Made by a program: the position numbers and the translations under genes | Origin: Escherichia coli | GTDB taxonomy: Bacteria; Pseudomonadota; Gammaproteobacteria; Enterobacterales; Enterobacteriaceae | DNA length: 64,000 bases | Assembly (NCBI RefSeq): GCF_003334405.1 | Contig: NZ_QOWM01000003.1 | Strand: one strand, 5' to 3' | Notes under the pieces: generated by a model | The model's database searches: none | Seen by the model: only the letters and a program-made list of their open reading frames with translations | Told to the model about the DNA's origin: nothing | Shown: positions 1 through 64,000 of the stretch, piece after piece | How positions within the stretch are numbered: the first letter of the stretch is position 1 | How the letters are laid out: the number at the start of each line of letters is the position of its first letter

Positions 1-1126
1 TGACGTTAACTTTGAGGCCTGGCAGCTGGAGATCAACCATGTGCTGGAAGCCGCCAGTGCGCAAAGCCAGCGTAACTATCAGATTTCGGCACTGGTGTTT
101 ATCAGCATGATTATTGTTGCGGCGATCTACATCAGCAGTGCGCTGTGGTGGACGCGCAAGATGATTGTTCAACCACTGGCCATTATCGGTAGCCATTTTG
201 ACAGCATTGCTGCGGGTAATCTGGCGCGTCCGATTGCGGTATATGGTCGTAATGAGATCACCGCCATTTTTGCCAGTCTGAAGACCATGCAGCAGGCTTT
301 GCGTGGGACGGTAAGTGATGTGCGTAAGGGAAGCCAGGAGATGCACATTGGTATCGCGGAGATTGTCGCAGGCAATAACGATCTCTCAAGTCGTACCGAA
401 CAGCAGGCGGCATCGCTGGCACAAACGGCCGCCAGTATGGAGCAATTAACCGCCACGGTAGGGCAAAACGCCGATAACGCACGACAGGCGTCGGAACTGG
501 CAAAAAATGCCGCGACAACGGCGCAGGCGGGCGGTGTTCAGGTCAGTACCATGACTCACACCATGCAGGAGATCGCCACCAGCTCGCAAAAAATTGGCGA
601 CATTATCAGCGTTATCGACGGAATTGCTTTCCAGACCAATATTCTGGCCCTGAATGCGGCAGTGGAAGCGGCTCGCGCCGGAGAGCAGGGGCGTGGTTTT
701 GCGGTAGTGGCAGGTGAAGTGCGCAATCTTGCCAGCCGTAGCGCGCAGGCAGCAAAAGAGATCAAAGGGCTGATCGAAGAGTCAGTCAATCGTGTCCAGC
801 AGGGTTCGAAACTGGTGAATAACGCCGCCGCGACCATGATCGATATTGTCAGTTCGGTGACCCGCGTGAACGACATTATGGGAGAAATTGCCTCTGCGTC
901 GGAAGAACAACAGCGGGGGATTGAGCAGGTTGCACAGGCTGTCAGCCAGATGGATCAGGTGACTCAGCAGAACGCCTCGCTGGTAGAAGAAGCGGCGGTG
1001 GCAACGGAACAACTGGCGAATCAGGCCGACCATCTTTCGTCGCGTGTGGCGGTATTTACCCTTGAAGAACATGAAGTAGCACGACATGAGTCGGTGCAGT
1101 TACAAATTGCGCCAGTGGTATCCTGA
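1..1126 (+). CDS. tap: Methyl-accepting chemotaxis protein IV (Tap), C-terminal 361+ aa; 5' end lies outside the window
   Basis: ORF 41..1126 translation shows HAMP linker plus conserved MCP signalling domain (methylation helices, [27 protein letters not shown] motif); lies immediately upstream of cheR as in the K-12 tar-tap-cheRBYZ operon; frame stays open to the window edge. Confidence 0.85.
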
Positions 1127-1144
1127 AGTGATTGAGAAGGCGCT

Positions 1145-2005
1145 ATGACTTCATCTCTGCCCTGTGGGCAAACGTCTTTATTGTTACAGATGACCGAGCG
1201 CCTGGCGCTTTCCGACGCGCATTTTCGGCGGATAAGTCAATTGATCTATCAACGAGCCGGGATCGTTCTGGCTGACCATAAACGCGACATGGTTTACAAC
1301 CGACTGGTTCGTCGTTTGCGTTCGCTGGGACTGACGGATTTCGGTCATTATCTGAACTTGCTGGAATCTAATCAGCACAGCGGTGAGTGGCAGGCGTTTA
1401 TCAATTCGCTGACCACGAATCTGACGGCATTTTTCCGTGAGGCACATCATTTCCCTCTGCTCGCGGATCACGCACGTCGCCGTTCTGGCGAGTATCGCGT
1501 ATGGAGCGCGGCGGCTTCGACCGGCGAAGAGCCGTACAGCATTGCGATGACGCTGGCTGACACATTGGGCACCGCGCCCGGACGCTGGAAAGTGTTTGCC
1601 AGTGATATCGACACCGAAGTGCTGGAAAAAGCCAGAAGCGGTATCTATCGCCATGAAGAGTTGAAAAACCTGACGCCGCAGCAACTGCAACGGTATTTCA
1701 TGCGAGGGACGGGGCCGCATGAAGGGCTGGTACGCGTGCGTCAGGAGCTGGCGAACTATGTTGATTTTGCCCCGCTGAATCTACTGGCGAAACAGTACAC
1801 CGTGCCGGGGCCGTTTGATGCGATCTTCTGTCGTAACGTCATGATCTACTTCGATCAAACTACCCAGCAGGAGATTTTGCGCCGCTTTGTTCCGCTCCTT
1901 AAACCCGACGGATTGCTGTTTGCGGGTCACTCTGAAAACTTTAGCCACCTTGAGCGCCGCTTCACGCTGCGTGGTCAGACGGTGTATGCGCTAAGTAAGG
2001 ATTAA
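1145..2005 (+). CDS. cheR: Chemotaxis protein methyltransferase CheR (286 aa)
   Basis: Full-length 286-aa ORF; SAM-dependent methyltransferase sequence; position between tap and cheB. Confidence 0.95.
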
Positions 2006-2007
2006 CG

Positions 2008-3461
<1,454 letters not shown>

Positions 3462-3471
3462 GGATGCGACT

Positions 3472-4116
3472 ATGATGCAACCATCAATCAAACCTGCTGA
3501 CGAGCATTCAGCTGGCGATATCATTGCGCGCATCGGCAGCCTGACGCGTATGCTGCGCGACAGTTTGCGGGAACTGGGGCTGGATCAGGCCATTGCCGAA
3601 GCGGCGGAAGCCATCCCCGATGCGCGCGATCGTTTGTACTATGTTGTGCAGATGACCGCCCAGGCTGCGGAGCGGGCGCTGAACAGTGTTGAGGCGTCAC
3701 AACCGCATCAGGATCAAATGGAGAAATCAGCAAAAGCGTTAACCCAACGTTGGGATGACTGGTTTGCCGATCCGATTGACCTTGCCGACGCCCGTGAACT
3801 GGTAACAGATACACGACAATTTCTGGCAGATGTACCCGCGCATACCAGCTTTACTAACGCGCAACTGCTGGAAATCATGATGGCGCAGGATTTTCAGGAT
3901 CTCACCGGGCAGGTCATTAAGCGGATGATGGATGTCATTCAGGAGATCGAACGCCAGTTGCTGATGGTGCTGTTGGAAAACATCCCGGAACAGGAGTCGC
4001 GTCCAAAACGTGAAAACCAGAGTTTGCTTAATGGACCTCAGGTCGATACCAGCAAAGCCGGTGTGGTAGCCAGTCAGGATCAGGTGGACGATTTGTTGGA
4101 TAGTCTTGGATTTTGA
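3472..4116 (+). CDS. cheZ: CheY-P phosphatase CheZ (214 aa)
   Basis: ORF 3442..4116 contains [22 protein letters not shown]; start placed at the internal ATG at 3472 to give the expected 214 aa. Confidence 0.92.
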
Positions 4117-4124
4117 TTTGTATT

Positions 4125-4187
4125 GCCTGATGTGGCGTGACCACGTCATATCAGGCGGTCTGATAAGGCGATGACGCCGCATCCGAC
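4125..4187. repeat. REP-type extragenic palindromes (imperfect hairpin plus GCCGCATCCGAC-type REP)
   Basis: gcctgatgtggcgtgaccacgtcatatcaggc hairpin followed by gataaggcgatgacgccgcatccgac in the cheZ-flhB intergenic region. Confidence 0.6.
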
Positions 4188-4317
4188 AAACGCACACTAT
4201 GCTTGATGTGTGGCAGCAAAAGCCCTAAATCCCGCCTGTTTTGCCCCTTACTCAAACCATTGAACGCTTTGCGCTCTGGCATCATTCACGCTTAATACTC
4301 TTTCCAGGATTGGCGAC

Positions 4318-5466
4318 GTGTCTGACGAGAGCGACGACAAAACAGAAGCCCCCACACCTCACCGACTAGAAAAAGCGCGGGAAGAGGGGCAAATCCCGCG
4401 TTCCCGTGAACTGACCTCACTGCTGATTTTGCTGGTGGGCGTTAGTGTTATCTGGTTTGGCGGTGTGTCGCTGGCCCGTCGATTGTCGGGCATGCTCTCC
4501 GCTGGGCTGCATTTTGATCACAGTATTATCAATGACCCGAATCTGATCCTCGGGCAGATTATTCTGCTGATCAGAGAAGCCATGCTGGCGCTGCTGCCGC
4601 TGATTAGCGGCGTGGTGCTGGTGGCGCTCATTTCTCCGGTCATGCTGGGAGGGCTGGTATTTAGCGGCAAATCCTTGCAGCCGAAGTGTTCCAAACTCAA
4701 CCCGCTACCGGGCATTAAACGGATGTTCTCGGCTCAGACTGGCGCGGAGTTGCTTAAAGCAATTTTGAAAACCATCCTGGTTGGCAGCGTGACGGGGTTT
4801 TTTCTCTGGCATCACTGGCCGCAGATGATGCGCTTGATGGCCGAGTCTCCGATTACCGCCATGGGTAATGCGATGGATTTGGTAGGGCTATGCGCACTGC
4901 TGGTGGTGCTTGGTGTCATTCCAATGGTGGGATTTGACGTCTTTTTCCAAATATTCAGCCACCTGAAAAAGCTGCGTATGTCACGGCAGGATATTCGTGA
5001 TGAGTTCAAACAAAGCGAAGGTGACCCTCATGTTAAAGGGCGGATCCGTCAGATGCAGCGAGCTGCTGCACGGCGTCGGATGATGGCCGATGTGCCGAAA
5101 GCGGATGTCATTGTCAATAACCCGACCCACTATTCGGTAGCGTTGCAGTATGACGAAAACAAAATGAGCGCACCGAAAGTGGTCGCTAAAGGTGCAGGGC
5201 TGGTCGCGCTGCGCATTCGTGAAATTGGCGCTGAAAATAACGTCCCGACGCTTGAAGCGCCGCCGCTGGCGCGAGCGCTGTATCGACATGCGGAGATTGG
5301 TCAACAAATCCCGGGTCAACTGTACGCCGCGGTGGCGGAAGTGCTGGCCTGGGTCTGGCAACTGAAACGCTGGCGTCTGGCTGGTGGACAGCGCCCTGTA
5401 CAACCTACTCATCTTCCGGTGCCGGAAGCCCTGGATTTTATTAACGAGAAACCGACCCATGAGTAA
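4318..5466 (+). CDS. flhB: Flagellar biosynthesis protein FlhB (382 aa), apparent GTG start
   Basis: 382-aa ORF MSDESDDKTEAPTPHRLEKAREEGQIPRSRELTS with type III export-apparatus switch sequence; GTG at 4318. Confidence 0.95.
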   Translation: MSDESDDKTEAPTPHRLEKAREEGQIPRSRELTSLLILLVGVSVIWFGGVSLARRLSGMLSAGLHFDHSIINDPNLILGQIILLIREAMLALLPLISGVVLVALISPVMLGGLVFSGKSLQPKCSKLNPLPGIKRMFSAQTGAELLKAILKTILVGSVTGFFLWHHWPQMMRLMAESPITAMGNAMDLVGLCALLVVLGVIPMVGFDVFFQIFSHLKKLRMSRQDIRDEFKQSEGDPHVKGRIRQMQRAAARRRMMADVPKADVIVNNPTHYSVALQYDENKMSAPKVVAKGAGLVALRIREIGAENNVPTLEAPPLARALYRHAEIGQQIPGQLYAAVAEVLAWVWQLKRWRLAGGQRPVQPTHLPVPEALDFINEKPTHE

Positions 5467-7537
5467 TCTGGCCGCGATGCTGCGCCTGCCCGCAAACCTG
5501 AAATCGACACAATGGCAGATCCTTGCCGGACCGATTTTGATCCTGTTGATCTTGTCGATGATGGTGCTGCCACTGCCCGCATTCATACTCGACCTGTTGT
5601 TTACCTTCAATATTGCCTTGTCGATCATGGTGTTGCTGGTGGCGATGTTTACCCAGCGCACGCTTGAGTTTGCTGCGTTTCCGACCATTCTGTTGTTTAC
5701 CACGCTGTTGCGTCTGGCACTTAACGTGGCTTCAACCCGTATCATTTTAATGGAAGGGCATACCGGCGCGGCGGCGGCAGGGAAGGTGGTCGAAGCGTTC
5801 GGTCACTTCCTCGTTGGTGGCAATTTCGCTATCGGTATCGTGGTGTTTGTCATTCTCGTGATCATCAACTTTATGGTCATTACCAAAGGTGCCGGGCGTA
5901 TCGCAGAAGTGGGTGCGCGCTTTGTTCTCGATGGTATGCCGGGTAAGCAGATGGCGATTGACGCCGACCTTAACGCCGGATTGATTGGTGAAGATGAGGC
6001 GAAAAAACGCCGCTCCGAAGTGACTCAGGAAGCCGATTTTTACGGCTCAATGGACGGGGCAAGTAAGTTTGTTCGCGGCGATGCCATCGCCGGGATCCTC
6101 ATCATGGTCATTAACATTGTCGGCGGGTTGCTGGTCGGCGTGCTGCAACATGGCATGAGCATGGGACACGCGGCGGAAAGTTATACGCTATTGACCATTG
6201 GCGACGGTCTGGTGGCACAAATTCCGGCGCTGGTGATTTCTACCGCCGCGGGGGTCATCGTTACGCGTGTCAGCACCGATCAGGATGTTGGCGAGCAGAT
6301 GGTGAATCAGCTTTTCAGTAACCCAAGCGTTATGTTGTTAAGCGCCGCCGTGCTCGGTTTACTCGGCCTGGTGCCTGGAATGCCGAACCTGGTATTTTTG
6401 CTGTTCACTGCCGGATTGCTCGGGCTGGCCTGGTGGATACGCGGACGCGAACAAAAAGCGCCTGCCGAACCCAAACCGGTAAAAATGGCAGAGAATAATA
6501 CCGTTGTCGAAGCGACGTGGAACGATGTACAACTGGAAGATTCTCTGGGAATGGAAGTGGGTTATCGACTGATCCCGATGGTCGATTTCCAGCAGGATGG
6601 TGAGTTGTTGGGCCGTATACGCAGTATCCGCAAGAAATTTGCCCAGGAGATGGGATTTCTGCCGCCAGTGGTGCACATTCGCGACAATATGGATCTGCAA
6701 CCTGCCCGCTATCGCATTTTGATGAAAGGCGTGGAGATTGGCAGTGGTGATGCTTATCCGGGGCGCTGGCTGGCGATTAACCCTGGAACCGCTGCCGGGA
6801 CGTTACCTGGTGAGGCGACCGTCGATCCGGCATTTGGCCTGAATGCTATCTGGATTGAAAGTGCGCTAAAAGAACAGGCGCAGATTCAGGGGTACACAGT
6901 GGTTGAGGCCAGCACGGTGGTAGCAACGCATCTTAACCACCTCATTAGCCAGCATGCCGCAGAGCTGTTTGGTCGTCAGGAGGCGCAACAGCTGTTGGAT
7001 CGCGTCGCCCAGGAGATGCCAAAGCTGACGGAAGATCTCGTTCCTGGCGTCGTCACGCTCACCACACTGCATAAAGTGCTGCAAAATCTCCTCGATGAAA
7101 AAGTACCGATTCGCGATATGCGCACCATTCTCGAAACGCTGGCGGAACATGCGCCCATCCAAAGCGATCCACATGAATTAACCGCCGTCGTGCGCGTGGC
7201 GTTGGGACGGGCGATTACCCAGCAGTGGTTTCCTGGCAAAGATGAAGTCCATGTTATTGGCCTCGATACACCGCTGGAACGTTTGTTACTACAGGCGCTG
7301 CAGGGCGGGGGAGGACTGGAGCCAGGGCTGGCGGATCGTTTACTGGCGCAAACTCAGGAAGCGCTATCCCGTCAGGAGATGCTGGGTGCGCCGCCAGTAT
7401 TGTTGGTGAACCACGCGCTGCGACCATTATTGTCTCGCTTCCTGCGCCGCAGCTTGCCGCAGTTAGTGGTCCTGTCGAATCTGGAACTGTCTGATAACCG
7501 ACATATCCGCATGACGGCGACAATTGGCGGCAAATAA
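5459..7537 (+). CDS. flhA: Flagellar biosynthesis protein FlhA (692 aa)
   Basis: ORF 5384..7537; start placed at ATG 5459 (MSNLAAMLRLPANLKSTQWQILAGP) giving 692 aa; overlaps the flhB 3' end by 8 nt. Confidence 0.95.
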   Translation: MSNLAAMLRLPANLKSTQWQILAGPILILLILSMMVLPLPAFILDLLFTFNIALSIMVLLVAMFTQRTLEFAAFPTILLFTTLLRLALNVASTRIILMEGHTGAAAAGKVVEAFGHFLVGGNFAIGIVVFVILVIINFMVITKGAGRIAEVGARFVLDGMPGKQMAIDADLNAGLIGEDEAKKRRSEVTQEADFYGSMDGASKFVRGDAIAGILIMVINIVGGLLVGVLQHGMSMGHAAESYTLLTIGDGLVAQIPALVISTAAGVIVTRVSTDQDVGEQMVNQLFSNPSVMLLSAAVLGLLGLVPGMPNLVFLLFTAGLLGLAWWIRGREQKAPAEPKPVKMAENNTVVEATWNDVQLEDSLGMEVGYRLIPMVDFQQDGELLGRIRSIRKKFAQEMGFLPPVVHIRDNMDLQPARYRILMKGVEIGSGDAYPGRWLAINPGTAAGTLPGEATVDPAFGLNAIWIESALKEQAQIQGYTVVEASTVVATHLNHLISQHAAELFGRQEAQQLLDRVAQEMPKLTEDLVPGVVTLTTLHKVLQNLLDEKVPIRDMRTILETLAEHAPIQSDPHELTAVVRVALGRAITQQWFPGKDEVHVIGLDTPLERLLLQALQGGGGLEPGLADRLLAQTQEALSRQEMLGAPPVLLVNHALRPLLSRFLRRSLPQLVVLSNLELSDNRHIRMTATIGGK

Positions 7538-7929
7538 TGAGAACCTTATTAGCAATATTATTGTTTCCGCTGCTGGTGCAAGCCGCCGGGGAGGGGATGT
7601 GGCAGGCAAGTAGTGTAGGAATTACGCTAAATCATCGCGGTGAGTCGATGTCGTCTGCGCCTCTTTCTACGCGACAACCTGCTTCAGGATTGATGACGCT
7701 GGTAGCGTGGCGTTATCAGCTTATCGGCCCGACACCTTCAGGACTGCGGGTTCGCTTGTGTTCGCAATCTCGTTGTGTCGAATTAGAGGGGCAGAGCGGA
7801 ACCACCGTGGCCTTTTCCGGTATAGCGGCAGCAGAACCGTTGCGATTTATCTGGGAAGTGCCAGGCGGTGGGCGGTTAATTCCACCGCTAAAGGTACAAC
7901 GTAATGAAGTGATTGTGAATTATCGCTGA
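7537..7929 (+). CDS. flhE: Flagellar protein FlhE (130 aa, signal peptide)
   Basis: 130-aa ORF beginning MRTLLAILLFPLLVQA; start ATG overlaps the flhA stop codon by 1 nt. Confidence 0.9.
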   Translation: MRTLLAILLFPLLVQAAGEGMWQASSVGITLNHRGESMSSAPLSTRQPASGLMTLVAWRYQLIGPTPSGLRVRLCSQSRCVELEGQSGTTVAFSGIAAAEPLRFIWEVPGGGRLIPPLKVQRNEVIVNYR

Positions 7930-8048
7930 AGGACAAAAAAATTACGCGCTCGCGAGTATGTTTAATAACTCAGTGAAAAAGGCTCGATGTCTTGTTGCAA
8001 TTATTTATCAGGAATAGCTTGCAACAAAACATGCCAAAAAGATGTGAA

Positions 8049-8558
8049 TTATCCTCTTGTCAAAGGGCTTGGATAAAAATCTTCAGAGTTACGGTATAGC
8101 TGCAACTGGCGAGTTCGCGTATTGGTCTGTATGATCATACATGAGAGCCATTCTGATTCAGAATAAGGGTCACTTAAATCCTGAACGTCCTCATTTGAAA
8201 GGATTAATTCACATTCTTTGTCCCTAAAATCCAGCCAGGCTCGCTGTGATTTTTTAAGCAAGTTAAGTTGTTCGGTATCAGGTTTTTTTACACCTGTGCG
8301 TGGCACTTGTTCTATATAACGATAAGCTTCACCATAGGCTTTATTTAATTGCGCATCGACGAGATTGTATTCTTGTCGCAGGCATGATTTGATCACGTTA
8401 ACGTCAGTATCATCATCTGAATTTTTTTGCCAACAATCTTTGATGGCTGAAATGTCATGGTCGTTTACTATAACCGTATCTTCTGCGTAAGCCTGGCAAG
8501 AGATAATGCCTAATGTTAATACAAGAAATTTAAACACTGCGGTATTCCTTAAATTCAA
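8049..8558 (-). CDS. yecT: Periplasmic DUF1311/LprI-like protein YecT (169 aa, signal peptide)
   Basis: 169-aa ORF with N-terminal signal peptide MNLRNTAVFKFLVLTLGIISCQAYA; located between flhE and argS as in K-12. Confidence 0.75.
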   Translation of the reverse strand: MNLRNTAVFKFLVLTLGIISCQAYAEDTVIVNDHDISAIKDCWQKNSDDDTDVNVIKSCLRQEYNLVDAQLNKAYGEAYRYIEQVPRTGVKKPDTEQLNLLKKSQRAWLDFRDKECELILSNEDVQDLSDPYSESEWLSCMIIQTNTRTRQLQLYRNSEDFYPSPLTRG

Positions 8559-8660
8559 CCGTTATCGTTTCCCTGGGGCCGGATATTACGCTTCTGGCCT
8601 CTTATCCAACAGTGAGAAAACAATGGCATGTCCATTTTCAGAATACATTTAGATGGCAAT

Positions 8661-8694
8661 AAAAAAGCCTGATCGGCTAACCCTGATCAGGCTT
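8661..8694 (-). terminator. Intrinsic terminator downstream of argS
   Basis: On the minus strand: aagcctgatcagggttagccgatcaggc hairpin followed by a T-run. Confidence 0.6.
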
Positions 8695-8713
8695 CACTCT
8701 CACGAAAAATCGA

Positions 8714-10447
8714 TTACATACGCTCTACAGTCTCAATACCCAGCGTATCCAGACCCAGCTTCAGCGTCTTCGCCGTCAGTTGTGCCAGTTTTAGACGGCT
8801 GTTACGCACTTCTTCGTTTTCTGCGCTGAGGATCGGGCAGTGCTCGTAGAAGCCAGAGAACAGACCGGCCAGATCGTACAGGTAAGCACACATTACATGC
8901 GGCGTGCCTTCACGGGCAACCACGGTGAGGGTTTCTTCAAACTGCAGCAGGCGAGCTGCCAGTTGCGCTTCACGATCTTCACGGATGATAACCGGAGCTG
9001 CAGCCAGTTGCTCTTCGTCAATTTCTGCTTTACGGAACACGGACAATACACGCGTGTATGCATACTGCATGTATGGCGCGGTATTACCCTCAAACGCCAG
9101 CATGTTGTCCCAGTCGAAGATGTAGTCCGTGGTGCGGTTTTTGGAGAGATCCGCATATTTCACCGCACCAATACCAACCGCGTTAGCCAGTTTTTCCAGC
9201 TCGTCGGCTGGCATATCCGGGTTCTTTTCTGCCACCAGACGGCGTGCACGTTCCAGGGCTTCATCCAGCAGATCGGCCAGTTTCACTGTACCACCCGCGC
9301 GGGTTTTGAACGGTTTGCCGTCTTTACCCAGCATCATGCCGAACATGTGGTGTTCCAGCGGTACGGATTCCGGTACATAGCCTGCTTTACGGACGATCGC
9401 CCATGCCTGCATCAGGTGTTGATGCTGACGGGAGTCGATGTAATACAGCACGCGATCGGCATGCAGTGTTTCATAACGATATTTCGCACAGGCGATATCA
9501 GTGGTGGTGTAGAGATAGCCGCCATCTTTCTTCTGAATGATCACGCCCATCGGTTCGCCTTCCTTGTTTTTAAACTCATCAAGGAATACGACGGTCGCCC
9601 CTTCGCTTTCTACTGCCAGACCTTTGGCTTTGAGATCCGCCACAATTCCTGGCAGCATCGGGTTGTAGAGGCTTTCGCCCATCACGTCATCACGGGTCAG
9701 CGTCACGTTGAGACGATCGTAGGTGATCTGGTTCTGCGTCATGGTGATGTCGACCAGTTTGCGCCACATCTCGCGGAAATATTCGTCACCGCTTTGCAGT
9801 TTTACCACGTAGTTACGTGCGCGCTCGGCGAACTCTTCATCTTCATCGTAATGCTTTTTCGCATCGCGGTAGAAACCTTCAAGGTCAGCCAGCTCCATTT
9901 CACCGGCGTTTTCCTGCTGCTGCTTTTCCAGCCATGCAATCAGCATACCGAACTGAGTGCCCCAGTCGCCGACGTGGTTTGCGCGAATCACTTTGTGACC
10001 GAGGAACTCCAGAGTACGCACTGCTGCGTCACCAATAATGGTAGAGCGCAGGTGACCGACATGCATCTCTTTCGCCACGTTTGGCGCAGAGTAGTCAACC
10101 ACAATGGTCTGTTTTTCTGGCGTAGCAACACCGAGACGATCGGACGCCAGCGCCTGCTGAACATGTTCAGCCAGGAATGCCGGATCAAGGAAAATGTTGA
10201 TAAAGCCTGGACCGGCGATCTCAACTTTGCTGGCGATACCGTTAAGATCCAGATGAGTCAGCACCTGCTCTGCTAATTGTCGCGGTGCCATACCCAGTTT
10301 TTTAGCAACTGCCATCATGCCGTTAGCCTGATAGTCGCCGAACTGAACTTTTGCTGACTGACGAACCTGCGGTTCGCAATCCGCAGGCGCGCCTGCCGCA
10401 ATCATGGCCTGACGGACTTTTTCTGAGAGAAGAGCCTGAATATTCAC
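8714..10447 (-). CDS. argS: Arginine--tRNA ligase ArgS (577 aa)
   Basis: 577-aa [23 protein letters not shown]; class I aaRS HIGH-type motif (HVGH) and KMSK-like region visible. Confidence 0.97.
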
Positions 10448-10662
10448 CGGAATACCTTACATTGATGAAGCGAGCAAAAATTGCCCGCACCAGTTAAAGA
10501 AATTAGGGCGGGAGTATACTGCAAATGGCTGTTTTCGTCAGCAACGTGCGCGTGGCGTATTGCCGTTTTCACTATTGCATCAGAAGCGGCGTGAAATCAG
10601 CGGTTGGTTGGCACAGGGCAACAGGGTAAATTAACGCTTTTACTGAAAGACGAAGAGTGATT

Positions 10663-11229
10663 ATGGCGAACTGGCAATCTATCGACGAGCTGCAGGATAT
10701 TGCATCGGATTTACCGCGATTTATCCACGCATTAGATGAACTTTCCCGCCGTCTGGGGTTGAATATCACTCCGCTGACTGCCGATCACATTTCTTTGCGT
10801 TGCCATCAAAACGCCACTGCTGAACGCTGGCGTCGCGGGTTTGAACAGTGTGGCGAGCTTTTGTCAGAAAATATGATCAATGGCAGACCGATTTGTCTGT
10901 TTAAATTGCATGAACCGGTACAGGTTGCGCACTGGCAGTTTTCTATTGTGGAGCTACCGTGGCCCGGGGAAAAACGTTACCCACACGAAGGTTGGGAACA
11001 TATTGAAATCGTTCTGCCGGGTGATCCAGAAACGCTGAATGCCCGTGCGCTGGCATTGCTTTCTGATGAAGGACTCAGCCTACCGGGGATCTCAGTGAAA
11101 ACCAGTTCGCCAAAAGGTGAGCATGAGCGATTACCGAATCCGACGCTGGCGGTCACCGATGGCAAAACAACTATTAAGTTTCATCCGTGGTCCATTGAAG
11201 AGATCGTTGCCAGCGAGCAGTCGGCGTAA
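10663..11229 (+). CDS. yecM: VOC-family protein YecM (188 aa)
   Basis: ORF 10657..11229; start at ATG 10663 (MANWQSIDELQDIASDL); divergent from argS. Confidence 0.85.
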   Translation: MANWQSIDELQDIASDLPRFIHALDELSRRLGLNITPLTADHISLRCHQNATAERWRRGFEQCGELLSENMINGRPICLFKLHEPVQVAHWQFSIVELPWPGEKRYPHEGWEHIEIVLPGDPETLNARALALLSDEGLSLPGISVKTSSPKGEHERLPNPTLAVTDGKTTIKFHPWSIEEIVASEQSA

Positions 11230-11233
11230 TTAA

Positions 11234-12068
<835 letters not shown>

Positions 12069-12376
12069 ATCCCTGAACAGTATAAAAAACGAACGATAAC
12101 CGTGATCTGTTGAGCGGGTGACAGTGCGCATAGCGTTGTGCTAAAAATATTGTATATATTCACATTAATTATGGGATTTAAATTACTAAAACTGATAAAT
12201 ATATATTCTAAATAGCAACTGGGTTATTCCTTAGCAATTAATGATTACATTGTAATAAATCATATTCTTTATCGATTGTTTCAGGCAGTGTTGTGCCTAA
12301 TTATGCAAGCGGTTAATTCGTTGTATATTTAATTATACAATGATTTCGGTGTCCAGTAATTTAATTAGAGGAATCT

Positions 12377-13477
12377 ATGCGAGGGAAAAAACGCATTGGG
12401 TTATTGTTTTTGCTGATAGCGGTTGTGGTTGGTGGCGGCGGGTTATTGCTGGCGCAAAAAGCCTTACATAAAACGTCGGATACAGCATTTTGCCTTTCCT
12501 GCCACTCGATGAGTAAACCTTTTGAGGAATATCAGGGAACTGTCCACTTTTCGAACCAGAAAGGGATACGTGCGGAATGTGCCGATTGCCATATTCCAAA
12601 GTCAGGGATGGATTATTTATTTGCTAAATTAAAGGCATCTAAAGATATTTATCATGAATTTGTTAGCGGCAAAATAGACAGTGACGATAAGTTCGAAGCT
12701 CATCGCCAGGAAATGGCCGAAACAGTATGGAAAGAATTAAAAGCCACTGACTCTGCAACGTGCCGTAGTTGCCATTCTTTTGATGCCATGGATATTGCCT
12801 CGCAAAGTGAATCTGCGCAGAAAATGCATAACAAAGCACAAAAGGACAGCGAAACCTGTATCGATTGTCATAAAGGCATTGCCCATTTTCCGCCAGAAAT
12901 AAAAATGGATGACAACGCGGCGCATGAGCTGGAAAGTCAGGCCGCTACTTCAGTTACTAATGGCGCACATATTTATCCTTTCAAAACTTCTCACATAGGC
13001 GAGCTGGCTACCGTGAATCCTGGAACCGATCTCACCGTCGTTGATGCCAGTGGCAAACAGCCGATCGTTCTGTTGCAGGGTTATCAAATGCAGGGCAGTG
13101 AAAACACGCTCTACCTGGCGGCAGGTCAACGGCTGGCGCTAGCCACATTAAGTGAAGAAGGTATCAAGGCGCTCACTGTAAACGGGGAATGGCAGGCTGA
13201 CGAATACGGCAATCAATGGCGTCAGGCGTCTTTACAGGGTGCGCTTACCGATCCCGCATTAGCGGACCGTAAACCGCTATGGCAATACGCTGAAAAACTT
13301 GACGATACCTATTGCGCTGGTTGTCATGCCCCTATTGCCGCCGACCATTACACCGTCAATGCGTGGCCGTCCATTGCCAAAGGAATGGGGGCACGAACCA
13401 GCATGAGCGAAAACGAACTGGACATTTTAACGCGGTATTTCCAGTACAACGCCAAAGATATTACCGAGAAACAGTGA
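12377..13477 (+). CDS. torY: Pentahaem c-type cytochrome TorY (NapC/NirT family, 366 aa)
   Basis: 366-aa ORF with N-terminal TM helix and multiple CxxCH haem-binding motifs (CLSCH, CADCH, CRSCH, CIDCH, CAGCH). Confidence 0.93.
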
Positions 13478-13501
13478 TCCTCGTTGATCAGGGAGGAAGT
13501 T

Positions 13502-15931
13502 ATGACATTAACAAGACGTGAATTTATTAAACACAGCGGTATTGCCGCTGGAGCGCTGGTGGTGACATCGGCAGCACCGCTCCCCGCATGGGCAGAAGAG
13601 AAGGGCGGTAAAATCCTCACCGCGGGACGTTGGGGAGCGATGAACGTAGAAGTGAAGGACGGCAAGATTGTTTCTTCAACAGGCGCGCTGGCGAAAACCA
13701 TACCGAATTCCTTACAGTCTACGGCGGCGGATCAGGTACACACCACGGCGCGTATTCAGCATCCGATGGTGAGAAAAAGCTATCTCGATAATCCACTGCA
13801 ACCGGCGAAAGGTCGTGGCGAAGATACCTATGTACAGGTGAGCTGGGAACAGGCATTAAAACTGATTCATGAGCAACATGATCGTATTCGTAAAGCTAAC
13901 GGACCATCGGCCATTTTTGCCGGATCTTACGGCTGGCGCTCTTCTGGCGTGTTGCATAAAGCGCAAACCTTACTGCAACGTTATATGAACCTGGCGGGCG
14001 GTTATTCCGGGCATAGCGGCGATTATTCAACCGGGGCAGCACAGGTGATCATGCCGCATGTGGTCGGTTCTGTAGAGGTGTATGAACAGCAGACCTCCTG
14101 GCCGCTGATTCTGGAAAACAGCCAGGTTGTGGTGCTGTGGGGAATGAACCCGCTGAATACCTTAAAAATTGCCTGGAGCAGTACCGATGAGCAAGGGCTG
14201 GAATACTTCCATCAGCTGAAAAAATCTGGCAAACCAGTGATTGCCATTGATCCTATCCGCTCCGAAACCATCGAATTCTTTGACGATAATGCCACCTAGA
14301 TCGCGCCGAATATGGGCACCGACGTGGCACTGATGTTAGGGATTGCGCATACCCTGATGACACAAGGCAAACACGATAAAGTGTTCCTTGAAAAATACAC
14401 TACCGGGTATCCGCAGTTTGAAGAGTATCTGATAGGTAAGAGCGATAATACGCCGAAGAGCGCGGTCTGGGCGGCGGAAATTACTGGCGTACCGGAAGCG
14501 CAGATAGTCAAACTCGCTGAACTGATGGCGGCGAATCGCACAATGCTGATGGCAGGCTGGGGAATTCAGCGCCAGCAATATGGTGAACAGAAACACTGGA
14601 TGCTGGTGACGCTGGCGGCGATGTTAGGGCAGATTGGTACACCGGGCGGCGGTTTTGGTTTCTCTTATCATTACTCCAACGGTGGCAACCCGACGCGTGT
14701 TGGCGGCGTGCTGCCGGAAATGTCTGCGGCGATTGCCGGACATGCCAGCGAGGCCGCTGATGATGGCGGAATGACGGCGATTCCTGTTGCCCGTATCGTC
14801 GATGCGCTGGAAAATCCTGGCGGCAAATATCAGCATAACGGTAAAGAACAAACGTATCCGAATATCAAAATGATCTGGTGGGCGGGTGGCGGTAACTTTA
14901 CCCATCACCAGGATACTAATCGTCTGATTAAAGCATGGCAGAAACCGGAGATGATCGTCGTTTCTGAATGCTACTGGACCGCAGCAGCCAAACACGCAGA
15001 TATCGTATTACCGATCACCACATCGTTTGAGCGCAATGACTTGACGATGACCGGTGATTACAGCAACCAGCATATTGTGCCGATGAAGCAGGCTGTTGCT
15101 CCGCAATTTGAAGCGCGTAACGATTTTGACGTGTTTGCCGATCTTGCGGAATTACTCAAACCTGGCGGAAAAGAGATCTATACCGAAGGTAAAGATGAAA
15201 TGGCGTGGCTGAAATTTTTCTATGATGCCGCTCAGAAAGGTGCCCGTGCGCAACGCGTCACTATGCCAATGTTTAATGCCTTCTGGCAGCAAAATAAACT
15301 GATCGAAATGCGCCGCAGCGAGAAGAACGAACAGTACGTTCGTTATGGTGATTTCCGCGCCGATCCGGTGAAAAATGCGCTGGGTACGCCAAGCGGCAAA
15401 ATTGAAATCTATTCAAAAACGTTGGAAAAATTTGGCTATAAGGATTGCCCGGCACACCCAACCTGACTGGCTCCTGATGAATGGAAAGGTACCGCCGACG
15501 AGAAGCAGTTACAGCTTCTGACCGCACATCCGGCACACCGTTTACACAGTCAGCTTAACTATGCGGAACTGCGTAAAAAATATGCGATCGCCGATCGTGA
15601 ACCAATCACTATTCACACCGAAGATGCTGCACGCTTTGGTATTGCGAATGGCGATCTGGTGCGTGTCTGGAACAAACGTGGTCAGATTTTGACAGGCGCG
15701 GTGGTGACTGACGGGATCAAAAAAGGCGTGGTATGCGTGCATGAAGGTGCATGGCCAGATCTGGAAAATGGCTTGTGTAAAAACGGCAGTGCGAACGTGT
15801 TAACGGCGGATATCCCCAGCTCGCAGCTGGCAAATGCCTGTGCCGGTAACTCAGCGTTGGTGTATATCGAAAAATATACGGGCAATGCACCGAAGTTAAC
15901 GGCGTTTGATCAGCCAGCTGTTCAGGCGTAA
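13502..15931 (+). pseudogene. torZ: TMAO/N-oxide reductase TorZ (BisZ), full 809-codon frame interrupted by two in-frame stops (TAG 14297..14299, TGA 15464..15466)
   Basis: ORFs 13484..14299, 14312..15466 and 15659..15931 are all in the same frame and together give exactly 810 codons from ATG 13502 ([21 protein letters not shown], Tat signal) to the stop at 15931; translation across both stops is continuous molybdopterin-oxidoreductase sequence. Confidence 0.8.
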
Positions 15932-15983
15932 GACGTGAATAGCGCCCGGAAACGGGCGCTGAGGTTATGCAAACGTAAAGCTG

Positions 15984-16082
15984 CCTGATGCGCTATGCTT
16001 ATCAGGCCTACATAGTCCCTGCAATATATTGAATTAGCAAGGTTTTGTAGGCCGGATAAGGCGTTCACGCCGCATCCGGCAG
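15984..16082. repeat. REP elements (two copies) between torZ and cmoB
   Basis: gcctgatgcgctatgcttatcaggcctaca and gtaggccggataaggcgttcacgccgcatccggcag. Confidence 0.7.
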
Positions 16083-16095
16083 TAATACCAGACCT

Positions 16096-18243
<2,148 letters not shown>

Positions 18244-18295
18244 ACAAACTCCCTTTAAAATGGCCGATGGCACCTGTCTATGATAGGTGGCAAAT

Positions 18296-19114
18296 TCAGA
18301 AAAGAGAAGATTGCTGTGGAATAGCCGGAACTGCTCCGATCTCTGGAAGCGTTTTACGTAAGTCTTCCCACAGGGTATGTACCAGTTCCGGTGCCTGGGC
18401 AATGTCTGGCGTATGTAAAAAAAGATAAGGCGTAGTGGTCTGATGCCACTGCGCTAATTTTTGTAACCAGACCTGAAATAATTCCCGGTTTTGCGTCATA
18501 TCATCACTACCGATAAAACGGATCAGCGGATTTGTCGCCGTCAGTACAGCATGTACCGGAACTTTAGGTTTTTTTCGTTGAGCGTCGCGAATAGCTTCAC
18601 TGTGTGGACGTGCTGCATGAACCGGGCGGCTGTCTAAAATCACCCGATTAACGCCGCGCTGATGTAAACCGCGATTAAGCGTTTGTTCCTCTTCTCCTTT
18701 GGCGAAAAACTGTGGATGGCGGACTTCCACGCCATAATTAAATTCGCCAGGAAGAGAATCGAGAAAATGCCAAAGCGCAGGCAGCTCCCGTGGGCCGAAT
18801 GTGGCAGGCAGTTGCAGCCAGTATTGCCCAATGCGCGGAGCCAACGGTGACATGCGGGTCAAAAATTCAGTCACTAAATCATCGCAATGCCGTAATGCTG
18901 CCTGATGCGAAATGGTCGCCGGAAACTTAAAACAGAAGCGGAAGTCATCTGTGGTCTGCTCACGCCAGCGCAGGACAACCTCGGGTTTCGGCAGGGCGTA
19001 AAGCGTGGTGTTGCCCTCCACGCAGTTAAAGTGGCGGGCATACTCTTCAAGGCTGGTGATCCCCAACCGCACCCATTTAGGATGCGACCATTGCGGTAGA
19101 CCGATGTAAATCAT
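18296..19114 (-). CDS. yecE: DUF72-family protein YecE (272 aa)
   Basis: 272-aa [32 protein letters not shown]. Confidence 0.88.
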
Positions 19115-19677
19115 AACGCGTTGAGGATCTCTTCCACGCTACGCACACGGGCGATGCGCGGGTAGATATGGTTGATACTGTTATTGTGCTGCTCGGCGCT
19201 GGCGGCACTACAGGCGTCTTCGGCAATCACCAGATTAAAGCCAAGTTCCCAGGCATTGCGGGCGGTGGATTCAACACCGATATTGGTCGAGATCCCACAT
19301 AACACTATTGTATCGATACCTCGGCGGCGTAATTGCAACTCCAGATCCGTACCGTAAAACGCACCCCATTGACGTTTGATGATTTCGATATCGCTGTCGG
19401 TTGCACCTAATGCAGCAGGATGTTGCCACCAATTTTCGGGCAACACTTTAGCCGGTGAGGGCGCATCGACCGGCTGTTTTAATGCTTCAGCGTAATCGGC
19501 AGACCAGCCAACGCGCACCAGAAACACGGGCTGACCGCTGGCGCGAAATTTCGCCGCCAGCTTCCCGGCGCGATTAACTACCTCATCGGCAGTATGTGGA
19601 CCACCGGCAAAAGGTAAGATGCCTTCTTGTAAATCGATCACCACCAGCGCAGTGGTTTTAGCATTAAGTTCAAGCAT
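19111..19677 (-). CDS. yecD: Isochorismatase-family hydrolase YecD (188 aa)
   Basis: ORF 19111..19710; start placed at ATG 19677 ([19 protein letters not shown]); 4-nt overlap with yecE. Confidence 0.88.
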
Positions 19678-19986
19678 AATGACTCCTGAAAAAACAAAAT
19701 CGTGCCTCACACCTTAATGCGATTAGCCGATGGCGGAACGACAAATTTTGTTAATTTTTATGAGTTCGGGCAACACCTTTATAGCAAACTGGCGTAGAGT
19801 CTGATTTCAGGCCCGATATAAAGTGGTAACGAGGCGTTCCAGCGCGGGCCAGGCTCTTACGGTGCGGCAGAATTTCCAGTATAATAGCCGCCTTTTTTCA
19901 TTCAGTTGTGACATACAGCTAACGCTGCGACTTGGTCACCTGCGCAGCAGGGGGCATCCGCCGGCAGCTAAGTTAAGGGATATCTC

Positions 19987-21759
19987 ATGCGTACAGAATA
20001 TTGTGGACAGCTCCGTTTGTCCCACGTGGGGCAGCAGGTGACTCTGTGTGGTTGGGTCAACCGTCGTCGTGATCTTGGTAGCCTGATCTTCATCGATATG
20101 CGCGACCGCGAAGGTATCGTGCAGGTATTTTTCGATCCGGATCGTGCGGACGCGTTAAAGCTGGCCTCTGAACTGCGTAATGAGTTCTGCATTCAGGTCA
20201 CGGGCACCGTACGTGCGCGTGACGAAAAAAATATTAACCGCGATATGGCGACCGGCGAAATCGAAGTGCTGGCGTCCTCGCTGACTATCATCAACCGCGC
20301 AGATGTTCTGCCGCTTGACTCTAACCACGTCAACACCGAAGAAGCGCGTCTGAAATACCGCTACCTCGACCTGCGTCGTCCGGAAATGGCTCAGCGCCTG
20401 AAAACCCGCGCTAAAATCACCAGCCTGGTGCGCCGTTTTATGGATGACCACGGCTTCCTCGACATCGAAACTCCGATGCTGACCAAAGCCACGCCGGAAG
20501 GCGCGCGTGACTACCTGGTGCCTTCTCGTGTGCACAAAGGTAAATTCTACGCACTGCCGCAATCCCCGCAGTTGTTCAAACAGCTGCTGATGATGTCCGG
20601 TTTTGACCGTTACTATCAGATCGTTAAATGCTTCCGTGACGAAGACCTGCGTGCTGACCGTCAGCCTGAATTTACTCAGATCGATGTGGAAACTTCTTTC
20701 ATGACCGCGCCGCAAGTGCGTGAAGTGATGGAAGCGCTGGTGCGTCATCTGTGGCTGGAAGTGAAGGGTGTGGATCTGGGCGATTTCCCGGTAATGACCT
20801 TTGCGGAAGCAGAACGCCGTTATGGTTCTGATAAACCGGATCTGCGTAACCCGATGGAACTGACTGACGTTGCTGATCTGCTGAAATCTGTTGAGTTTGC
20901 TGTATTTGCAGGTCCGGCGAACGATCCGAAAGGTCGCGTAGCGGCTCTGCGCGTTCCGGGCGGCGCATCGCTGACCCGTAAGCAGATCGACGAATACGGT
21001 AACTTCGTTAAAATCTACGGCGCGAAAGGTCTGGCTTACATCAAAGTTAACGAACGCGCGAAAGGTCTGGAAGGTATCAACAGCCCGGTAGCGAAGTTCC
21101 TTAATGCAGAAATCATCGAAGACATCCTGGATCGTACTGCCGCGCAAGATGGCGATATGATTTTCTTCGGTGCCGACAACAAGAAAATTGTTGCCGACGC
21201 GATGGGTGCACTGCGCCTGAAAGTGGGTAAAGACCTTGGTCTGACCGACGAAAGCAAATGGGCACCGCTGTGGGTTATCGACTTCCCGATGTTTGAAGAC
21301 GACGGTGAAGGCGGCCTGACGGCAATGCACCATCCGTTCACCTCACCGAAAGATATGACGGCTGCAGAACTGAAAGCTGCACCGGAAAATGCGGTGGCGA
21401 ACGCTTACGATATGGTCATCAATGGTTACGAAGTGGGCGGTGGTTCAGTACGTATCCATAATGGTGATATGCAGCAGACGGTGTTTGGTATTCTGGGTAT
21501 CAACGAAGAGGAACAGCGCGAGAAATTCGGCTTCCTGCTCGACGCTCTGAAATACGGTACTCCGCCGCACGCAGGTCTGGCATTCGGTCTTGACCGTCTG
21601 ACCATGCTGCTGACCGGCACCGACAATATCCGTGACGTTATCGCCTTCCCGAAAACCACGGCGGCAGCGTGTCTGATGACTGAAGCACCGAGCTTTGCTA
21701 ACCCGACTGCACTGGCTGAGCTGAGCATTCAGGTTGTGAAGAAGGCTGAGAATAACTGA
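19987..21759 (+). CDS. aspS: Aspartate--tRNA ligase AspS (590 aa)
   Basis: 590-aa [46 protein letters not shown]; class II aaRS. Confidence 0.97.
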
Positions 21760-21876
21760 TATGACTCAAATACACGAAATCATTCGCGTTGCATCGAGGC
21801 GGCAACTGAGTGAACTCCCATGAGCATAGATAACTATGTGAATGGGATGAGCGAAGGCAGTCAACGAAGAGGCAGC

Positions 21877-22329
21877 GTGAAGGATAAAGTGTATAAGCGT
21901 CCCGTTTCGATCTTAGTGGTCATCTACGCACAAGATACGAAACGGGTGCTGATGTTGCAGCGGCGTGACGATCCCGATTTCTGGCAGTCGGTAACCGGCA
22001 GCGTGGAAGAGGGTGAAACCGCGCCGCAAGCTGCCATGCGCGAAGTAAAGGAAGAGGTCACCATTGATGTTGTCGCTGAACAACTGACCTTAATTGACTG
22101 TCAGCGCACGGTAGAGTTTGAAATTTTTTCACATTTACGTCATCGCTATGCGCCGGGCGTGACGCGTAATACGGAATCATGGTTCTGTCTTGCGCTTCCG
22201 CACGAGCGGCAGATCGTTTTCACTGAACATCTGGCTTACAAGTGGCTTGATGCGCCTGCTGCGGCGGCGCTCACTAAGTCCTGGAGCAACCGGCAGGCGA
22301 TTGAACAGTTTGTAATTAACGCTGCCTGA
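21877..22329 (+). CDS. nudB: Dihydroneopterin triphosphate diphosphatase NudB (150 aa), apparent GTG start
   Basis: ORF 21820..22329; Nudix box [21 protein letters not shown]; start placed at GTG 21877 ([18 protein letters not shown]) for the expected 150 aa. Confidence 0.85.
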
Positions 22330-22357
22330 ACAGGCAGGGCTATCTGGAGATATTTTT

Positions 22358-23098
22358 ATGGCAGGTCATAGTAAATGGGCCAACACCAGACATCGTAAAG
22401 CTGCGCAGGATGCTAAGCGCGGTAAAATCTTCACTAAAATCATTCGTGAGCTGGTAACCGCGGCTAAGCTGGGCGGTGGCGATCCGGACGCTAACCCGCG
22501 TCTGCGTGCGGCGGTGGATAAAGCACTGTCTAACAATATGACCCGTGACACACTGAACCGCGCAATTGCACGTGGTGTGGGCGGTGATGATGATGCAAAC
22601 ATGGAAACCATCATCTACGAAGGTTACGGTCCTGGCGGCACGGCAATCATGATTGAATGTCTGTCTGACAACCGCAACCGTACCGTTGCTGAAGTGCGTC
22701 ATGCATTTAGCAAATGTGGCGGTAACCTCGGTACTGATGGTTCCGTTGCCTATCTGTTCAGCAAAAAAGGCGTGATCTCCTTCGAGAAAGGCGATGAAGA
22801 CACCATCATGGAAGCAGCACTGGAAGCAGGTGCTGAAGACGTTGTGACCTATGATGACGGCGCGATTGATGTCTACACTGCATGGGAAGAAATGGGTAAA
22901 GTGCGCGACGCTCTGGAAGCGGCAGGTCTGAAAGCAGACAGCGCGGAAGTTTCCATGATCCCGTCTACCAAAGCTGATATGGATGCAGAAACCGCACCGA
23001 AACTGATGCGTCTGATCGATATGCTGGAAGATTGCGACGACGTGCAGGAAGTTTACCATAACGGTGAAATCTCTGATGAGGTCGCAGCGACTCTCTGA
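22358..23098 (+). CDS. yebC: YebC/PmpR-family transcriptional regulator (246 aa)
   Basis: 246-aa [34 protein letters not shown]. Confidence 0.93.
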
Positions 23099-23132
23099 TG
23101 AGGCCTGCTAAACAGCAAAACGGAGACGCGTG

Positions 23133-23654
23133 ATGGCTATTATTCTCGGCATTGATCCGGGTTCGCGCGTGACCGGCTACGGCGTCATCCGCCAGGTAGG
23201 TAGGCAACTGTCCTACCTGGGTAGCGGATGCATCCGCACCAAAGTGGATGATTTACCGTCTCGTCTGAAACTCATCTATGCGGGCGTGACGGAAATCATC
23301 ACCCAGTTCCAGCCTGATTATTTCGCCATTGAACAAGTCTTTATGGCAAAGAACGCTGACTCAGCCCTGAAACTGGGCCAGGCGCGCGGCGTGGCGATTG
23401 TGGCGGCGGTGAATCAGGAGTTGCCAGTATTTGAATACGCGGCACGTCAGGTAAAGCAAACGGTGGTAGGTATTGGCAGTGCCGAAAAAAGCCAGGTGCA
23501 GCATATGGTCCGCACCTTGCTGAAACTGCCCGCTAATCCACAGGCGGATGCCGCCGATGCGCTGGCGATTGCTATCACCCACTGCCACGTTAGTCAGAAT
23601 GCGATGCAGATGAGCGAATCGCGGCTGAACCTGGCGAGAGGGCGACTGCGTTAA
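23133..23654 (+). CDS. ruvC: Holliday junction resolvase RuvC (173 aa)
   Basis: ORF 23130..23654; [18 protein letters not shown]. Confidence 0.95.
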
Positions 23655-23655
23655 G

Positions 23656-24357
23656 TTATACCGCCTCGGTCAGTTCCGGCTGAGGCGTTTCCACTCCCTC
23701 CGCATGAATCAACACCAAACCCGGATGATGCCACAAACTGGCTGGCGTGACGGTTTTACGCTCCCACGGAATAGAACCCAGGAACCAGAATTTCCAGAAA
23801 GTGAGTTTTGCATTCGGATTGCTATTTAACAATTCTCCAAACGTCTCTATTTCACCCACCGGAATACATAGCGCTTCTTTATAAATATCAAAAACAAATT
23901 TTGAACAGAACTGGCGCGAAGATTCGTATTTAAAACCGGTGTGGTAAAGTTTGCGTAGCCGGGAGGGAACCTGTTCAACAATTCGTTGTTTTTGTCGTTC
24001 TGTCAGCCCAGCGTCTAATCGCTTTATAGCATAGCGTTGATTAGACGAACGTTTAATAAAACGAGATAGCGTGGTGATGGTTGAAAGGGGAACCCGGCTT
24101 TCTGCAACCAGGAAGTCTTCACCGTTATGACCGATAATGATCCCGACGTGATTACTCCAGCAATTTGATGCAGCTGATATTTGACCAAATAAGGCAGCAC
24201 CTATACATGTAAAGACGATATCTCCAATTTCATATTCAGCAGGGTAATTAATATTCACGTTGTCATTCCATTGAAATAGATACAAATATACGTAATAGCA
24301 TAAAAAATTTATTTTTTCAGGAGGCGCAATGTATATTTTTATTACGCATTTCTTCAC
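23656..24357 (-). CDS. yebB: YebB (YiiX/permuted papain-like family hypothetical protein); start codon uncertain
   Basis: 233-aa ORF convergent with ruvC and divergent from ruvA; true start may be internal. Confidence 0.7.
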
Positions 24358-24465
24358 TGAATATGTAATATTAAAATATTTGCTTCCAATATAACCTGTA
24401 GAATAAATTATACTGTGCCATTTTTCAGTTCATCGAGACACCTCGCAAGTTTTCTTCATCCTTCG

Positions 24466-24485
24466 CTGGATATCTATCCAGCATT
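24466..24485. promoter_or_regulatory. LexA (SOS) box upstream of ruvAB
   Basis: cgCTGgatatctatcCAGca: CTG-N10-CAG palindrome about 50 nt upstream of the ruvA start. Confidence 0.75.
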
Positions 24486-24532
24486 TTTTTATCATACAGC
24501 ATTATCTTTGATTCATTACGCAGGAGCGTCAT

Positions 24533-25144
24533 GTGATAGGCAGACTCAGAGGCATCATCATTGAAAAACAACCCCCGCTGGTGTTAATTGAAGTGGGCGG
24601 CGTAGGCTATGAAGTGCATATGCCGATGACCTGTTTTTATGAACTCCCTGAAGCGGGTCAGGAAGCGATCGTTTTCACCCACTTTGTGGTGCGTGAAGAC
24701 GCGCAACTGCTGTACGGTTTTAACAATAAACAAGAGCGCACATTGTTCAAAGAGTTGATCAAAACCAACGGCGTCGGCCCGAAGTTGGCGCTGGCGATCC
24801 TCTCCGGAATGTCAGCGCAGCAGTTCGTTAATGCCGTTGAGCGTGAAGAAGTGGGGGCACTGGTGAAACTGCCGGGTATTGGCAAAAAAACCGCCGAACG
24901 CTTGATTGTTGAAATGAAAGACCGATTTAAAGGTTTGCATGGCGATCTCTTTACGCCAGCCGCCGACCTGGTACTCACGTCTCCTGCCAGCCCGGCGACC
25001 GACGATGCTGAACAAGAAGCGGTTGCCGCGCTGGTGGCGCTGGGCTATAAACCACAAGAAGCAAGCCGCATGGTGAGCAAAATCGCTCGCCCTGACGCCA
25101 GCAGTGAAACTTTAATTCGCGAAGCCCTACGCGCCGCGTTATGA
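24533..25144 (+). CDS. ruvA: Holliday junction branch-migration protein RuvA (203 aa), GTG start
   Basis: 203-aa ORF (V)[27 protein letters not shown]. Confidence 0.95.
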
Positions 25145-25149
25145 GGTAA

Positions 25150-26163
<1,014 letters not shown>

Positions 26164-26290
26164 GTCGGATTGGTCGCTCGCGCCGCATCCGGCACTGGCA
26201 ATATGCCTGATGCGACGCTGTTCGCGTCTTACCAGGACTACCAGAGATACCGAACCGTAGGTCGGATAAGGCGCTCGCGCCGCATCCGAC
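26164..26290. repeat. BIME/REP cluster (three REP copies in alternating orientation)
   Basis: gtcggattggtcgctcgcgccgcatccggcac, gcctgatgcgacgctgttcgcgtcttaccagg, gtaggtcggataaggcgctcgcgccgcatccgac. Confidence 0.7.
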
Positions 26291-26309
26291 AAATGTGTTC
26301 AGCGATAGA

Positions 26310-27095
26310 TTAGCTGGCCTGCTTTTTCATCATACTGAGAATAAATAACAGTGCCGCACATAGCACCACCGACGGACCCGCCGGCGTATCGTAAACCGCG
26401 GAAAAGGTTAAACCGCCAGTCACTGCCACCATCCCCACCAAAACAGCGACACCAGCCATCTGTTCCGGCGTGCGGGCAAAGCGACGCGCAGTAGCAGCAG
26501 GAATAATCAGCAACGAAGTAATAATCAACGCACCGACAAATTTCATCGCTACACCAATCGTCAATGCCGTCACCAGCATCAACAACAATTTCACTCGCTG
26601 TAATTTCACACCATCAACAAACGCCAGATCCGGGCTTATCGTCATTGACAGCAAATTGCGCCATTGCCAGAACAAAATAGCCACCACGATGACCACGCCA
26701 ATCGCAATAGAGATGAGATCTTCTGGCGTCACTGCCAGCAAATCACCGAACAGGTAAGCCATCAAATCAACACGAATATTAGACATCAGACTCACGACCA
26801 CCAGGCCCAGCGACAGGGCACTGTGCGCCATAATCCCTAATAACGTGTCGATCGCCAGCTGTGGACGCTTCTCCAGCCATACCAGACCGCCCGCCAGCAG
26901 CAGCGTAACGGCAATCACCGCATAGAATGGATTCACGTCCAGCAACAAACCAAACGCGACGCCAAGTAATGAGGCATGAGCCAGCGTATCACCGAAATAA
27001 GACATACGACGCCAGACTACAAACGAACCCAGCGGACCCGCGGCACAGGCGAGCATGATCCCGGCTAACCAACCGGGAAATAATAATTCAATCAT
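26310..27095 (-). CDS. znuB: Zinc ABC transporter permease ZnuB (261 aa)
   Basis: 261-aa polytopic membrane [43 protein letters not shown]. Confidence 0.95.
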
Positions 27096-27847
27096 GAGCG
27101 ATCATTTCCCCGACGCAAAACAATTCGTCCCTGTAAATCGTGACGATGGTTATGATGATGGCGATAGATACCCAGTTGTTCAGCACCACGAGGACCAAAC
27201 ATTGAAATAAACTCCGGATGCAGGGAAACAACTTCCGGTGTGCCGGAACAACAAATGTGGTGATTCAGGCACAGCACTTCATCGGTTTTTGCCATCACCA
27301 GATGCAGATCGTGAGAAACCATTAAAACGCCACAATCCAGTTCACGACGCAGTTGGTCAATAAGGTCATATAACGCCACCTGGCCATTTACATCCACGCC
27401 TTGAGTGGGTTCATCCAGCACTAATAATTGCGGGCGATTTAACAATGCTCGCGCTAATAGTACACGCTGCGTTTCGCCACCAGAGAGCTTTTGCATCGGT
27501 GCGTTAATCAGGTGCCCGGCCTGGACACGTTTCAGTGCAGGCAAAATATCTTCTTTATGTGTACCAGGGCGTAAGCGTAAAAAACGGTTTACGGTCAGTG
27601 GCAACGTGGTGTCGAGATACAGCTTCTGCGGTACATAGCCGATGCGCAGTTTTCCGTTGCGCTTGATAACCCCTTCATCGGGTGTTACCAGCCCGAGCAC
27701 TACCCGTACCAGTGTCGACTTACCTGCGCCATTTGGCCCAAGTAAAGTCAAAATTTTTCCAGGTTTAAGTTCCAGCGACACATCAGAGAGGACGCGGCGT
27801 TGGCCAAAAGAAACCGAGACATTTTCCAGGGAAACCAGACTTGTCAT
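27092..27847 (-). CDS. znuC: Zinc ABC transporter ATP-binding protein ZnuC (251 aa)
   Basis: 251-aa ORF with Walker [10 protein letters not shown] and ABC signature LSGGETQR; 4-nt overlap with znuB. Confidence 0.95.
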
Positions 27848-27871
27848 GTTAATTTTAGTCTTGCAGTAGTC

Positions 27872-27896
27872 ATGAAATGTTATAATATCACACTTC
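27872..27896. promoter_or_regulatory. Zur box in the divergent znuA / znuCB promoter region
   Basis: tgaaatgttataatatcacacttc, an AT-rich palindrome resembling the Zur operator GAAATGTTATAnTATAACATTTC. Confidence 0.65.
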
Positions 27897-27925
27897 TCAT
27901 ATTCATTACGATTATTGGTCGCATT

Positions 27926-28858
27926 ATGTTACATAAAAAAACGCTTCTTTTCGCAGCATTATCCGCCGCTCTCTGGGGAGGTGCAACACAGGCCGCAGAT
28001 GCCGCCGTTGTCGCTTCGCTTAAACCCGTTGGGTTCATCGCTTCTGCCATTGCTGATGGGGTAACAGAAACAGAGGTTTTACTTCCTGACGGCGCTTCAG
28101 AACATGATTATTCACTGCGCCCATCGGATGTAAAACGCTTACAGAACGCGGACTTAGTCGTTTGGGTTGGCCCGGAGATGGAAGCGTTTATGCAAAAACC
28201 GGTAAGCAAATTACCAGGAGCGAAGCAGGTAACGATTGCGCAGCTTGAAGATGTGAAACCGCTACTGATGAAAAGTATTCACGGCGATGATGATGATCAC
28301 GACCACGCGGAAAAAAGTGACGAAGATCACCATCACGGCGATTTCAACATGCATCTTTGGCTTTCCCCAGAGATAGCGCGGGCTACAGCGGTTGCAATCC
28401 ATGGAAAATTAGTGGAACTTATGCCGCAAAGTCGAGCCAAACTTGACGCCAACCTGAAGGATTTTGAGGCACAATTAGCCTCAACCGAAACGCAGGTTGG
28501 TAACGAGCTCGCGCCGCTCAAGGGGAAAGGTTATTTCGTTTTTCACGATGCTTACGGCTATTTCGAAAAACAGTTTGGACTGACACCGCTTGGTCATTTT
28601 ACCGTTAACCCTGAGATTCAACCTGGCGCGCAGCGTTTACATGAAATAAGAACACAGTTGGTTGAGCAAAAAGCAACCTGCGTTTTTGCTGAGCCACAGT
28701 TCAGGCCAGCGGTCGTTGAGAGCGTCGCACGAGGGACATCCGTTCGTATGGGAACGTTGGATCCCCTGGGGACGAATATCAAACTGGGTAAAACAAGCTA
28801 TTCAGAATTCCTGAGTCAATTAGCCAACCAGTATGCGAGCTGCCTGAAAGGAGATTAA
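27926..28858 (+). CDS. znuA: Periplasmic zinc-binding protein ZnuA (310 aa)
   Basis: ORF 27800..28858; start placed at ATG 27926 ([23 protein letters not shown]); His/Asp-rich loop [19 protein letters not shown]. Confidence 0.93.
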
Positions 28859-28873
28859 TGAGGAAGTGATTAC

Positions 28874-30196
28874 GTGCAACAGATAGCCCGCTCTGTCGCC
28901 CTGGCGTTTAATAATTTACCGCGACCACACCGCGTTATGTTGGGGTCGCTCACCGTTCTTACTCTGGCCGTCGCTGTCTGGCGGCCTTATGTTTATCACC
29001 GTGATGCCACGCCAATTGTCAAAACCATTGAGCTGGAACAGAACGAAATTCGTTCGCTCTTACCTGAAGCCAGTGAGCCGATTGATCAAGCTGCACAAGA
29101 AGATGAAGCCATTCCCCAGGACGAACTGGATGACAAAATCGCCGGTGAAGCGGGCGTGCATGAATATGTTGTTTCCACTGGCGATACGCTAAGCAGCATT
29201 CTCAATCAGTATGGTATTGATATGGGTGATATCACCCAACTGGCTGCGGCCGACAAAGAATTGCGTAACCTGAAAATCGGTCAACAACTCTCCTGGACAT
29301 TAACCGCGGACGGCGAACTGCAGCGCCTCACCTGGGAAGTGTCTCGTCGTGAAACCCGAACCTATGACCGTACTGCCGCTAACGGTTTTAAAATGACCAG
29401 CGAAATGCAGCAAGGAGAGTGGGTTAACAATCTGCTGAAAGGTACCGTCGGGGGAAGCTTTGTTGCCAGCGCCAGAAACGCCGGTTTAACCAGCGCCGAA
29501 GTGAGCGCAGTGATTAAAGCCATGCAGTGGCAAATGGATTTCCGCAAACTGAAAAAAGGCGATGAATTTGCGGTGTTAATGTCTCGAGAAATGCTTGATG
29601 GTAAACGTGAGCAAAGCCAGCTGCTGGGCGTACGTTTGCGTTCAGAAGGTAAAGATTATTACGCTATCCGCGCTGAAGATGGCAAATTCTACGATCGTAA
29701 CGGTACTGGTCTGGCGAAAGGATTCTTGCGATTCCCGACGGCGAAACAGTTCCGTATCTCGTCTAACTTTAACCCGCGTCGTACTAATCCGGTGACCGGT
29801 CGCGTTGCACCACACAGAGGTGTTGATTTCGCCATGCCGCAGGGTACGCCAGTGCTTTCAGTGGGTGACGGTGAAGTGGTGGTTGCCAAACGCAGTGGCG
29901 CAGCAGGTTATTATGTGGCTATTCGTCATGGTCGCAGCTACACCACGCGTTATATGCACTTGCGCAAGATTCTGGTGAAACCGGGACAGAAGGTGAAACG
30001 TGGCGACCGTATCGCGCTTTCCGGTAATACCGGACGTTCAACCGGGCCGCATCTGCACTATGAAGTATGGATAAACCAGCAGGCCGTAAACCCGCTGACG
30101 GCAAAACTGCCGCGTACCGAAGGGCTGACCGGCTCCGATCGTCGCGAATTCCTGGCGCAGGCCAAAGAGATTGTGCCGCAGCTACGGTTTGATTAA
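28874..30196 (+). CDS. mepM: Murein DD-endopeptidase MepM (YebA), LysM + M23 peptidase (440 aa), GTG start
   Basis: 440-aa ORF; M23 peptidase motifs HRGVDFA and GPHLHYEV. Confidence 0.92.
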
Positions 30197-30211
30197 TTAA
30201 CATCCATTCGC

Positions 30212-30242
30212 AGCCGGTACGCAGTCAGTACCGGCTTTTTTT
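30212..30242 (+). terminator. Intrinsic terminator after mepM
   Basis: agccggtac-gcagtca-gtaccggc followed by ttttttt. Confidence 0.7.
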
Positions 30243-30315
30243 ATTTGGTGCGGGGCAAGTTGCGCCGCTACACTATCACCAGATTGATTTTTGCCTTATC
30301 CGAAACTGGAAAAGC

Positions 30316-31287
30316 ATGGAAACGAAAAAAAATAATAGCGAATACATTCCTGAGTTTGATAAATCCTTTCGCCACCCGCGCTACTGGGGAGCATGGCTGG
30401 GCGTAGCAGCGATGGCGGGTATCGCTTTAACGCCGCCAAAGTTCCGTGATCCCATTCTGGCACGGCTGGGACGTTTTGCCGGACGACTGGGAAAAAGCTC
30501 ACGCCGTCGTGCGTTAATCAATCTGTCGCTCTGCTTTCCAGAACGTAGTGAAGCTGAACGCGAAGCGATTGTTGATGAGATGTTTGCCACCGCGCCGCAA
30601 GCGATGGCAATGATGGCTGAGTTGGCAATACGCGGGCCGGAGAAAATTCAGCCGCGCGTTGACTGGCAAGGGCTGGAGATCATCGAAGAGATGCGGCGTA
30701 ATAACGAGAAAGTTATCTTTCTGGTGCCGCACGGTTGGGCCGTCGATATTCCTGCCATGCTGATGGCCTCGCAAGGGCAGAAAATGGCAGCGATGTTCCA
30801 TAATCAGGGCAACCCGGTTTTTGATTATGTCTGGAACACGGTGCGTCGTCGCTTTGGCGGTCGTCTGCATGCGAGAAATGACGGTATTAAACCATTCATC
30901 CAGTCGGTACGTCAGGGGTACTGGGGATATTATTTACCCGATCAGGATCATGGCCCAGAGCACAGCGAATTTGTGGATTTCTTTGCCACCTATAAAGCGA
31001 CGTTGCCCGCGATTGGTCGTTTGATGAAAGTGTGCCGTGCGCGCGTTGTACCGCTGTTTCCGATTTATGATGGCAAGACGCATCGTCTGACGATTCAGGT
31101 GCGCCCACCGATGGATGATCTGTTAGAGGCGGATGATCATACGATTGCGCGGCGGATGAATGAAGAAGTCGAGATTTTTGTTGGTCCGCGACCAGAACAA
31201 TACACCTGGATACTAAAATTGCTGAAAACTCGCAAACCGGGCGAAATCCAGCCGTATAAGCGCAAAGATCTTTATCCCATCAAATAA
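30316..31287 (+). CDS. lpxM: Lipid A biosynthesis myristoyltransferase LpxM (MsbB) (323 aa)
   Basis: 323-aa [33 protein letters not shown]. Confidence 0.95.
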
Positions 31288-31376
31288 AAAAGCCTCTCGC
31301 GAGGAGAGGCCTTCGCCTGATGATAAGTTCAAGTTTGCTTCAGAATATTCGAAATCTGTTGAACTATCATTGAACT

Positions 31377-31413
31377 GTAGGCCGGATGTGGCGTTTTCGC
31401 CGCATCCGGCAAC
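31377..31413. repeat. REP element between lpxM and pykA
   Basis: gtaggccggatgtggcgttttcgccgcatccggcaac. Confidence 0.65.
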
Positions 31414-31417
31414 GTAC

Positions 31418-32860
31418 TTACTCTACCGTTAAAATACGCGTGGTATTAGTAGAACCCACGGTACTCATCACGTCGCCCTGGGTGACAATCACCAGGTCAC
31501 CAGACATCAAGTAACCTTTATCGCGCAGCAGATTAACCGCTTCGCTGGCAGCTGCTACGCCGTCATTAGCGCTATCAAAGTGCACCGGCGTAACGCCACG
31601 ATAGAGAGCAGTCAGGTTCAGCGTACGTTCATGGCGCGACATGGCGAAAATTGGCAGACCAGAGCTGATACGGGAGGTCATCAGCGCGGTACGACCCGAT
31701 TCGGTCATGGTGATGATCGCCGTAACGCCTTTCAGGTGGTTAGCTGCGTACATTGCTGACATGGCAATAGCTTCTTCCACATTGTCGAACTGAACGTCCA
31801 GACGGTGTTTAGAAACGTTGATGCTCGGGATTTTTTCCGCACCCAGGCAAACGCGCGCCATGGCTGCAACGGTTTCTGACGGATACTGCCCAGCGGCAGT
31901 TTCTGCAGACAGCATCACAGCGTCAGTACCATCCAGAACGGCGTTTGCTACGTCCATGACTTCTGCACGCGTCGGCATCGGGTTAGTAATCATTGACTCC
32001 ATCATCTGGGTCGCCGTGATTACCGCTCGGTTTAGCTGACGCGCACGACGGATCAACGCTTTCTGAATGCCGACCAGTTCCGGGTCGCCAATTTCCACAC
32101 CGAGGTCGCCACGTGCAACCATTACCACGTCAGAGGCGAGGATGATGTCATCCATTGCATCCTGGCTGCAAACGGCTTCCGCACGTTCAACCTTGGCAAC
32201 AATTTTCGCATCACATCCTGCATCGCGTGCCAGGCGACGGGCATAGTTCAGATCTTCGCCACAGCGTGGGAAGGAGACAGCCAGGTAATCTACGCCAATC
32301 AACGCCGCAGTCTTAATGTCTGCTTTGTCTTTTTCGGTCAGCGCTTCAGCCGACAAACCGCCGCCAAGTTTGTTGATACCTTTATTGTTGGAGAGGGGAC
32401 CACCGACGGTGACTTCGGTGAACACTTTCATGCCCTGAACTTCCAGTACTTTTAACTGGACGCGACCATCGTCCAGCAGCAGGATGTCACCAGGCACGAC
32501 GTCAGCAGGCAGGCCTTTGTAGTCGATACCGACTTTTTCTTTGTCGCCTTCACCTTTACCCAGGTTGGCGTCGAGCAGGAATTTATCCCCAATATTGAGG
32601 AAAACTTTGCCTTCTTTAAAGGTGGATACACGGATTTTGGGCCCCTGGAGGTCACCCAGAATAGCCACATGACGCCCCAGTTTTGCGGCAATCTCACGAA
32701 CTTTATCCGCGCGCATTTTGTGATCTTCAGGCGAGCCGTGAGAAAAGTTCATACGTACAACGTTGGCACCCGCCGCGATAACTTTTTCAAGATTATTATC
32801 GCGATCTGTTGCTGGGCCTAACGTGGTAACGATTTTTGTTCTGCGAAGCCTTCTGGACAT
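31418..32860 (-). CDS. pykA: Pyruvate kinase II PykA (480 aa)
   Basis: ORF 31418..33001; start placed at ATG 32860 ([27 protein letters not shown]) giving 480 aa. Confidence 0.95.
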
Positions 32861-32987
32861 GTAATACTCCGTTGACTGAAACAACCAGGTGTTGCTTGAA
32901 CATGAAATCCGAATGAAATAACGCCGCGATGGCGATAAATTAATCTCATTCGGATGTCGTATAAGATTAGGACAGTGACAGTCGTTT

Positions 32988-33857
32988 TTAGCGATCGTCA
33001 CTTAAATTAAGTAACTGCTTATCAAAACGCGATTCCTTCAGCGCTTCTTTGACCCGCTTCAAGTTATCTCTGAATTTTGCACCGCGTCGCAAAGTAAATC
33101 CTGTCGCCAGCACATCTATCACGGTCAGCTGTGCAAGTCGAGAAACCATGGGCATATAAATGTCAGTATCTTCCGGTACGTCGAGGGTAATTGCCAGCGT
33201 TGCTTCCCGGGCGAGCGGGGTACCCGCAGAGGTGAGGGCAATCACCATGGCGTCGTTTTCGCGTGCCAGCTGCGCCAGCTCGACCAGATTTTTTGTTCTT
33301 CCAGTGTGAGAAATCAGCACCACCACGTCTCCGTCGCTACAATTCATACAACTCATGCGTTGCAGCACGATATCATCGGAGTACACCACCGGAACATTAA
33401 AACGAAAGAACTTATTCATCGCATCGTGGGCAACGGCGGCTGAAGAGCCTAATCCGAAAAAGGCGATTTTTTTTGCCTGAGTGAGCAAGTCGACGGCGCG
33501 GTTGATGGCAGATTTATCCAGTGAATGACGGACATGATCAAGCGTTGCCATTGCGGACTCAAATATTTTCCCTGTGTATGATTCAACGCTGTCATCTTCA
33601 TTGACATTGCGATTAACATAGGGAGTGCCATTCGCCAGACTCTGTGCCAGATGAAGTTTAAAATCAGGAAAACCGCGCGTGTCCATGCTGCGACAGAAAC
33701 GATTCACCGTCGGTTCGCTAACATTGGCTTCCAGTGCCATAGCAGCAATACTCGAATGGATCGCGTTATCGGGCGAAGCCAGAATGACCTCGGCAACTTT
33801 GCGCTCTGATTTGCTCAAATGTTCCAGCTGAGACTGGATTTTTTCCAGCATATTCAT
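32988..33857 (-). CDS. hexR: RpiR-family transcriptional regulator HexR (289 aa)
   Basis: 289-aa [35 protein letters not shown]; HTH plus SIS domain. Confidence 0.93.
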
Positions 33858-34194
33858 GATGTAAAGAGACTCACGGGTAATGACGATTTCCGCACTGAAA
33901 GAAATCGAAATGCAGTTTTGTCAGATATTACGCCTGTGTGCCGTGTTAATGACAAAAGCAGATAAAAAAGTTGTTATTTTTTTTCATAACATGATCAGTG
34001 TCAGATTTTTACCCAATGGAAAACGATGATTTTTTTATCAGTTTTGCCGCACTTTGCGCGCTTTTCCCGTAATCGCACGGGTGGATAAGCGTTTACAGTT
34101 TTCGCAAGCTCGTAAAAGCAGTACAGTGCACCGTAAGAAAATTACAAGTATACCCTGGCTTAAGTACCGGGTTAGTTAACTTAAGGAGAATGAC

Positions 34195-35670
34195 ATGGCG
34201 GTAACGCAAACAGCCCAGGCCTGTGACCTGGTCATTTTCGGCGCGAAAGGCGACCTTGCGCGTCGTAAATTGCTGCCTTCCCTGTATCAACTGGAAAAAG
34301 CCGGTCAGCTCAACCCGGACACCCGGATTATCGGCGTAGGGCGTGCTGACTGGGATAAAGCGGCATATACCAAAGTTGTCCGCGAGGCGCTCGAAACTTT
34401 CATGAAAGAAACCATTGATGAAGGTTTATGGGACACCCTGAGTGCACGTCTGGATTTTTGTAATCTCGATGTCAATGACACTGCTGCATTCAGCCGTCTC
34501 GGCGCGATGCTGGATCAAAAAAATCGTATCACCATTAACTACTTTGCCATGCCGCCCAGCACTTTTGGCGCAATTTGCAAAGGGCTTGGCGAGGCAAAAC
34601 TGAATGCTAAACCGGCACGCGTAGTCATGGAGAAACCGCTGGGGACGTCGCTGGCGACCTCGCAGGAAATCAATGATCAGGTTGGCGAATACTTCGAGGA
34701 GTGCCAGGTTTACCGTATCGACCACTATCTTGGTAAAGAAACGGTGCTGAACCTGTTGGCGCTGCGTTTTGCTAACTCCCTGTTTGTGAATAACTGGGAC
34801 AATCGCACCATTGATCATGTTGAGATTACCGTGGCAGAAGAAGTGGGGATCGAAGGGCGCTGGGGCTATTTTGATAAAGCCGGTCAGATGCGCGACATGA
34901 TCCAGAACCACCTGCTGCAAATTCTTTGCATGATTGCGATGTCTCCGCCGTCTGACCTGAGCGCAGACAGCATCCGCGATGAAAAAGTGAAAGTACTGAA
35001 GTCTCTGCGCCGCATCGACCGCTCCAACGTACGCGAAAAAACCGTACGCGGGCAATATACTGCGGGCTTCGCCCAGGGCAAAAAAGTGCCGGGATATCTG
35101 GAAGAAGAGGGCGCGAACAAGAGCAGCAATACAGAAACTTTCGTGGCGATCCGCGTCGACATTGATAACTGGCGCTGGGCCGGTGTGCCATTCTACCTGC
35201 GTACTGGTAAACGTCTGCCGACCAAATGTTCTGAAGTCGTGGTCTATTTCAAAACACCTGAACTGAATCTGTTTAAAGAATCGTGGCAGGATCTGCCGCA
35301 GAATAAACTGACTATCCGTCTGCAACCTGATGAAGGCGTGGATATCCAGGTACTGAATAAAGTTCCTGGCCTTGACCACAAACATAACCTGCAAATCACC
35401 AAGCTGGATCTGAGCTATTCAGAAACCTTTAATCAGACGCATCTGGCGGATGCCTATGAACGTTTGCTGCTGGAAACCATGCGTGGTATTCAGGCACTGT
35501 TTGTACGTCGCGACGAAGTGGAAGAAGCCTGGAAATGGGTAGACTCCATTACTGAGGCGTGGGCGATGGACAATGATGCGCCGAAACCGTATCAGGCCGG
35601 AACCTGGGGACCCGTTGCCTCGGTGGCGATGATTACCCGTGATGGTCGTTCCTGGAATGAGTTTGAGTAA
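34195..35670 (+). CDS. zwf: Glucose-6-phosphate 1-dehydrogenase Zwf (491 aa)
   Basis: 491-aa [37 protein letters not shown]; G6PD active-site motif RIDHYLGKE. Confidence 0.97.
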
Positions 35671-35697
35671 TATCTGCGCTTATCCTTTATGGTTATT

Positions 35698-35707
35698 TTA
35701 CCGGTAA
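35698..35707. promoter_or_regulatory. GntR-like operator half-palindrome (TTACCGGTAA) upstream of edd
   Basis: attttaccggtaacatga in the zwf-edd intergenic region; edd-eda is a known GntR target. Confidence 0.45.
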
Positions 35708-35749
35708 CATGATCTTGCGCAGATTGTAGAACAATTTTTACACTTTCAG

Positions 35750-35782
35750 GCCTCGTGCGGATTCACCCACGAGGCTTTTTTT
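35750..35782 (+). terminator. Intrinsic terminator after zwf
   Basis: gcctcgtg-cggattcaccca-cgaggc followed by ttttttt. Confidence 0.7.
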
Positions 35783-35904
35783 ATTACACTGACTGAAACG
35801 TTTTTGCCCTATGAGCTCCGGTTACAGGCGTTTCAGTCATAAATCCTCTGAATGAAACGCGTTGTGAATCATCCTGCTCTGACAACTCAATTTCAGGAGC
35901 CTTT

Positions 35905-37716
35905 ATGAATCCACAATTGTTACGCGTAACAAATCGAATCATTGAACGTTCGCGCGAGACTCGCTCTGCTTATCTCGCCCGGATAGAACAAGCGAAAACT
36001 TCGACCGTTCATCGTTCGCAGTTGGCATGCGGTAACCTGGCACACGGTTTCGCTGCCTGCCAGCCAGAAGACAAAGCCTCTTTGAAAAGCATGTTGCGTA
36101 ACAATATCGCCATCATCACCTCCTATAACGACATGCTCTCCGCGCACCAGCCTTATGAACACTATCCAGAAATCATTCGTAAAGCCCTGCATGAAGCGAA
36201 TGCGGTTGGTCAGGTTGCGGGCGGTGTTCCGGCGATGTGTGATGGTGTCACCCAGGGGCAGGATGGAATGGAATTGTCGCTGCTAAGCCGCGAAGTGATA
36301 GCGATGTCTGCGGCGGTGGGGCTGTCCCATAACATGTTTGATGGTGCTCTGTTCCTCGGTGTGTGCGACAAGATTGTCCCGGGTCTGACGATGGCAGCCC
36401 TGTCGTTTGGTCATTTGCCTGCGGTGTTTGTGCCGTCTGGACCGATGGCAAGCGGTTTGCCAAATAAAGAAAAAGTGCGTATTCGCCAGCTTTATGCCGA
36501 AGGTAAAGTGGACCGCATGGCCTTACTGGAGTCAGAAGCCGCGTCTTACCATGCGCCGGGAACATGTACTTTCTACGGTACTGCCAACACCAACCAGATG
36601 GTGGTGGAGTTTATGGGGATGCAGTTGCCAGGCTCTTCTTTTGTTCATCCGGATTCTCCGCTGCGCGATGCTTTGACCGCCGCAGCTGCGCGTCAGGTTA
36701 CACGCATGACCGGTAATGGTAATGAATGGATGCCGATCGGTAAGATGATCGATGAGAAAGTGGTGGTGAACGGTATCGTTGCACTGCTGGCGACCGGTGG
36801 TTCCACTAACCACACCATGCACCTGGTGGCGATGGCGCGCGCGGCCGGTATTCAGATTAACTGGGATGACTTCTCTGACCTTTCTGATGTTGTACCGCTG
36901 ATGGCACGTCTCTACCCGAACGGTCCGGCCGATATTAACCACTTCCAGGCGGCAGGTGGCGTACCGGTTCTGGTGCGTGAACTGCTCAAAGCAGGCCTGC
37001 TGCATGAAGATGTCAATACGGTGGCAGGTTTTGGTCTGTCTCGTTATACCCTTGAACCATGGCTGAATAATGGTGAACTGGACTGGCGGGAAGGGGCGGA
37101 AAAATCACTCGACAGCAATGTGATCGCTTCCTTCGAACAACCTTTCTCTCATCATGGTGGGACAAAAGTGTTAAGCGGTAACCTGGGCCGTGCGGTTATG
37201 AAAACCTCTGCCGTGCCGGTTGAGAACCAGGTGATTGAAGCGCCAGCGGTTGTTTTTGAAAGCCAGCATGACGTTATGCCGGCCTTTGAAGCGGGTTTGC
37301 TGGACCGCGATTGTGTCGTTGTTGTCCGTCATCAGGGGCCAAAAGCGAACGGAATGCCAGAATTACATAAACTCATGCCGCCACTTGGTGTATTATTGGA
37401 CCGGTGTTTCAAAATTGCGTTAGTTACCGATGGACGACTCTCCGGCGCTTCAGGTAAAGTGCCGTCAGCTATCCACGTAACACCAGAAGCCTACGATGGC
37501 GGGCTGCTGGCAAAAGTGCGCGACGGGGACATCATTCGTGTGAATGGACAGACAGGCGAACTGACGCTGCTGGTAGACGAAGCGGAACTGGCTGCTCGCG
37601 AACCGCACATTCCTGACCTGAGCGCGTCACGCGTGGGAACAGGACGTGAATTATTCAGCGCCTTGCGTGAAAAACTGTCCGGTGCCGAACAGGGCGCAAC
37701 CTGTATCACTTTTTAA
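35905..37716 (+). CDS. edd: Phosphogluconate dehydratase Edd (603 aa)
   Basis: 603-aa [34 protein letters not shown]; IlvD/Edd family. Confidence 0.97.
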
Positions 37717-37752
37717 GACGACAAATTTGTAATCAGGCGAGAGAAAACTCTG

Positions 37753-38394
37753 ATGAAAAACTGGAAAACAAGTGCAGAATCAATCCTGACCACCGGCCCG
37801 GTTGTACCGGTTATCGTGGTAAAAAAACTGGAACACGCGGTGCCGATGGCAAAAGCGTTGGTTGCTGGTGGGGTGCGCGTTCTGGAAGTGACTCTGCGTA
37901 CCGAGTGTGCAGTTGACGCTATCCGTGCTATCGCCAAAGAAGTGCCTGAAGCGATTGTGGGTGCCGGTACGGTGCTGAATCCACAGCAGCTGGCAGAAGT
38001 CACTGAAGCGGGTGCACAGTTCGCAATTAGCCCGGGTCTGACCGAGCCGCTGCTGAAAGCTGCTACCGAAGGGACTATTCCTCTGATTCCGGGGATCAGC
38101 ACTGTTTCCGAACTGATGCTGGGTATGGACTACGGTTTGAAAGAGTTCAAATTCTTCCCGGCTGAAGCTAACGGCGGCGTGAAAGCCCTGCAGGCGATCG
38201 CGGGTCCGTTCTCCCAGGTCCGTTTCTGCCCGACGGGTGGTATTTCTCCGGCTAACTACCGTGACTACCTGGCGCTGAAAAGCGTGCTGTGCATCGGTGG
38301 TTCCTGGCTGGTTCCGGCAGATGCGCTGGAAGCGGGCGATTACGACCGCATTACTAAGCTGGCGCGTGAAGCTGTAGAAGGCGCTAAGCTGTAA
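37753..38394 (+). CDS. eda: KDPG / KHG aldolase Eda (213 aa)
   Basis: 213-aa [43 protein letters not shown]. Confidence 0.97.
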
Positions 38395-38398
38395 AAGT

Positions 38399-38429
38399 CA
38401 AAATGCCCGATCGAGGATCGGGCATTTTT
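38399..38429. terminator. Bidirectional intrinsic terminator between convergent eda and purT
   Basis: aaaatgcccgatcgaggatcgggcattttt: hairpin flanked by an A-run and a T-run. Confidence 0.75.
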
Positions 38430-38449
38430 GTAGCGTTTTTTTGCCGGGT

Positions 38450-39628
38450 TTAACCCTGTACTTTTACCTGTCCGGCGGCGTGCTTCGCGCGTTCAATGGC
38501 GTCAACAACACTCTCTGCAGTAGCCAGTGCCACCCCCAGACGACGGCTGCCATCAATTTCCGGCTTACCAAATAAACGAATCTGCAAATCTGCGCCTACG
38601 GCATTCTGCACATTATCAAACGTGACATTCTGACTGGTCAGTTGTGGCAGAATAACGGCAGAAGCTGCAGGACCATACTGACGGATCCCGCCAACCGGAA
38701 GTCCGAGGAAGGCACGTACATGCAGGGCAAACTCTGAGAGATCTTGAGAAATTAACGTCACCATCCCGGTATCATGTGGACGAGGGGAGACCTCACTGAA
38801 AATCACCTCATCACCACAGACAAATAGCTCGACACCAAACAACCCATAACCGCCCAGTGCCAGCACCACTTTACGGGCAATCTCCTGCGCACGTTCAAGG
38901 GCAAGCGGGCTCATTTGCTGTGGTTGCCAGGATTCACGGTAGTCGCCATCTTCCTGGCGATGACCTACTGGTGCACAGAAATGGACGCCATCCACCGCGC
39001 TGACGGTTAGCAGGGTAATTTCGAAGTCAAACTTAACGACGCCTTCAACAATTACGCGGCCCGCTCCGGCGCGACCGCCTTGCTGAGCGTACTTCCATGC
39101 CTGAGCAAGTTGCTCTGCAGAACGAATAAACGTCTGCCCCTTGCCGGAAGAGCTCATCACCGGTTTTACAATGCAGGGATAGCCAATGTCAGCAACCGCC
39201 TCGCGGAAAAGGCTTTCGCTATCGGCAAAACGATAAGTGGAAGTGGGCAGCTGCAGCTCTTCTGCCGCCAGGCGACGGATACCCTCGCGATTCATCGTTA
39301 ATTTCGTTGCGCGAGCGCAGGGGACAACATTCAGTCCTTCCTCTTCAAGTTGGATCAGCATATCGGTGGCAATAGCTTCGATCTCCGGCACGATATAATG
39401 TGGTTTTTCCAGTTCAACCACACGGCGTAATGCATCACCATCAAGCATATTAATGACATGGGAGCGATGCGCGACATGCATGGCTGGTGCGTCGGCATAG
39501 CGATCGACGGCAATCACCTCTACGCCGAGACGCTGACACTCGATTGCCACTTCTTTACCCAGTTCACCGGAGCCTAATAACATCACGCGAGTTGCTGCCG
39601 GACGCAGCGCAGTGCCTAATAACGTCAT
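38450..39628 (-). CDS. purT: Formate-dependent phosphoribosylglycinamide formyltransferase PurT (392 aa)
   Basis: 392-aa [45 protein letters not shown]; ATP-grasp. Confidence 0.95.
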
Positions 39629-39665
39629 AACGAATATCCCCTGATTAATTCCGCGCGCAGTATAA

Positions 39666-39681
39666 ACGAAAACGTTTGCGT
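39666..39681. promoter_or_regulatory. PurR box upstream of purT
   Basis: acgaaaacgtttgcgt, a 16-bp palindrome resembling the PurR operator ACGCAAACGTTTGCGT, about 40 nt upstream of the purT start. Confidence 0.55.
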
Positions 39682-39724
39682 GTGTCTTTATTGCTGATGT
39701 TGATTTCTCAACCGAAAAGAAATA

Positions 39725-39744
39725 TACTGTATAAAATCACAGTT
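39725..39744. promoter_or_regulatory. LexA (SOS) box upstream of yebG
   Basis: taCTGtataaaatcaCAGtt: CTG-N10-CAG about 20 nt upstream of the yebG start. Confidence 0.7.
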
Positions 39745-39761
39745 ATTATGAGAGGCTGCAA

Positions 39762-40052
39762 ATGGCGGTTGAAGTTAAATACGTAGTCATTCGTGAGGGC
39801 GAAGAGAAAATGTCGTTTACCAGCAAAAAGGAAGCCGATGCTTATGACAAAATGCTTGATACGGCGGATCTGCTTGACACCTGGCTGACAAATTCTCCAG
39901 TGCAAATGGAAGACGAGCAACGTGAAGCCCTTTCGCTATGGCTGGCAGAACAAAAAGATGTGCTGAGCACCATTCTGAAAACCGGCAAATTACCGTCCCC
40001 ACAGGTCGTCGGTGCTGAATCCGAAGAGGAAGATGCCTCACACGCGGCCTGA
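39762..40052 (+). CDS. yebG: DNA damage-inducible protein YebG (96 aa)
   Basis: 96-aa ORF MAVEVKYVVIREGEEKMSFTSKKEADAYDKMLD. Confidence 0.9.
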   Translation: MAVEVKYVVIREGEEKMSFTSKKEADAYDKMLDTADLLDTWLTNSPVQMEDEQREALSLWLAEQKDVLSTILKTGKLPSPQVVGAESEEEDASHAA

Positions 40053-40070
40053 AGCAACTTGCGCTCCTGA

Positions 40071-40475
<405 letters not shown>

Positions 40476-40502
40476 TGGCTTCTGATAATTCGATTGACTG
40501 TT

Positions 40503-40588
40503 GGCGGATGCGGCGCGAGTGCCTTGTCCGCCCCAGAACGCACCACAATCGTAGGCCTGAGAAGACGCAACAGCGTCGCATCGGGCAA
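40503..40588. repeat. REP-like palindromic repeats between yebF and yebE
   Basis: ggcggatgcggcgcgagtgccttgtccgcc and gtaggcctgagaagacgcaacagcgtcgcatcgggc. Confidence 0.5.
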
Positions 40589-40801
40589 TCAGCATCAAAC
40601 AATGCCACTCAAAACGACAAACTACTTTCACCTAAAATACCCTTATCACCTGATATACAGTAAATACCTTACCTGGCGCGAATTTCTTTGAATAACGGCC
40701 TACCGCCCCGCTTATTTGCGCATCTTTTGTCTCGATATACATTTTCTGACATCCTCATCCGCTATGCTACAGGCACTAAAAATGGTTATTGAGGAGCAAA
40801 T

Positions 40802-41461
40802 ATGGCTAACTGGTTAAATCAACTGCAATCCCTGCTTGGGCAAAGCAGTTCTTCTACCTCCTCGTCTGCGGATCAGGGATTGGTCAAACTGTTAGTGCCA
40901 GGCGCATTAGGCGGACTGGCTGGGCTGCTGGTCGCAAATAAATCAGCACGTAAACTTCTTACGAAATATGGCACCAACGCGTTACTGGTTGGCGGCGGAG
41001 CGGTAGCGGGTACGGTGCTGTGGAATAAATACAAAGATAAAATTCGCGCGGCGCATCAGGACGAACCGCAGTTTGGCGCGCAAAGTACGCCGCTGGATGA
41101 GCGTACAGCACGTTTGATCCTTGCGCTGGTCTTTGCCGCTAAAAGTGATGGTCATATTGATGCCAAAGAACGTGCGGCAATCGACCAGCAATTGCGTGGA
41201 GCCGGCGTGGAAGAGCAGGGGCGTGTACTCATTGAGCAGGCAATCGAACAACCGCTGGATCCACAACGCCTGGCTACCGGGGTCCGCAATGAAGAAGAGG
41301 CGCTGGAAATCTATTTCCTGAGTTGCGCGGCTATTGATATTGACCATTTTATGGAACGCAGTTACCTGAATGCACTGGGTGACGCGCTGAAAATCCCCCA
41401 GGATGTTCGTGACGGCATTGAACGCGATCTCGAACAGCAAAAACGCACTTTGGCGGAATAA
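40802..41461 (+). CDS. yebE: DUF533-family inner membrane protein YebE (219 aa)
   Basis: 219-aa [41 protein letters not shown]. Confidence 0.88.
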
Positions 41462-41642
41462 TTCCGCTCTCTGGATAGCCTGAAGTTGACTATTTCGGGC
41501 TATCCAGAATCGCACAGCCATTTGAACAGGCTGATTTTCTCTGTCTGCATAACATTCGATATCCGCGCCATTACCTGTCATCATCTAAGCAATGACTCCC
41601 CTGTTTCGCTTGCATCCCCGGTGAGTTTTGCCACCCTTATAA

Positions 41643-44389
<2,747 letters not shown>

Positions 44390-44412
44390 GGCATGCTCCA
44401 GGCCGAAAAAGC

Positions 44413-45069
44413 CTAGCGTAATGGAATGATATCGCCTTGCCAACCCTGTGATGAACGCTGACCGACTAACAATAATGAACCACGATCGGCGCGAACGATG
44501 AGACGACCATATTCATCCCATAGTGCACTGTTACCACGGGCATTTGCCATCAGCACGGCAATCGAGTACTGATGTGAAAAAAATTGTAAGCGACGGGCCG
44601 ACGCCAGCAGGTCGGGTTCTCCCAGACATTGCCCTGTAGTAAACAGTGAACAGGTCGGGTCCATATCCATACCTTGCGGTTGTTCATCGACCACCGTGAT
44701 GGTTCTGGAACGACGGCCCAGACATGCACCATGACTCTGATGGTAGATCCCAGGCGTTTTTCGCCACGGTGCGAACACCGCAATTCCACGAATAAAGCGA
44801 TCGTTATATTCAACGGGAAGGCCGGCAATGATGGTCATTCGCCAGGTCGTTGCGGCATAACAAAGCGGGTCTAACAGTGAGAGATCGGGTGGGGCAGGAA
44901 GGGCACGTCGCGAATAATCACACCCCAGTAAAGAAAGCGATGGAAAAACTAACAGCTGACATTGTTGCCTGGCGGCGGCCCTCACAAACTCCAGATGATG
45001 AGCTACCTGTTCGGTGAGTGAGGTTTTACGAGGCTCATATTGCGCTGCTGCAACTTTCCAGAACGACAT
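44413..45069 (-). CDS. yobB: Carbon-nitrogen hydrolase-family protein YobB (218 aa)
   Basis: 218-aa ORF MSFWKVAAAQYEPRKTSLTEQVAHHLEFVRAAARQQCQLLVFP. Confidence 0.85.
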   Translation of the reverse strand: MSFWKVAAAQYEPRKTSLTEQVAHHLEFVRAAARQQCQLLVFPSLSLLGCDYSRRALPAPPDLSLLDPLCYAATTWRMTIIAGLPVEYNDRFIRGIAVFAPWRKTPGIYHQSHGACLGRRSRTITVVDEQPQGMDMDPTCSLFTTGQCLGEPDLLASARRLQFFSHQYSIAVLMANARGNSALWDEYGRLIVRADRGSLLLVGQRSSQGWQGDIIPLR

Positions 45070-45170
45070 AATGACTTCCTTTTCAAAAGGACTGCAAATT
45101 ATGAGTGCGGTTTAGAAAATACTCATAATTTAGCAGGCGTTATGTAAGAAAGTGTAACTCTGTATAAGTT

Positions 45171-45401
45171 TTATTTAAGTTTGGGCTCGTAAGGTAAACG
45201 TGACAGATTGACCGAAGCCAAACGGTGGGCAATAAGCCGCTCGCGAAACCAGCTGCGCAAATGTTCAGGCTGTTCACGTTCAACCGCTTCAGCGATCACC
45301 GGCATATTGTAGCGTTCTTTAAATGCCACCCCGGCCGCCGCCAAATCGACATTCACTTTATCCATTTCTGTTTGATCCAGTTTAGCCAGATTCTTCAGCA
45401 T
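45171..45401 (-). CDS. holE: DNA polymerase III theta subunit HolE (76 aa)
   Basis: ORF 45171..45488; start placed at ATG 45401 ([35 protein letters not shown]). Confidence 0.9.
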
Positions 45402-45539
45402 TCTTAATCTCCTCATCATTCGCGGGCAAAAGTTACTAAGAGTGAGCCAGGATGGCAAGCCGGAATTGATGATCCTCGACTCAGACATTAGACAAGGTTA
45501 TGCTCTGTAAAAAAGTTATTACAAAAAGGAATAGATAAT

Positions 45540-45914
45540 ATGGCTTCAACTGCACGCTCCCTTCGCTACGCGCTGGCAATCCTGACCACTTCGTTGGTGA
45601 CACCTTCCGTCTGGGCACATGCGCATTTAACGCATCAGTATCCTGCGGCAAACGCGCAAGTGACAGCTGCACCGCAGGCAATCACTTTAAACTTCTCGGA
45701 AGGTGTTGAAACAGGATTCAGTGGTGCAAAAATCACGGGGCCAAAAAACGAAAATATTAAAACATTACCGGCGAAGCGAAATGAGCAGGACCAAAAGCAA
45801 CTGATTGTTCCACTGGCCGATTCGCTGAAACCCGGAACCTACACCGTTGACTGGCATGTTGTTTCGGTGGACGGGCATAAAACGAAAGGACACTACACCT
45901 TTAGCGTGAAATAA
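45540..45914 (+). CDS. yobA: CopC-family periplasmic copper-binding protein YobA (124 aa)
   Basis: 124-aa ORF with signal peptide MASTARSLRYALAILTTSLVTPSVWAHAHL and CopC-type motifs. Confidence 0.88.
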   Translation: MASTARSLRYALAILTTSLVTPSVWAHAHLTHQYPAANAQVTAAPQAITLNFSEGVETGFSGAKITGPKNENIKTLPAKRNEQDQKQLIVPLADSLKPGTYTVDWHVVSVDGHKTKGHYTFSVK

Positions 45915-45917
45915 ATC

Positions 45918-46790
45918 ATGCTGGCGTTTACCTGGATCGCGCTGCGATTTATCCATTTCACCTCGCTGATGCTGGTTTTTGGCTTCGCAATGTACGGTGC
46001 CTGGCTGGCCCCCTTGACGATTCGTCGCTTGCTGGCGAAGCGTTTTCTGCGTTTACAACAGCACGCTGCCGTCTGGAGTTTGATCAGTGCCACTGCAATG
46101 CTCGCCGTTCAGGGCGGGTTGATGGGAACGGGATGGACAGATGTATTTTCGCCAAACATTTGGCAGGCTGTTTTGCAAACGCAGTTTGGTGGCATCTGGT
46201 TATGGCAAATTGTTCTCGCCCTCGTAACGTTGATCGTCGCCCTTATGCAACCGCGGAATATGCCACGTTTGCTGTTTATGCTCACTACCGCGCAATTTAT
46301 TCTGCTGGCGGGAGTGGGGCATGCGACGCTGAATGAAGGGGTAACAGCGAAAATCCATCAGACTAATCACGCGATTCACCTGATTTGTGCGGCGGCGTGG
46401 TTTGGGGGATTACTGCCGGTGCTCTGGTGTATGCAACTCATCAAAGGCCGTTGGCGACACCAGGCTATTCAGGCGCTGATGCGTTTTTCCTGGTGCGGGC
46501 ATTTTGCGGTGATCGGCGTACTGGCAAGCGGCGTGCTTAATGCATTGTTGATTACCGGATTTCCCCCCACGCTTACGACTTACTGGGGCCAACTCTTATT
46601 GCTCAAAGCCATCCTGGTGATGATTATGGTGGTCATTGCGCTGGCTAATCGTTATGTTCTTGTACCGCGCATGAGGCAGGATGAAGATCGTGCGGCACCC
46701 TGGTTTGTGTGGATGACTAAACTCGAATGGGCGATAGGTGCGGTAGTGCTGGTGATCATCAGCCTGCTTGCGACTCTCGAACCTTTTTGA
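45918..46790 (+). CDS. yebZ: CopD-family inner membrane protein YebZ (290 aa)
   Basis: 290-aa polytopic membrane ORF immediately downstream of yobA. Confidence 0.88.
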   Translation: MLAFTWIALRFIHFTSLMLVFGFAMYGAWLAPLTIRRLLAKRFLRLQQHAAVWSLISATAMLAVQGGLMGTGWTDVFSPNIWQAVLQTQFGGIWLWQIVLALVTLIVALMQPRNMPRLLFMLTTAQFILLAGVGHATLNEGVTAKIHQTNHAIHLICAAAWFGGLLPVLWCMQLIKGRWRHQAIQALMRFSWCGHFAVIGVLASGVLNALLITGFPPTLTTYWGQLLLLKAILVMIMVVIALANRYVLVPRMRQDEDRAAPWFVWMTKLEWAIGAVVLVIISLLATLEPF

Positions 46791-46802
46791 TGGATTACGA
46801 AA

Positions 46803-47144
46803 ATGATGAAAAAAAGTATTCTGGCGTTTCTGTTACTCACCAGTTCTGCAGCGGCGCTGGCTGCACCGCAGGTGATTACCGTCAGTCGTTTTGAAGTGGG
46901 TAAAGACAAATGGGCGTTTAATCGCGAAGAGGTGATGCTGACTTGCCGACCGGGTAATGCTTTGTATGTTATTAATCCGAGTACCCTCGTGCAGTATCCT
47001 TTAAACGATATCGCACAAAAGGAAGTTGCCAGTGGGAAGACCAATGCCCAACCCATTTCGGTGATTCAGATTGATGATCCTAACAATCCCGGCGAAAAAA
47101 TGAGTCTGGCACCGTTTATAGAACGAGCTGAAAAACTCTGTTAA
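46803..47144 (+). CDS. yebY: DUF2511-family periplasmic protein YebY (113 aa)
   Basis: 113-aa ORF with signal peptide [20 protein letters not shown]. Confidence 0.85.
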
Positions 47145-47170
47145 TTACCTAAAATAGCCTTTTGATTTCC

Positions 47171-47215
47171 AATAAAAAAACCGCCTCAGTTCTTTCACCA
47201 GAACGGGCGGTTTTT
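47171..47215. terminator. Bidirectional terminator after yebY (also the likely 3' end of antisense RyeA)
   Basis: aaaaaaaccgcctcagttctttcaccagaacgggcggttttt: bulged hairpin flanked by an A-run and a T-run. Confidence 0.55.
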
Positions 47216-47440
47216 AACATTTCAGCTGATGACCACCACGCTTTTTATTGACCATTTTGCACGCAAACTGGAAAACCTGGCGTCGTCATCTATTCTTAAA
47301 GGGCAAGGCAACTAAGCCTGCATTAATGCCAACTTTTAGCGCACGGCTCTCTCCCAAGAGCCATTTCCCTGGACCGAATACAGGAATCGTGTTCGGTCTC
47401 TTTTTATCTGTTAAAAGCCAGAAGCATTTCCTTCGCTGAC
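47172..47440 (-). ncRNA. ryeA: Antisense sRNA RyeA (SraC) overlapping sdsR; boundaries uncertain
   Basis: Established knowledge that RyeA is transcribed opposite to and fully overlaps SdsR in this intergenic region; boundaries inferred from the bidirectional terminator at 47171..47215. Confidence 0.35.
47303..47405 (+). ncRNA. sdsR: sRNA SdsR (RyeB), RpoS-dependent Hfq-binding sRNA; ends approximate
   Basis: gcaaggcaactaagcctgcattaatgccaacttttagcgcacggctctctcccaagagccatttccctggaccgaatacaggaatcgtgttcggtctcttttt matches the SdsR sequence as I recall it, including the terminal hairpin plus U-run; yebY-pphA intergenic location. Confidence 0.6.
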
Positions 47441-47539
47441 TTTATAGTCAACCATAACACACACTCTACTGTCTGAGTCCAGCGTTTTTTAACATTCTTG
47501 TTAAGATTATGTGATCTTTAGCGCGGGAGGAAAATATTG

Positions 47540-48196
47540 ATGAAACAGCCTGCGCCCGTTTATCAGAGAATTGCGGGTCATCAATGGCGACATATCTGGC
47601 TTTCTGGCGATATACACGGTTGTCTTGAGCAGTTGCGCCGCAAATTATGGCATTGTCGTTTTGATCCGTGGCGAGATTTACTTATCTCAGTGGGAGACGT
47701 TATCGATCGTGGGCCGCAAAGTTTACGTTGTCTGCAGTTACTGGAACAACATTGGGTTTGTGCGGTAAGAGGCAATCATGAACAGATGGCGATGGATGCG
47801 CTGGCATCCCAGCAGATGTCTTTGTGGTTGATGAATGGCGGCGACTGGTTTATTGCGCTGGCAGATAATCAACAGAAACAAGCGAAAACGGCGCTGGAAA
47901 AATGTCAGCATTTGCCCTTTATTCTTGAAGTACACAGTCGCACCGGCAAGCATGTTATTGCTCATGCCGATTATCCAGATGATGTTTATGAATGGCAAAA
48001 GGACGTTGATTTGCATCAGGTCTTGTGGAGCCGCTCGCGATTAGGTGAACGCCAAAAAGGGCAGGGAATTACAGGTGCTGATCATTTCTGGTTTGGTCAT
48101 ACACCGTTGCGACATCGCGTGGATATTGGCAACCTGCATTATATTGATACCGGTGCTGTCTTTGGGGGCGAACTGACTCTTGTGCAATTGCAATAA
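47540..48196 (+). CDS. pphA: Serine/threonine protein phosphatase 1 PphA (PrpA) (218 aa)
   Basis: ORF 47537..48196 (TTG) with ATG at 47540; metallophosphatase motifs GDIHGC, GDVIDRG, GNHE. Confidence 0.9.
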   Translation: MKQPAPVYQRIAGHQWRHIWLSGDIHGCLEQLRRKLWHCRFDPWRDLLISVGDVIDRGPQSLRCLQLLEQHWVCAVRGNHEQMAMDALASQQMSLWLMNGGDWFIALADNQQKQAKTALEKCQHLPFILEVHSRTGKHVIAHADYPDDVYEWQKDVDLHQVLWSRSRLGERQKGQGITGADHFWFGHTPLRHRVDIGNLHYIDTGAVFGGELTLVQLQ

Positions 48197-48388
48197 TTAA
48201 AAATCACCGTACTCCTGTGCAGGTCGCCAGAAACCATCTATAAAATCCTCAATCGGAAAACAACCGCCCTGGCGGATCCGTTGATCGCTCATAGAATAAA
48301 GACACTGCTGTTCCGTGTTGTAGACATCCACAACAATATCTTCACAACCGCCATCCAGGTAGCAAACAAAAAGTACCAGCGCGAACAT
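48197..48388 (-). CDS. yebW: Small protein YebW (63 aa)
   Basis: ORF 48197..48472; start placed at internal ATG 48388 (MFALVLFVCYLDGGCEDIVVDVYNTEQQ) to give 63 aa. Confidence 0.65.
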   Translation of the reverse strand: MFALVLFVCYLDGGCEDIVVDVYNTEQQCLYSMSDQRIRQGGCFPIEDFIDGFWRPAQEYGDF

Positions 48389-48492
48389 TTCATCCCCGAA
48401 GTGTGGTGCCGTACCGTTAAGTTTAGGAGAGATTTTACAACGGGGGAATAACCAGGACAAATAACCCGCCATGCCGACGGGTTCTTTTTGGA

Positions 48493-48729
48493 TCAGGCAA
48501 GACGCATAATCCAGGCATCAGATTGTTGATCGTAACGGGTACGGTAAAGGACAGAGTGTTCGCCATTTAGCAGGGCAGGGATACTGGTTTCAGCATCCCA
48601 GGCATCCAGTTGCATACATAAATCGGGGTCAGATTTACAAGGAATGGTTAACGTTCGATCACCTGGCGATTCACCGTGTAATTCGCCGTCGTCGATTTCA
48701 AAAGCGCCTATGCGCACACTGGTTTTCAT
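48493..48729 (-). CDS. yebV: Small protein YebV (78 aa)
   Basis: ORF 48493..48744; start placed at ATG 48729 (MKTSVRIGAFEIDDGELHGESPGD). Confidence 0.8.
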   Translation of the reverse strand: MKTSVRIGAFEIDDGELHGESPGDRTLTIPCKSDPDLCMQLDAWDAETSIPALLNGEHSVLYRTRYDQQSDAWIMRLA

Positions 48730-48846
48730 CTTCGTGCTCTCCATTTAGCTGCCGATTGTGGTACGACCAGTCCGATCGCACCATTTTTCAGCCTAGTTGA
48801 GGCAGCCGAATGTGCCAGTCAAAAAGTGCGCTTTTTTTGTGCGCTG

Positions 48847-50292
48847 TCAGGCGTTACCGGTAAAAAGTTTCCCATCGCGCACCAGTTCACGCGGATAGCT
48901 GTTTTTCAATCGCGAACCAATCCGTTTGGCTAAACCAATCGGTTGATGCTGGAAAGTAACCAATACATCATCCGCCACTGGCGCGGCTTGCGGGTAAACA
49001 TCGCGCCCGCGATACCACTCCTCCGCTTCCTGCGGTGTCAGCTCGAATGCATTCATATTATCGGGTGAGGCAAGAGCAATAACCGCTTCATGCTGCCAGC
49101 GATAACCTTTGTTGTGCGTCTCGGCAAGTTTAATCCCCAACCGAGAAAATCGGACTTTACCGATCAGGGCTTCAATGCCCACCGGGAACAACCACAGTTC
49201 TTTGTCACGCTGCCAGAGGCGCAGGTTTTCATCCCAGTTTAAGCCAACACCTGTAGCCGCCTGACGAATTTGTCCAGCTTCGCGATCTTTCACCGGGCTG
49301 AACGGAAAATTACCGACTTTGTATTTGGGGGCGGGTAAGGCGGGAATCGCCTGAGTTTTACGCAGACGAGCAACGAAGAAGCCTTCGCAGTCGTAAATTT
49401 GTGGGAAAACATGCAAAAAGCCTTCTTCGGTCAGCGCTTTGTTTGCACCAGGGAAGAGATCGCCAAGTGGTAAAAACTCTACTGCGTCGGGGTAAGTCTC
49501 TTTCAGCCACAGGCAAACGGCTTCGTTTTCTTCCTGGTTTAAGGTACAGGTCGAGTAAACCAGCGTACCACCAGGACGTAATGCATGAAAGGCGCTGTCG
49601 ATAAGCTCCCGTTGTGTAGCTGCGATTTCCTGATTGCTTTCTGGTGACCAGTTTTTTAGCGCATCGGGATCTTTACGCACCACGCCTTCGCCAGAGCAGG
49701 GAGCGTCCAGCAAAATGGCATCGAACATTTCTGGCACTGCCGCACCAAACACGCGGCCATCAAAATGTGTGAGCGCAACATTACTGATACCACAGCGGCT
49801 GATATTGGCATGTAACACTTTTACCCGACTGGCGGAAAACTCATTGGCAAGGATTGCCCCTTCGTTATTCATCCGCGCGGAAATTTGCGTCGTTTTGGAG
49901 CCAGGCGCGGCAGCGACATCCATCACCCGCTGTGGTGCATTACCGTCAGCAAACAAGGCGGCAACAGGCAACATTGAACTGGCTTCCTGAATATAAAACA
50001 GGCCACTTAAATGCTCGGCGGTACTACCCAATGGCAATGCATCTTCATTGTCGCGTTCAATCCAGAAACCTTCTTCACACCACGGAATTGGCGTAAGCGT
50101 CCAGCCATAAGGAGCGGTTAATTGCAGGAAATCAGCAACGGAGATTTTCAGCGTATTAACGCGAATGCTGCGGCGCAACGGGCGCTGACAGGCGGCAAGA
50201 AAATCATCAAATGAGAGCGTCGAAGGCATCGCTTCGCGCATTTGTGTCAGAAAGGCGTCCGGGAAATAAACGGTGTGTTGGGCCACGAGCAT
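48847..50292 (-). CDS. rsmF: 16S rRNA m5C1407 methyltransferase RsmF (YebU) (about 479-481 aa; start uncertain)
   Basis: ORF with NOL1/NOP2/Sun-family SAM methyltransferase core ([27 protein letters not shown]). Confidence 0.9.
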
Positions 50293-50365
50293 GTACCACT
50301 GGCAAAAAAACAGGCGCGCAGTTTAGCATAAACGCTCCGGCGCAGGCACGCCGGAGCAGTGGGCA

Positions 50366-52999
50366 TTATTTGGGAAGCGCAGTTCCCCATTCACGCCACT
50401 CTTTCGGTTCACTTTCCTGCAACAGGAAGTGTTTGCCTTCCTGGGCTTTCGGTGCCAGTGGCGTACCCGGAGGCGTGGCGAAGGCGATGCCGCCACGGAT
50501 AAACTGGTTAAAGGTGCCGGTTTTCACTACGCCGCCCGTCAGACCAAAGTCCAGACTGTAACCCGATGCCAACCAGAAGACGGAATTGTTACGCACCAGG
50601 TGTTGATAGCGTTTACTGATGCGCATCGCAATCATCACGCGATCTGACAATGTCCCCAGCGTCATTCCTGTAACCGTACCGACTTCCAGACCACGGAACA
50701 GCACAGGCGTACCGATGCCTAACGAACCGGCTTCCGGCGCTTCAACAATAATGCTTAAGCCATCCAGGTAACGCGAATCAGTAATGGTGGCCTCTTGTAA
50801 TTCAAAGTCGCGGCGAGGATTGCCCCGGCCTGGTTCGACGTTGATATACGGCTGGAGGATAGTATCAAGATGCTCAACGCCAGCTGCCGAAATTTGCGGT
50901 GTGACCACTGAGAAGCGCGTACCACCGCGAGCAAAGGTCTGGACATATTCCGGGTAAAGTACCGCCTTTGCCTGTACTTCATTGCGTGCGGTAATCAGAT
51001 CCAGCGTCTGGATTTGCCCGATATCAATACCGAGATAGCGAATTGGCATCCCGACCGCCAGTTTTCCGGCATCGAAAGCGTGAAGCGTAATCTGCCCGCC
51101 AACCGCACGGGCCGCTGTTTCGGAAGCATACAGAATACGCTTATCGCCTTTACGCTGACTGGCGCTGGCACCGCTGAGGTTGTCGAAGCTAATGGCTCCC
51201 TTTAATGCTCTGGAGAGCGGGGATGCCTGTACGGTCAGACCACTACCATTCAGCTGAACTTTCGCCCCGCCTTCTGCCCAGAACACGCTATTGCTGGTCA
51301 GAAGGTTGCGATACTCCGGCTTAATATGCAGATCGATATCAAACGCGTTAGCTCGCGGACGCACGGTAATCACTTCACCAACTTCAAATTTACGGTACAG
51401 CACTACCGATCCTGCCTGCACATCCGGCAGCGTCTCTGCACTCAAACTCACGGTTGTGGTGGGTAAATCGCTAAGGCTGTTCTCCAGCGCTTTTTCCAAA
51501 TTGGCATACAGTGGATAGCTGGCTTTCATCTCACCTTTATCGCCCGGCAGAATACGTATCCCGCCATTGATCCATTCTGAGGCGCTGGCACCGAGAAACT
51601 CAACGCCATCCAGCCCCACCTTCACATCGACACGGCTGTTGACGACAAATTTGCTATCGCCTTTTACCAGTTCGCGATGCTGAGGCTCGATGGCGACGGT
51701 AAAGGTGACGCCTTTGCTGGTGAGTTTACGATCGATAACCTGGCCTACCTGCACGCCGTGAAGAATGAGCGGCTGACCCGCATCAATACCGTAACTTTCC
51801 GGCGCGGTCAGGGTCAGCGTCAGAACATCAGGTTCATGCAGCAGTGCTTTTTCGCCTGGCACAACAACGAACTCTTTGCGTGGCTCGCCATCGCCGGGCA
51901 CCAGCTCGAAGGTTTTGCCGGTCAGCAGGGCGCTGAGATTAGCATCGCTAAGGGATAATTTCGGGTTGCGTAATTCGATGCGGGTATTTTCACGAAGCAG
52001 GGTAACGACGCTGGGATCAACGGTCATTTCCCCTGTGACTTTACCACCAGGATTTAAATCCAGTTTAGTCAGCTGTCCGACTTCCAGCCCCTGATACATT
52101 AACGGCGTCGAGTCGGCGGTTAATCCGGCCCCACTCGGCAGTTCCAGTTTTATTATTACGCCACGCTGGCTGTGGGCCAGATCTTCATACAGACCAAAGG
52201 TATCTTCCGCCTCGGCAGGTTTCGACTCTTCTGGTGAATCGAAGGCAATCGCACCGTTAACCAGTGCCGCCAGGCTTTCCAGTTTCACCTTCGCGCCACT
52301 GATACTGACGTTGGCATCAACGCCGGAAACGTTCCAGAAACGGCTACCTTTTTTCACCAGATCGGTAAAACGCCGCTCGATCAGGACATCAATCACCACG
52401 CCTTGCTTGTTGGGATTGATGGCATAGTCGTAGACTTTTCCCACCGGGATCTTGCGGAAATAGACCAATGAACCGCTGTTCAGCGAACCGAGATCGGGGG
52501 CTTGCAGGTGGATCATCAGATCGCCATTGTCCAGCCGATATTTCGGTTGGGTATCGAGTGCGACAAAGTGATCCTGCTCTTTACCTTTACCCGGCATCAT
52601 GCCGATATAGTTCCCACCGACGAGGGCGTCCAGCCCGGAGACACCTGCCAACGATGCTTTTGGCGTCACCAGCCAGAACTGAGTCTCTTCGCGCAGCGCA
52701 TCTTTCATATCGGACTTGATGCTGACCTTGACTTCAATCTTACGAAGATCGTCGCTGAGGCTGATATCCTGCACTGTTCCGACTTCAACGCCCTGATAAC
52801 GAACAGGCGTACGGCCTGGAACAATACCATCCGCCGACATAAAGTCGATGGTGACGGTATTACCCCGGTCCTGATAACTGTCCCAAATCAGCCAACTGGC
52901 AATCATTAGCGCGATGAACGGCAGCAGCCAGAAAGGTGAGATACGGCGTTTATTTTTAATCTGCGCTTCAGTCGTCGAAGCGGGCGTTTCCTGACTCAT
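50366..52999 (-). CDS. letB: Lipophilic envelope-spanning tunnel protein LetB (YebT), multi-MCE-domain protein (877 aa)
   Basis: ORF 50366..53041; start placed at ATG 52999 ([38 protein letters not shown]); N-terminal TM helix then repeated MCE domains. Confidence 0.92.
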
Positions 53000-54251
53000 G
53001 TGCATCCCAAAGTAAGCGGCTGTCCAGCCATTCCACAGCAAGAATAGTCAAAATTACCGCTGCGCCGAAATAAAACGCAGCCGGTCCCATAGTAAAAGCG
53101 AGGATCTGATCGCGATTAATCAGCGACATGGTTAAAGATATGACAAACAGGTCGAGCATCGACCAGCGACCAATCCAGGTCACCATCCGCAGTAACAGAA
53201 TGCGTGTGCGTAAACCTTGCTGGCATTTAAAATGAATGCTCAACAGTAAAGTGAACATGACGATCACTTTAGTAAACGGTACCAGAATACTGGCGATAAA
53301 CACGATTCCTGCAACCGCAATGTTGCTACTTGCCAGCGACATAATTCCGGAAAGAATTGTATCTTCCTGCCGTCCTCCGTTCAGATAAATGATAGAAATA
53401 GGCAACAGGTTGGCAGGTAACAATAAAACGATTGACGCTAACAGCGCCGCCCAGCATTTTTGCAGACTATGACGGCGACGCAGGCGTAGCGGGATATGGC
53501 AACGCGGGCAGCGACCACGCTGATCTGGATAGCCGGTAAAATGGCACCCAAGACAGACACGAAGTTTCTCGTCCCTACGCGTAGCGGGGCGCTGCGGATA
53601 AAATCGCTCCCACAGTTCTTCGACATTAAGATGTGACAACGTCACCGTCGTTAAAATCACCAACGCCACAAAAGAGAACAAGCCGACACCAGCCTGGATA
53701 TGGGCATAATCCTGTACCTTTATAGAAGCAACGCCAATGCCGACCAGGTAGATATCGAGCATTACCCACTCTTTAAGTCGCTCAAGCATCAGCAGTACCG
53801 GACGTAAATTCATTCCCAGTCGGTTACCAAACCATAAATAAGCTATGGAGGTCACCAGAATGAGCGGGGCACCAATAACGCAGAAAAAGACCATCGACCC
53901 CGTTATCGCATCGCCCTGTTTGGTCATTTGCCAGATGCCTTGCATAACGTTGGCGTCAATACGAATGCCTAACAGCCAGATATGCAACAGCGGTTCGCCC
54001 CAGGCAAACGGCATAAGCAACAGCATGGTGAAGGCCATTGCCGCCAGGCGCGTTAGCGACCAGTCGCGCCCGTCACGAATTTTTGCCTGACAGCGCGGAC
54101 AATAGGCACTTTGATGAGAATTTATCTCGGGCAGGCTAAACAGCATGTCACATTGCGGGCAACGTTGGTAATCACCACGCGGCAGTTCCTCGCCGATTGC
54201 CCTCACTGTTATCTTTTTTGTCGGCGTAATTTGTGGTGTGTTAAGAGCCAT
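52968..54251 (-). CDS. letA: PqiA-family inner membrane protein LetA (YebS) (427 aa)
   Basis: 427-aa ORF with Cys-pair zinc-ribbon-like motifs ([13 protein letters not shown]; CLGCHF..CPRCH) and multiple TM segments; 3' end overlaps the letB start by 32 nt. Confidence 0.92.
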
Positions 54252-54380
54252 GACGTGCCAAATGTAATAAGAATTAACATTAATCTTAACCCATGATGGG
54301 AATGATCTTGAGCATTAACGCATTTAATGCTTATTTTAATAGGCTGGCAGATCCAGGTAAGACAACCAAGTGATTATATA

Positions 54381-54878
54381 ATGAACAAAACAGAATTTTA
54401 CGCGGATTTAAATCGCGACTTTAACGCGCTGATGGCGGGAGAAACCAGTTTTCTGGCAACGCTTGCGAACACCAGTGCGTTGTTATATGAGCGTCTCACT
54501 GACATAAACTGGGCAGGTTTTTATTTGCTTGAGGACGATACACTGGTACTCGGACCATTTCAGGGCAAAATTGCCTGTGTCCGGATACCCGTCGGGCGCG
54601 GCGTGTGCGGCACTGCGGTTGCCCGCAATCAAGTGCAGCGTATCGAGGATGTTCATGTGTTTGACGGGCATATTGCCTGTGATGCGGCGAGTAATTCTGA
54701 AATTGTTCTGCCGCTGGTGGTGAAAAATCAGATTATTGGTGTTCTCGACATCGATAGTACCGTCTTCGGTCGCTTTACAGACGAGGACGAGCAAGGCTTA
54801 CGTCAGCTTGTGGCACAGCTTGAAAAAGTGCTTGCAACGACGGATTACAAAAAATTCTTTGCGAGCGTCGCAGGATAA
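54381..54878 (+). CDS. msrC: Free methionine-(R)-sulfoxide reductase MsrC (YebR), GAF domain (165 aa)
   Basis: ORF 54327..54878; start placed at ATG 54381 (MNKTEFYADLNRDFNALMAGETSFLATLANTSALL). Confidence 0.88.
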   Translation: MNKTEFYADLNRDFNALMAGETSFLATLANTSALLYERLTDINWAGFYLLEDDTLVLGPFQGKIACVRIPVGRGVCGTAVARNQVQRIEDVHVFDGHIACDAASNSEIVLPLVVKNQIIGVLDIDSTVFGRFTDEDEQGLRQLVAQLEKVLATTDYKKFFASVAG

Positions 54879-54974
54879 TCAACGGATAACGTAGCATTTA
54901 CTGATAGCGTCATTATAATGACGCCTGTTCATGCCTGCGCTTGTTGGCTACGTCCGTTGTAATCAGGAAATTTC

Positions 54975-55673
54975 ATGGAAAATCAACCTAAGTTGAATAG
55001 CAGTAAAGAAGTAATCGCGTTTCTGGCCGAACGTTTTCCCCACTGTTTCAGTGCGGAAGGTGAAGCGCGTCCGCTGAAAATCGGTATTTTTCAGGATTTG
55101 GTCGATCGTGTTGCTGGGGAAATGAACCTGAGCAAAACGCAATTGCGATCCGCTTTACGTCTCTACACTTCGAGCTGGCGTTATCTTTACGGTGTTAAAC
55201 CCGGCGCAACGCGTGTCGATCTTGACGGCAACCCATGCGGTGAGCTGGACGAGCAACATGTAGAGCATGCTCGCAAGCAGCTTGAAGAAGCGAAAGCGCG
55301 TGTTCAGGCACAGCGTGCTGAACAGCAAGCGAAAAAACGCGAAGCTGCCGCAACTGCTGGTGAGAAAGAAGACGCACCGCGCCGCGAACGCAAGCCACGT
55401 CCGACTACGCCACGCCGCAAAGAAGGCGCTGAACGTAAACCTCGTGCGCAAAAGCCGGTAGAGAAAGCGCCAAAAACAGTAAAAGCACCTCGCGAAGAAC
55501 AGCACACCCCGGTTTCTGACATTTCAGCTCTGACTGTCGGACAAGCCCTGAAGGTGAAAGCGGGTCAAAACGCGATGGATGCCACCGTATTAGAAATCAC
55601 CAAAGACGGCGTCCGCGTCCAGCTGAATTCGGGTATGTCTTTGATTGTGCGCGCAGAACACCTGGTGTTCTGA
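54975..55673 (+). CDS. proQ: RNA chaperone ProQ (232 aa)
   Basis: 232-aa [45 protein letters not shown] with Lys/Arg-rich linker. Confidence 0.95.
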
Positions 55674-55692
55674 AACGGAGGCCGGGCCAGGC

Positions 55693-57741
55693 ATGAACAT
55701 GTTTTTTAGGCTTACCGCGTTAGCTGGCCTGCTTGCAATAGCAGGCCAGACCTTCGCTGTAGAAGATATCACGCGTGCTGATCAAATTCCGGTATTAAAG
55801 GAAGAGACGCAGCATGCGACGGTAAGTGAGCGCGTAACGTCGCGCTTCACCCGTTCTCATTATCGCCAGTTCGACCTCGATCAGGCATTTTCGGCCAAAA
55901 TCTTTGACCGCTACCTGAATCTGCTCGATTACAGCCACAACGTGCTGCTGGCAAGCGATGTTGAACAGTTCGCGAAAAAGAAAACCGAGTTAGGCGATGA
56001 ACTGCGTTCAGGCAAACTCGACGTTTTCTACGATCTCTACAATCTGGCGCAAAAGCGCCGTTTTGAGCGTTACCAGTACGCTTTGTCGGTACTGGAAAAG
56101 CCGATGGATTTCACCGGCAACGACACTTATAACCTTGACCGCAGCAAAGCGCCCTGGCCGAAAAACGAGGCTGAGTTGAACGCGCTGTGGGACAGTAAAG
56201 TCAAATTCGACGAGTTAAGCCTGAAGCTGACAGGAAAAACGGATAAAGAAATTCGTGAAACCCTGACTCGCCGCTACAAATTTGCCATTCGTCGTCTGGC
56301 GCAAACCAACAGCGAAGATGTTTTCTCGCTGGCAATGACGGCGTTTGCGCGTGAAATCGACCCGCATACCAACTATCTTTCCCCGCGTAATACCGAACAG
56401 TTCAACACTGAAATGAGTTTGTCGCTGGAAGGTATTGGCGCAGTGCTGCAAATGGATGATGACTACACCGTTATCAATTCGATGGTGGCAGGTGGTCCGG
56501 CAGCGAAGAGTAAAGCTATCAGCGTTGGTGACAAAATTGTCGGTGTTGGTCAAACAGGCAAGCCGATGGTTGACGTGATTGGCTGGCGTCTTGATGATGT
56601 GGTTGCCTTAATTAAAGGGCCGAAGGGCAGTAAAGTTCGTCTGGAAATTTTACCTGCTGGTAAAGGGACCAAGACCCGTACTGTAACGTTGACCCGTGAA
56701 CGTATTCGTCTCGAAGACCGCGCGGTTAAAATGTCGGTGAAGACCGTCGGTAAAGAGAAAGTCGGCGTGCTGGATATTCCGGGCTTCTATGTGGGTTTGA
56801 CAGACGATGTCAAAGTGCAACTGCAGAAACTGGAAAAACAGAATGTCAGCAGCGTCATCATCGACCTGCGTAGCAATGGCGGTGGGGCGTTAACTGAAGC
56901 CGTATCGCTCTCCGGTCTGTTTATTCCTGCGGGTCCCATTGTTCAGGTCCGCGATAACAACGGCAAGGTTCGTGAAGATAGCGATACCGACGGACAGGTT
57001 TTCTATAAAGGCCCGCTGGTGGTGCTGGTTGACCGCTTCAGTGCTTCGGCTTCAGAAATCTTTGCCGCGGCAATGCAGGATTACGGTCGTGCGCTGGTTG
57101 TGGGTGAACCGACGTTTGGTAAAGGCACCGTTCAGCAATACCGTTCATTGAACCGTATTTACGATCAGATGTTACGTCCTGAATGGCCAGCGCTGGGTTC
57201 TGTGCAGTACACGATCCAGAAATTCTATCGCGTTAACGGCGGCAGTACGCAACGTAAAGGCGTAACGCCAGACATCATCATGCCGACGGGTAATGAAGAA
57301 ACGGAAACGGGTGAGAAATTCGAAGATAACGCGCTGCCGTGGGATAGCATTGATGCCGCGACTTATGTGAAATCAGGAGATTTAACGGCCTTTGAACCGG
57401 AGCTGCTGAAGGAACATAATGCGCGTATCGCGAAAGATCCTGAGTTCCAGAACATCATGAAGGATATCGCGCGCTTCAACGCTATGAAGGACAAGCGCAA
57501 TATCGTTTCTCTGAATTACGCTGTGCGTGAGAAAGAGAATAATGAAGATGATGCGACGCGTCTGGCGCGTTTGAACGAACGCTTTAAACGCGAAGGTAAA
57601 CCGGAGTTGAAGAAACTGGATGATCTACCGAAAGATTACCAGGAGCCGGATCCTTATCTGGATGAGACGGTGAATATCGCACTCGATCTGGCGAAGCTTG
57701 AAAAAGCCAGACCCGCGGAACAACCCGCTCCCGTCAAGTAA
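55693..57741 (+). CDS. prc: Tail-specific protease Prc (Tsp) (682 aa)
   Basis: ORF 55645..57741; start placed at ATG 55693 (MNMFFRLTALAGLLAIAGQTFA signal peptide); PDZ and S41 peptidase regions. Confidence 0.95.
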   Translation: MNMFFRLTALAGLLAIAGQTFAVEDITRADQIPVLKEETQHATVSERVTSRFTRSHYRQFDLDQAFSAKIFDRYLNLLDYSHNVLLASDVEQFAKKKTELGDELRSGKLDVFYDLYNLAQKRRFERYQYALSVLEKPMDFTGNDTYNLDRSKAPWPKNEAELNALWDSKVKFDELSLKLTGKTDKEIRETLTRRYKFAIRRLAQTNSEDVFSLAMTAFAREIDPHTNYLSPRNTEQFNTEMSLSLEGIGAVLQMDDDYTVINSMVAGGPAAKSKAISVGDKIVGVGQTGKPMVDVIGWRLDDVVALIKGPKGSKVRLEILPAGKGTKTRTVTLTRERIRLEDRAVKMSVKTVGKEKVGVLDIPGFYVGLTDDVKVQLQKLEKQNVSSVIIDLRSNGGGALTEAVSLSGLFIPAGPIVQVRDNNGKVREDSDTDGQVFYKGPLVVLVDRFSASASEIFAAAMQDYGRALVVGEPTFGKGTVQQYRSLNRIYDQMLRPEWPALGSVQYTIQKFYRVNGGSTQRKGVTPDIIMPTGNEETETGEKFEDNALPWDSIDAATYVKSGDLTAFEPELLKEHNARIAKDPEFQNIMKDIARFNAMKDKRNIVSLNYAVREKENNEDDATRLARLNERFKREGKPELKKLDDLPKDYQEPDPYLDETVNIALDLAKLEKARPAEQPAPVK

Positions 57742-57932
57742 TATCAATCAGGCACAAGAAATTGTGCCTGATTTTTTAACAGCGACAAGATGCCGTAAAT
57801 CAGATGCTACAAAATGTAAAGTTGTGTCTTTCTGGTGACTTACGCACTATCCAGACTTGAAAATAGTCGCGTAACCCATACGATGTGGGTATCGCATATT
57901 GCGTTTTGTTAAACTGAGGTAAAAAGAAAATT

Positions 57933-58814
57933 ATGATGCGAATCGCGCTCTTCCTGCTAACGAACCTGGCCGTAATGGTCGTTTTCGGGCTGGTACTGAG
58001 CCTGACAGGGATACAGTCGAGCAGCGTTCAGGGGCTGATGATCATGGCCTTGCTGTTCGGTTTTGGTGGTTCCTTCGTTTCGCTTCTGATGTCCAAATGG
58101 ATGGCATTACGATCTGTTGGCGGGGAAGTGATCGAGCAACCGCGTAACGAAAGGGAACGTTGGCTGGTCAATACTGTAGCAACCCAGGCTCGTCAGGCGG
58201 GGATCGCTATGCCGCAAGTGGCTATCTACCATGCGCCGGACATCAACGCTTTTGCAACCGGTGCGCGCCGTGATGCCTCTCTGGTTGCTGTCAGCACCGG
58301 TTTGCTGCAGAACATGAGCCCGGATGAAGCCGAGGCGGTAATTGCTCACGAAATCAGCCACATCGCCAATGGTGATATGGTCACCATGACGCTGATTCAG
58401 GGCGTGGTGAACACCTTCGTTATCTTTATTTCCCGTATTCTGGCGCAGCTTGCCGCGGGTTTTATGGGCGGAAATCGTGATGAAGGTGAAGAGAGCAACG
58501 GCAACCCGCTGATCTACTTTGCGGTTGCAACGGTTCTGGAACTGGTGTTTGGTATTCTGGCGAGCATTATCACCATGTGGTTCTCGCGTCATCGTGAATT
58601 CCATGCTGATGCCGGTTCGGCAAAACTGGTTGGTCGCGAGAAAATGATTGCCGCGCTGCAGCGCCTGAAAACCAGCTATGAACCGCAAGAAGCAACCAGC
58701 ATGATGGCTCTCTGCATTAACGGTAAGTCGAAATCGCTCAGTGAGTTGTTCATGACCCACCCGCCGCTGGATAAACGAATTGAAGCTCTGCGTACGGGTG
58801 AATACCTGAAGTAA
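57933..58814 (+). CDS. htpX: Membrane zinc metalloprotease HtpX (293 aa)
   Basis: 293-aa [29 protein letters not shown] with HEISH zinc-binding motif ([10 protein letters not shown]). Confidence 0.95.
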
Positions 58815-58830
58815 TATGAAGTAAATACTA

Positions 58831-58862
58831 AAAAGCGCGTCCTGATCGACGCGCTTTTTTTA
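58831..58862. terminator. Bidirectional terminator between convergent htpX and yebQ
   Basis: aaaaagcgcgtcctgatcgacgcgcttttttt. Confidence 0.7.
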
Positions 58863-60233
58863 TGCCCTGGATCGTGGCTGAGTGATACGTAAACCACTGA
58901 CACAGGCAGCAATCACTGCCAGAATAGCCGCAGCCATCAGCGAGACGTGTGTACCATTATCTCCAAACTGATTTAGCATCAGCGCCACCAGCGCCGCGCC
59001 GCTACTCTGACCCAGTAGACGAGCCGTTCCTAACATGCCACTGGCTCCACCGCTACGTTCGCGAGGCGCGGAGGTAATAATGGTGTGGTTATTGGGTGAC
59101 TGGAATAAGCCAAATCCAGCACCACATAAGATCATCGGCCAGATAATATTGATATCCGCAGGTGACGCGGGCAGCAGAACCAGGGAAAAAAGCCCCGCAG
59201 CCATGATGAACAACCCTAAAGCCCCCAGCAATCCTGCATGTACGCGTTCAATCAAATAGCCTGCCAGCGGAGCCATCACCATCGTTGCTAACGGCCACGG
59301 TGTCAGAAGTAAACCTGTTTCGACTTCACTACGCCCGAGCACGGTTTGCAGGTAAAAGGGCAGGGAAACCATTGCCAGCATTTGTGCGCAGAAAGAGCAA
59401 ACAGATGTGCAAATAGAAAGTGAAAACAGCGGGATACGCAGTAAATCCACCGGTAGCAGCGGTACGGGAAGAGAAAGCTGGCGGCGAATAAAGAAAATAC
59501 CAACAACAACCATTACCACCAGTTCCGCAGCAATTAACGTCAGCGATTGCCCCTGAGCGAAACCACTCAACGCAGTGATAAGCAGGCCGAAGGTTAACGC
59601 GTTCATCACGGCGCTGGGCAGGTCGAAACGGGGTTTACTGGCGCGAGAACCATTGGGTGGCAGAAAACGCATCGCCAGAAGCAGGGCGATAATACCTAAC
59701 GGTACGTTGATTAAAAATAACCATTTCCAGGATGCGATGGAGAGGATTGCTGCAGCAATTGTCGGCCCGGCAGCAGAAGAGACGGCAACAATAAACGAGT
59801 TTATGCCCATCCCTCTACCCAGAAAACGTTGTGGATAGATCAGGCGGATAAGTGCGGTATTAACGCTCATCAACGCTGCACCGCCGAAACCTTGTATGAC
59901 ACGCGCAAGGGTGAGCATTTGCAGCGAATCAGAAAGGGCGCAGAACAGTGAAGACAACAGAAAAACGACCAGACCGCATTTATAAATACGTCGATAGCCA
60001 AACATATCGCCCAGAAACGAAAACGAGAGCAGGGAGATGACAATGGCGATTTGATAGGCGTTCACTACCCAGATGGAACTGGCTGGCGTGGCATGAAGGT
60101 CCGTGGCGATTGTTGGCAGGGCGACGTTGGCGATTGCGCCGTCAAGGACGGCCATCGAAATACCAATCACAATGGTTAATATCGCACCGTATCGCTGGGG
60201 CAATGGCAGGCCGTCGGCCTGAACTTTTGGCAT
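58860..60233 (-). CDS. yebQ: MFS transporter YebQ (457 aa)
   Basis: ORF 58860..60344; start placed at ATG 60233 (MPKVQADGLPLPQRYGAILTIVIGISMAVLDGAIANVALPTIA); 12-14 TM drug/H+ antiporter-like. Confidence 0.88.
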   Translation of the reverse strand: MPKVQADGLPLPQRYGAILTIVIGISMAVLDGAIANVALPTIATDLHATPASSIWVVNAYQIAIVISLLSFSFLGDMFGYRRIYKCGLVVFLLSSLFCALSDSLQMLTLARVIQGFGGAALMSVNTALIRLIYPQRFLGRGMGINSFIVAVSSAAGPTIAAAILSIASWKWLFLINVPLGIIALLLAMRFLPPNGSRASKPRFDLPSAVMNALTFGLLITALSGFAQGQSLTLIAAELVVMVVVGIFFIRRQLSLPVPLLPVDLLRIPLFSLSICTSVCSFCAQMLAMVSLPFYLQTVLGRSEVETGLLLTPWPLATMVMAPLAGYLIERVHAGLLGALGLFIMAAGLFSLVLLPASPADINIIWPMILCGAGFGLFQSPNNHTIITSAPRERSGGASGMLGTARLLGQSSGAALVALMLNQFGDNGTHVSLMAAAILAVIAACVSGLRITQPRSRA

Positions 60234-60409
60234 AGGAATTTTATATCTTTGGTGAATAATCAACAGGGGTATGATTCTAGCACTGATATTCACGGTGGAT
60301 GTCGCAGAATTGTAACTAACCGGCAAAAGATGGATTGCGACCACCCTGGTGCGAAATTATAATAAAAAACAGTTCTGATTTTTATAAAACACTCGCAATG
60401 AGGTGATAA

Positions 60410-61201
60410 ATGGCTAACGCAGATCTGGATAAACAGCCTGATTCTGTATCTTCCGTGCTAAAAGTTTTTGGCATTTTGCAGGCGCTGGGTGAAGAGCGCG
60501 AAATAGGGATAACCGAGCTGTCGCAGCGCGTCATGATGTCAAAAAGCACCGTTTATCGCTTTTTACAGACCATGAAAACCTTAGGTTATGTGGCGCAGGA
60601 AGGGGAGTCGGAGAAATATTCCCTGACCCTGAAATTGTTTGAACTGGGCGCTCGCGCGTTACAAAACGTCGATTTAATTCGTAGCGCAGATATCCAGATG
60701 CGTGAGCTCTCCCGCCTGACCAAAGAAACTATCCACCTCGGCGCACTGGACGAAGACAGTATTGTTTACATTCACAAAATTGACTCTATGTACAATTTGC
60801 GCATGTATTCACGGATTGGGCGTCGTAATCCGCTGTACAGCACCGCGATTGGTAAGGTACTGCTGGCATGGCGCGATCGCGATGAAGTGAAGCAAATTCT
60901 TGAGGGCGTGGAGTATAAACGCAGTACCGAGCGGACCATCACCAGTACAGAAGCGTTATTACCCGTTCTGGACCAGGTGCGCGAGCAGGGGTATGGCGAA
61001 GATAATGAAGAGCAGGAAGAAGGGCTGCGATGCATTGCGGTACCGGTATTTGATCGCTTTGGCGTGGTCATTGCCGGTTTGAGCATCTCCTTCCCGACGT
61101 TGCGTTTCTCTGAAGAGCGTTTACAGGAATATGTCGCAATGTTGCATACCGCAGCGCGCAAAATTTCTGCCCAAATGGGTTATCACGACTATCCGTTCTG
61201 A
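60410..61201 (+). CDS. kdgR: IclR-family transcriptional regulator KdgR (263 aa)
   Basis: 263-aa ORF MANADLDKQPDSVSSVLKVFGILQALGEEREIGITELSQRVMMSKSTVYRFLQTM. Confidence 0.93.
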   Translation: MANADLDKQPDSVSSVLKVFGILQALGEEREIGITELSQRVMMSKSTVYRFLQTMKTLGYVAQEGESEKYSLTLKLFELGARALQNVDLIRSADIQMRELSRLTKETIHLGALDEDSIVYIHKIDSMYNLRMYSRIGRRNPLYSTAIGKVLLAWRDRDEVKQILEGVEYKRSTERTITSTEALLPVLDQVREQGYGEDNEEQEEGLRCIAVPVFDRFGVVIAGLSISFPTLRFSEERLQEYVAMLHTAARKISAQMGYHDYPF

Positions 61202-61209
61202 TGAGAGTA

Positions 61210-61247
61210 AGAACCTGTCGGAATATCAAACAGACAGGTTCTTTATT
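61210..61247. terminator. Terminator between convergent kdgR and yobH
   Basis: gaacctgtcggaatatcaaacagacaggttc followed by tttattt. Confidence 0.6.
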
Positions 61248-61344
61248 TAGCATGAGAAAAATAAAGTTGAAGGTGGCGTTATATTAAACGCGCTTGCTAT
61301 AAGAGTATTTTACTCAGGAGTGAGAATCTGGTTATTTATTGCCC

Positions 61345-61584
61345 TTAACCATTATCGACCACGATATTGCTTTTGCGTAACAGCGGGCAATCTGTTATCC
61401 CCAAAAAACCACTTTTAGTGTGCAAGTATTGTACCGTGCTGGTGCCTCTGGCAGTCAGATAGGTACATTGCAAACCTAATCCTGCGGCATTCTCTTTGCT
61501 TCCAATCAAAACGCCATATCCGCTGAGTAATAATCCTATCCATACCAGTGCTATCAGCATAACTGTGCGAATGATGAATCGCAT
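61345..61584 (-). CDS. yobH: Small membrane/exported protein YobH (79 aa)
   Basis: 79-aa ORF MRFIIRTVMLIALVWIGLLLSGYGVLIGS. Confidence 0.8.
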   Translation of the reverse strand: MRFIIRTVMLIALVWIGLLLSGYGVLIGSKENAAGLGLQCTYLTARGTSTVQYLHTKSGFLGITDCPLLRKSNIVVDNG

Positions 61585-61742
61585 TACAACCTCTTCTCTT
61601 TTTATGTTCGCTTAATCGTAGCGGCAATATGCGCTGAAGCAAGCGACTCATTCCGAAAAAGCACGAATATCGACATAGTTAGGCGCTGTTTAACTAACGC
61701 ATGCTAGTTTAATGACATAAGGTAGGTGAAACGGAGATTGGA

Positions 61743-61886
61743 GTGAAAAAGTTTCGATGGGTCGTTCTGGTTGTCGTGGTGTTGGCTTGCTTGCTGCTTT
61801 GGGCGCAGGTATTCAACATGATGTGCGATCAGGATGTACAATTTTTCAGCGGAATTTGTGCCATTAACCAGTTTATCCCGTGGTGA
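61743..61886 (+). CDS. mgrB: PhoQ feedback inhibitor MgrB (47 aa small membrane protein), GTG start; not in the ORF track
   Basis: Manual translation from GTG 61743: (M)[46 protein letters not shown] then TGA; matches MgrB as recalled; a TGTTTA hexamer lies about 55 nt upstream. Confidence 0.88.
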
Positions 61887-61960
61887 TATCATTTTTTCAG
61901 CACTAGATTTTCTTCCTCTCCAGCAGTGGTAGAATAGCGCCTCTACTCAGAGGTGGTGAA

Positions 61961-62248
61961 ATGAACGAAGTTGTAAATTCAGGCGTGATGAACATTGCGT
62001 CTTTGGTTGTATCGGTGGTGGTTCTTCTTATCGGGCTCATCTTGTGGTTTTTTATCAATCGTGCCAGTTCACGGACTAACGAACAGATTGAACTGCTTGA
62101 GGCGTTGCTGGATCAGCAAAAACGTCAAAATGCACTGTTACGTCGTTTGTGCGAAGCAAACGAACCAGAGAAAGCAGATAAAAAGACCGTTGAGAGTCAA
62201 AAATCGGTTGAAGACGAAGATATTATTCGTCTGGTCGCCGAACGATAA
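61961..62248 (+). CDS. yebO: Small membrane protein YebO (95 aa)
   Basis: 95-aa ORF MNEVVNSGVMNIASLVVSVVVLLIGLILWFFINRASS. Confidence 0.85.
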   Translation: MNEVVNSGVMNIASLVVSVVVLLIGLILWFFINRASSRTNEQIELLEALLDQQKRQNALLRRLCEANEPEKADKKTVESQKSVEDEDIIRLVAER

Positions 62249-62917
62249 TCCTTCCTCAATCTTGAGTAACCCCGTCGTTGAAGGGTTACTCAATTCATCC
62301 TGATTATACGCACTGTCATGGTGCAACTGCTTCAAATTAAAACTCTGGTCTGACTTCAAATAATTATCATATTATTTATTTGCGTAACGGGATATCAGAA
62401 AAAGATATTTACCCCATTAATTTATTAGGATGTTTACATCGGATTTGTGATTAAGCGTGGTATTATTTATTAGCGAAACGTTTCTCTCTTGATTTTTTTG
62501 CTCATTCATCAATTTTTCTTATTTTAAATTTACAATCCCTTTGGGGATTGACTTCTCTTTAGGGTAATTAATAGCCGTTAACTGACTGTTTTATGAGAAA
62601 AAGTGATATAACTTTTTATTCATTGCATAGCAAAAAATGTGATATTGCACGCACTATGTAATAACTTCTCCCACTGGCCTGGAACAACTGAACTTATTGA
62701 ACTATGTTAGAAAATACGCCAGTTTAAGTATCTGCCTGAACTGGCAAGGTTAAGCACAATGATATATCGGCGCGTATTCCGTTGCATAAGTGTGCAAAAA
62801 AAGTGGAAGACGTATCGAGATTTGTGCGTCTGATCGAGACATGTTTAAAAATGGCTTGCCATAATTAACGTTGTATGTGATAACAGATTTCGGGTTAAAC
62901 GAGGTACAGTTCTGTTT

Positions 62918-63061
62918 ATGTGTGGCATTTTCAGTAAAGAAGTCCTGAGTAAACACGTTGACGTTGAATACCGCTTCTCTGCCGAGCCTTATATTGGTGC
63001 CTCATGCAGTAATGTGTCAGTTTTATCTATGTTATGCCTGCGGGCGAAGAAAACAATCTAA
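62918..63061 (+). CDS. yobF: Small protein YobF (47 aa), co-transcribed with cspC; not in the ORF track
   Basis: Manual translation from ATG 62918: [47 protein letters not shown] then TAA, 12 nt upstream of cspC. Confidence 0.85.
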
Positions 63062-63073
63062 GGAATTTTTCAA

Positions 63074-63283
63074 ATGGCAAAGATTAAAGGTCAGGTTAAG
63101 TGGTTCAACGAGTCTAAAGGTTTTGGCTTCATTACTCCGGCTGATGGCAGCAAAGATGTGTTCGTACACTTCTCCGCTATCCAGGGTAATGGCTTCAAAA
63201 CTCTGGCTGAAGGTCAGAACGTTGAGTTCGAAATTCAGGACGGCCAGAAAGGTCCGGCAGCTGTTAACGTAACAGCTATCTGA
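63074..63283 (+). CDS. cspC: Cold-shock-domain protein CspC (69 aa)
   Basis: 69-aa [72 protein letters not shown]. Confidence 0.97.
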
Positions 63284-63328
63284 TCGAATCCACTGATCTG
63301 AAGTGTGAATACGCTTCAATCTCGCTAT

Positions 63329-63355
63329 AAAGCCTCGTCGAATGCGAGGCTTTTT
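63329..63355 (+). terminator. Intrinsic terminator after cspC
   Basis: aaagcctcg-tcgaatg-cgaggc followed by ttttt. Confidence 0.75.
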
Positions 63356-63448
63356 ACTATGCTTTATCTTCGCTCCTGGCGTTCGGATATTTGCCCGCCG
63401 CGTGATTCGCGTTACACTTGCGGCCTTTAGTATCCTGCCGGAGTTGTC

Positions 63449-64000
63449 ATGTCTTTTTCCTGTCCACTTTGCCATCAGCCTCTTTCGCGTGAAAAAAACA
63501 GCTATATCTGTCCCCAGCGACATCAGTTTGATATGGCGAAAGAAGGGTATGTCAATCTGCTGCCCGTTCAGCATAAACGGTCTCGTGATCCGGGCGACAG
63601 CGCGGAAATGATGCAAGCACGCCGCGCATTCTTAGATGCCGGACATTATCAGCCGCTGCGTGATGCAATTGTCGCCCAACTGAGGGAACGGCTTGATGAT
63701 AAGGCCACGGCGGTGCTGGATATTGGCTGTGGTGAAGGGTATTACACACACGCATTTGCCGATGCGTTGCCCGAAATCACCACGTTTGGTCTGGATGTTT
63801 CGAAGGTAGCGATAAAAGCGGCGGCGAAACGCTATCCGCAGGTCACTTTTTGTGTCGCTTCCAGCCACCGTTTGCCGTTTTCCGATACCAGTATGGACGC
63901 CATAATACGTATTTACGCGCCGTGTAAAGCAGAAGAATTAGCACGAGTAGTGAAGCCCGGCGGCTGGGTCATTACTGCCACGCCGGGACCGCGACATTTG
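63449..64000 (+). CDS. rlmA: 23S rRNA m1G745 methyltransferase RlmA (RrmA), N-terminal 184 aa; 3' end outside the window
   Basis: Open frame from ATG 63449 to the window end: [50 protein letters not shown] (Cys4 zinc finger) then SAM-binding motif [10 protein letters not shown]; absent from the ORF track because no stop occurs inside the window. Confidence 0.85.

Follow-up and report, generated by a model that had tools for sequence, protein, structure and literature searches.

A torZ pseudogene of Escherichia coli with an inherited amber stop and a later, clone-specific opal stop

Introduction

The closest described counterpart of the gene analysed here is torZ (bisZ, b1872) of Escherichia coli K-12, which encodes the catalytic subunit of TorYZ, an S-/N-oxide reductase (Gon et al. 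2000, via PMC5122715). E. coli has seven related S-/N-oxide reductases, a redundant set to which TorYZ belongs, and on its own the chromosomal torYZ operon does not sustain respiration of TMAO (PMC5122715, PMC12096835). Inactivated copies of torZ are on record as well: RefSeq/PGAP flags the gene as "pseudo, internal stop" in WP5-S17-ESBL-10 (NZ_AP022105.1, hereafter WP5) and LAU-OXA (NZ_CP045277.1), the two genomes that we opened among those with an amber stop at codon 266, and other E. coli and Shigella genomes hold torZ or torYZ pseudogenes in which the same gene has ended up as split ORFs.

The torZ copy described below shares the identical codon-266 amber with WP5 and LAU-OXA, an allele that is already known and that databases mark as a pseudogene, yet it lies one nonsense and one missense change further on, whereas those two genomes keep Thr311 and Trp655. 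We put the probability that it is a true pseudogene that decayed stepwise at roughly 0.9.

The torYZ locus and the torZ reading frame

In the window, by which we mean the whole 64-kb stretch of DNA that was analysed, torY (12377-13477) lies directly upstream of torZ and shares its strand; cutC and cmoB flank the pair, and the resulting order cutC-torY-torZ-cmoB is that of K-12. The features of the locus are as follows.

12377..13477, plus strand: torY, pentahaem c-type cytochrome partner of TorZ; intact, 366 aa, no internal stop
13502..15931, plus strand: torZ (bisZ) pseudogene; 810 codons, interrupted by two in-frame stops
14297..14299, plus strand: amber stop at codon 266, TGG>TAG by G>A at 14298; context FFDDNAT*IAPNMG
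14312..15466, plus strand: residual 384-aa ORF in the middle, from one stop to the other, taken from the ORF list; part of PF00384 only
14432..14434, plus strand: codon 311, ATA (Ile) for ACA (Thr) by C>T at 14433; rare missense T311I
15464..15466, plus strand: opal stop at codon 655, TGG>TGA by G>A at 15466; context [14 protein letters not shown]
15659..15931, plus strand: residual C-terminal ORF of 90 aa; PF01568, the molybdopterin dinucleotide-binding domain, cut off from the remainder

The original prediction had assigned the gene to TorZ of a cryptic TMAO reductase system, and we identified it as TorZ/BisZ of the torYZ operon. It is 99.9% identical at the nucleotide level to the annotated torZ of complete genomes, and in K-12 MG1655 the gene is colinear, occupies the same coordinates, has the same 810 codons and is annotated as intact (WP_000176781.1). 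Membership in the bisC family was assessed through this intact orthologue, which scores 1267.8 bits against TIGR00509 (bisC_fam; cut-off 1017.55) and from which the conceptual translation of the window differs at 3 residues (the two stops and T311I). A Tat signal is likewise present, TIGR01409 matching residues 3-31 of the K-12 orthologue; the first 265 residues of the window's torZ are identical to K-12, with the Tat-region sequence [10 protein letters not shown]. In all, the two genes differ at 4 of 2430 nucleotides, the intact K-12 copy lacking W266*, T311I, W655* and a further nucleotide difference at 15315.

Translation of 13502-15931 and reading of the individual bases bore out the predicted frame: 810 codons long, it reads TAG at codon 266 and TGA at codon 655 ahead of the terminal stop. 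The prediction had further taken both stops for G-to-A changes of tryptophan codons, free of any frameshift, and had proposed an alignment with K-12 torZ as the check; MG1655 has TGG at both positions, with G at both 14298 and 15466. The Pfam domains expected of one protein are spread over three ORF fragments (PF18364 and PF00384 on 265 aa, PF00384 on 384 aa and PF01568 on 90 aa), and an uninterrupted frame for PF18364, PF00384 and PF01568 is lacking. The window's torZ is a pseudogene of the TorZ/BisZ family and is non-functional as a member of it.

Damage of this kind was confined to torZ. Taking the 65 complete CDS annotations of the closest complete genome, we translated each at window coordinates and found internal stops in torZ only, the 64 other annotated CDS being free of them, in agreement with the earlier claim that all other genes in the 64 kb are intact. 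The same holds for torY, for which an intact frame had also been predicted: the annotation of the colinear closest genome places it at identical coordinates, it translates without an internal stop, and its protein sequence is the same as in strains with intact torZ. In NCBIfam, TorY gives matches to the TorC/NapC-NirT family that fall below the equivalog cut-offs, as expected for a paralogue.

The amber and opal alleles in other genomes

A survey of other genomes, which had been suggested as a further check, separated the two stops clearly. Exact matching of a 61-mer recovered the amber from 45 (0.8%) of the 5426 complete E. coli genomes, whereas the opal was present in none of the 5426. Each of the 265-aa and 539-aa fragments that the amber creates occurs on at least 1000 public contigs; single-residue variants of both exist (P0023, P0015), which represent further decay in the amber background. 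Hosts of the amber genomes include human, chicken, swine, crow, opossum and frog. At 14298, K-12 and the lineage of genome EC2 have G. The amber is the primary inactivating mutation and is common to a whole lineage.

The opal allele was recovered outside the complete genomes. In a collection of 15 billion proteins, the 384-aa fragment delimited by the two stops has exact matches on 5 public contigs, three of which we fetched (GCA_024592625.1, SRR3989531 and ERR1948962). These come from three different samples: one is an NCBI assembly, the other two are Logan assemblies built from separate runs, and over 6.5-21 kb none differs from the window at any base. Such recovery bears on the suggestion in the original prediction that one or both stops might be sequencing or assembly errors in an intact torZ. 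Single-base G>A errors do happen in assemblies, and the absence of the opal from all complete RefSeq genomes would agree with one, but the same double-stop allele appears in separate assemblies that are identical to the window across torZ, and the amber is present in 45 complete genomes and on at least 1000 contigs; we consider error exceedingly improbable. The opal is a real, secondary, clone-specific mutation that is later than the amber.

The two stops had been described as two independent hits in a single gene. That there are two stops stands, but the implied coincidence was overstated: a lineage of at least 45 complete genomes had already fixed the amber, so that the opal struck a gene without function. 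Selection cannot act against a stop that lies behind an earlier one, for which reason the opal was presumably selectively neutral in this dead gene. Together with an intergenic G at 45089, the opal at 15466 could serve as a clone-specific marker.

Mutation load and sequence background

Between the window and the closest complete genome, the colinear WP5, there are 8 SNPs across the 64 kb and not one indel. All 8 were polarised against three relatives, which left 4 as rare or private in the window: T311I and W655* in torZ, the synonymous N60N in yebC and one intergenic change. Both protein-altering changes among these fall in torZ, and the binomial probability of at least two of four SNPs within this 3.8% of the window is P = 0.008, a value that rests on 4 SNPs only.

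These counts leave little room for a mutator or a chemically mutagenised strain, another explanation offered originally, under which torZ would have taken two of many G:C>A:T hits. Such transitions do make up three of the four rare or private changes, but this class is also the most frequent among spontaneous substitutions in wild-type E. coli. Just four such SNPs without a single indel in 64 kb, no damage to any other CDS, and an amber that is older than the clone all count against this explanation, which we judge highly improbable.

The T at 14433 behind T311I occurs among complete genomes in EC2 only, where torZ is intact, and its sharing with this lineage weakens the enrichment of private changes in torZ. 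It also creates a four-gamete conflict between 14298 and 14433, since an I311 lineage with intact TorZ (EC2) and an I311 clone with the amber (the window) both exist. Descent of the window clone from the intact I311 lineage, which would entail a second origin of the amber, was considered and judged less likely, as the upstream markers at 4688, 11381 and 11636 differ: all three are T in EC2 and in three draft contigs with the I311 protein, whereas the window is WP5-like. An inherited amber plus a recurrent or imported T at 14433 is the simpler reading, and the T may stem from recombination and not from a new mutation.

Readthrough and recoding

We also considered whether full-length TorZ could be made despite both stops, through a suppressor tRNA, selenocysteine insertion at the UGA or programmed readthrough. 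Laboratory strains with amber suppressors exist, and UGA-encoded selenocysteine is found in the related molybdoenzymes FdhF, FdnG and FdoG. The suppressor supE44/glnV44 reads amber codons but not opal ones, as the original prediction had correctly stated, and two different stops would need two different mechanisms. A tRNA scan found no tRNA gene in the 64-kb window. Selenocysteine genes of the fdhF/fdnG/fdoG type combine a conserved UGA with a SECIS element, and torZ differs from them on each count: an Rfam scan found no SECIS or other RNA family inside the gene, neither of the 60-nt stretches that follow the stops folds better than shuffled sequences (z = -0.52 and +1.12; the former again speaks against a SECIS), and the UGA at codon 655 is not conserved, K-12 and WP5 having TGG there and none of the complete genomes carrying it. 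Tryptophan (TGG) occupies both positions in K-12 and in all other intact alleles examined. The original view that neither stop resembles a selenocysteine codon was upheld, and we give recoding or readthrough next to no credence.

Stepwise decay and selection on torZ

The reading that we favour is decay in two steps. The codon-266 amber arose once, in a K-12-like (phylogroup-A-like) background, and passed into what is now a widespread lineage, one small clone of which then gained T311I (14433) and W655*. The comparisons above show the order of these events, the amber coming first and the clone-specific changes after it. Translation would end after residue 265, within PF00384 and well short of PF01568, the MGD-binding domain; torZ is not expected to yield an active Mo-bisMGD enzyme, and TorY would be left as an orphan cytochrome. 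Polar effects on the neighbours are not expected because torZ is the last gene of its operon and cmoB, downstream, lies on the opposite strand.

Judged from sequence, the loss of TorZ was probably neutral, and redundancy among the S-/N-oxide reductases may be why it was tolerated. Counting against neutrality, torZ is induced by HOCl, copper and paraquat (PMC12096835), and the enzyme may therefore matter in some niches.

Other lesions of torZ offer a comparison. Index blocks number 117 for a CAG>TAG change at codon 197 and 143 for a 1-bp deletion at codon 264; in the lineage with the deletion, torY is in some cases split as well or interrupted by an IS. These are different lesions from the amber and opal, in backgrounds that are 2-3% divergent from the window, and are therefore independent events. 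Repeated, independent breakage of this sort fits relaxed selection on a redundant enzyme. Of the three explanations offered in the original prediction, relaxed selection on a minor reductase accounts best for the data, and the independent lesions elsewhere fit it.

Recurrent loss could also mean that the absence of TorZ is adaptive and was selected in some niche. At least three independent lesions, each now found on dozens, hundreds or over 1000 contigs, and the destruction of torY as well in one lineage would be in keeping with this. Relaxed selection, however, predicts recurrent loss equally; each allele is a small minority, as the low frequency of the amber among complete genomes illustrates; most genomes retain a full-length torZ match (coverage of 80% or more of the gene in 5308 of 5426); and the amber carriers come from very different hosts, without a common niche. 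Adaptive loss is thus unlikely, and relaxed selection remains our preferred account.

For annotation, the gene should be labelled as a torZ pseudogene, its three ORF fragments should not be taken for separate genes, and the strain should be assumed to be without TorZ activity. Beyond correct annotation the case matters little, being one of ordinary gene decay; it is a small, clean example of a lineage-wide primary nonsense mutation followed by clone-specific secondary mutations in a redundant respiratory/repair enzyme.

Origin of the amber codon

The sequence around codon 266 suggests how the amber may have come about. The ancestral codon was part of a Dcm site:

14295..14299, plus strand: ancestral Dcm site CCTGG, now CCTAG, read from the sequence

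Opposite the mutated G at 14298, the minus strand has the inner C of CCAGG, the base that Dcm would methylate; the dcm gene itself lies outside the window. Inner cytosines of CC(A/T)GG are the positions at which the Dcm 5-methylcytosine hotspot rule places G:C>A:T changes (Coulondre et al. 1978, as summarised in PMC12606429). Among the 84 single-transition routes to a stop in torZ, 6 are at Dcm 5-methylcytosine positions, and the amber is one of these; deamination of the minus-strand 5-methylcytosine (CCAGG>CTAGG) is its likely source. The opal also lies in a CCTGG (15462-15466), but at the outer, unmethylated position, and for that reason the Dcm mechanism does not explain it. The closest parallel is the set of Dcm amber hotspots in lacI (Coulondre, Miller, Farabaugh, Gilbert 1978, in the summary of PMC12606429), where an inner-cytosine G:C>A:T change likewise makes TAG. 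Unlike these, the torZ amber is a natural chromosomal polymorphism for which recurrence was not detected, and its companion opal sits at an outer position.

Repeated, independent origin of the amber, which the Dcm hotspot idea predicts, was examined with a 58-mer that spans only positions invariant across 7 aligned torZ backgrounds. This background-independent probe likewise matched 45 of the 5426 complete genomes, the same ones as the 61-mer, and thus gave no support to repeated origin; recurrence was not detected by the 58-mer among the complete genomes, about 600 of which are outside its reach.

Vsr activity is mentioned in PMC2715241, and we considered codon 266 as a reversible toggle, with 5-methylcytosine deamination acting forward and Vsr very-short-patch repair (CTAGG>CCAGG) acting back. 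We hold such a toggle to be very unlikely; were it to operate, repeated origin or reversion of the amber, not recombination, would account for the conflict between 14298 and 14433.

Identity of the interrupted gene

The interrupted gene was identified as torZ (bisZ) of E. coli, here a pseudogene. Translation of positions 13502-15931 on the plus strand gave 810 codons with internal stops at codons 266 and 655 and then the terminal stop, reproducing both the in-frame stops and the flanking peptide contexts of the original prediction. The ORF list divides this frame into three pieces:

13484/13502-14299, plus strand, torZ ORF piece 1
14312-15466, plus strand, torZ ORF piece 2
15659-15931, plus strand, torZ ORF piece 3

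The window spans tap/cheR to rlmA on the E. coli chromosome, and the gene order is cutC, torY (12377-13477), torZ (13502-15931) and, on the opposite strand, cmoB. Across the 5426 complete RefSeq E. coli genomes, the 2430-nt stretch always matched annotated torZ, with a top identity of 99.9%; the closest complete genome found, WP5-S17-ESBL-10 (NZ_AP022105.1; WP5), is colinear over 64 kb with 8 SNPs and no indels. Intact K-12 TorZ, with coordinates identical to those of the window gene, is 809 aa long, has a Tat signal and scores 1267.8 bits against TIGR00509 (NCBIfam S-/N-oxide reductase; cut-off 1017.55). The claim that every other gene is intact also held, torZ alone having internal stops among the 65 complete annotated CDS translated from the window; the intact torY encodes a protein identical to that of strains with intact torZ.

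Distribution of the two stops

The bases at 14297-14299 are TAG (amber) and those at 15464-15466 are TGA (opal). K-12 MG1655, with only 11 differences from the 64-kb window, reads G at 14298 as well as at 15466, so both stops are G>A transitions from TGG, confirming the tryptophan codons proposed as ancestral. Surveying other E. coli genomes, as the original prediction suggested, we found the amber allele in 45 of the 5426 complete genomes by exact matches to a 61-mer centred on it; a 58-mer over sites invariant across seven divergent aligned torZ backgrounds likewise matched 45 of 5426. Human, chicken, pig, crow, opossum and frog hosts are represented among the carriers, whose chromosomes measure 4.6 to 5.4 Mb. 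RefSeq already marks this primary lesion, listing torZ of WP5 and of a second carrier, LAU-OXA (NZ_CP045277.1), as a pseudogene with an "internal stop". In the public protein collection, the ORF fragments that result from the amber (265 aa and 539 aa) are each found on 1000 contigs or more. Compared base by base, WP5 torZ shares the window's TAG at codon 266 and retains TGG at codon 655.

A 61-mer with the opal at its centre had no exact match in any of the 5426 complete genomes. Despite this absence, the opal is real: 5 contigs encode exactly the 384-aa ORF that the two stops delimit, Ile311 included, and 3 of them were fetched and compared with the window:

GCA_024592625.1 (NCBI assembly), 21.2 kb compared, 0 mismatches, 1 single-base gap
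SRR3989531 (Logan assembly of a public sequencing run), 11.8 kb compared, 100% identical
ERR1948962 (Logan assembly), 6.6 kb compared, 100% identical

With the ORF on five contigs and no mismatches in the three fetched, sequencing error, which had been offered as one source of the stops, is unsupported; a GenBank draft and Logan assemblies already contain the secondary lesion in the form of split ORFs.

Order of events and mutational background

We polarised the 8 window-WP5 differences against LAU-OXA and K-12, and 4 proved specific to the window lineage.

Seven of the 8 window-WP5 differences
14433 C>T, torZ T311I; among complete genomes only in EC2, which has intact torZ
15466 G>A, torZ W655*; in 0 of 5426 complete genomes
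22537 C>T, synonymous, yebC N60N; in five porcine ETEC complete genomes only, none among the 45 amber carriers
45089 T>G, yobB-holE spacer; in 0 of 5426 complete genomes
36650 (edd), non-synonymous; window has the K-12 state, variant in WP5 only
51360 (yebT), non-synonymous; window has the K-12 state, variant common to WP5 and LAU-OXA
61409 (yobH), non-synonymous; window has the K-12 state, variant in WP5 only

The data best support an order in which the amber came first: it would have arisen once and been inherited throughout its lineage, with T311I and the opal added later within a single clone, for which 45089 G could serve as a marker. Both protein-altering lineage-specific changes sit in the already dead torZ (binomial P ~0.008 for at least 2 of 4 SNPs within 3.8% of the window, on very small numbers). 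With translation already cut short by the amber, a further stop downstream would have no phenotypic effect; the opal is therefore best read as a neutral second hit, and the presence of two stops in one gene is no remarkable coincidence. A mutator or mutagenised background, also proposed for them, would have left far more changes than 4 lineage-specific SNPs in 64 kb.

The amber would halt translation after residue 265, within the PF00384 molybdopterin domain, and the PF01568 C-terminal dinucleotide-binding domain lies on a separate 90-aa remnant; an active Mo-bisMGD enzyme presumably cannot be assembled from the window gene. No polar effect is expected, since torZ is the last gene of its operon.

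CC precedes both mutated TGG codons, placing each in a Dcm site (CCTGG), a context shared by 4 of the 21 TGG codons in torZ. Of the 84 ways in which a single transition could create a stop in torZ, 6 fall at 5-methylcytosine positions, the amber (CCTGG>CCTAG) among them. Deamination of the methylated inner C is the classic lacI amber hotspot mechanism, according to PMC12606429, and the amber could plausibly have arisen from the predicted methylated inner C of the minus-strand CCAGG; the background-independent 58-mer detected no recurrence of the amber among the complete genomes within its reach. This mechanism does not explain the opal, whose mutated base is the outer, unmethylated one in its Dcm site.

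Conflict between positions 14298 and 14433

The rare Ile311 allele is paired with the amber in the window clone, but a small intact-TorZ lineage, EC2 and its relatives (loci L013 and L019-L021), has Ile311 and no amber; the intact I311 protein of this lineage is exact on 32 contigs (71 index blocks). Each of the four possible allele combinations at 14298 and 14433 is thus represented (window, EC2, K-12 and WP5). Upstream markers at 4688, 11381 and 11636, which separate the two lineages, are WP5-like rather than EC2-like in the window. Two explanations remain: either 14433 C>T arose twice, or a recombination breakpoint fell within the 135 bp between the sites. The protein collection did not yield the intermediate haplotype with the amber and I311 and without the opal. 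More speculatively, and with low probability, Vsr-driven CTAGG>CCAGG conversion (PMC2715241) might have reverted the amber in the EC2 lineage. EC2 and related drafts (L013 19030-50000, L019, L021) also harbor a lambdoid prophage, with integrase, excisionase, terminase, capsid and tail genes, integrated in yecE at window position 19030; in the window this site at the yecE 3′ end is empty.

Redundancy and other torZ losses

Relaxed selection on this minor TMAO reductase, the remaining explanation originally proposed, is supported by the literature on redundancy and by other independent torZ lesions. Escherichia coli has seven related S-/N-oxide reductases, whose induction overlaps and which appear to be redundant (PMC12096835). 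According to Gon et al. [quoted passage not shown] In line with redundancy, the protein collection holds many further truncated TorZ fragments on large contigs, and in 118 of the 5426 complete genomes no match reaches 80% coverage of torZ. Two other lesions, in backgrounds 2-3% divergent from K-12 (among loci L022-L026), were verified at the DNA level as independent:

codon 197, CAG>TAG, fragment in 117 index blocks
codon 264, 1-bp deletion, 143 index blocks

In some members with the codon-264 deletion, torY is damaged too, either broken into pieces of 117 + 229 aa or disrupted by an IS91-family transposase. The deletion itself is 5 bases upstream of the amber's Dcm site, which is CCAGG in that background. 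The torZ decay seen here is nothing new in kind.

Recoding and nearby RNA features

Neither stop resembles a selenocysteine codon, as had been argued: no Rfam family, SECIS or other, matched inside torZ, and the 60 nt following each stop folded no better than shuffled sequence. Both positions are tryptophan codons in K-12 and in every other intact allele examined, and no tRNA genes were found in the 64-kb window. Near torZ, Rfam matched only MicL, where cutC ends, and REP-type sRNA models in the torZ-cmoB spacer:

12000-12068, plus strand, 3′ part of MicL sRNA, cutC end and cutC-torY spacer (scan started at 12000)
16004-16123, torZ-cmoB spacer, ES036/CssrF, above the gathering score
16004-16123, torZ-cmoB spacer, naRNA4 (CssrE), below the gathering score

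GCA_024592625.1 carries a 1-bp deletion (GG>G) at ~12037-12038, inside the MicL match, which may reflect either an error of assembly or a genuine variant of the MicL terminator.

Follow-up and report, generated by a model that had tools for sequence, protein, structure and literature searches.

The ruvAB operon of E. coli is a textbook case of LexA control and is treated as a core SOS operon in reviews. In a tiling-array study, a LexA motif emerged from the upstream regions of UV-induced genes, ruvA among them, and TTCGCTGGATATCTATCCAGCATTT is listed there as the motif of ruvA (Thomassen et al. 2010, PMC3009722, Table 4). Treatment with AZT induces ruvA 2.0-fold and ruvB 2.8-fold, with a dependence on lexA (LexA cleavage) of 1.9- and 2.6-fold, respectively (PMC11228462). 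A fusion of the ruvA promoter to GFP is also UV-inducible and follows a biphasic profile; its authors considered additional, LexA-independent regulation of ruvA possible and suspected an alternative sigma factor (Culyba et al.). In Salmonella, ruvA falls below the threshold for induction by nalidixic acid and was put on the gene list by hand.

The box described here lies within a window of 64,000 nucleotides, which is the whole stretch of DNA that was analysed. The sequence around the box is that of E. coli and is 100% identical to K-12 MG1655, and a 501-nt query around it has a match in each of 5,426 complete E. coli genomes. A 40-nt BLAST query of the box gave no match in these genomes, which almost certainly reflects low-complexity masking of its T-run and not a missing box, given the matches of the longer query. 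The element is already known: compared to the published K-12 ruvAB SOS box (Thomassen et al. 2010, Table 4; heterology index in Courcelle et al. 2001), it has the identical sequence at the same locus, with the same downstream genes, and there is no difference between the two. An earlier, sequence-only reading of this DNA had called ruvAB SOS-inducible, and the published AZT- and lexA-dependent induction and the UV-inducible ruvA reporter bear this out.

Two other kinds of described elements share features with the ruvA box. The LexA box of cho (ydjQ), CACTGGATAGATAACCAGCA, has the same unusual CTGGATA left half-site and the same CCAGCA right end, and it scores 19.3 bits compared to 18.6 bits for the ruvA box with the matrix described below. 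However, it belongs to a different gene, is not a perfect palindrome with 8-bp arms, and has no T-run after it in the published 25-mer. The second kind is the canonical Rho-independent terminator. Like these terminators, the ruvA box can form a stem-loop with a 4-nt loop and a run of seven T (T7) directly after it, and in most relatives the stem has 9–10 pairs and lies a few nucleotides after a stop codon. Unlike them, the stem in E. coli is limited to 7 pairs, 4 of which are GC, and it coincides with no mapped 3′ end in K-12. In addition, the sequence of the ruvA stem is constrained as a protein-binding site, and no covariation test is therefore possible.

Sequence and score of the ruvA box

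The 20-mer CGCTGGATATCTATCCAGCA (cgCTGgatatctatcCAGca) is present at 24464–24483, which corresponds to NC_000913.3 1946026–1946045, and the ruvA GTG at 24533 lies 49 nt downstream of its end. Its CTG-N10-CAG core, CTGGATATCTATCCAG, occupies 24466–24481 and has an A/T-rich centre, while the full dyad is an 8+2+8 palindrome, GCTGGATA-TC-TATCCAGC. The sequence-only reading had described a perfect CTG-N10-CAG box at 24466–24485. The 20-mer that it quoted is real and the perfect core is found within the ruvA core promoter, but the coordinates are 2 nt off, as 24466–24485 reads CTGGATATCTATCCAGCATT, which starts at the CTG and lies 2 nt too far to the right. Two features depart from the TACTGT consensus, namely the outer nucleotides (CG..CA) and position 4 of each half-site, which is G/C.

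Matches to the bare CTG-N10-CAG pattern are frequent in the window (25, compared to 13.6 ± 3.6 in shuffled sequences), and a perfect match to it alone is therefore weak proof of an operator. Because the bare pattern is uninformative, a full LexA matrix was built from 17 published E. coli operators, with the ruvA site left out (Thomassen et al. 2010, PMC3009722, Table 4). With this leave-one-out matrix the ruvA box scores 18.6 bits. It ranks 13th among the 18 published E. coli operators when each is scored in the same leave-one-out manner, and it is the second-best 20-mer of the 64-kb window, behind the yebG box. The matrix scoring that the sequence-only reading had suggested thus gives the box a score that falls among those of validated E. 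coli operators. The exact matrix P value is 3e-7 per position (7e-8 with an AT-rich background), and about 0.02 matches at this score are expected per 64 kb, or about 5e-5 per promoter region of 150 nt. In mononucleotide shuffles of the whole window, the score was reached anywhere in 6 of 200.

Judged at the level of sequence, the ruvA box has all of the defining features of an E. coli-type LexA operator (TACTG(TA)5CAGTA) that were tested. Its heterology index (HI, Berg–von Hippel) was computed here as about 8.5. An HI of 9.19 was reportedly given for the same box by Fernandez de Henestrosa et al. in 2000. The value tabulated in PMC11228462 from Courcelle 2001 is 7.6. These HI values describe a mid-to-weak yet functional operator.

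Other candidate sites are also present in the window. The best match to the LexA matrix is TACTGTATAAAATCACAGTT at 39725–39744, which is identical to the published yebG LexA box and scores 22.1 bits with a matrix whose training set included the yebG operator. It is found 17 nt upstream of a 96-aa ORF (39762–40052, +) and constitutes a second, stronger SOS operator in the window. Another 20-mer, TATTGTATATATTCACATTA at 12148–12167, reaches 16 bits, but TTG and CAT replace CTG and CAG. It is intergenic, lying between a 248-aa ORF (11243–11989) and a 366-aa ORF (12377–13477), which from their map position are presumably cutC and torY, and its resemblance to an operator is probably a by-product of AT-richness. 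Two candidates close to the ruvA box were rejected. The first, a possible second SOS box at 24413–24428 (TACTGTGCCATTTTTCAGTT), 51 nt upstream, scores 7.1 bits, has lost its CTG in another E. coli lineage (L010) and is attributed to chance. The second, an overlapping downstream site at 24482–24501, scores 9.2 bits, and its CAG is not conserved across genera.

Promoter geometry and conservation in Enterobacteriaceae

The local gene order is yebC, ruvC, yebB (on the opposite strand), yobI, ruvA and ruvB. In a consensus scan of the region, the only sigma-70-like promoter is that of ruvA (Table 1), and the same −35/−10 architecture is seen in Salmonella (locus L046). Two ruvA transcription start sites (TSSs) have been mapped at U00096.2 positions 1944032 and 1944029 (Kim et al. 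2012, PMC3415461, Table S1), and these were placed in the window by matching the printed flanking sequences. Counted from the TSS at 24501, the operator extends from −37 to −18, and counted from that at 24504, from −40 to −21; it overlies the −35 hexamer and half of the spacer. Repression by promoter occlusion classically relies on such a position.

Table 1. Features of the ruvA promoter region and operon, in window coordinates
Feature	Position	Strand	Basis
LexA operator (SOS box) of ruvAB, CGCTGGATATCTATCCAGCA	24464..24483	.	Sequence, matrix, published motif table, conservation
Potential RNA hairpin from the operator palindrome, followed by the T-run	24465..24482	+	7-bp stem, 4-nt loop, −10.6 kcal/mol
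ruvA −35 hexamer TGGATA, within the operator	24467..24472	+	Consensus scan (9/12 match, spacer of 17 nt); position fits the mapped TSSs
Weak divergent TSS assigned to yebB	24484	-	Kim 2012 Table S1, position 1944049 (+), 5 reads
T7 run: promoter spacer and U-tract of the terminator-shaped hairpin	24484..24490	+	Scan, folds; almost invariant across genera
ruvA −10 hexamer TATCAT	24490..24495	+	Consensus scan; conserved; −11 to −6 relative to TSS 24501
Two ruvA TSSs	24501 and 24504, both A	+	Kim et al. 2012 Table S1; 5′ UTR of 32 and 29 nt
ruvA (203 aa, starts with GTG), leading gene of the regulated operon	24533..25144	+	
ruvB, 336 aa, second gene of the operon	25153..26163	+	

The divergent TSS assigned to yebB has a 226-nt 5′ UTR according to Kim 2012, and its transcript would run antisense to yobI. 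The divergent −10, TATGAT, is the reverse complement of ATCATA at 24491–24496 and overlaps the ruvA −10 by 5 nt; the ruvA and yebB promoters are therefore back-to-back, with starts 17 nt apart, and the LexA box is located at +2 to +21 of the divergent transcript. The yobI gene itself (24329–24394, 21 codons) ends 70 nt upstream of the box and is annotated in RefSeq as a stress-response small protein. It is not conserved in the other E. coli lineage L010, where its start region is missing, and it is absent outside loci of the yebB type.

Relatives of RuvA were scanned in one genome per species, which gave 80 Enterobacteriaceae loci. The 79 loci analysed are those with enough upstream DNA, namely 78 of the 80 and the K-12 locus (L001). 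In all 79, the orthologous box outscores every other 20-mer in the 300 nt upstream of ruvA, and CTGGAT-N4-ATCCAG is unchanged. The distance from the box to the GTG is 47–52 nt in 77 loci and 175 nt in the remaining 2. Only the central 4 nt and the two outermost nucleotides at either end of the box vary, with outer flanks of GG..CC in most genera and CG..CA in E. coli. An alignment of 77 upstream regions gives a column identity of 1.0 for the arms and 0.80 for the centre, compared to 0.69 for the 100 nt preceding the box and 0.83 for the stretch from the box to the start codon. Moreover, the right arm, ATCCAG, varies no more than the left arm does, though it forms part of the spacer and not of the −35. 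Equal invariance of both arms is what a symmetric dimeric binder such as a repressor predicts.

The 2 loci with the longer distance, in Pseudenterobacter timonensis (L040, 1035–1161) and Enterobacter sp. RIT418 (L077), carry an insert of about 125 nt whose ends are inverted, imperfectly, over 25 nt. It sits between the ruvA −10 region and the RBS and pushes the LexA box away from the GTG. The core of this insert (GTGAATCCCCAGGAGCTTACA...) is one that we take to resemble an ERIC/IRU repeat.

A terminator-shaped hairpin at the operator

The operator palindrome and the T7 run may together have a second purpose, as a Rho-independent terminator that insulates ruvAB from a co-directional upstream transcript. 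This transcript would be that of ruvC in most Enterobacteriaceae and possibly that of yobI in E. coli, and termination would keep the expression of ruvAB dependent on its own LexA-controlled promoter. Such a dual-purpose element comes close to an even chance of being real, but falls slightly short of it.

Several features point to termination. In E. coli, a scan flags the site as terminator-like (7 pairs, loop of 4, ATTTTTTTAT), and the 7-bp hairpin folds with −10.6 kcal/mol and is directly followed by the T7 run. The Salmonella site is called terminator-like more strongly, with 10 pairs, 5 of them GC, a T-run, and a start 8 nt after the ruvC TAA. The stop codon of ruvC ends 6–14 nt before the CTG in 50 of the 79 loci, and 49 of these 50 have a 9-bp stem (with the GG..CC extension, −14 kcal/mol) followed by a T-run, although the loci are phylogenetically related and the counts are not independent. 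At the ruvC-adjacent loci, the gap between ruvC and ruvA is too short for any other terminator. In addition, the GG..CC flanks that extend the stem are non-consensus for LexA and bring the matrix score down to 14.9 bits, and the T7 run is almost invariant despite being promoter spacer.

Other evidence argues against termination or limits it. Term-seq in K-12 has no curated 3′ end at the hairpin, in 19460xx or 19461xx (Adams 2021, PMC7815308). The primary ruvC 3′ end in these data is at K-12 1946817, or 23692 in the window, so that ruvC ends at a site of its own, and a Rho-dependent termination region lies about 75 nt beyond it, at K-12 1946742 (PMC7815308). Among the relatives, the inner 6 pairs never vary, and no compensatory change backs an RNA stem, while the outer pairs change one-sidedly and without compensation (GG..CC, AT..CC, CG..CA). 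Some loci (L015, L027, L050 and L058) have a co-directional upstream ORF but a stem of only 6 bp with −6.2 kcal/mol. Finally, conservation of the T-run could also reflect promoter function or the divergent TSS at 24484.

Some observations on the upstream neighbourhood may be set beside these. In E. coli, the only co-directional gene near the hairpin on its upstream side is yobI, which ends 70 nt before it; ruvC is about 810 nt away. The ruvC 3′ end at 23692 is 38 nt past the ruvC stop codon and inside the 3′ end of the convergent yebB gene, and it is preceded by a GCCTCGG...CTGAGGC hairpin (window 23642–23702). The cargo of the ruvC–ruvA junction differs by genus and consists of nothing (50 loci), divergent yebB, or co-directional ORFs (loci L003–L081). 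These co-directional ORFs are either about 220–270 aa long and membrane-protein-like or about 290 aa long and SDR-like, and in E. coli the cargo is yebB with yobI. Shared sequence resumes at the CTGGAT arm, and the spot to the left of 24466 thus resembles a hotspot for insertions beside the hairpin. A link between the length of the stem and the orientation of the gene before it is seen at the ruvC-adjacent loci but breaks down at several loci with co-directional inserts, and it was therefore not given strong weight. The Salmonella SOS paper PMC9879122 contains nothing on insulation between ruvC and ruvA.

A terminator role in E. coli is unsupported. In species in which ruvC is adjacent to ruvA, the stems, T-runs and short gaps make such a role plausible, though still somewhat less probable than its absence. 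A broader proposal is put forward tentatively and with a little less confidence again. In most Enterobacteriaceae, the LexA operator of ruvAB may also be the intrinsic terminator of the nudB-yebC-ruvC unit, with a single block of 30 bp acting as operator, −35, hairpin and U-tract/spacer, and with a recurrent insertion site at its left edge. Insertion in E. coli would then have been accompanied by loss of the outer stem pairs and by a rise in the LexA match from 14.9 to 18.4 bits.

SOS control of ruvAB

It is very improbable that the palindrome is the site of another regulator, or is kept only as a −35 element, with LexA control of ruvAB located elsewhere. Culyba et al. did suspect additional LexA-independent regulation of ruvA, and the −35 hexamer lies inside the left arm. 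However, no better-scoring 20-mer exists within 300 nt upstream in any of the 79 loci, and the neighbouring candidates are weak and not conserved (24482–24501, 9.2 bits; 24411–24430, 7.1 bits). A role as −35 alone is countered by the right arm, ATCCAG, which lies in the spacer and is equally invariant, and by the symmetry of the site, which fits a dimeric repressor. That the palindrome arose by chance in AT-rich intergenic DNA and regulates nothing can be dismissed with near certainty. CTG-N10-CAG alone is indeed seen 25 times in the window, and the copy 51 nt upstream (24413–24428) is evidently chance, but the ruvA box combines a P value of 3e-7 per position (7e-8 with an AT-rich background), arms that are invariant in 79 loci while the flanks diverge, fixed spacing to the mapped TSS and the GTG, and LexA-dependent induction documented in the literature.

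The 20-bp palindrome at 24464–24483 is almost certainly the LexA operator of ruvAB. Its sequence, score, position and conservation come from the present analysis, and the induction and the motif listing come from the literature. Several points weigh against the LexA operator as the best explanation. Induction is weak, at about 2-fold; ruvA stayed below the nalidixic-acid threshold in Salmonella; the reporter response was biphasic, with an alternative sigma factor suspected; the outer positions and position 4 of the half-sites are off the TACTGT consensus; and the invariance of the arms could also stem from the −35 hexamer or from the hairpin.

As a LexA operator, the palindrome would have its two CTG/CAG half-sites bound by a LexA dimer. 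As the −35 hexamer and part of the spacer lie within the operator, bound LexA would block RNA polymerase at the ruvA promoter. Once DNA is damaged, RecA filaments would bring about self-cleavage of LexA, and the operator would be vacated; both the occlusion and this release follow established knowledge of the SOS response. Transcription of ruvA and ruvB would then increase modestly, by about 2–3-fold. Since the affinity of the operator is middling, repression would be shallow and induction early and modest.

The result for the ruvA box mainly confirms that a genuine SOS operator can be recognised from sequence alone. The overlap of operator and terminator, if confirmed, would be a compact case of one palindrome that serves both a DNA-binding protein and an RNA structure, which is a modest refinement rather than a novel type of system. 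Such an overlap would also account for the transcriptional separation of ruvC, which is not under SOS control, from the adjacent ruvAB, which is.

Follow-up and report, generated by a model that had tools for sequence, protein, structure and literature searches.

Between the convergent genes ruvB and znuB of Escherichia coli lies a short array of GC-rich palindromes, and the question raised by this locus is what kind of element the array represents and what it may do for the genes that end on either side of it. REP/BIME elements were already familiar in the 1980s, and the name BIME-2 denotes the bacterial interspersed mosaic element of type 2 (Gilson, Bachellier and Hofnung; Espeli & Boccard). 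The array was analysed in a window of 64,000 nucleotides, by which is meant the whole stretch of DNA under consideration. With a probability of roughly 0.85, positions 26160-26291 of this window are a canonical BIME-2, made up of alternating y, z2 and y units, that fills the gap between ruvAB and znuCB and for which several roles can be proposed.

The window as a whole corresponds to the reverse strand of E. coli K-12 MG1655 (NC_000913.3) from 1,906,509 to 1,970,508, except for 11 substitutions and with no indels, and a window position p is converted into an MG1655 coordinate as 1,970,509 - p. None of the substitutions is located inside any REP cluster, and the ruvB-znuB gap has an identical sequence in the window and in K-12. 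Because of these 11 differences, the source of the window appears, judging from its sequence, to be a close relative of K-12 and not MG1655 itself. The substitutions are found at 4688, 11636, 12462, 14298, 14433, 15315, 15466, 22537, 29767, 40228 and 45089, with five of the 11 accumulating in torY-torZ (12462-15466). Furthermore, Rfam recovered known RNA elements at their annotated positions, namely MicL inside cutC (11761-12068), the SraC/RyeA-SdsR/RyeB antisense pair (47265-47409) and the cspA-type thermoregulator 5' of yobF-cspC (62898-63358).

The earlier note had named a REP/BIME consensus search across the window as the check on its reading, and the outcome of this search is clear. At two mismatches or fewer, the motif GCCGGATGCGGCG, taken from the earlier note, occurs 13 times in the window against 2.66 occurrences expected, a number reached by 0 of 100 shuffles. 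All but two of the matches (11/13) fall within the five clusters previously named at ruvB, cheZ, torZ, lpxM and yebF; the other two, at 22254 in nudB and at 39597 in purT, do not exceed chance and lack a palindromic partner. An nhmmer profile leads to exactly ten REP units across the window (E <= 1.6e-4), grouped in five clusters at 4124-4188, 15982-16081, 26160-26291, 31377-31411 and 40502-40587, which recovers every one of the named sites and adds none. The next match that nhmmer gives in the window has an E-value of 0.72, and it therefore seems that no REP has been missed; opposite-strand echoes of the same ten palindromes appear at E-values of 0.01 and 0.037. As the profile was built from the window's own units, each unit was also typed independently against the published y, z1 and z2 consensus sequences, with matches ranging from 26/35 to 34/35 for the seven units outside the ruvB array. 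The K-12 RefSeq annotation does not contain REP features, and a published REP/BIME table was used as a check instead. The description of these sequences as standard enterobacterial extragenic palindromes is thus supported by motif, profile, consensus typing and published table alike. An 18-bp "REP" of the published K-12 table, located between eda and purT (38405-38423), was rejected, as it has no match to the REP profile. This stretch (AAAATGCCCGATCGAGGATCGGGCATTTTTG) consists of a GC hairpin between an A run and a T run, and it looks like a bidirectional intrinsic terminator.

REPs are imperfect palindromes of 30-40 nt, and their hairpin is conserved among the copies. When 15 units are aligned, of which ten belong to the window and five to the arrays of BL21 and O157, 92.7% of the stem cells are paired, against 34-48% when the partner is slid along. 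Compensatory changes are found at three stem positions (C-G/U-A, G-C/U-A and G-C/A-U; 14 cells), and the observed pairing or covariation is reached by 0 of 500 shuffles. Single units fold with energies of -9.6 to -28 kcal/mol and with z-scores of -2.6 to -6.7, the only exception being the degenerate first unit of the ruvB array (-0.9). In the predicted folds of most y units, the column with the C/T mismatch, which separates the two stem segments, stays unpaired; an exception to this internal mismatch or bulge is one of the cheZ units (cheZ_a), which is a perfect palindrome. The CTAC tail of the GTAG/CTAC foot is present in six of the ten window units, including the z2 unit and the third, y-type unit of the ruvB array. 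It is absent from both cheZ units and from one of the yebF units (yebF_a), and the first ruvB unit has TTAC instead.

In the gap itself, ruvB (25153-26163, + strand) and znuB (26310-27095, - strand) converge and leave 146 nt between them. The interval 26140-26310 runs from the end of ruvB, ...ATGCCGTAA, through three GC-rich palindromes to the place where znuB, encoded on the other strand, ends. The three REPs that had been described after ruvB, in alternating orientation, are confirmed at 26160-26194 (-), 26204-26241 (+) and 26257-26291 (-). The first is a y-type unit that matches the y consensus at 27/35 positions (nhmmer E = 1.7e-7). It is degenerate and forms a weak hairpin (-9.6 / -14.4 kcal/mol, z = -0.9); its tail on the + strand is GTAA in place of GTAG and includes the TAA stop codon of ruvB (26161-26163), the end of the gene and the foot of the REP overlapping by 4 nt. 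Around this stop codon (26158-26163) the foot reads CCGTAAG, and the third unit has CCGTAGG; a canonical GTAG at this place would equally supply an in-frame stop (TAG) for ruvB. A head-to-head linker of 9 nt, CTGGCAATA (26195-26203), leads to the central unit, and the O157 and BL21 copies carry TTGGCAGTG at the position of this linker. The central unit is of the z2 type (33/36 to the z2 consensus), with an exact z2-type head GCCTGATGCGACGC at 26205 and a tail ACCAGGACTAC that has two mismatches to the IS621 target ATCAGGCCTAC. A tail-to-tail linker of 15 nt, CAGAGATACCGAACC (26242-26256), follows, which is conserved in all repeats of the O157 and BL21 arrays. The third unit is again y-type (30/35; nhmmer E = 1.4e-9), has an intact GTAG (26257-26260, + strand), folds at -19.2 kcal/mol (z = -4.3) and lies 18 nt from the stop codon of znuB (26310-26312, - strand). 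The first y unit and 26255-26291 form a direct repeat of 37 nt with 86% identity. Folded as a whole, the array is more stable than shuffles on the znuB-sense strand (-72.2 kcal/mol, z = -4.6) and only marginally so on the ruvB-sense strand (-62.5 kcal/mol, z = -1.8). A search of the ruvB-znuB gap for other terminator-like or promoter-like sites found none, and Tandem Repeats Finder gave no result on the window copy, in which only about 1.4 periods are present.

This layout, y(-), a 9-nt linker, z2(+), a 15-nt linker and y(-), is that of a BIME-2 in the definitions of BIME-1 and BIME-2 given by Ton-Hoang et al. Compared with the y and z2 consensus sequences, the units match, and the assignment to BIME-2 stands; at the level of sequence, the array has every feature of this class and lacks those of a BIME-1 or a CRISPR. 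It differs from a typical BIME-2 in nothing essential: the K-12 array is short (1.5 periods), and its first y unit is degenerate, with GTAA for GTAG, and overlaps the ruvB stop codon. In the published table of Sutormin et al. the interval is listed as "BIMEs2 1947056-1947182, 126 bp, znuB>-<ruvB" in W3110 coordinates, which equal MG1655 coordinates plus 2,837. The span of 26164-26290 that had been given earlier for the array is equal to this 126-bp interval. The element between ruvB and znuB is therefore already catalogued, together with published gyrase-cleavage data, and nothing about its existence is new.

Among the named systems, REP325 / naRNA4 (Rfam RF02564), a BIME-2 of twelve hairpins between yjdM and yjdN, shares with the ruvB array the two-hairpin unit of y, linker and z2. 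The Rfam model of naRNA4 aligns over its full length (model positions 1-77) to 26163-26238 (+), with 43.5 bits and E = 8.3e-7. This score is below the gathering threshold of 59.5, and the ruvB array is therefore not called as a member of RF02564. Moreover, REP325 has twelve hairpins in a tandem setting, whereas the ruvB array has three in a convergent one.

The published Topo-seq data of Sutormin et al. give the numbers of gyrase sites under Cfx (ciprofloxacin), Rif+Cfx, microcin B17 and oxolinic acid, respectively. For the ruvB|znuB element (BIMEs2, 126 bp) these are 2, 2, 0 and 2, and the ruvB|znuB BIME is thereby documented as a site of DNA gyrase cleavage in vivo. The cheZ cluster (BIMEs2, 62 bp) has 2, 0, 0 and 0, its cleavage being documented under ciprofloxacin only, while no site is recorded under any of the four treatments for yebF (BIMEs2, 83 bp; 0, 0, 0, 0), pykA (BIMEs2, 29 bp; 0, 0, 0, 0) and torZ (BIMEs1, 97 bp; 0, 0, 0, 0). 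The earlier suggestion of gyrase binding is thus backed by recorded cleavage at two of the clusters, with this restriction for cheZ, and by none at the other three. Genome-wide, Sutormin et al. found gyrase cleavage to be enriched in BIME-2s, with a preference for y units, and not to be reduced there by rifampicin.

The locus is also variable among strains. The ruvB-znuB locus is present in all 5,426 complete E. coli genomes, and a query consisting of the flanks only finds the gap uninterrupted, with the ends of ruvB and znuB close enough to be linked, in 4,790 of these. The gap lengths were taken from 60 genomes sampled across the set, of which 44 have a gap of 144-151 nt with three REPs, four a gap of 245 nt with five REPs, three a gap of 340 nt with seven REPs and two a gap of 216 nt, and in seven the gap is split. 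Absence of the array was looked for in these 60 genomes and was observed in none, the smallest uninterrupted gap being 144 nt. K-12, O157:H7 and BL21 represent the forms with three, five and seven REPs (gaps of 146, 245 and 340 nt). The longer arrays are clean repeats of a period of 97-99 nt, [y, linker, z2, linker], and for BL21 Tandem Repeats Finder reports a 97-nt period in 3.4 copies with 90% matches. The array is thus shown to be fixed but length-polymorphic, expanding and contracting in place.

Insertion sequences make further use of the site. IS1397 is present at the ruvB-znuB junction in 555 of the 5,426 genomes and IS621, a bridge-RNA recombinase, in 71; together, 626 genomes (about 12%) hold an IS of 1.3-1.5 kb inside the array, and the intact structure of the array is therefore dispensable. 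IS1397 is inserted in the loop of a z2 unit (GACGCTGT|IS|TGTTCG), and IS621 in a z2 tail (ATCCGGCCT|IS|AC), a site that has one mismatch to the natural target ATCAGGCCTAC, the core of which is CT. The targeting of REPs by both elements has been described previously, and both insertion points agree with the published targets. These data show the ruvB array to be a natural landing site for the REP-specific elements IS1397 and IS621. The window copy is free of IS sequence. The earlier note saw no resemblance to a mobile element in any of the clusters, which oversimplifies matters for an array that exists with three, five or seven REPs and is a target of IS621 and IS1397.

In arrays of other strains at the same locus, a relic of the left end of IS621, about 57-66 nt long and inverted, is located inside the last y REP (L008:392-465 and L007 about 3927-4000, both outside the window), and a second copy of the REP tail comes after it. 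The relic breaks where the left end of IS621 has a REP-tail-like stretch, GCCGTATCGGGCCT. The fragment occurs alone, at one place each, in 564 genomes, many of them ST131. This single location per genome indicates a clonal scar at one locus and not a dispersed mini-element.

With respect to the origin of the array, Ton-Hoang et al. showed in vitro that TnpA_REP can cleave BIMEs and recombine them, and also that BIME copy number varies among strains, and in the literature REP/BIMEs are treated as non-autonomous substrates of the RAYT/TnpA_REP transposase. The origin of the ruvB array and its changes in length might therefore be ascribed to the action of TnpA_REP (RAYT) or to unequal recombination between units. 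Binding of TnpA_REP requires GTAG (Ton-Hoang et al.), and the GTAA of the first ruvB REP counts against an origin through this enzyme. The 70 features annotated in the window were searched for a RAYT (tnpA_REP) gene, and none was found; the K-12 RAYT gene, yafM, is located elsewhere in the genome, where it is flanked by BIME-2s. The missing local RAYT gene is to be expected, as it is what dispersed REP copies predict. A comparison can be made with the REPINs or RAYT-associated REP doublets of Pseudomonas and others, which are likewise inverted REP doublets, clustered and variable in copy number, and which are regarded as non-autonomous, depending on a Y1 transposase that is present in a single copy. 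However, their sequence families are unlike the REPs of E. coli, and the ruvB array displays only expansion and contraction in place.

It could be imagined, along these lines, that the array is nothing but a selfish or neutral, REPIN-like repeat dispersed by RAYT, without any function for the host, and that gyrase cleavage and hairpins are by-products. The variable number of REPs, the toleration of IS insertions in 626 of 5,426 genomes, the action of TnpA_REP on BIMEs in vitro and the apparent decay of the first unit (27/35, a GTAA tail, z = -0.9) would all fit such a view, as would the lack of a genome-wide effect of REPs on mRNA half-life. On the other hand, the array is present in all 60 sampled genomes, compensatory changes preserve the pairing of the stems, and the gyrase sites of BIME-2s are enriched and independent of transcription. 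The absence of any host function is therefore a possibility to be kept in mind, but a rather unlikely one, and a BIME-2 with roles at the ends of ruvAB and znuCB remains the preferred reading.

Which roles these might be is suggested by data on transcription. Supplementary file 2 of Adams et al. 2021 contains a Rho-termination peak on the ruvB-sense (+) strand at 26932 (MG1655 1943577), antisense within znuB, with a Rho score of 5.86 (p = 2.6e-7). The distance from the array to this downstream region is about 640 nt, and analogous regions occur beyond the pykA-side REP (at about 31622 of the window) and beyond the yebF pair (at about 40767). The region near 31622 is on the lpxM-sense strand, inside pykA. 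Transcription in the ruvAB sense is thus shown to pass through the array and to be ended by Rho some 640 nt further on, and the RNA role of the array is therefore likely to be that of a 3' hairpin barrier or attenuator and not that of a terminator. Peters et al. proposed, and the genome-wide data of Dar & Sorek support, a model in which Rho ends transcription further downstream and the transcript is then trimmed back as far as the REP. Furthermore, this model has been demonstrated for REP325, a stabiliser of the upstream mRNA as well as a partial, Rho-dependent attenuator of read-through. At the ruvB locus, once Rho has ended transcription downstream, 3'-5' exonucleases would trim the transcripts back to the REP hairpins, which, transcribed from either side, would define and protect the 3' end of each mRNA and might also reduce, in part, the read-through that enters the opposing gene. 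A stable mRNA 3' end at the ruvB BIME was looked for in the tables of 3' ends of Adams et al. and not found, as these have no entry for ruvB and no sense entry for znuB, pykA and cheZ. According to a 2026 preprint, convergent pairs with a REP are more highly expressed, but genes with a terminal REP do not have longer half-lives genome-wide, and a role as stabiliser therefore seems to depend on context.

A different view of the same gap would be that the BIME is mainly a bidirectional terminator, which ends the ruvAB and znuCB transcripts within it. The array is indeed the only structured element between the two convergent operons, the 2026 preprint counts 78 REPs that fall within bidirectional terminators predicted by it and reports that REP325 attenuates in part, and attenuation associated with BIMEs is described by Espeli et al. 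2001, as cited by Dar & Sorek. Intrinsic (Rho-independent) terminators similarly are GC-rich hairpins at the 3' end of genes that block 3' exonucleases. The ruvB array differs from them in that it has no U tract, not one of its hairpins being followed by a T/U run, and in that read-through continues to the downstream Rho-dependent region. This region, which is significant and lies about 640 nt past the array, is preceded by reads in cells without treatment, and this implies that a measurable share of the transcripts passes through, and the same pattern is seen at the pykA and yebF sites. An intrinsic terminator inside the ruvB-znuB gap was looked for and not found. A terminator as the main function is therefore unlikely.

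An effect on translation could be added to these roles. Liang et al. 2015 are reported to have found that REPs at less than 16 nt from a stop codon lower translation, and the distances from stop codon to REP are -4 nt for ruvB, 6 nt for pykA, 7 nt for cheZ and 14 nt for cmoB, all below this limit. As the first REP starts at the stop codon of ruvB, it probably dampens the translation of ruvB by stalling terminating ribosomes. The REP nearest to this stop is, however, the weakest hairpin, and the array as a whole differs little from shuffles on the ruvB-sense strand (z = -1.8); the effect may therefore be small. A more far-reaching proposal is that the states with three, five or seven REPs or with IS1397 or IS621, in combination with the REP at the stop codon, constitute a natural dial on the dosage of RuvB (and ZnuB), which would act through ribosome stalling at the stop, protection of the 3' end and antisense read-through. 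This is a speculative and quite improbable extension. If it were true, ST131-like lineages, with IS1397 and the IS621 relic, would differ heritably in the expression of the Holliday-junction helicase or of zinc uptake, and this difference would arise without any change in coding or promoter sequence.

The other clusters of the window demonstrate that REPs come in different assemblies, the five clusters being of four different kinds. Between cheZ and flhB lies an atypical pair of REPs, 4124-4158 (+) and 4157-4188 (-), arranged tail to tail with an overlap of 2 nt and without CTAC tail, which begins 7 nt past the cheZ stop. Between yebF and yebE, a degenerate y unit (40502-40536, +; 26/35) and a z2 unit (40551-40587, -; 32/36) form a pair of the BIME-2 type in a single copy, with a tail-to-tail linker of 14 nt, which starts 26 nt past the yebF stop. 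The unit formerly assigned to lpxM is a genuine single y REP (31377-31411, -; 32/35 to the y consensus; -23.8 / -28.4 kcal/mol, z = -6.7), but its place is in the 3' UTR of pykA, since it is 6 nt from the pykA stop, against 89 nt from that of lpxM, and is followed, in the direction of pykA transcription, by a terminator-like hairpin (31314-31288). That hairpin (31288-31314, -) has a T run on the pykA strand and abuts the lpxM stop codon; read on the lpxM strand, it has an A run before it and no T tail.

The fourth kind is found between torZ and cmoB, at a distance of 14 nt from the stop codon of cmoB and of 50 nt from that of torZ. It is a BIME-1 consisting of a z1 REP (15982-16011, +; 28/29 to the z1 consensus), an L linker of 35 nt (16012-16046) and a y REP (16047-16081, -; 34/35 to the y consensus). 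Within the linker an IHF-type site is present (16022-16034, -) that agrees with the pattern WATCAANNNNTTR at 12 of 13 positions, and according to Ton-Hoang et al. BIME-1s bind IHF by means of the L linker. Across the window this pattern is not enriched (63 matches against 56.6 expected), and the IHF-type site at torZ therefore rests on its BIME-1 context and not on motif counts. In the other four clusters no match to WATCAANNNNTTR was found with one mismatch or fewer. Binding of IHF, which had been proposed for the REP clusters in general, is thus plausible only for the torZ|cmoB cluster, as a prediction from linker and motif. Rfam gives a match above the gathering score to the family ES036/CssrF (RF02751) at 16004-16046 (-). 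What is matched is no more than the L linker of the torZ|cmoB BIME-1 together with its GTAGGCCT tail; the "sRNA family" is therefore part of a repeated BIME-1, of which it should match many copies.

The idea that the ruvB array itself is an IHF-binding element of the RIP/RIB (BIME-1) kind goes back to the earlier proposal of IHF binding and to the known use of the L linker by BIME-1s. It is very improbable. RIP, RIB and BIME-1 elements resemble the torZ|cmoB cluster, with z1, a linker of about 35 nt containing an IHF-type site, and y, in a single copy of about 97-100 bp. In the ruvB array the central unit is z2 (33/36) and not z1, the linkers are short (9 and 15 nt) and not the L motif of about 35 nt, and there is no match to WATCAANNNNTTR with one mismatch or fewer within 26160-26291. 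The published table files the array as BIME-2, and only torZ|cmoB fits BIME-1. With neither L linker nor motif present, binding of IHF at the ruvB array was rejected.

Short, regularly spaced and partly palindromic repeats could also suggest a CRISPR array of small size, the remnant of a MITE or IS, or a set of chance palindromes. Each of these can be dismissed as next to impossible, for successive repeats have opposite orientations, the "spacers" of the longer arrays recur in each period instead of being unique, the annotation of the window includes neither cas nor transposase genes, the window copy contains no IS sequence, and the units match a genome-wide family with a consensus far above chance, in agreement with the earlier statement that this is not a CRISPR.

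Finally, the distribution of the clusters bears on the claim that they mark operon boundaries. Of the gaps between genes in the window, REP clusters occupy 3 of the 11 that are convergent, 2 of the 44 that are tandem and none of the 11 that are divergent. The 2026 preprint reports a genome-wide split of about 60%, 40% and 1%, respectively, with about 30% of convergent gaps occupied, and the placement in the window matches this published split. The claim is correct insofar as all five clusters are located downstream of gene ends, but most operon ends have no REP. Neither are the REPs points of termination, as Rho-termination regions are found 180-640 nt beyond three of the five clusters.

The value of these observations lies in the clean-up of annotation, and as a discovery they matter little. 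A single functional label, be it IHF, gyrase or mRNA stabiliser, is not suited to all five clusters, and REPs flag 3' ends, not the points at which transcription terminates. The array between ruvB and znuB is, furthermore, a handy natural case in which the copy-number polymorphism of BIMEs and the targeting of REPs by IS1397 and IS621 come together.

Follow-up and report, generated by a model that had tools for sequence, protein, structure and literature searches.

For femtomolar zinc sensing, and for the acquisition of zinc in the course of infection, the circuit of Zur and the ZnuABC importer is the reference system. The closest described counterpart of the site treated here is the PznuABC operator of E. 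coli K-12, reportedly the subject of work by Patzer and Hantke in 2000 and by Outten and O'Halloran in 2001.

The structure of this control region bound to its regulator is available, as the oligonucleotides listed in Table S2 of Gilston 2014 (PMC4219657) were crystallised as a (Zur2)2-DNA complex (PDB 4MTD/4MTE). Eight purines (G7, A11', A12, A15, A16', G19', A20, and G24') are contacted by Arg65 and Tyr45 of Zur, and the central bases of Zur sites contribute most of the binding energy (PMC4219657). Two Zur dimers have been reported to bind the znu operator cooperatively, with a Kd-app of 8.2e-18 M^2, and znuC to be repressed 6.6-fold. Published evidence for zinc-dependent Zur binding on the identical sequence comprises the crystal structure, EMSA, and in vivo repression; the znuA and znuCB promoters are likewise known to be both active in vivo, with RNA polymerase binding prevented by Zn-Zur. 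Throughout this text, values for binding, cooperativity, and fold repression, as well as the properties of the ZnuA loop, are taken from the literature.

Three other E. coli operators, those of zinT, ykgM (L31p), and pliG, share the two-dyad motif RNNNYRNNRYNNYRNNNY and its central TATA with the znu site and fit the structure-based 20-mer definition of the Zur box at 0–1 mismatch. In contrast to zinT and ykgM, the znu operator is bound by Zur about 150–300 times more weakly, and repression is about 7-fold instead of 560–980-fold, a modest effect explained by the znu operator being among the weaker Zur sites. Among these four sites, it is also the only one that serves two divergent promoters. 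In Y. pestis, footprinting and primer extension set the orthologous box over mapped -10 elements (Li et al. 2009, PMC2706843). The divergent znuA/znuCB layout is shared between the two species, with the box AATGTTATAATATTACGCT at -49 to -31 of znuA in Y. pestis and AATGTTATAATATCACACT at -50 to -32 in E. coli, but the Y. pestis box has T where the E. coli core has C (the position of 27889). Y. pestis also has a second, box-less footprint region, of which we found no report in E. coli.

Here, we compare with these systems a site found in a 64-kb window, the term we use for the whole stretch of E. coli DNA that was analysed. With a probability of roughly 97%, this site is the operator through which Zur controls the bidirectional znuA/znuCB promoter of E. 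coli, accompanied by a His/Asp-rich loop in ZnuA; no observation speaks against this reading. Both operator and loop are already known in full molecular detail, including crystal structures, and the case serves mainly as a positive control, in which a real operator and a functional loop were recognisable from raw sequence. The result also yields a compact cross-species operator footprint. Our additions are modest: an invariant 16-bp core with drifting arms, an operator that coincides with two opposed extended -10 motifs, and the probable inclusion of mepM in the Zur-controlled unit.

Locus and gene neighbourhood

The region between 27600 and 28200 has the same sequence as in E. coli K-12 MG1655 (100% identity) and was recovered at 95% identity or more in every complete E. 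coli genome of the collection (5,426/5,426), and a 35-mer around the Zur box was found exactly in 5,127 of these 5,426 genomes. One of the 5,428 places at which the znuC/znuA control region occurred is plasmid-borne, representing a second copy in one E. coli genome.

The RefSeq gene list of the matching record contains ruvA, ruvB, znuB, znuC, znuA, mepM, lpxM, and pykA. The preliminary description had placed ZnuA at 27926–28858, which was confirmed, the product being 310 aa long. Given that the cognate ATPase and permease are encoded beside znuA and that both passed their equivalog models (Table 1), we assign ZnuA to a ZnuABC importer. The spacer between znuC and znuA measures 78 bp (27848–27925) and has a G+C content of 29%, compared to 51% across the window. 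A 352-aa, TTG-initiated in-frame extension of the znuA open reading frame (27800–28858) was rejected in favor of the annotated ATG at 27926, as it would cross the operator into znuC and is therefore a mechanical artefact.

No tRNA genes were present in the 64-kb window. At gathering score, Rfam matches to known E. coli RNAs were obtained for MicL sRNA (11761–12068, plus strand), the RyeA/SraC and SdsR/RyeB pair (47265–47409, both strands), a cspA-type thermoregulator leader (62898–63358, plus strand), and ES036 sRNA (16004–16046, minus strand).

Table 1. Features of the znu control region and adjoining genes, in window coordinates; scores are NCBIfam bits against the model cut-off.
Feature	Coordinates	Strand	Basis
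znuB, permease, 4-nt overlap with znuC	26310–27095	-	NF007089 (equivalog), 533 vs 284; annotation
znuC, importer ATPase, first gene of the leftward Zur-controlled unit	27092–27847	-	ATG 27847; NF007090 (equivalog), 536 vs 306; annotation
TTGCA block, possible -35-like element of the znuA promoter	27861–27865		Conserved 95–100% in 77 distinct sequences
31-bp znuA/znuCB control-region duplex co-crystallised with two Zur dimers (PDB 4MTD/4MTE)	27867–27897		Oligonucleotide match
Zur box, structure-based 20-mer, two overlapping dyads, centre TA/TA 27882/27883	27873–27892		Exact TGWNAYRWTATAWYRTNWCA match
Zur box, 23-bp gamma-proteobacterial consensus, pseudo-palindrome about 27885	27874–27896		2 mismatches to GAAATGTTATANTATAACATTTC
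Invariant 16-bp core ATGTTATAATATCACA	27877–27892		Identical in 80/81 Enterobacteriaceae sequences, distinct species
Extended -10 TGTTATAAT, candidate -10 of the znuA(-mepM) promoter	27878–27886	+	Pattern TGnTAnnnT; assignment inferred
Extended -10 TGATATTAT, candidate -10 of the znuCB promoter	27882–27890	-	Minus-strand pattern; assignment inferred
znuA, periplasmic zinc-binding protein of the ZnuABC importer	27926–28858	+	310 aa, ATG 27926; NF007091 (equivalog), 523 vs 268; RefSeq annotation
His/Asp-rich flexible loop of ZnuA, residues 116–138	28271–28339	+	Sequence; disordered in crystal
mepM (yebA), zinc-dependent murein DD-endopeptidase	28874–30196	+	NF008652 (equivalog), 892 vs 341; annotation
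Intrinsic-terminator-like hairpin, then T-run TTTTTTTATTT	30212–30246	+	9-bp stem, 6 G-C pairs

The Zur operator and its contacts

The preliminary description had reported a palindromic Zur operator at 27872–27896, between the divergent znuA and znuC starts. The sequence, tgaaatgttataatatcacacttc, is indeed present between the two starts, inside the spacer, and begins at 27873, one base later than proposed, the earlier start having included an extra A. It is palindromic in an approximate sense: in the 23-mer at 27874–27896, 9 of the 11 pairs about 27885 are self-complementary, and palindromy of at least nine pairs was reached by only 11 of the ~64,000 23-mers in the window. A generic inverted-repeat finder returned nothing beyond short sub-palindromes, and palindromy was therefore scored directly.

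Motif searches supported the assignment to Zur. The structure-based 20-mer TGWNAYRWTATAWYRTNWCA had one exact match in the 64 kb, with no match of any kind in 100 shuffles and no second site in the window when two mismatches were allowed. The 23-bp consensus, GAAATGTTATA-N-TATAACATTTC, was matched at 20 of its 22 specified positions, and none of 100 window shuffles contained a match to GAAATGTTATANTATAACATTTC at three or fewer mismatches. Additionally, a symmetrised Zur matrix was built from the zinT, ykgM, and pliG operators alone, located in NC_000913.3, leaving out the znu site. In the matrix scan that the preliminary description had proposed as a check, the znu site ranked first in the window with 24.4 bits, compared to 17.1 bits for the runner-up and 25.9–30.3 bits for the training sites. 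That description had named a poor match to the Zur consensus as the finding that would count against an operator; the match is good, and the sequence is the very DNA co-crystallised with Zur. The site has the two-dimer motif TGWNAYRWTATAWYRTNWCA/RNNNYRNNRYNNYRNNNY, in which each of the eight contacted positions is a purine, and a core-promoter position between znuC and znuA with one extended -10 motif per strand. The matrix runner-up, ATATGTAATATTAAAATATTTGCTTC (24361–24386), is an AT-rich stretch ~150 bp upstream of ruvA that does not match the 20-mer pattern even when two mismatches are allowed and probably arose by chance.

Fur and Zur boxes are alike AT-rich inverted repeats bound by homologous proteins, which would allow the operator to serve another Fur-family regulator, such as Fur itself, instead of Zur. 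We consider this extremely improbable, given that the 19-bp Fur consensus GATAATGATAATCATTATC is matched within the spacer with no fewer than six mismatches, at 27898–27916, off the box, and that Zur sites are reported to differ from Fur sites by the central TATA, which Tyr45 contacts. With 6 of 19 positions mismatched at best, and this away from the box, we rejected the operator as a Fur box.

The crystallised DNA is another of four independent lines of evidence for Zur, beside the pattern scans, the matrix, and the phylogenetic footprint. The 33-nt oligonucleotide 31mer2bpOH-r (TAGTCATGAAATGTTATAATATCACACTTCTCA; PMC4219657) has an exact and unique match in the window at 27867–27899, its partner strand running from 27897 to 27867, and the E. 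coli K-12 PznuABC operator and the window are therefore base-for-base identical over the crystallised oligonucleotide, with no difference. We then mapped the published contacts using a numbering that starts at the first base of the partner strand (27897, minus strand). Contacts G7, A11', A12, and A15 correspond to 27891 (minus), 27887 (plus), 27886 (minus), and 27883 (minus), and A16', G19', A20, and G24' to 27882 (plus), 27879 (plus), 27878 (minus), and 27874 (plus), each with the correct base on the correct strand. The eight-contact pattern is compatible with two mirror-image registers about 27885, of which the one at 27879–27896 was rejected, as the numbering of the crystal oligonucleotide gives 27874–27891 on the minus strand. 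Given that this numbering selects 27874–27891, the complex has its centre at TA/TA (27882/27883). Rather than a simple palindrome centred on 27885, the functional unit is a pair of overlapping dyads, occupied by two Zur dimers.

Conservation across Enterobacteriaceae

The footprint sample consisted of one genome per species and comprised 80 Enterobacteriaceae loci with ZnuA 75–99% identical, giving 81 sequences together with the window. In all 80 loci, znuC was divergent from znuA across a spacer of 77–79 bp. The 16-bp core (Table 1) carried a mean of 1.99 bits per column, compared to 1.37 elsewhere in the spacer and 1.47 and 1.68 in the adjoining coding DNA, and was the longest invariant run of the aligned region. 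Its sole departure from palindromy, T27881 opposite C27889, is itself invariant.

The outer arms (27873–27876 and 27893–27896) vary between genera. The outermost contact, G24' (27874), is not conserved outside Escherichia, and the full 20-mer pattern was satisfied by only 6 of the 81 sequences, all Escherichia-type, which indicates that published E. coli Zur-box definitions are over-specified at their ends. A frozen core with drifting arms would extend this to the family as a whole, for which both the 20-mer and the 23-mer definitions would specify too much at the ends, consistent with the dominance of central bases in the binding energy (PMC4219657).

A contig labelled 'Chryseobacterium sp. 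18061' carried a znuA locus of Enterobacteriaceae type: its ZnuA shares 82% identity with the E. coli protein, znuC is divergent, and the operator core is unchanged. The sequence suggests that this assembly is mislabelled or contaminated.

Promoters overlapping the operator

A sigma-70 scan of the spacer returned no canonical -35/-10 pair, as expected from a scan that needs a recognisable -35 hexamer, and promoter assignment consequently rests on the extended -10 motifs and on the analogy with Y. pestis. On these grounds, the -10 elements of both E. coli promoters would be the two opposed extended -10 motifs in the core. A candidate -35 hexamer for znuA, TTGCAG, lies 16 bp from TAATAT or 14 bp from TATAAT. 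Two invariant blocks, TTGCA (27861–27865) and ACGA (27908–27911), are placed roughly symmetrically on either side of the Zur box. Both lie where weak -35-like elements would be expected and may play this part for the two promoters, or they may be contacted by another factor.

The presence of both TGTTATAAT and TGATATTAT in the invariant core, along with the invariance of the non-palindromic C27889 that provides the G of the minus-strand TG, raises the question of whether the conserved AT-rich pseudo-palindrome consists of overlapping -10 elements only, with conservation reflecting promoter function and the resemblance to a Zur box being incidental. Such a reading has next to no probability. 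Zur has been crystallised on identical DNA, to which each of the eight base contacts can be assigned; a matrix from three unrelated Zur operators ranks the znu site first in 64 kb; the 16-bp conserved block exceeds the needs of two -10 hexamers; and published EMSA, footprint, and structure data already refute it. We therefore retain the Zur operator as the explanation of the site, with the candidate -10 elements lying within it.

A further layer has been proposed for this DNA. According to PMC11618457 (2024), partial ZntR motifs lie over all four E. coli Zur boxes, and apo-ZntR speeds Zur unbinding on 31-bp znuCB/znuA promoter DNA and in cells. The operator could accordingly be a composite site in which a Zur box is combined with a partial ZntR sequence and apo-ZntR hastens Zur unbinding ('through-DNA'), which would add to the Zur operator and replace nothing in it. 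However, the same study infers that ZntR alone does not bind the partial sites, and we regard the composite site as a tentative and rather unlikely addition. Chances appear evenly balanced that the core bears a triple constraint, from a two-dyad Zur site, an opposed pair of extended -10 motifs, and possibly a partial ZntR site.

The Zur operator works as follows. Under sufficiency of cytoplasmic zinc, two Zn-loaded Zur dimers bind cooperatively to opposite faces of the DNA at the overlapping dyads of 27874–27891, each monomer reading two purines via Arg65 and Tyr45. Given that both candidate -10 elements lie within the 16-bp core, neither promoter should be accessible to RNA polymerase while Zur is bound, and a single bound complex would thus switch off the whole importer. 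When zinc falls, Zur sheds its regulatory zinc and leaves the DNA, allowing both units to be transcribed.

Extent of the rightward unit

The GTG start of mepM lies 15 nt past the znuA stop and is preceded by a GAGGAAG Shine-Dalgarno sequence, a junction kept in 80 species, and no terminator was found between znuA and mepM. The conserved 15-nt junction and the lack of an intervening terminator suggest that mepM is probably co-transcribed with znuA on the Zur-controlled transcript, in which case bound Zur would probably silence it too. The strong terminator-like hairpin that follows mepM (Table 1) is the likely end of the rightward unit. Murphy et al. 2019 (PMC6381278) reported that mepM/yebA adjoins znuA across enterobacteria and that zinc starvation induces it in E. 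coli; their study also leaves possible a Zur-independent internal promoter for mepM.

ZnuA and its His/Asp-rich loop

ZnuA of the window was identical (100%, 310 aa) to PDB 2OGW, the outcome of the comparison with structurally characterised homologues that the preliminary description had suggested, and closely matched the remaining ZnuA structures from E. coli and Salmonella. With the E. coli and Salmonella enterica structures (2OGW, 2OSV, 2PRS, 2PS0, 2PS3, 2PS9, 2XQV, 2XY4, 2XH8, and 4BBP), it shares the cluster A-I solute-binding fold, the 3His+Glu zinc site, and a long His-rich loop. Zinc coordination in ZnuA is by 3His+Glu (PMC9175090), and the primary ligands Glu59, His60, His143, and His207 are all present in the window ZnuA; among 81 orthologues, the three histidines are invariant and Glu59 is found in 80.

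The preliminary description had also pointed to a 19-residue His/Asp-rich peptide at about 28278–28345, typical of zinc-scavenging ZnuA proteins. The peptide corresponds to ZnuA residues 121–139 (28286–28342) and thus falls inside that range, and residues 119–139 contain seven His and ten Asp/Glu. Its description as typical agrees with two sources: Chandra et al. 2007 (PMC1867320) described a 'charged loop of 22 residues (116-138)' without an ordered structure in the crystal, and a review (PMC9175090) considers a long His-rich loop the hallmark of zinc-specific ZnuA of Gram-negative bacteria. Ni-NTA retains native ZnuA through its His and acidic stretches (PMC1867320), and the loop offers secondary zinc sites and, in the Salmonella complex, is inserted into ZinT, its exact role being debated (PMC9175090). 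The His/Asp-rich stretch is a flexible periplasmic loop beside the primary Glu59/His60/His143/His207 site, which supplies secondary zinc ligands and serves as the docking element for the accessory protein ZinT.

The loop was found in 81 of 81 orthologues, with 21–29 residues, 6–9 His, and 9–13 Asp+Glu. Its composition is conserved, its sequence and length vary, and the segment HHHG(D/E)(F/Y)N(M/L)H, which runs into the ligand His143, is well conserved. Differences in loop length account for the orthologue size classes of 310, 314, 318, and 319 aa. At 21 aa, the Escherichia loop is the shortest of those sampled (median 25, maximum 29); most other Enterobacteriaceae have 4 residues more.

The loop-coding DNA also contains the best Fur-consensus matches of the entire window (five mismatches; 28286–28304, beginning GATGATGATGATCAC), which are explained by the repetition of Asp and His codons and do not represent a regulatory site.

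Follow-up and report, generated by a model that had tools for sequence, protein, structure and literature searches.

The purT-yebG intergenic region raises the question of whether a CTG-N10-CAG element found shortly before the start of yebG is a true LexA operator, and whether a PurR-like palindrome in the same region belongs to the divergent purT, so that two regulons meet within one short stretch of DNA, as a preliminary description had proposed. The whole stretch of DNA analysed here (64 kb, hereafter the window) is a part of the E. coli chromosome extending from tap/cheRBYZ and flhBAE to htpX/yebQ according to the annotation of a collinear chromosome; along it lie argS, torYZ, aspS, ruvC, ruvAB, znuABC, zwf, edd-eda, purT, yebG, yebF, yebE, ptrB, exoX, holE and prc. 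The identities of purT, yebG and yebF were established by a 100% match to annotated E. coli chromosomes, and the sources name the yebG product (Pfam PF07130) "DNA damage-inducible protein YebG". The 1-kb stretch around the yebG site is 100% identical to many complete E. coli chromosomes and is present in all 5426 genomes of 5426. The intergenic region occupies positions 39629-39761 and hence measures 133 bp, one less than the 134 bp initially reported. The features of the region, along with those noted elsewhere in the window, are collected in Table 1.

Table 1. Features of the purT-yebG region and RNA features found elsewhere in the window
Feature	Position	Strand	Basis and remarks
purT CDS	38450..39628	-	392-codon ORF and annotation; formate-dependent GAR transformylase; gene repressed through the PurR box
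purT -10 TATACT (predicted)	39659..39664	-	consensus scan; block conserved in the 31-sequence alignment
PurR operator ACGAAAACGTTTGCGT	39666..39681	.	imperfect palindrome, 14/16 positions symmetric; 38-53 nt before the purT start
purT -35 AAGACA (predicted)	39683..39688	-	consensus scan; TGTCTT on the plus strand conserved
yebG -35 TTGATT (predicted)	39700..39705	+	consensus scan and conservation
yebG -10 TATACT (predicted)	39723..39728	+	consensus scan and conservation; 17-nt spacer
LexA operator (SOS box) TACTGTATAAAATCACAGTT	39725..39744	.	matrix scan, literature and conservation
Shine-Dalgarno-like GAGAGG	39750..39755	+	6 nt before the yebG ATG; read from the sequence
yebG CDS	39762..40052	+	96 aa ORF; Pfam PF07130; gene under the LexA box
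yebF CDS	40119..40475	+	annotation; downstream of yebG
Conserved block 1			purT -10, PurR box and -35; 31-sequence alignment
Conserved block 2			yebG -35; 31-sequence alignment
Conserved block 3			TATACT and LexA box; 31-sequence alignment
Conserved block 4			ribosome-binding site; 31-sequence alignment
MicL sRNA	11761-12068		Rfam match above the gathering score; inside and after cutC
ES036 sRNA	16004-16046		Rfam match above the gathering score
SraC/RyeA and SdsR/RyeB, overlapping pair	47265-47409		Rfam match above the gathering score; between yebY and pphA
cspA-type thermoregulator leader	62898-63358		Rfam match above the gathering score

The results identify, with practical certainty, the 20-mer at 39725-39744 as the LexA operator controlling the yebG(-yebF) promoter and the 16-mer at 39666-39681 as the operator through which PurR controls the divergent purT. 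The present analysis supplies the sequences and scores of the two sites, where they lie with respect to consensus promoter elements, and how well they are conserved; protein binding, the dependence on DNA damage or purines, and the dependence on LexA or PurR are taken from the cited papers.

The SOS box of gammaproteobacteria is a 20-bp sequence, TACTG(TA)5CAGTA, in which the invariant CTG and CAG stand 10 nt apart and enclose an A/T-rich spacer. The sequence upstream of yebG, TACTGTATAAAATCACAGTT, conforms to this pattern: it is a palindrome-like 20-mer with CTG at 39727-39729, CAG at 39740-39742 and an A or T at nine of the ten spacer bases. The sequence and the coordinates initially given for the element proved exact. 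Its placement upstream of yebG was likewise correct, while the distance of "about 20 nt" has to be corrected to 17 nt, counted to the ATG at 39762. Table 4 of PMC3009722 gives the identical 20-mer as the LexA box of yebG.

The core alone proves nothing, because it is common in the window: bare CTG-N10-CAG occurs 25 times against 13.6 expected, a count of at least 25 being reached in 0 of 100 shuffles. The spacers of these matches are nearly all G/C-rich. The excess of the core in the window may stem from the frequent use of CTG and CAG as codons in E. coli. The bare count was therefore rejected as a significance test, since with 25 occurrences in the window it does not discriminate, and the simple CTG-N10-CAG rule is insufficient for calling a LexA site. 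A full matrix was built instead from the 17 boxes of PMC3009722 Table 4, symmetrised and with the yebG site excluded. With this matrix, the yebG 20-mer scored 20.75 bits, compared to 12.8-29.0 bits (median 22.7) for the training sites. From the exact score distribution, p amounts to 6.6e-8 per position, so that 0.008 sites with such a score are expected by chance per 64 kb (both strands) and about 0.6 per 4.6-Mb genome. In the window, the yebG box ranked second, behind the ruvA box (21.3 bits), and the third-best match reached 14.1 bits. A value computed in the manner of the heterology index amounted to 5.17 for the yebG box (0.4-8.9 for the training sites); the heterology index given for yebG in PMC11228462 is 6.3.

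A simple sigma-70 consensus scan of the intergenic region revealed two promoter-like sites, one per strand. On the yebG side, the predicted -10 hexamer and the LexA box share 4 nt, the end of the former being the start of the latter, so that the box overlaps this hexamer and covers the expected start-site region. TATACT is found at the yebG -10 position in 56 of 66 loci, its two bases outside the LexA 20-mer being at least 90% conserved, and in 45 of the 65 Enterobacteriaceae loci TATACT is preceded by TTGnnn at a distance of exactly 17 nt, with spacer sequences that differ. Since this arrangement has been kept despite the differing spacers, it provides independent support for TTGATT-17-TATACT, and conservation favours it as the yebG core promoter. 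Another candidate for the -10, TAAAAT at 39732-39737, would be contained entirely in the LexA box, such that the operator would overlap the -10 in either case. In PMC6003448, the RNA polymerase site of yebG is shifted by 9 bp in the downstream direction relative to an older computational annotation.

Published data on the expression of yebG agree in presenting it as LexA-regulated and DNA-damage-inducible, just as the preliminary description had it. The gene is UV-induced, a yebG-yebF transcript has been reported, and yebF is fully controlled by LexA (PMC3009722). PMC6003448 describes Sort-Seq of the purT-yebG intergenic region, with LexA and RNA polymerase sites for yebG and induction by mitomycin C. 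In PMC11228462, yebG is placed among the classic SOS genes, with 4.4-fold induction by AZT and a 9.7-fold dependence on lexA. Most probably, a LexA dimer bound at 39725-39744 would cover the end of the yebG -10 (TATACT) and the start-site region, thereby keeping RNA polymerase off the promoter until the DNA is damaged, when RecA-stimulated self-cleavage of LexA would relieve the repression. Steric occlusion as the mechanism at both promoters is inferred from their geometry.

Downstream of the box, GAGAGG is a plausible ribosome-binding site of yebG, judging by its sequence and position, and the block GAGGCTGCA around it is conserved in the alignment of 31 sequences. A terminator scan of the gap between yebG and yebF found no terminator-like hairpin there, in keeping with the reports of a joint yebG-yebF transcript and of yebF being fully LexA-controlled (PMC3009722). 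Hence, yebF is probably co-transcribed with yebG and so placed under the same LexA operator.

The divergent side of the region yielded an equally clear picture. The PurR-like palindrome attributed to purT was found exactly where it had been reported, and ACGAAAACGTTTGCGT agrees with every specified position of the consensus ACGNAAACGTTTGCNT of PMC3159470, a 16-bp imperfect palindrome with a central CG. For scoring, a PurR matrix was made from 27 ChIP-chip motifs of PMC3159470 Table 1, with the purT site excluded. Of the 25.05 bits attainable with this matrix, the 16-mer reached 25.03, and the next-best match in the window 14.7 bits; since practically no 16-mer scores higher, the score of the site is given only relative to this maximum. 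Both operators thus lay far above background in the matrix scans (20.75 and 25.03 bits for LexA and PurR, respectively). The PurR box fills almost exactly the 18 nt that separate the predicted -35 hexamer of purT from its -10. The identical 16-mer appears in Table 1 of PMC3159470 as the PurR ChIP-chip motif for purT (positions 1 928 852-1 928 867); the same work reports a PurR ChIP-chip peak at purT, stronger with adenine, and the repression of purT by PurR. PMC6003448 likewise locates PurR binding between the -35 and -10 of purT, with a repression signal that is lost upon purR deletion, and states that the purT site enriches PurR only with hypoxanthine. In such a scheme, PurR bound to hypoxanthine or guanine would sit in the spacer of the purT promoter and block initiation. 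The two promoters stand back to back, each of them a simple-repression unit for its own gene. Taken together, the matrix scans and the literature bear out the presence of two regulons in one intergenic region: the exact 20-mer and 16-mer are both on published record, and the region as such has been dissected by Sort-Seq (PMC6003448).

To follow the two operators beyond E. coli, a scan based on YebG alignment was used with one genome per species, yielding 66 loci, 65 from Enterobacteriaceae and one from Pseudidiomarina. The sampled genera included Escherichia, Citrobacter, Salmonella, Klebsiella, Raoultella, Kosakonia, Phytobacter, Franconibacter and others. A LexA box with a score of 16.9-29.5 bits was present upstream of yebG in all 66 loci, and in all 65 Enterobacteriaceae the best LexA-matrix match within the 400 nt upstream of yebG ends 13-19 nt before the ATG. 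The divergent purT, with a PurR box (20.5-25.2 bits) between its -35 and -10, was likewise found in 65/65 Enterobacteriaceae loci. When 31 intergenic regions were aligned, four conserved blocks emerged (Table 1), separated by variable sequence. In Pseudidiomarina mangrovi, the yebG homologue (45% identity) is preceded by the LexA box CACTGTATAAATAAACAGTT, which scored 24.7 bits and lies 57 nt before the gene; this locus has no purT neighbour and no PurR box (best PurR score -1.2 bits). The presence of a LexA box where purT and its PurR box are missing indicates that each operator travels with its own gene. From these sequences, LexA control of yebG seems to reach far outside the Enterobacteriaceae.

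Within E. coli, the 133-bp region shows at least 99% identity in 3165 genomes and 95-99% in 2257, and the 40-mer centred on the LexA box is identical in 4155 of the 5426 complete genomes. In seven sampled E. coli variants, the substitutions fall mostly between the operators. One O157:H7 strain has an A to G change at 39734, in the spacer of the LexA box, and several E. coli strains carry T to C at 39681, the last position of the PurR box, where C is also found in several other species. At 39738, position 14 of the LexA box, the window has a C (AAAATCACAG), which costs about 2.5 bits; at the equivalent position, A or T is seen in all five other Escherichia loci sampled (E. albertii, E. whittamii and three further strains or clades), which score 23.2-26.4 bits vs. 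20.75.

A separate observation concerns E. coli MS 21-1 (NZ_CP146670.1), the only one among the 5426 genomes that lacks an intact 40-mer. In this strain, an ISL3-family element (with an ISEc53 family transposase) is inserted after 39738, inside the yebG LexA box. At the junction, TACTGTATAAAATC is followed by IS sequence, such that the CTG half is split from the CAG half; a gene of the ClbS/DfsB family comes after the IS element.

Other explanations of the 20-mer have to be weighed against its role as the LexA operator of yebG. The CTG-N10-CAG element might be a chance match in an AT-rich promoter, devoid of any regulatory role; the abundance of the core in the window would agree with this, as would the fact that 22 bits with the LexA matrix was reached in one of 200 mononucleotide shuffles of the window. 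The full 20-mer, with its p value and the small fraction of a site expected per window, speaks against chance, and so does a LexA box before yebG in every one of the 66 species, including the one without purT. Given also the published LexA dependence and Sort-Seq results, this explanation is already refuted by conservation and lexA-mutant data, and we give it next to no credence. Nor is there any appreciable probability that the 20-mer is bound mainly by another factor such as CRP acting through a TCACA half-site. The box does contain TGTAT-N4-TCACA, which resembles CRP half-sites, and according to an older report, stationary-phase expression of yebG is reportedly linked to cAMP and H-NS. However, the half-sites are spaced by 4 nt, whereas a CRP site needs 6 nt, and the CRP candidate was rejected on this spacing; moreover, the LexA-matrix score is at the level of proven boxes, and the published data put LexA at this very place.

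It is also conceivable that the two operators are coupled, with LexA affecting purT or PurR affecting yebG through RNA polymerase competition or local supercoiling, thereby linking purine supply to the SOS response. In favour of such coupling, no more than 11 bp separate the two -35 hexamers, and all 65 Enterobacteriaceae species keep the divergent purT-yebG order. Yet common descent by itself would preserve the gene order among close relatives, the two operators are separated by 43 bp, neither overlaps the hexamers of the other promoter, and in Pseudidiomarina the LexA box of yebG persists in the absence of purT. The directional Sort-Seq data of PMC6003448 also speak against coupling: each promoter showed its own repressor site only, and purT fitted a simple-repression model. 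We thus regard coupling as very improbable, and favour two independent operators, LexA for yebG and PurR for purT. One may still imagine that occupancy of the yebG promoter by LexA or RNA polymerase influences purT, or vice versa, and, separately, that C39738 tunes the basal heterogeneity of yebG expression, by analogy with the yebG polymorphism of Salmonella; we hold this to be very unlikely.

When compared to the known systems, the two sites turned out to be those of E. coli K-12. The yebG LexA box has the same 20-mer, the same gene and the same distance to the start codon as described in PMC3009722, PMC11228462 and PMC6003448, with no difference observed. The PurR motif of the K-12 purT (PMC3159470) is the same 16-mer ACGAAAACGTTTGCGT between the purT -35 and -10, again with no difference; a placement of this type, between -35 and -10, was reported for 14 of 32 PurR-regulated promoters (PMC3159470). 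The ruvAB LexA box resembles that of yebG in having CTG-N10-CAG, an AT-rich spacer, a location upstream of an SOS gene and a close score (21.3 vs. 20.75 bits). It differs in lying about 50 nt before the ruvA ATG, vs. 17 nt for yebG, and in its flanks, CG..CA vs. TA..TT. This ruvA box, CGCTGGATATCTATCCAGCA at window positions 24464-24483, is the top LexA-matrix match, corresponds to the published ruvA box and was one of the training sites. A second CTG-N10-CAG, CTGTGCCATTTTTCAG at 24413-24428, is located 50 nt further upstream of the ruvA box and scores poorly.

The closest parallel outside E. coli is Salmonella enterica, where a box polymorphism has been put to the test; we know of no E. coli counterpart of that test. 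The Salmonella yebG also has a single SOS box, 17 bp from the ATG (PMC8072944). The spacer of the box is TATAAACA or TATAAATA in Salmonella vs. TAAAATCA in E. coli. Depending on the strain, the heterology index is 7.03 or 4.98; induction reaches 41-fold, nalidixic acid being a strong inducer, and a single-base polymorphism in the box alters the size of the uninduced ON subpopulation (PMC8072944). Our species scan revealed orthologous yebG boxes in S. enterica subsp. arizonae and diarizonae as well.

The yebG LexA operator and the purT PurR operator are thus already published, conserved and ordinary: yebG is a textbook member of the SOS regulon, purT is a documented PurR target, and the region between them has been dissected base by base (PMC6003448). 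What is added here is a clean phylogenetic footprint, together with the recognition of TTGnnn-17-TATACT as the conserved yebG core promoter in most Enterobacteriaceae. The result matters little beyond confirming that a scan recovers true operators.

Several weaker matches to the two matrices were seen elsewhere in the window. With the LexA matrix, the 20-mer TATTGTATATATTCACATTA at 12148-12167, located between the end of cutC/MicL and torY, reached 14.1 bits; its CTG and CAG are replaced by TTG and CAT, and it is probably an AT-rich chance match. Two LexA-like sequences at 40808-40827 and 41091-41110 (11.7 and 11.9 bits) are situated at the yebE start and inside yebE, respectively, and yebE is only partially controlled by LexA (PMC3009722). 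Both are probably chance matches, because their scores are comparable to the best ones obtained in shuffled sequence. All three sequences, as well as a LexA-like match at 52046-52065, lie well below the two known boxes, and so do the PurR-like matches at 59537-59552 and 49511-49526. As for RNA genes, the 64-kb window contains no tRNA genes, and its Rfam matches (Table 1) all correspond to known E. coli RNAs.

Follow-up and report, generated by a model that had tools for sequence, protein, structure and literature searches.

The intergenic stretch between yebY and pphA of Escherichia coli raises the question of whether it encodes a small protein, as a mechanical listing of reading frames would have it, or non-coding RNA. 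It was examined within a window of 64,000 nucleotides (contig NZ_QOWM01000003.1 of assembly GCF_003334405.1), to which all positions below refer. PGAP-annotated RefSeq records carry only yebY and pphA at this place and lack sdsR and ryeA; the curated NC_000913.3 record has both. A first-pass annotation had proposed that the two genes are separated by an overlapping sense/antisense pair of small RNAs, SdsR and RyeA, and had named a covariance-model search as the check. Our analysis leaves little doubt that two convergent non-coding RNAs are encoded by one and the same DNA, that they are the E. coli sdsR/ryeA (ryeB/sraC) pair, and that, as the literature describes, they remove each other in a switch. 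The locus is already known in detail, and the window adds nothing new to it. Its elements are as follows.

46803..47144, plus strand: yebY, from the annotation; the conserved upstream neighbor.
47172..47443, minus strand: RyeA (SraC), an antisense sRNA of ~270 nt; Rfam RF00101, curated ryeA, fold, and ends taken from PMC6610125.
47443..47172, minus strand: ryeA (b4432), 272 nt, as in the curated NC_000913.3 record.
47174..47215, both strands: bidirectional Rho-independent terminator with its hairpin at 47176..47215, common to yebY (plus) and RyeA (minus).
47248..47439, plus strand: spurious 63-codon ORF with a TTG start, from the mechanical listing; it runs across the SdsR gene.
47269..47296, plus strand: sdsR promoter of the sigma-S type, -10 box TATTCT at 47291..47296; sequence and mutagenic primer.
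47302..47405, plus strand: sdsR (b4433), 104 nt, as in the curated NC_000913.3 record.
47303..47405, plus strand: SdsR (RyeB) sRNA; Rfam RF00111, curated sdsR, fold, covariation, and RACE and primer extension (PMC6610125).
47371..47405, plus strand: Rho-independent terminator of SdsR, an 11-bp stem with a 7-nt loop (47371..47399) followed by CUUUUU; terminator scan and fold.
47451..47459, minus strand: sigma-70 promoter of ryeA, -10 box TATGGT at 47456..47451 preceded by TGT; extended-minus-10-like.
47540..48196, plus strand: pphA (phosphoprotein phosphatase 1), from the annotation; the downstream neighbor.

The identity of the locus is established by direct comparison. With respect to MG1655, the window lies in reverse complement at ~1.92 Mb, such that a window coordinate equals 1970509 minus the NC_000913.3 coordinate. 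Over 47100..47600, the sequence agrees at 100% with that of E. coli K-12 MG1655 and of many further strains, and each of the 5,426 complete E. coli genomes has a match to it. The proposed position of the pair between yebY and pphA agrees with the annotation of both genes, and its reading as SdsR opposite RyeA agrees with the MG1655 identity, with the curated b4433 and b4432, and with Rfam matches on both strands. Compared with the reference entries, the window has the same sequence as MG1655 sdsR (b4433)/RF00111, the same place downstream of yebY, the same C(-13) promoter, three-hairpin fold and terminator, with no difference; likewise, it has the same sequence as MG1655 ryeA (b4432)/RF00101, with the sigma-70 -10 box and the terminator shared with yebY. 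As a separate observation, 237 of the 5,426 genomes cover less than 80% of the 501-nt query 47100..47600, while the part at 47400..47545 is found in all of them. Some strains may thus have an insertion or rearrangement on the yebY/terminator side.

The covariance-model search was run over 45000..50000 with all Rfam families, and a scan of the whole window at the gathering thresholds gave both matches again. SdsR_RyeB (RF00111) was matched at 47306..47405 on the plus strand with 114.4 bits against a gathering threshold of 38 (E = 1.4e-22), covering model positions 1-100 of 100. SraC_RyeA (RF00101) was matched at 47409..47265 on the minus strand with 175.1 bits against a threshold of 37 (E = 2.3e-41), covering model positions 1-145 of 145. 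Both families were thus found at the expected places and on the expected strands, far above threshold. The RyeA model is restricted to a central stretch of 145 nt (47409..47265) and includes neither the 5' leader of the RNA nor its last 93 nt at the 3' end. A match to the Listeria rliE family at 47122..47227 was rejected (25.7 bits against a gathering threshold of 90, E = 0.42); it arises because the yebY/RyeA terminator hairpin resembles the terminator in the rliE model. Elsewhere in the window, the MicL sRNA gave a full-length match at 11761..12068 on the plus strand (381.9 bits), and ES036 (CssrF) was matched at 16004..16046 on the minus strand (45.5 bits, barely over its threshold of 37.6). 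The cspA-thermoregulator family was matched at 62898..63358 on the plus strand (135.5 bits), a segment that we take, from its position in MG1655, to be probably the yobF-cspC transcript region.

The ends of SdsR are well defined. Its start has been mapped in MG1655 at 47303, one nucleotide past the position 47302 of the older annotation, and its 3' ends at +100 to +102, which correspond to 47402..47404 (PMC6610125). The first-pass annotation had placed SdsR at 47303..47405 with a hairpin and a U-run at its end; both are seen in the sequence, and the mapped start falls on the same coordinate. The RNA folds into three hairpins, a small one at the 5' end, a central one (GGCUCU/AGAGCC) and the 11-bp terminator, with a free energy of -35.2 kcal/mol (z = -3.8). 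This terminator has been described as leaky, and read-through yields an sdsR-pphA transcript (PMC6610125).

The sdsR promoter can be placed at its -10 box, as TATTCT is the hexamer swapped for an XhoI site in primer PM_SdsRR (PMC6610125). Selectivity for sigma-S has been associated with C at -13, T or G at -14, C at -8 and an A/T-rich discriminator (Fröhlich et al. 2012, PMC3333887). Counted from +1 at 47303, the promoter has C(-13) at 47290, T(-14), C(-8) and a TAA discriminator, with TCTATTCTTAA at 47289..47299. Judged by these letters, it appears to be a sigma-S-selective promoter in every one of the listed features. A putative -35 box, TGGAAA at 47269..47274, would leave a spacer of 16 bp, a placement that we infer. 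A scan with the sigma-70 consensus missed both promoters, that of sdsR and that of ryeA; its sole match (47128..47155) is located where yebY ends and was dismissed, being no more than is expected by chance.

On the opposite strand, RyeA consists of a 5' leader (47443..47406), the complement of SdsR (47405..47302) and a 3' extension (47301..47172) that crosses the sdsR promoter and reaches the terminator. Three adjacent starts have been mapped at 47445-47443 (PMC6610125). Every element first proposed for the locus was accurate to within a few bases, and the range 47172-47440 needs a small correction at its right boundary, since the 5' end of RyeA lies 3-5 nt past 47440. The -10 box of ryeA, which on the plus strand reads ACCATA at 47451..47456, is the hexamer swapped for XhoI in primer PM_RyeAF (PMC6610125). 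RyeA folds with a free energy of -93 kcal/mol (z = -4.3), and it contains no ORF of 30 codons or more. The claim that it overlaps SdsR on the opposite strand is borne out by the 175.1-bit minus-strand SraC_RyeA match and by the strand of the curated ryeA. In vitro transcription gave an RNA of ~100 nt with the sigma-S holoenzyme and one of ~270 nt with the sigma-70 holoenzyme, both with Rho-independent ends (PMC6610125). Furthermore, a single transcript or none had been named as the outcome that would speak against the pair; both RNAs have been observed on Northern blots and by RACE (PMC6610125, PMC3333887), and a double-stranded RNA cluster cut by RNase III has been recorded here (PMC7373196).

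Taken with the published work, this arrangement is consistent with a growth-phase switch. SdsR, ~103 nt long, would be transcribed in stationary phase from its sigma-S-selective promoter and would end at its own leaky terminator. RyeA, ~270 nt long, would be made during growth from a sigma-70 promoter and would run antisense through all of sdsR and its promoter to the terminator shared with yebY. Being perfectly complementary over ~103 bp, the two RNAs would pair, be cut by RNase III and so remove each other, with RyeA dominant in exponential phase and SdsR dominant in stationary phase. When overproduced, SdsR would be toxic through repression of yhcB, and RyeA would counteract this effect. 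Choi and coworkers reportedly observed, in 2018, an inhibition of growth by SdsR that was relieved by RyeA.

Several steps of this scheme have been documented. SdsR is abundant, sigma-S-dependent and Hfq-associated, and it represses the ompD, tolC, mutS and yhcB mRNAs in trans (PMC6610125, PMC3333887). The sigma dependence of each promoter and the mutual degradation of SdsR and RyeA were described by Choi et al. 2019 (PMC6610125), and the same work found that SdsR appears earlier in a ryeA -10 mutant and that ryeA transcription interferes with the sdsR promoter. It also showed that pphA is made mainly by read-through of the SdsR terminator from the sdsR promoter (PMC6610125); because pphA depends on this read-through, ryeA transcription lowers pphA as well. 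Moreover, among the double-stranded RNA clusters cut by RNase III in stationary phase, this locus ranks first (PMC7373196).

The pair has been listed among the type VIII RNA-RNA toxin-antitoxin systems, as one of two validated examples (PMC10767807). Like CreT/CreA, SdsR/RyeA joins an RNA toxin to an RNA antitoxin, encoded on opposite, overlapping strands. Overlap on opposite strands defines the type in that catalogue (PMC10767807), and in the window it amounts to ~103 bp of perfect complementarity. Classical toxin-antitoxin loci are different, in that sdsR/ryeA is a conserved chromosomal core sRNA locus without a mobile element and the reported toxicity was seen on overexpression. The extended perfect duplex between convergent transcripts is also a feature of cis-antisense pairs cut by RNase III, such as the type I pair ldrD/rdlD and GadY/gadX (cleavage: PMC7373196). 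Unlike those pairs, both partners of sdsR/ryeA are non-coding sRNAs, and according to the literature one also has an Hfq-dependent activity in trans.

To what extent each RNA is conserved was examined by scanning one genome per species for a pattern, the central hairpin GGCTCT/AGAGCC. The scan yielded at least 120 loci in Enterobacterales, Shewanella and Paraglaciecola. In an alignment of 40 SdsR sequences, 97.7% of the cells were paired in the consensus structure, compared with 20-48% when the partners were slid. Across these 40 orthologues, seven pairs changed on both sides, a covariation score that none of 500 shuffles reached. The compensatory changes sit in the terminator helix, where 5 of the 11 pairs are affected, and in the 5' hairpin (helices 3 and 1). 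The invariance of the central hairpin follows from its role as the search pattern and therefore provides no covariation evidence. The sdsR promoter block is likewise kept across genera of Enterobacterales. Among the matches listed, 107 of 120 loci have a yebY homologue immediately upstream in the same orientation, and pphA is the downstream neighbor at only 5 of 120.

SdsR-like genes were also observed outside Enterobacterales, in Shewanella (loci L025, L044, L056, L059 and L110) and Paraglaciecola (L100). The 3' module is conserved in them and their terminator shows compensatory changes, whereas the 5' part is unrelated and a yebY neighbor is lacking. The Rfam SdsR_RyeB model scores them at 62-88 bits, over its threshold, and we accordingly rejected the idea of presenting them as an extension of the family, which the existing model already reaches. 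The RyeA model also matches these genes (47-53 bits), and here it probably mirrors the SdsR sequence on the other strand.

The RyeA side of the locus presents another picture. In our comparison, the ryeA promoter side differs strongly from genus to genus and shifts in position, in agreement with an earlier study, which reported that SraC of Salmonella and Shigella is ~35 nt longer with a promoter further upstream (PMC3333887). The search for an upstream terminator used a pattern of A-tract, arm, gap, reverse-complement arm and T-tract; among the matches listed, 68 of 113 loci have such a terminator at an equal distance from sdsR on its upstream side, and these are essentially the loci of Enterobacteriaceae proper. 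Within E. coli, by comparison, every one of the 5,426 complete genomes carries the K-12-type ryeA promoter and leader with an identity of at least 95%, and a search of these genomes for a promoter difference between strains found none at that level.

A further arrangement was noted past the SdsR terminator, on the SraC/RyeA promoter and leader side, in most other Enterobacterales. First come two to three tandem CCGAAAT(T)-like repeats; an incomplete repetition of the SdsR terminator's 3' half (GTATTCGGTCTTTT) comes next, and beyond it stands a -10-like box on the minus strand. It lies 40-110 nt past the SdsR terminator at loci L005, L091, L063, L055, L040, L079, L082, L097, L017 and L045; E. 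coli (window 47406..47460) and Leclercia (L083) are without it. This arrangement may account for the greater length of SraC reported for Salmonella (PMC3333887).

These data bear on the alternative that fares best, namely that SdsR is the sole functional product of the locus and RyeA a by-product of a lineage-specific antisense promoter, acting mainly by interference with the sdsR promoter. The shifting ryeA promoter side is what such a by-product would be expected to show, and the RyeA matches in Shewanella and Paraglaciecola, as mirrors of SdsR, add nothing to the conservation of RyeA itself. Experiments point the same way in two respects: deletion of the sraC promoter raised SdsR only ~1.5-fold, and SraC was considered little conserved and dispensable for the control of SdsR (PMC3333887); in addition, read-through into pphA is lowered by ryeA transcription and not by RyeA supplied in trans (PMC6610125). 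However, the fixed promoter and leader in E. coli and the terminator kept in place at more than half of the listed loci argue against a dispensable transcript, as do the mutual degradation of the RNAs, the earlier appearance of SdsR in the ryeA -10 mutant (PMC6610125) and the rank of the locus among RNase III-cut duplexes (PMC7373196). We consider this alternative unlikely, although not negligibly so. How much the antitoxin role weighs physiologically is nonetheless debatable, given the ~1.5-fold effect (PMC3333887), the variable ryeA promoter side and the restriction of the terminator to Enterobacteriaceae proper. The reading that we prefer remains that of two RNAs that remove each other.

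The point at which RyeA ends was likewise open to another interpretation. The first-pass annotation had RyeA ending, with some reserve, at a bidirectional terminator at 47171..47215. The sequence contains a perfect 10-nt inverted repeat (47176-85 and 47206-15) flanked by an A-run and a T-run, and it folds stably on both strands (-19.8 and -20.6 kcal/mol, z = -4.9 and -4.5 against shuffles). On the plus strand, the hairpin stands 32 nt after the yebY stop codon and is followed by five U. On the minus strand, it is followed by seven U (47180..47174), and the longest RyeA RACE end is the last of these. Mapped 3' ends at +261 to +270, about 47183..47174, lie at the base of the stem and in the U-run (PMC6610125); together with the stable folds on both strands, this places the end of RyeA at the shared terminator, as first suggested, with the hairpin proper at 47176..47215.

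The alternative would assign the hairpin to yebY only and let RyeA end elsewhere, for instance near the start of SdsR. It could draw on the length of 249 nt quoted for RyeA in older literature and in PMC7373196, and on the Rfam model, which stops at 47265. Nevertheless, the curated ryeA is now 272 nt long and ends at window position 47172, and the RACE ends agree with the in vitro product of ~270 nt and its Rho-independent end (PMC6610125). The run of seven U also makes the hairpin a better terminator on the minus strand than on the plus strand, and between 47216 and 47302 neither the terminator scan nor the inverted-repeat search found a terminator-like structure. An end of RyeA other than at the shared terminator is thus highly improbable.

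With RyeA ending at the shared terminator as the rule, its occasional extension can be considered. The double-stranded RNA cluster captured with p19 at ryeA-ryeB measures 432 bp, which is longer than RyeA (PMC7373196 Table 1). Some RyeA transcripts might read past the terminator and become antisense to the 3' part of yebY, forming RNase III-sensitive duplexes, a speculation to which we give low credence. By our assumption about the offset of the older MG1655 numbering, the cluster would lie at about 46978..47409, well into yebY; the idea of read-through derives from this placement, since the cluster would reach past the 3' end of RyeA if that offset is right. The gene concerned, yebY, is the last of the yobA-yebZ-yebY operon.

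The remaining question is that of the 63-codon ORF, which is open throughout 47248..47439 in the window and which had been called spurious from the start. Its best case is the internal ATG at 47326, which lies inside SdsR and would give a form of 37 codons; the sdsR-pphA read-through transcript (PMC6610125) would hold the whole frame from that ATG, and the conservation of the region would then reflect coding constraint. Yet the frame has no annotation in the curated MG1655 or PGAP records and no NCBIfam match, and its exact protein sequence does not occur among ~15 billion predicted proteins, though the DNA is present in thousands of genomes. Among the matches listed, the frame stays open for a median of 45 codons in orthologues and reaches 60 codons or more at only 14 of 113 loci, so that it is broken in most of them. 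No Shine-Dalgarno sequence is visible upstream of TTG 47248 or ATG 47326, and the TTG precedes the SdsR transcription start. The substitutions form compensatory pairs in stems rather than falling on third codon positions, and with an invariant single-stranded core their pattern reads as that of an RNA and not of coding sequence. That the ORF or its shorter form is a real small protein is therefore barely credible, and the designation as spurious holds.

For annotation, the case has practical value, as automatic pipelines omit both sRNAs and a naive ORF track displays a 63-codon ORF in their place. Recognizing the sdsR/ryeA locus averts a false protein call and accounts for the expression of pphA through the reported read-through from the sdsR promoter. 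As a textbook case of small RNAs that are antisense to each other, sdsR/ryeA ties the sigma-S stress response to the control of porins, efflux (tolC), mismatch repair (mutS) and the cell envelope (yhcB).

Follow-up and report, generated by a model that had tools for sequence, protein, structure and literature searches.

The 32-nucleotide overlap of letA and letB in Escherichia coli and the translation of letB

How does a ribosome come to start a gene whose initiation codon lies inside the gene before it? The question is raised by letA (yebS) and letB (yebT), neighbors that share 32 nucleotides within the 64,000-nucleotide stretch of DNA analyzed here (the window). A preliminary description of this stretch took the overlap to imply translational coupling of the pair. 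A long overlap is not, of itself, proof of translational coupling, and we describe below why, in the native letAB operon with its conserved overlap, LetB is probably made mainly by de novo initiation at a site embedded in letA.

Anatomy and conservation of the overlap

The source of the window is E. coli, and both genes are read, and were translated, from the minus strand. letA (52968..54251, minus) encodes a 427-aa inner-membrane protein of the PqiA family, identified by its open reading frame, translation and RefSeq annotation; letB (50366..52999, minus) encodes an 877-aa MCE tunnel protein, identified by translation and RefSeq. Pfam assignments for the family were run on homologues: LetA homologues carry PF04403, and the genes downstream of letA in distant homologues specify proteins of 876-881 aa each, with PF02470 MlaD/MCE domains. 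LetB is distinguished from PqiB by its length, with six to eight MCE domains and ~877 aa in E. coli, according to a 2026 paper on the structure of LetA (PMC13017536). The locus has the make-up of a letAB operon, in which the gene for a long MCE protein comes after that for a PqiA-family protein, and its gene order matches that of Enterobacteriaceae yebST, with msrC-proQ-prc upstream and rsmF downstream. Positions 48001-64000 of the window are identical to the K-12 record NZ_CP032667.1 (locus L002), and the RefSeq K-12 boundaries, yebT 50366..52999 and yebS 52968..54251, agree with ours. Translation and RefSeq thus bear out the gene identities and coordinates of the preliminary description.

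The overlap (52968..52999, minus; coordinates recomputed, both frames translated) runs from the letB start codon, ATG (52997..52999), to the letA stop codon, TGA (52968..52970, read on the minus strand). As 32 leaves a remainder of 2 on division by 3, the genes are read in different frames. For LetA, the shared bases encode two bases of His418, residues 419-427 and the stop; for LetB, residues 1-10 and codon 11 as far as its second base. Cryo-EM density is absent for LetA 419-427, and LetB 1-13 is described as absent and was omitted from the model (PMC13017536); the overlap encodes only disordered tails.

Among complete E. coli genomes, 5425 of 5426 carry the junction region at 95% identity or more. 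Across 80 Enterobacteriaceae species loci, the letB ATG is kept in every one, and the letA frame is open through the overlap to its TGA in 76. These 76 have the 32-nt overlap. In the other four (L014, L029, L032 and L062) the TGA is mutated, the stop lies 12 nt further downstream, LetA is 431 aa long, and the overlap is 44 nt. The four resemble a published class of overlaps that arise by a shifted stop codon, in which loss of a start or stop codon brings into use another that lies within the neighboring gene (PMC3887535). The letAB overlap is real, conserved and probably dual-coding, and not an accident of chance or of annotation.

Our first homologue search returned close relatives only, of at least 77% identity; distant ones came from a search of representatives. 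The spacing TGG-(GAT/AAA)-NNNN-ATG, in which LetA has Trp-Asp or Trp-Lys, is kept in three of these, L084, L086 and L089 (LetA identity 50%, 44% and 37%), in which the LetA tails are 3-18 codons and the overlaps 56, 38 and 11 nt. Further relatives have overlaps of 8, 29 (or 17) or 53 (or 20) nt, or none. L090 (32% LetA identity) has a PqiA-like gene without a co-oriented downstream MCE gene, and was excluded from the junction set. In these sequences, overlap length follows the length of the LetA tail. The E. coli pqiABC operon offers a comparison, as it pairs the same families, a PqiA-family membrane protein and then an MCE protein. PqiA, like LetA, ends soon after a Trp-Asp (...RLSWD), but pqiA and pqiB are separated by a 4-nt gap, with the pqiB ATG past the pqiA stop; pqiB and pqiC have a canonical 4-nt overlap. 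A PqiA-like pair in L091 has a 7-nt gap.

The overlap itself is already published and an ordinary finding. The locus is that of the published E. coli letAB (yebST), and the observation is identical: a 32 bp overlap is stated in PMC13017536, and a letA-letB distance of -32 appears in the genome-wide tabulation of Huber et al. 2023 (PMC10666635). Present in the annotation, in a published table and in a primary paper, it has little value as a discovery. The available passages and supplement entries of these two papers contain no discussion of the position of the start relative to the Trp-Asp codons, of the variable overlap among orthologues, or of the conserved island described below.

An embedded initiation site and its rivals

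The explanation that we favor begins with LetA. The letB AUG lies 4-7 nt past LetA's conserved Trp-Asp codons, where the structured part of LetA would end. These codons, UGG GAU (Trp415-Asp416), would double as a weak Shine-Dalgarno-like site, GGGA (53005..53008, minus), 5 nt upstream of the AUG. The letA frame continues for ten codons of disordered tail, of a length that varies with lineage, and the overlap is therefore as long as the tail. Ribosomes would start LetB mainly by ordinary de novo initiation at this site within letA, and LetB synthesis would be independent of termination-reinitiation. The site would be stronger than letA's own, which would fit the six LetB present per LetA. Ribosomes finishing letA would pass the site, and may help to hold a moderately structured region open.

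The GGGA is invariant in 78 sequences. Its predicted duplex with the anti-Shine-Dalgarno sequence is -4.0 kcal/mol at a workable spacing, compared with -3.0 at the wrong spacing for alternative starts, and -1.5 for letA. Published INRI-seq data, from a cell-free purified system, record a peak of ribosomes at the start annotated for yebT (NC_000913.3 position 1917510) in five of five replicates. The template RNAs span only -30..+153 and the letB RNA has no letA start, so letA is not translatable from its own start on that template. In Table S2 of that work, the yebT peaks are 29.8-69.1 CPM versus 6.3-7.9 CPM for yebS, although the letB template is ~9-fold scarcer in the pool (58.7 CPM, versus 541 for letA); the resulting ~60-fold difference per template, from shortened RNAs in a cell-free system, may not hold on the full mRNA. 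The complex comprises six LetB to one LetA, resolved as separate chains. By predicted opening energy, the letB site (10.2 kcal/mol) is less accessible than the median annotated start (8.2), and more accessible than 85% of positions inside letAB. Direct evidence covers the anatomy and conservation of the junction, the letB start codon, in vitro initiation on an RNA that lacks the letA start, and the 6:1 complex. We infer that de novo initiation is the dominant route in vivo and that passing ribosomes assist it.

More surrounds the letB start than this site. Synonymous codon entropy reveals a near-invariant island of ~85 nt, from -50 to +35 of the letB ATG (52965..53050, minus), that is the most nucleotide-conserved stretch of the 3.9-kb operon. 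Entropy averages ~1.2 over the operon and falls to 0.319 over letA codons 401-417, which are not dual-coding, and to 0.113 over codons 418-427. The lowest 17-codon windows elsewhere are 0.881 (letA 1-400) and 0.820 (letB 12-866), both above the island, and not one of 100,000 permutations was as low. A weak 4-nt Shine-Dalgarno site is insufficient by itself to account for ~85 near-invariant nucleotides. The island could be a distinct cis-regulatory RNA element, adjusting letB translation or the fate of the mRNA, with the overlap just happening to fall inside it; candidate forms include a standby site, a processing site, and a target of a small RNA or RNA-binding protein. We hold this to be unlikely, though three observations favor it. 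Synonymous variation is suppressed from -50 to +35 beyond anywhere else in the 3.9 kb. Protein constraint is a poor explanation, because both of the encoded peptides are without cryo-EM density (PMC13017536) and are unconserved in distant orthologues. And the 17-mer GAATGGCTGGACAGCCG is identical in L084 despite 50% LetA identity.

Against such an element, a search of positions 50000-55000 with the Rfam covariance models gave no match up to E = 1, and a literature search found no link between yebT and a small RNA. The coding strand at the junction has no sigma-70 promoter- or terminator-like site beyond chance, and the island shows no covariation. A ribosome-binding site lying within coding sequence may be all that the constraint reflects, and part of the conservation within the overlap arises because the +1 offset makes almost every base non-synonymous in one frame or the other. 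We also considered a sigma-28 promoter, since one study by genomic SELEX reports an RpoF site within yebS, and rejected it: the site is ~700 nt upstream of the junction (with an assumed offset between genome versions), and the best motif has 10 of 16 matches. A more specific proposal, that the island is a dedicated cis-acting RNA element, be it a structure, a standby site or a place where a small RNA or protein binds, that sets the high LetB:LetA synthesis ratio for the 6:1 complex, the overlap being a side-effect of packing, strikes us as improbable, and we offer it tentatively. The island is nevertheless a cheap target for learning how one operon sets unequal subunit ratios. On the native operon, mutations in LetA 418-427 also alter the LetB N-terminus, and synonymous changes in letA codons 401-417 also alter the sequence around the letB ribosome-binding site.

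Passing ribosomes might do more than assist de novo initiation. The letB site could be closed in free mRNA, and opened only when a ribosome melts it at the last codons of letA. A review deems unfolding of this kind the likelier mode of coupling for large overlaps, and the predicted structure is suggestive: in the consensus fold, -17..-11 is paired with +2..+9, and the Shine-Dalgarno site and the AU of the AUG lie in the loop. The opening energy of the letB site exceeds the annotated-start median, as noted, and the downstream genes of other overlapping pairs are also fairly closed (flhE 12.5, yecE 11.7 and cmoB 9.8 kcal/mol). But the minimum-free-energy fold is no stabler than that of shuffled sequence (z = -1.05), the covariation term is -0.23 kcal/mol, one of the 29 pairs in the consensus fold changes on both sides, and many species carry changes that break the outer helix of the E. 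coli fold. The consensus hairpins at the letB start show no variation among the species compared, which leaves covariation neutral as to whether they form, and the opening energy of the site is intermediate. The INRI-seq RNA includes the proposed hairpin, moreover, and initiates well, and we regard strict dependence on melting as doubtful.

Obligatory termination-reinitiation, in which a ribosome moves back ~30 nt from the letA UGA to the letB AUG and LetB depends on LetA synthesis, we judge highly unlikely. It has points in its favor. The two genes are co-oriented and overlapping, and their products form one complex; the letB site is more structured than that of a typical first gene. Coupling is known for coat-lysis pairs at -38 nt in phage fr and at -50 nt in MS2, with scanning to the nearest start reported, and coupling at -32 is therefore mechanistically possible. 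These phage pairs are like letAB in having a long, out-of-frame overlap with the start tens of nucleotides before the stop. They differ in that the downstream gene reportedly needs upstream translation, a need that the letAB stoichiometry and INRI-seq argue against. Reinitiation yields products in a ratio of at most 1:1, because there is one reinitiation per termination, and pairs coupled in this way are expected to give roughly equimolar amounts; letAB forms a complex of six LetB to one LetA. Reinitiation also entails dependence of the downstream gene and little de novo initiation, whereas in the published cell-free INRI-seq letB initiates without a letA start.

Distance, too, argues against it. 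In native E. coli pairs, reinitiation drops by 40-80% at +14 nt and to almost zero at +38 nt, figures that pertain to positive spacings only. Overlaps beyond -8 are rare; in one survey, any distance outside -8..+6 was at least 10 times rarer than -4. letAB (-32) lies outside this stop-start range, whereas flhBA (-8), flhAE (-1), and cmoAB, yecDE and znuCB (-4) lie within it. Canonical short overlaps (ATGA, TAATG and ATGNNTAA) resemble letAB in that the genes are co-oriented in one operon and stop and start share bases; the products of such pairs are often subunits of a single complex. Unlike them, letAB has its stop 30 nt downstream of its start, a Shine-Dalgarno-like site of its own, and independent initiation in vitro. 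Among orthologues, overlap length ranges from 0 to 56 nt, a latitude that sits poorly with obligatory reinitiation. Finally, according to PMC13017536, the operon was refactored because letA and letB overlap, and functional deep mutational scanning was built on the non-overlapping version, which thus served functional selection. That operon was expressed from a plasmid, and the overlap could still have a quantitative role at native levels. The stoichiometry, initiation without the letA start and the refactored operon favor independent initiation over the coupling first proposed.

The letB start codon

De novo initiation at 52999 presupposes that letB begins there. In prokaryotic annotations, a long overlap often comes from a mispredicted start codon, and were the letB start mis-annotated the overlap would be an artefact. 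The rarity of long same-strand overlaps lends this some color, as do in-frame alternatives upstream, an ATG at 53005 (53003..53005, minus; MHMSQ...), 6 nt before the annotated ATG, and a TTG at 53041. Yet the chance of it is very slight. The ATG at 52999 is invariant. That at 53005 is not a conserved start, since GAT>GAC or GCA>ACA changes destroy it in 19 of the 78 species, and three species have lost the TTG. Substitutions upstream of 52999 are all non-synonymous in the letB frame. Downstream in that frame the first ATG, GTG or TTG is that of Met32, midway along the membrane anchor. The INRI-seq peak is at the annotated start; from the method, a ribosome stalled at 53005 should peak outside the 12-18-nt window assigned to that start. 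The start given in the preliminary description, 52999, thus stands, on its invariance in 80 of 80 species and on the INRI-seq peak in all five replicates.

The in vivo Ribo-RET columns are 0 for both yebS and yebT, probably a reflection of low expression. yebT, yebS and flhA are all absent from the TetRP supplement, a Salmonella N-terminomics supplement has no matches, and the TRAINSPOTTER table contains flhA and lacks letB.

Several other readings of the junction were tried and rejected. A longer LetB from the TTG at 53041 founders on stops just upstream, on loss of the TTG in three species, and on upstream changes that are non-synonymous there. A mini-ORF in the third frame (ATG at -32, and a TGA that overlaps the letB ATG as ATGA) resembled a coupling device; it was ruled out by a C>T change at -23 that gives an in-frame TAG in 19 of 78 species, by its want of a usable Shine-Dalgarno site, and by the INRI-seq template, which begins at -30 and initiates anyway. 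An antisense ORF over the junction, ~37 codons free of stops, lacks an ATG in the reference translation and has nothing else in its favor. That the overlap might be a programmed frameshift site giving a LetA-LetB fusion is scarcely credible: the two frames do overlap by +1, and a 747-aa LetA-like protein (P0233) is in the database, but the 32-nt overlap, CAUGAGUCAGGAAACGCCCGCUUCGACGACUGA, has neither an X XXY YYZ slippery heptamer nor a prfB-like CUU UGA C motif, and the two proteins are resolved as distinct chains, with six LetB per LetA.

Other overlaps in the window

Five shorter overlaps had been described, and all were recomputed and match RefSeq. On the plus strand, flhB and flhA overlap by 8 nt (ATGAGTAA; 5459..5466), and flhA and flhE by 1 nt (TAATG; 7537..7537). 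On the minus strand, cmoA/cmoB (17064..17067), yecD/yecE (19111..19114) and znuC/znuB (27092..27095) overlap by 4 nt each (ATGA). The statement that all of the overlaps are expected for operonic genes holds for those of 1, 4 and 8 nt; it does not for letAB, where -32 is unusual. The flhA start had also been assigned correctly: its annotated ATG is supported by a published N-terminal peptide, MSNLAAMLR, by Ribo-RET and by INRI-seq. One further overlap, missed in the preliminary description, is that of the convergent genes ptrB and exoX, which share 4 nt at 43727-43730.

The overlap and the start codons

The genes letA (yebS; 54251..52968) and letB (yebT; ATG at 52999, running to 50366) lie on the minus strand and share 32 nt out of frame (52968..52999). 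Open reading frames, translation and RefSeq boundaries all bear out this overlap, as reported in the preliminary description, and the shorter overlaps listed with it are exact: 8 nt in flhB/flhA, 1 nt in flhA/flhE, and 4 nt each in cmoA/cmoB, yecD/yecE and znuC/znuB. By our count from the gene-pair list, 6 of the 44 co-oriented neighbour pairs within the window overlap. The convergent genes ptrB (+) and exoX (-), left out of that description, also have 4 nt in common (43727-43730); pphA and yebW abut with zero gap (48196/48197), and ruvC and yebB are 1 nt apart. The letA/letB overlap is an already known feature, given as 32 bp in the LetA structure paper (PMC13017536) and entered as a distance of -32 in a 2023 genome-wide E. 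coli gene-distance table (PMC10666635). A 601-nt stretch at the junction is matched at ≥95% identity in 5425 of 5426 complete E. coli genomes, and window positions 48001-64000 are identical to a K-12 MG1655 record.

The letB and flhA starts, originally chosen from expected protein length, both prove sound. A survey with one genome for each species yielded 80 Enterobacteriaceae loci (LetA identity 76-97%), and every one has an ATG at the position of 52999. Of these loci, 76 have a 32-nt overlap and four (loci L014, L029, L032 and L062) a 44-nt overlap; in the four, letA has lost its TGA by mutation and LetA is four codons longer, in agreement with 431-aa LetA variants. The change is T>G at the first base, giving GGA (position 4782-4796 in each locus); the carriers are three Citrobacter species and Superficieibacter electus, and their letB start is unchanged. 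Upstream, an in-frame ATG (53005, 6 nt from the letB ATG) is missing in 19 of 78 sequences and an in-frame TTG (53041) in three, and substitutions beyond 52999 are synonymous in the letA frame and non-synonymous in that of letB. Downstream, a translation scan found no ATG, GTG or TTG before Met32, itself within the membrane anchor. INRI-seq, which profiles ribosomes arrested by retapamulin in a purified translation system, shows a peak at the yebT start as annotated in 5/5 replicates (29.8-69.1 CPM; PMC9825163 Table S2). For flhA, a 2026 N-terminomics table contains the peptide MSNLAAMLR, residues 1-9 of 692, and the annotated ATG is also backed by Ribo-RET and INRI-seq (PMC13245402). Its neighbour flhB (4318) has an annotated GTG start in a rather closed predicted initiation region (opening energy 11.0 kcal/mol, rank 56 of 63). 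One locus, L065 (CACSKA010000003.1), is labelled Chryseobacterium sp. 18061 (Bacteroidota), yet is a typical Enterobacteriaceae letAB locus with 79% LetA identity and an identical junction, probably through contamination or mislabelling of the assembly.

Initiation of letB and a conserved island at its start

The letB AUG is preceded, 5 nt upstream, by GGGA, formed by LetA Trp-Asp codons; predicted anti-Shine-Dalgarno pairing is -4.0 kcal/mol at a workable spacing, against -3.0 at the wrong spacing for the alternative starts. Four results speak for a largely independent initiation of letB. INRI-seq templates cover no more of each gene than -30..+153, and the letB peak therefore formed in the absence of the letA start. 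Its mean height, 49 CPM, is ∼6.7-fold that of the letA peak (7.3 CPM; calculated from published values), although its template made up a ∼9-fold smaller share of the pool (58.7 versus 541 CPM). The complex contains six LetB per LetA, a ratio beyond supply by one reinitiation per termination. In native E. coli pairs, reinitiation drops by 40-80% at +14 nt and to nearly zero at +38 nt. Finally, a functional selection used a refactored, non-overlapping letAB operon as its backbone (PMC13017536). The start of letA itself (54232-54251 region) has near-zero Shine-Dalgarno pairing (predicted -1.5 kcal/mol), and its INRI-seq peak is low (6-8 CPM) though its template is abundant (PMC9825163 Table S2), which fits LetA as the minority subunit. 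Ribo-RET gives no in vivo start-site signal for either gene (value 0 for both; PMC9825163 table).

The overlap had been taken to imply translational coupling, and its length to be expected of operonic genes. The start codons on which that reading stood were right, but coupling is not demonstrated and, on the evidence for independent initiation, is probably not obligatory. In its favour, phage coat-lysis pairs show coupling at -38 and -50 nt, and the letB site, with a predicted opening energy of 10.2 kcal/mol, is intermediate: the median is 8.2 for typical starts and 12.8 for internal positions. The length is in fact atypical: gene distances outside -8..+6 are all at least tenfold rarer than -4. 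Among the short-overlap pairs, downstream genes (flhE 7537, yecE 19114, cmoB 17067, znuB 27095) have predicted initiation regions that are more closed (8.9-12.5 kcal/mol) than those of the first genes cmoA, znuC and yecD (5.6-7.1 kcal/mol), the pattern expected under reliance on coupling, in a small sample. A published genomic SELEX screen reported a sigma-28 (RpoF) RNA polymerase site inside yebS, upstream of yebT (U00096.2 position 1914836, roughly window 53700). We found no convincing sigma-28 motif within letA; if the site is real, a transcript of letB alone could contribute to the excess of LetB.

The letB start lies in a near-invariant island of ∼85 nt (52965-53050, minus strand); among 75 Enterobacteriaceae species, no other stretch of the letAB operon is as conserved at the nucleotide level. 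Synonymous codon entropy, which averages about 1.2 over both genes, falls to 0.113 in letA codons 418-427 and is already 0.319 in codons 401-417, which precede the overlap and code in a single frame. No 17-codon window elsewhere in the operon is under 0.82, and 0/100,000 permutations were as low; usual variation returns from letB codon 13. The island takes in ∼50 nt coding for LetA alone, and its 17-mer GAATGGCTGGACAGCCG is identical in the distant locus L084. The overlap begins at His418, the last residue of the LetA C-terminal transmembrane domain, and codes only for parts missing from the cryo-EM model, which has no density for LetA 419-427 and in which LetB 1-13 is described as absent (PMC13017536). 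Because the peptides encoded by both frames at the island are missing from that model and are not conserved in more distant relatives, protein constraint explains it poorly, and the constraint looks to be RNA-level. Its simplest reading is an extended ribosome-binding site that lies within coding sequence. A separate regulatory element is possible; around the letB start there is no Rfam match, the junction has no promoter-like site on the coding strand, and its RNA fold has no stability beyond that of shuffled sequence (z = -1.05). Small consensus hairpins occur at -30..-19, at -17..-11 paired with +2..+9, and at +18..+34, the last including the letA stop; they never vary, so covariation speaks neither for nor against them.

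Overlap length among relatives

Distant LetA relatives were found by representative search and their contigs fetched. In L084, L086 and L089 (LetA identity 50%, 44% and 37%) the distance of the letB ATG from the conserved LetA motif ...RL(L/I)W(D/K) is unchanged: TGG-GAT/AAA, four bases and ATG. Two of these retain proQ-prc upstream, and one of the two also has rsmF downstream. The LetA tail past the motif has 18, 12 and 3 codons in the three, and this accounts for overlaps of 56, 38 and 11 nt. Overlaps elsewhere are 8 nt (L087, L092), 29 or 17 nt (L094) and 53 or 20 nt (L093); L088 has none. In contrast to letA/letB, the E. coli paralogues pqiA/pqiB are separated by a 4-nt gap, and the PqiA-like pair of L091 by 7 nt. 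Overlap is therefore common in the gene family, but outside the Enterobacteriaceae its length is not conserved. One LetA-like protein from the representative search (P0233, 747 aa) is almost double the normal length, and is possibly a natural fusion with another domain.

Differences from K-12

Compared with K-12, torZ (13502-15931) carries two premature stops, W266* (TAG, 14297-14299) and W655* (TGA, 15464-15466), and two missense changes; the window is thus a close relative of K-12 and not MG1655. The W655* variant was found in no complete E. coli genome. The 61-mer containing W266* is identical in up to 45, and the annotation of the one examined gives torZ as a pseudogene interrupted by an internal stop. 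Positions 1-50000 differ from the K-12 record NZ_CP032667.1 at 11 sites, 10 of them coding. Only two of the 10 are synonymous; the other eight change the protein (two nonsense and six missense: flhB F124C, cutC Y132H, torY V29A, torZ T311I, torZ H605R and yebF D37G), a non-synonymous share that is unusually high for such close relatives.

Follow-up and report, generated by a model that had tools for sequence, protein, structure and literature searches.

Anatomy of the Escherichia coli mgrB promoter: a predicted canonical PhoP box upstream of a small gene below the ORF length cutoff

The reading frame at 61743..61886 (+) of the window, by which is meant the whole stretch of 64,000 nt of Escherichia coli DNA analysed here, is E. 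coli K-12 mgrB itself, the gene of a 47-residue membrane peptide. Conservation and orthology place the predicted PhoP operator of this gene at 61676-61692, where it would form an ordinary 11-bp direct repeat with a degenerate promoter-distal half-site. The account as a whole, in which phosphorylated PhoP would activate mgrB through this box and MgrB would in turn exert feedback on PhoQ, is given a probability of roughly 0.92. The gene, its product and the architecture of its promoter are already known, and nothing in them is new; the useful point is the anatomy of the promoter, and the sole correction to an earlier note on this DNA regards the partner of the half-site TGTTTA. The coordinates of the features are collected in Table 1.

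Table 1 Features of the mgrB locus (positions in the window)
Feature	Position	Strand	Details and basis
Distal conserved block (candidate)	61643..61661	-	Counterpart of the distal PhoP box, reverse-oriented, footprinted in Salmonella yobG; E. coli minus strand CTTTTTCGGAATGAGTCGC
Proximal PhoP box, direct (predicted)	61676..61692	+	TAGTTA (61676-61681), GGCGC, TGTTTA (61687-61692); orthology to the Salmonella footprint and conservation
Extended -10, TGcTAGTTT (predicted)	61702..61710	+	TG 61702-61703, hexamer TAGTTT 61705-61710; holds most of GTTTA 61707-61711
Putative +1 (C61716 or A61717)	61716..61717	+	Transfer from the S1-mapped Salmonella yobG start via the alignment
Putative Shine-Dalgarno, GGAG	61733..61736	+	6 nt before GTG; 96-100% conserved in 112 species
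mgrB coding sequence	61743..61886	+	GTG start, 47 codons plus TGA; ORF listing, profile matches, MG1655 annotation

Orthologous loci and alignment

Orthologous loci were collected by means of a degenerate DNA pattern for CDQDVQFF, one genome being retained per species, which yielded at least 120 loci. The pattern fixes codons 28-35, and the orthologue set comprises Enterobacteriaceae-like mgrB only; invariance within these codons (C28-F35) is uninformative, being due to ascertainment, since they are fixed by the search pattern itself. The genera among the loci listed belong mostly to Enterobacteriaceae, from Escherichia, Salmonella and Citrobacter out to Buttiauxella, Cedecea, Mangrovibacter and Siccibacter. 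For the upstream footprint, the 160 nt preceding the start codon were taken, amounting to 112 distinct sequences, and aligned with MAFFT.

The proximal PhoP box

The promoter of Salmonella yobG (= mgrB) has been S1-mapped and DNase I-footprinted, and its direct PhoP box, ACAGTTACTCCTGGTTTAA, is separated by 12 nt from the -10 TAATTT on its downstream side (Zwir et al. 2012, PMC3335776). When the 112 species are aligned with MAFFT, the Salmonella box falls gap-free, column for column, on E. coli ATAGTTAGGCGCTGTTTAA at 61675-61693, a segment laid out as A-TAGTTA-GGCGC-TGTTTA-A, i.e. the box plus one base on each side. The half-sites TAGTTA and TGTTTA are 11 bp apart, which is the canonical register of the direct repeat.

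The two half-sites are set off from their surroundings by conservation. Among the 112 sequences, the GTTTA core of half-site 2 (61688-61692) is 100% conserved, NGTTTA being read in 112/112 and (T/G)GTTTA in 106/112 species, and the first base of the hexamer, 61687, is G in 72% and T in 22% of the cases. For AGTTA of half-site 1 (61677-61681) the conservation per position is 81, 100, 97, 85 and 100%. Mean information amounts to 1.53 and 1.82 bits in the two half-sites, as against 0.52 in the spacer 61682-61686, and the alignment places a 6-nt spacer between the half-sites in 12/112 sequences. The distance from the end of the box to the -10 (61693-61704) is 12 nt in 112/112.

Compared with the consensus (T/G)GTTTA-N5-(T/G)GTTTA, the segment TAGTTA-GGCGC-TGTTTA has 2 mismatches, both located in half-site 1. 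A search for KGTTTA-N5-KGTTTA with at most 2 mismatches showed no enrichment in the 64-kb window (20 matches vs 13.5 +/- 3.6 expected), TAGTTAGGCGCTGTTTA at 61676-61692 being one of the 20; as the consensus is found no more often than chance would have it, it is position, orthology and conservation that speak for the operator. The position proposed for the E. coli box is a transfer from the Salmonella footprint, combined with the conservation described above.

Published data bear on the same promoter. In EMSA, the E. coli mgrB promoter, used as positive control, is bound by PhoP (PMC8355897), and ChIP detects PhoP at the Salmonella yobG promoter in vivo (PMC2681069); moreover, PmgrB has been used as a PhoP reporter (PMC2789325). 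An IS5 insertion at -46 (61697) was said to separate the PhoP site from the start codon, and for that reason it fits a box ending at -51, not a box reaching -40 or -32.

The extended -10, the transcription start and the leader

Downstream of the box, a conserved TG followed by TAnnnT is best read as an extended -10, TGnTAnnnT. In the 112 sequences, TG is conserved at 97-98%, T61705 at 92%, and both A61706 and T61710 at 100%; the bases in between (61707-61709) agree with E. coli in no more than 13-30% of the sequences. The Salmonella -10 TAATTT aligns to the E. coli hexamer TAGTTT (61705-61710). At the -35 position (61682-61687) the sequence is GGCGCT, bearing no resemblance to TTGACA, and a scan with a generic sigma-70 consensus found no promoter at mgrB; together, the null scan and the missing -35 fit an activator-dependent promoter and do not constitute evidence against a promoter. 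The geometry is the one known from PhoP-dependent promoters, namely a direct box about 12 nt upstream of a -10, without a usable -35.

In Salmonella yobG, 5 nt separate the -10 from the +1, and the leader is 26 nt long (Zwir et al. 2012, PMC3335776). By analogy, transcription of E. coli mgrB would start at 61716/61717, with a leader of 26-27 nt; A61717 is conserved at 87% in the 112 sequences. Judging from its position, GGAG probably serves as the Shine-Dalgarno sequence. The RNA fold of the mgrB leader is no better than that of shuffled sequences (z = -1.15).

The GTG start itself (61743-61745) is kept almost throughout the 112 species (G 100%, T 96%, G 100%). In some Citrobacter a 6-nt duplication (GGAGTG) gives rise to tandem candidate starts.

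Apart from E. coli K-12 mgrB itself, the closest known systems include Salmonella enterica yobG/mgrB, which belongs to architecture II (Zwir et al. 2012): in both species 12 nt lie between box and -10, the -10 has the form TAnTTT, the proximal direct box aligns base for base, and a distal reverse-oriented block is found about 30 bp further upstream. The differences are small, half-site 1 being TAGTTA in E. coli and CAGTTA in Salmonella, half-site 2 TGTTTA and GGTTTA, respectively, and the distal block TTTTTC in the former and TTTTTA in the latter; the mgrB leader would be one base longer in E. coli. As predicted for mgrB, a direct box stands in for the -35 in the architecture I promoters of mgtA and phoP, at 12 nt from the -10 (PMC3335776). 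These, however, have two near-perfect (T/G)GTTTA half-sites in a single box, whereas mgrB has a degenerate upstream half-site (an S2-type submotif) and what appears to be a second, distal box.

The distal conserved block and the yobH side

In Salmonella yobG, a second footprinted box in reverse orientation, the 19-mer GTTTTTAGGAATGATTCAC, is centred at about -62 (Zwir et al. 2012, PMC3335776). This 19-mer is present exactly in two of the loci (L040 and L092) and aligns to 61643-61661, a candidate PhoP site in E. coli, with a role that can be proposed by analogy with Salmonella. In the 112 sequences, positions 61650-61658 are mostly 94-100% conserved, the exceptions being 61654 (72%) and 61655; the latter is G in E. 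coli and T in 65% of the species. Due to this G, the TTTTTA half-site of the block appears weakened in E. coli, and distal PhoP binding may be weaker there than in Salmonella.

Alternatively, the distal block might be a bidirectional PhoP site shared by mgrB and the divergent yobH, and controlling the latter as well across Enterobacteriaceae, or else a site for a different regulator. The thought of a different regulator arises because the best-conserved bases of the block, ATTCC (61650-61654), fall within what would nominally be the spacer of a PhoP box. As to yobH, PhoP control was rejected as the main explanation, for Salmonella yobH was reported to be apparently not PhoP-regulated (Banda et al. 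2019). Taken together, the two options are deemed improbable, and the block is preferably regarded as the counterpart of the second Salmonella box.

On the minus strand, TTGctt (61642-61637) is followed, after a 16-nt gap, by TAcgaT (61620-61615), and in the 112 species TTG is conserved at 96-99%, TA at 82-91% and the final T at 91%; the segment 61615-61642 (-) looks like a yobH promoter. The distal block is located directly upstream of this promoter-like pair, in direct orientation for yobH.

Other pairings of the half-sites

A partner at canonical spacing might also be sought on the downstream side of TGTTTA, in which case the box would be TGTTTA-ACTAA-CGCATG (61687-61703). The 11-bp spacing of such a box is correct, and T61702 and G61703 are 97-98% conserved; yet these are the last two bases of CGCATG and stand one base before TAnnnT, which is the position of the TG in an extended -10, whereas conservation at 61698-61701 is no higher than 39-78% and CGCATG has almost nothing in common with (T/G)GTTTA. 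Furthermore, a box at 61687-61703 would leave just 1 nt before the -10, as opposed to 12 nt in promoters of architecture I and II and 11 nt in yrbL (PMC3335776), and it would itself be interrupted by the IS5 insertion at -46 (61697), which was said to separate the PhoP site from the start codon. This arrangement is considered highly unlikely.

Somewhat further down the scale of credibility comes the operator envisaged in the earlier note, which had PhoP bound to TGTTTA (61687-61692) and GTTTA (61707-61711), half-sites about 19 nt apart. Both pentamers do exist in E. coli, each matching the core of a half-site. The second one, however, reads GTTTA in just 2/112 species (E. coli and an Escherichia sp.), the commonest sequences at these positions being ACCTG, ATTTA and TCCTG, and identity to E. 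coli over the five positions is 13, 27, 30, 100 and 23% in the 112 sequences. The sole invariant base among them, T61710, is the last base of the TAnnnT -10 preceded by the conserved TG. The assignment of GTTTA as a half-site has to be given up: the pentamer overlaps the conserved -10 hexamer 61705-61710, within which it is best seen as a lineage-specific coincidence. In addition, a spacing of 19 nt matches neither 11 nor 22 bp, and TGTTTA 61687 and GTTTA 61707 do not make up two conserved half-sites in helical register.

Comparison with a mapped PhoP box, for which the Salmonella yobG footprint was used (PMC3335776), points the same way only in part: TGTTTA falls inside the aligned box, whereas the mapped box lies upstream of GTTTA 61707-61711. 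The other half of the pair proposed in the earlier note stands, as TGTTTA 61687-61692 was likened there to a PhoP half-site and NGTTTA is kept in every one of the 112 species. Its unease about a non-canonical 19-nt spacing was correct as a measurement, since 19 nt do separate TGTTTA from GTTTA; it arose because the wrong elements had been paired, and the true partner of TGTTTA would be TAGTTA, at the canonical 11 bp. The operator call had been marked as tentative, and rightly so. In general, pairing half-sites by eye can be misleading, and a phylogenetic footprint settles the pairing quickly.

Identity of the mgrB gene

When the minimum is set at 20 aa, the ORF listing returns 61743..61886 (+), with a product of 47 aa. 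Its resemblance to MgrB lies well beyond chance: on the NCBIfam equivalog NF007635 it scores 89.9 bits (cutoff 40), residues 1-47 covering profile positions 1-47 of 47, and it matches the Pfam family MgrB, PF13998, with E = 2.8e-18. The surrounding 1001 nt (61300-62300) are shared, with 100% identity, by E. coli K-12 MG1655 and seven other listed strains. In MG1655, the identical interval is annotated as mgrB (WP_000714550.1) and is flanked by kdgR, the divergent yobH and, downstream, yebO, a layout which is the same in the window. Set beside E. coli K-12 mgrB (yobG), the product is identical over 47 aa, the DNA is identical over 1 kb and the flanking genes are the same, with no difference to report.

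NF007635, PF13998 and the MG1655 annotation bear out the identification of the 47-aa peptide as MgrB in the earlier note, the positions of which are all exact (GTG at 61743 and 48 codons including the stop to 61886, TGTTTA at 61687-61692, GTTTA at 61707-61711). Its explanation of why the gene had been missed is likewise correct: mgrB is absent from the supplied ORF track for the sole reason of the 60-aa cutoff, and its 47-aa frame appears once that limit is lowered to 20 aa. In this respect, mgrB is a textbook case of how length cutoffs can lose a small protein that is functional. Because loss of mgrB drives colistin and trimethoprim resistance, ORF tracks should keep it.

The residues reported as functionally important in MgrB, namely K2, K3, W20, Q22, F24, C28, D31, F34, G37, C39 and W47 (bioRxiv 438515), are all read in the peptide, which displays the hallmarks of the family: a length of about 47 aa, an N-terminal Lys-Lys, one hydrophobic helix with W20, a periplasmic tail with C28, G37 and C39, and a C-terminal W47. 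No variation is seen at W20, Q22, G37, C39, P46 and W47 among 82 distinct orthologues. Codon-position entropy in the + frame, calculated on 110 distinct orthologous coding sequences with the pattern-fixed codons excluded, is 0.73, 0.31 and 1.20 bits at positions 1, 2 and 3, respectively. The context yobH(-)/mgrB(+)/yebO(+) is maintained among the loci listed, with YobH divergent upstream in 101/103 loci with enough flank and YebO downstream in 105/105. That the 62-aa antisense ORF 61704..61892 (-), present in the ORF listing and longer than 60 aa, should be the coding gene in place of mgrB is next to inconceivable, for it is open in only 46/110 orthologous sequences, sequence variability tracks the codon positions of the + frame, and it is the + frame that matches the curated MgrB models (NF007635, PF13998).

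The mgrB neighbourhood, promoter included, is carried by 5424/5426 complete E. coli genomes. Four E. coli genomes yield partial matches only to mgrB and its promoter. In one strain, 744 (NZ_CM132967.1), the last 49 nt of the mgrB region alone remain, lying within sequence annotated as kdgR; this suggests a deletion that took out yobH together with most of mgrB.

MgrB is named 'lipoprotein' by NCBIfam and in some RefSeq records; the codon of Cys16 is 61788-61790. Conservation of this residue is just 87%, with G, S, A or F in its place in some species, and a C16A mutant of MgrB was reported to be functional (bioRxiv 438515).

Proposed mechanism

PhoQ is activated by low Mg2+ or antimicrobial peptides, and phosphorylated PhoP activates mgrB (PMC2789325; bioRxiv 438515). 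The MgrB peptide resides in the inner membrane, where it binds to PhoQ and brings down the kinase output of the latter, thereby forming a negative-feedback loop (PMC2789325; bioRxiv 438515). Its feedback inhibition of PhoQ has been described in E. coli (PMC2789325), and for the very protein encoded here both the inhibition of PhoQ and a decrease in PhoP-dependent transcription have been published (PMC2789325; bioRxiv 438515). It is this literature, and not the present sequence analysis, that documents the binding of PhoP, the inhibition of PhoQ and the importance of the key residues. The identity of the gene, the geometry of box and -10, the family-wide conservation and the orthology to the footprinted Salmonella site belong to the observations made on the locus and its relatives.

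Applied to the locus, phosphorylated PhoP would bind the direct repeat TAGTTA-N5-TGTTTA (61676-61692), which would stand in for a -35 element and ends 12 nt ahead of the hexamer of the extended -10, TGcTAGTTT (61702-61710). From the -35 position, PhoP would recruit RNA polymerase, presumably in a class-II-like fashion, and transcription would start at about 61716/61717. The transcript would have a short leader with the GGAG Shine-Dalgarno sequence, followed by the conserved GTG start, and the resulting product of 47 aa would insert into the inner membrane. There, contact of MgrB with PhoQ would involve W20 in the transmembrane helix of MgrB and C28, C39, G37, D31, F34 and W47 in its periplasmic tail; the kinase output of PhoQ would be lowered, and PhoP activity would become self-limiting.

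Like MgrB, SafA and MzrA are small bitopic inner-membrane proteins which modulate a sensor kinase (bioRxiv 438515). They are, however, unrelated to MgrB in sequence, and SafA activates PhoQ while MzrA acts on EnvZ (bioRxiv 438515). Moreover, the transmembrane segments of SafA and MzrA are anchors only, whereas that of MgrB is needed for inhibition (bioRxiv 438515).

Downstream of mgrB

The spacer between mgrB and yebO (61887-61960) is about 74 nt long in 111 of the loci listed. It holds a conserved extended -10-like sequence, TGgTAgaaT, at 61927-61935, and on this ground yebO probably has a promoter of its own. No intrinsic terminator was found after mgrB, and the RNA fold of the mgrB-yebO spacer does not exceed that of shuffled sequences (z = -0.05). 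A hairpin at 61938-61956 pairs the Shine-Dalgarno sequence of yebO, with a fold no better than shuffles.

An Rfam scan of 59000-64000 returned no match at mgrB. Further downstream, the cspA thermoregulator (RF01766) is matched over the full model with 135.5 bits at 62898-63358 (+), a segment spanning the small ORF yobF (62918-63061) and a gene of the cold-shock family (63074-63283). A RefSeq record of an MG1655 derivative names the latter gene cspE; in K-12, the gene at this place is cspC.
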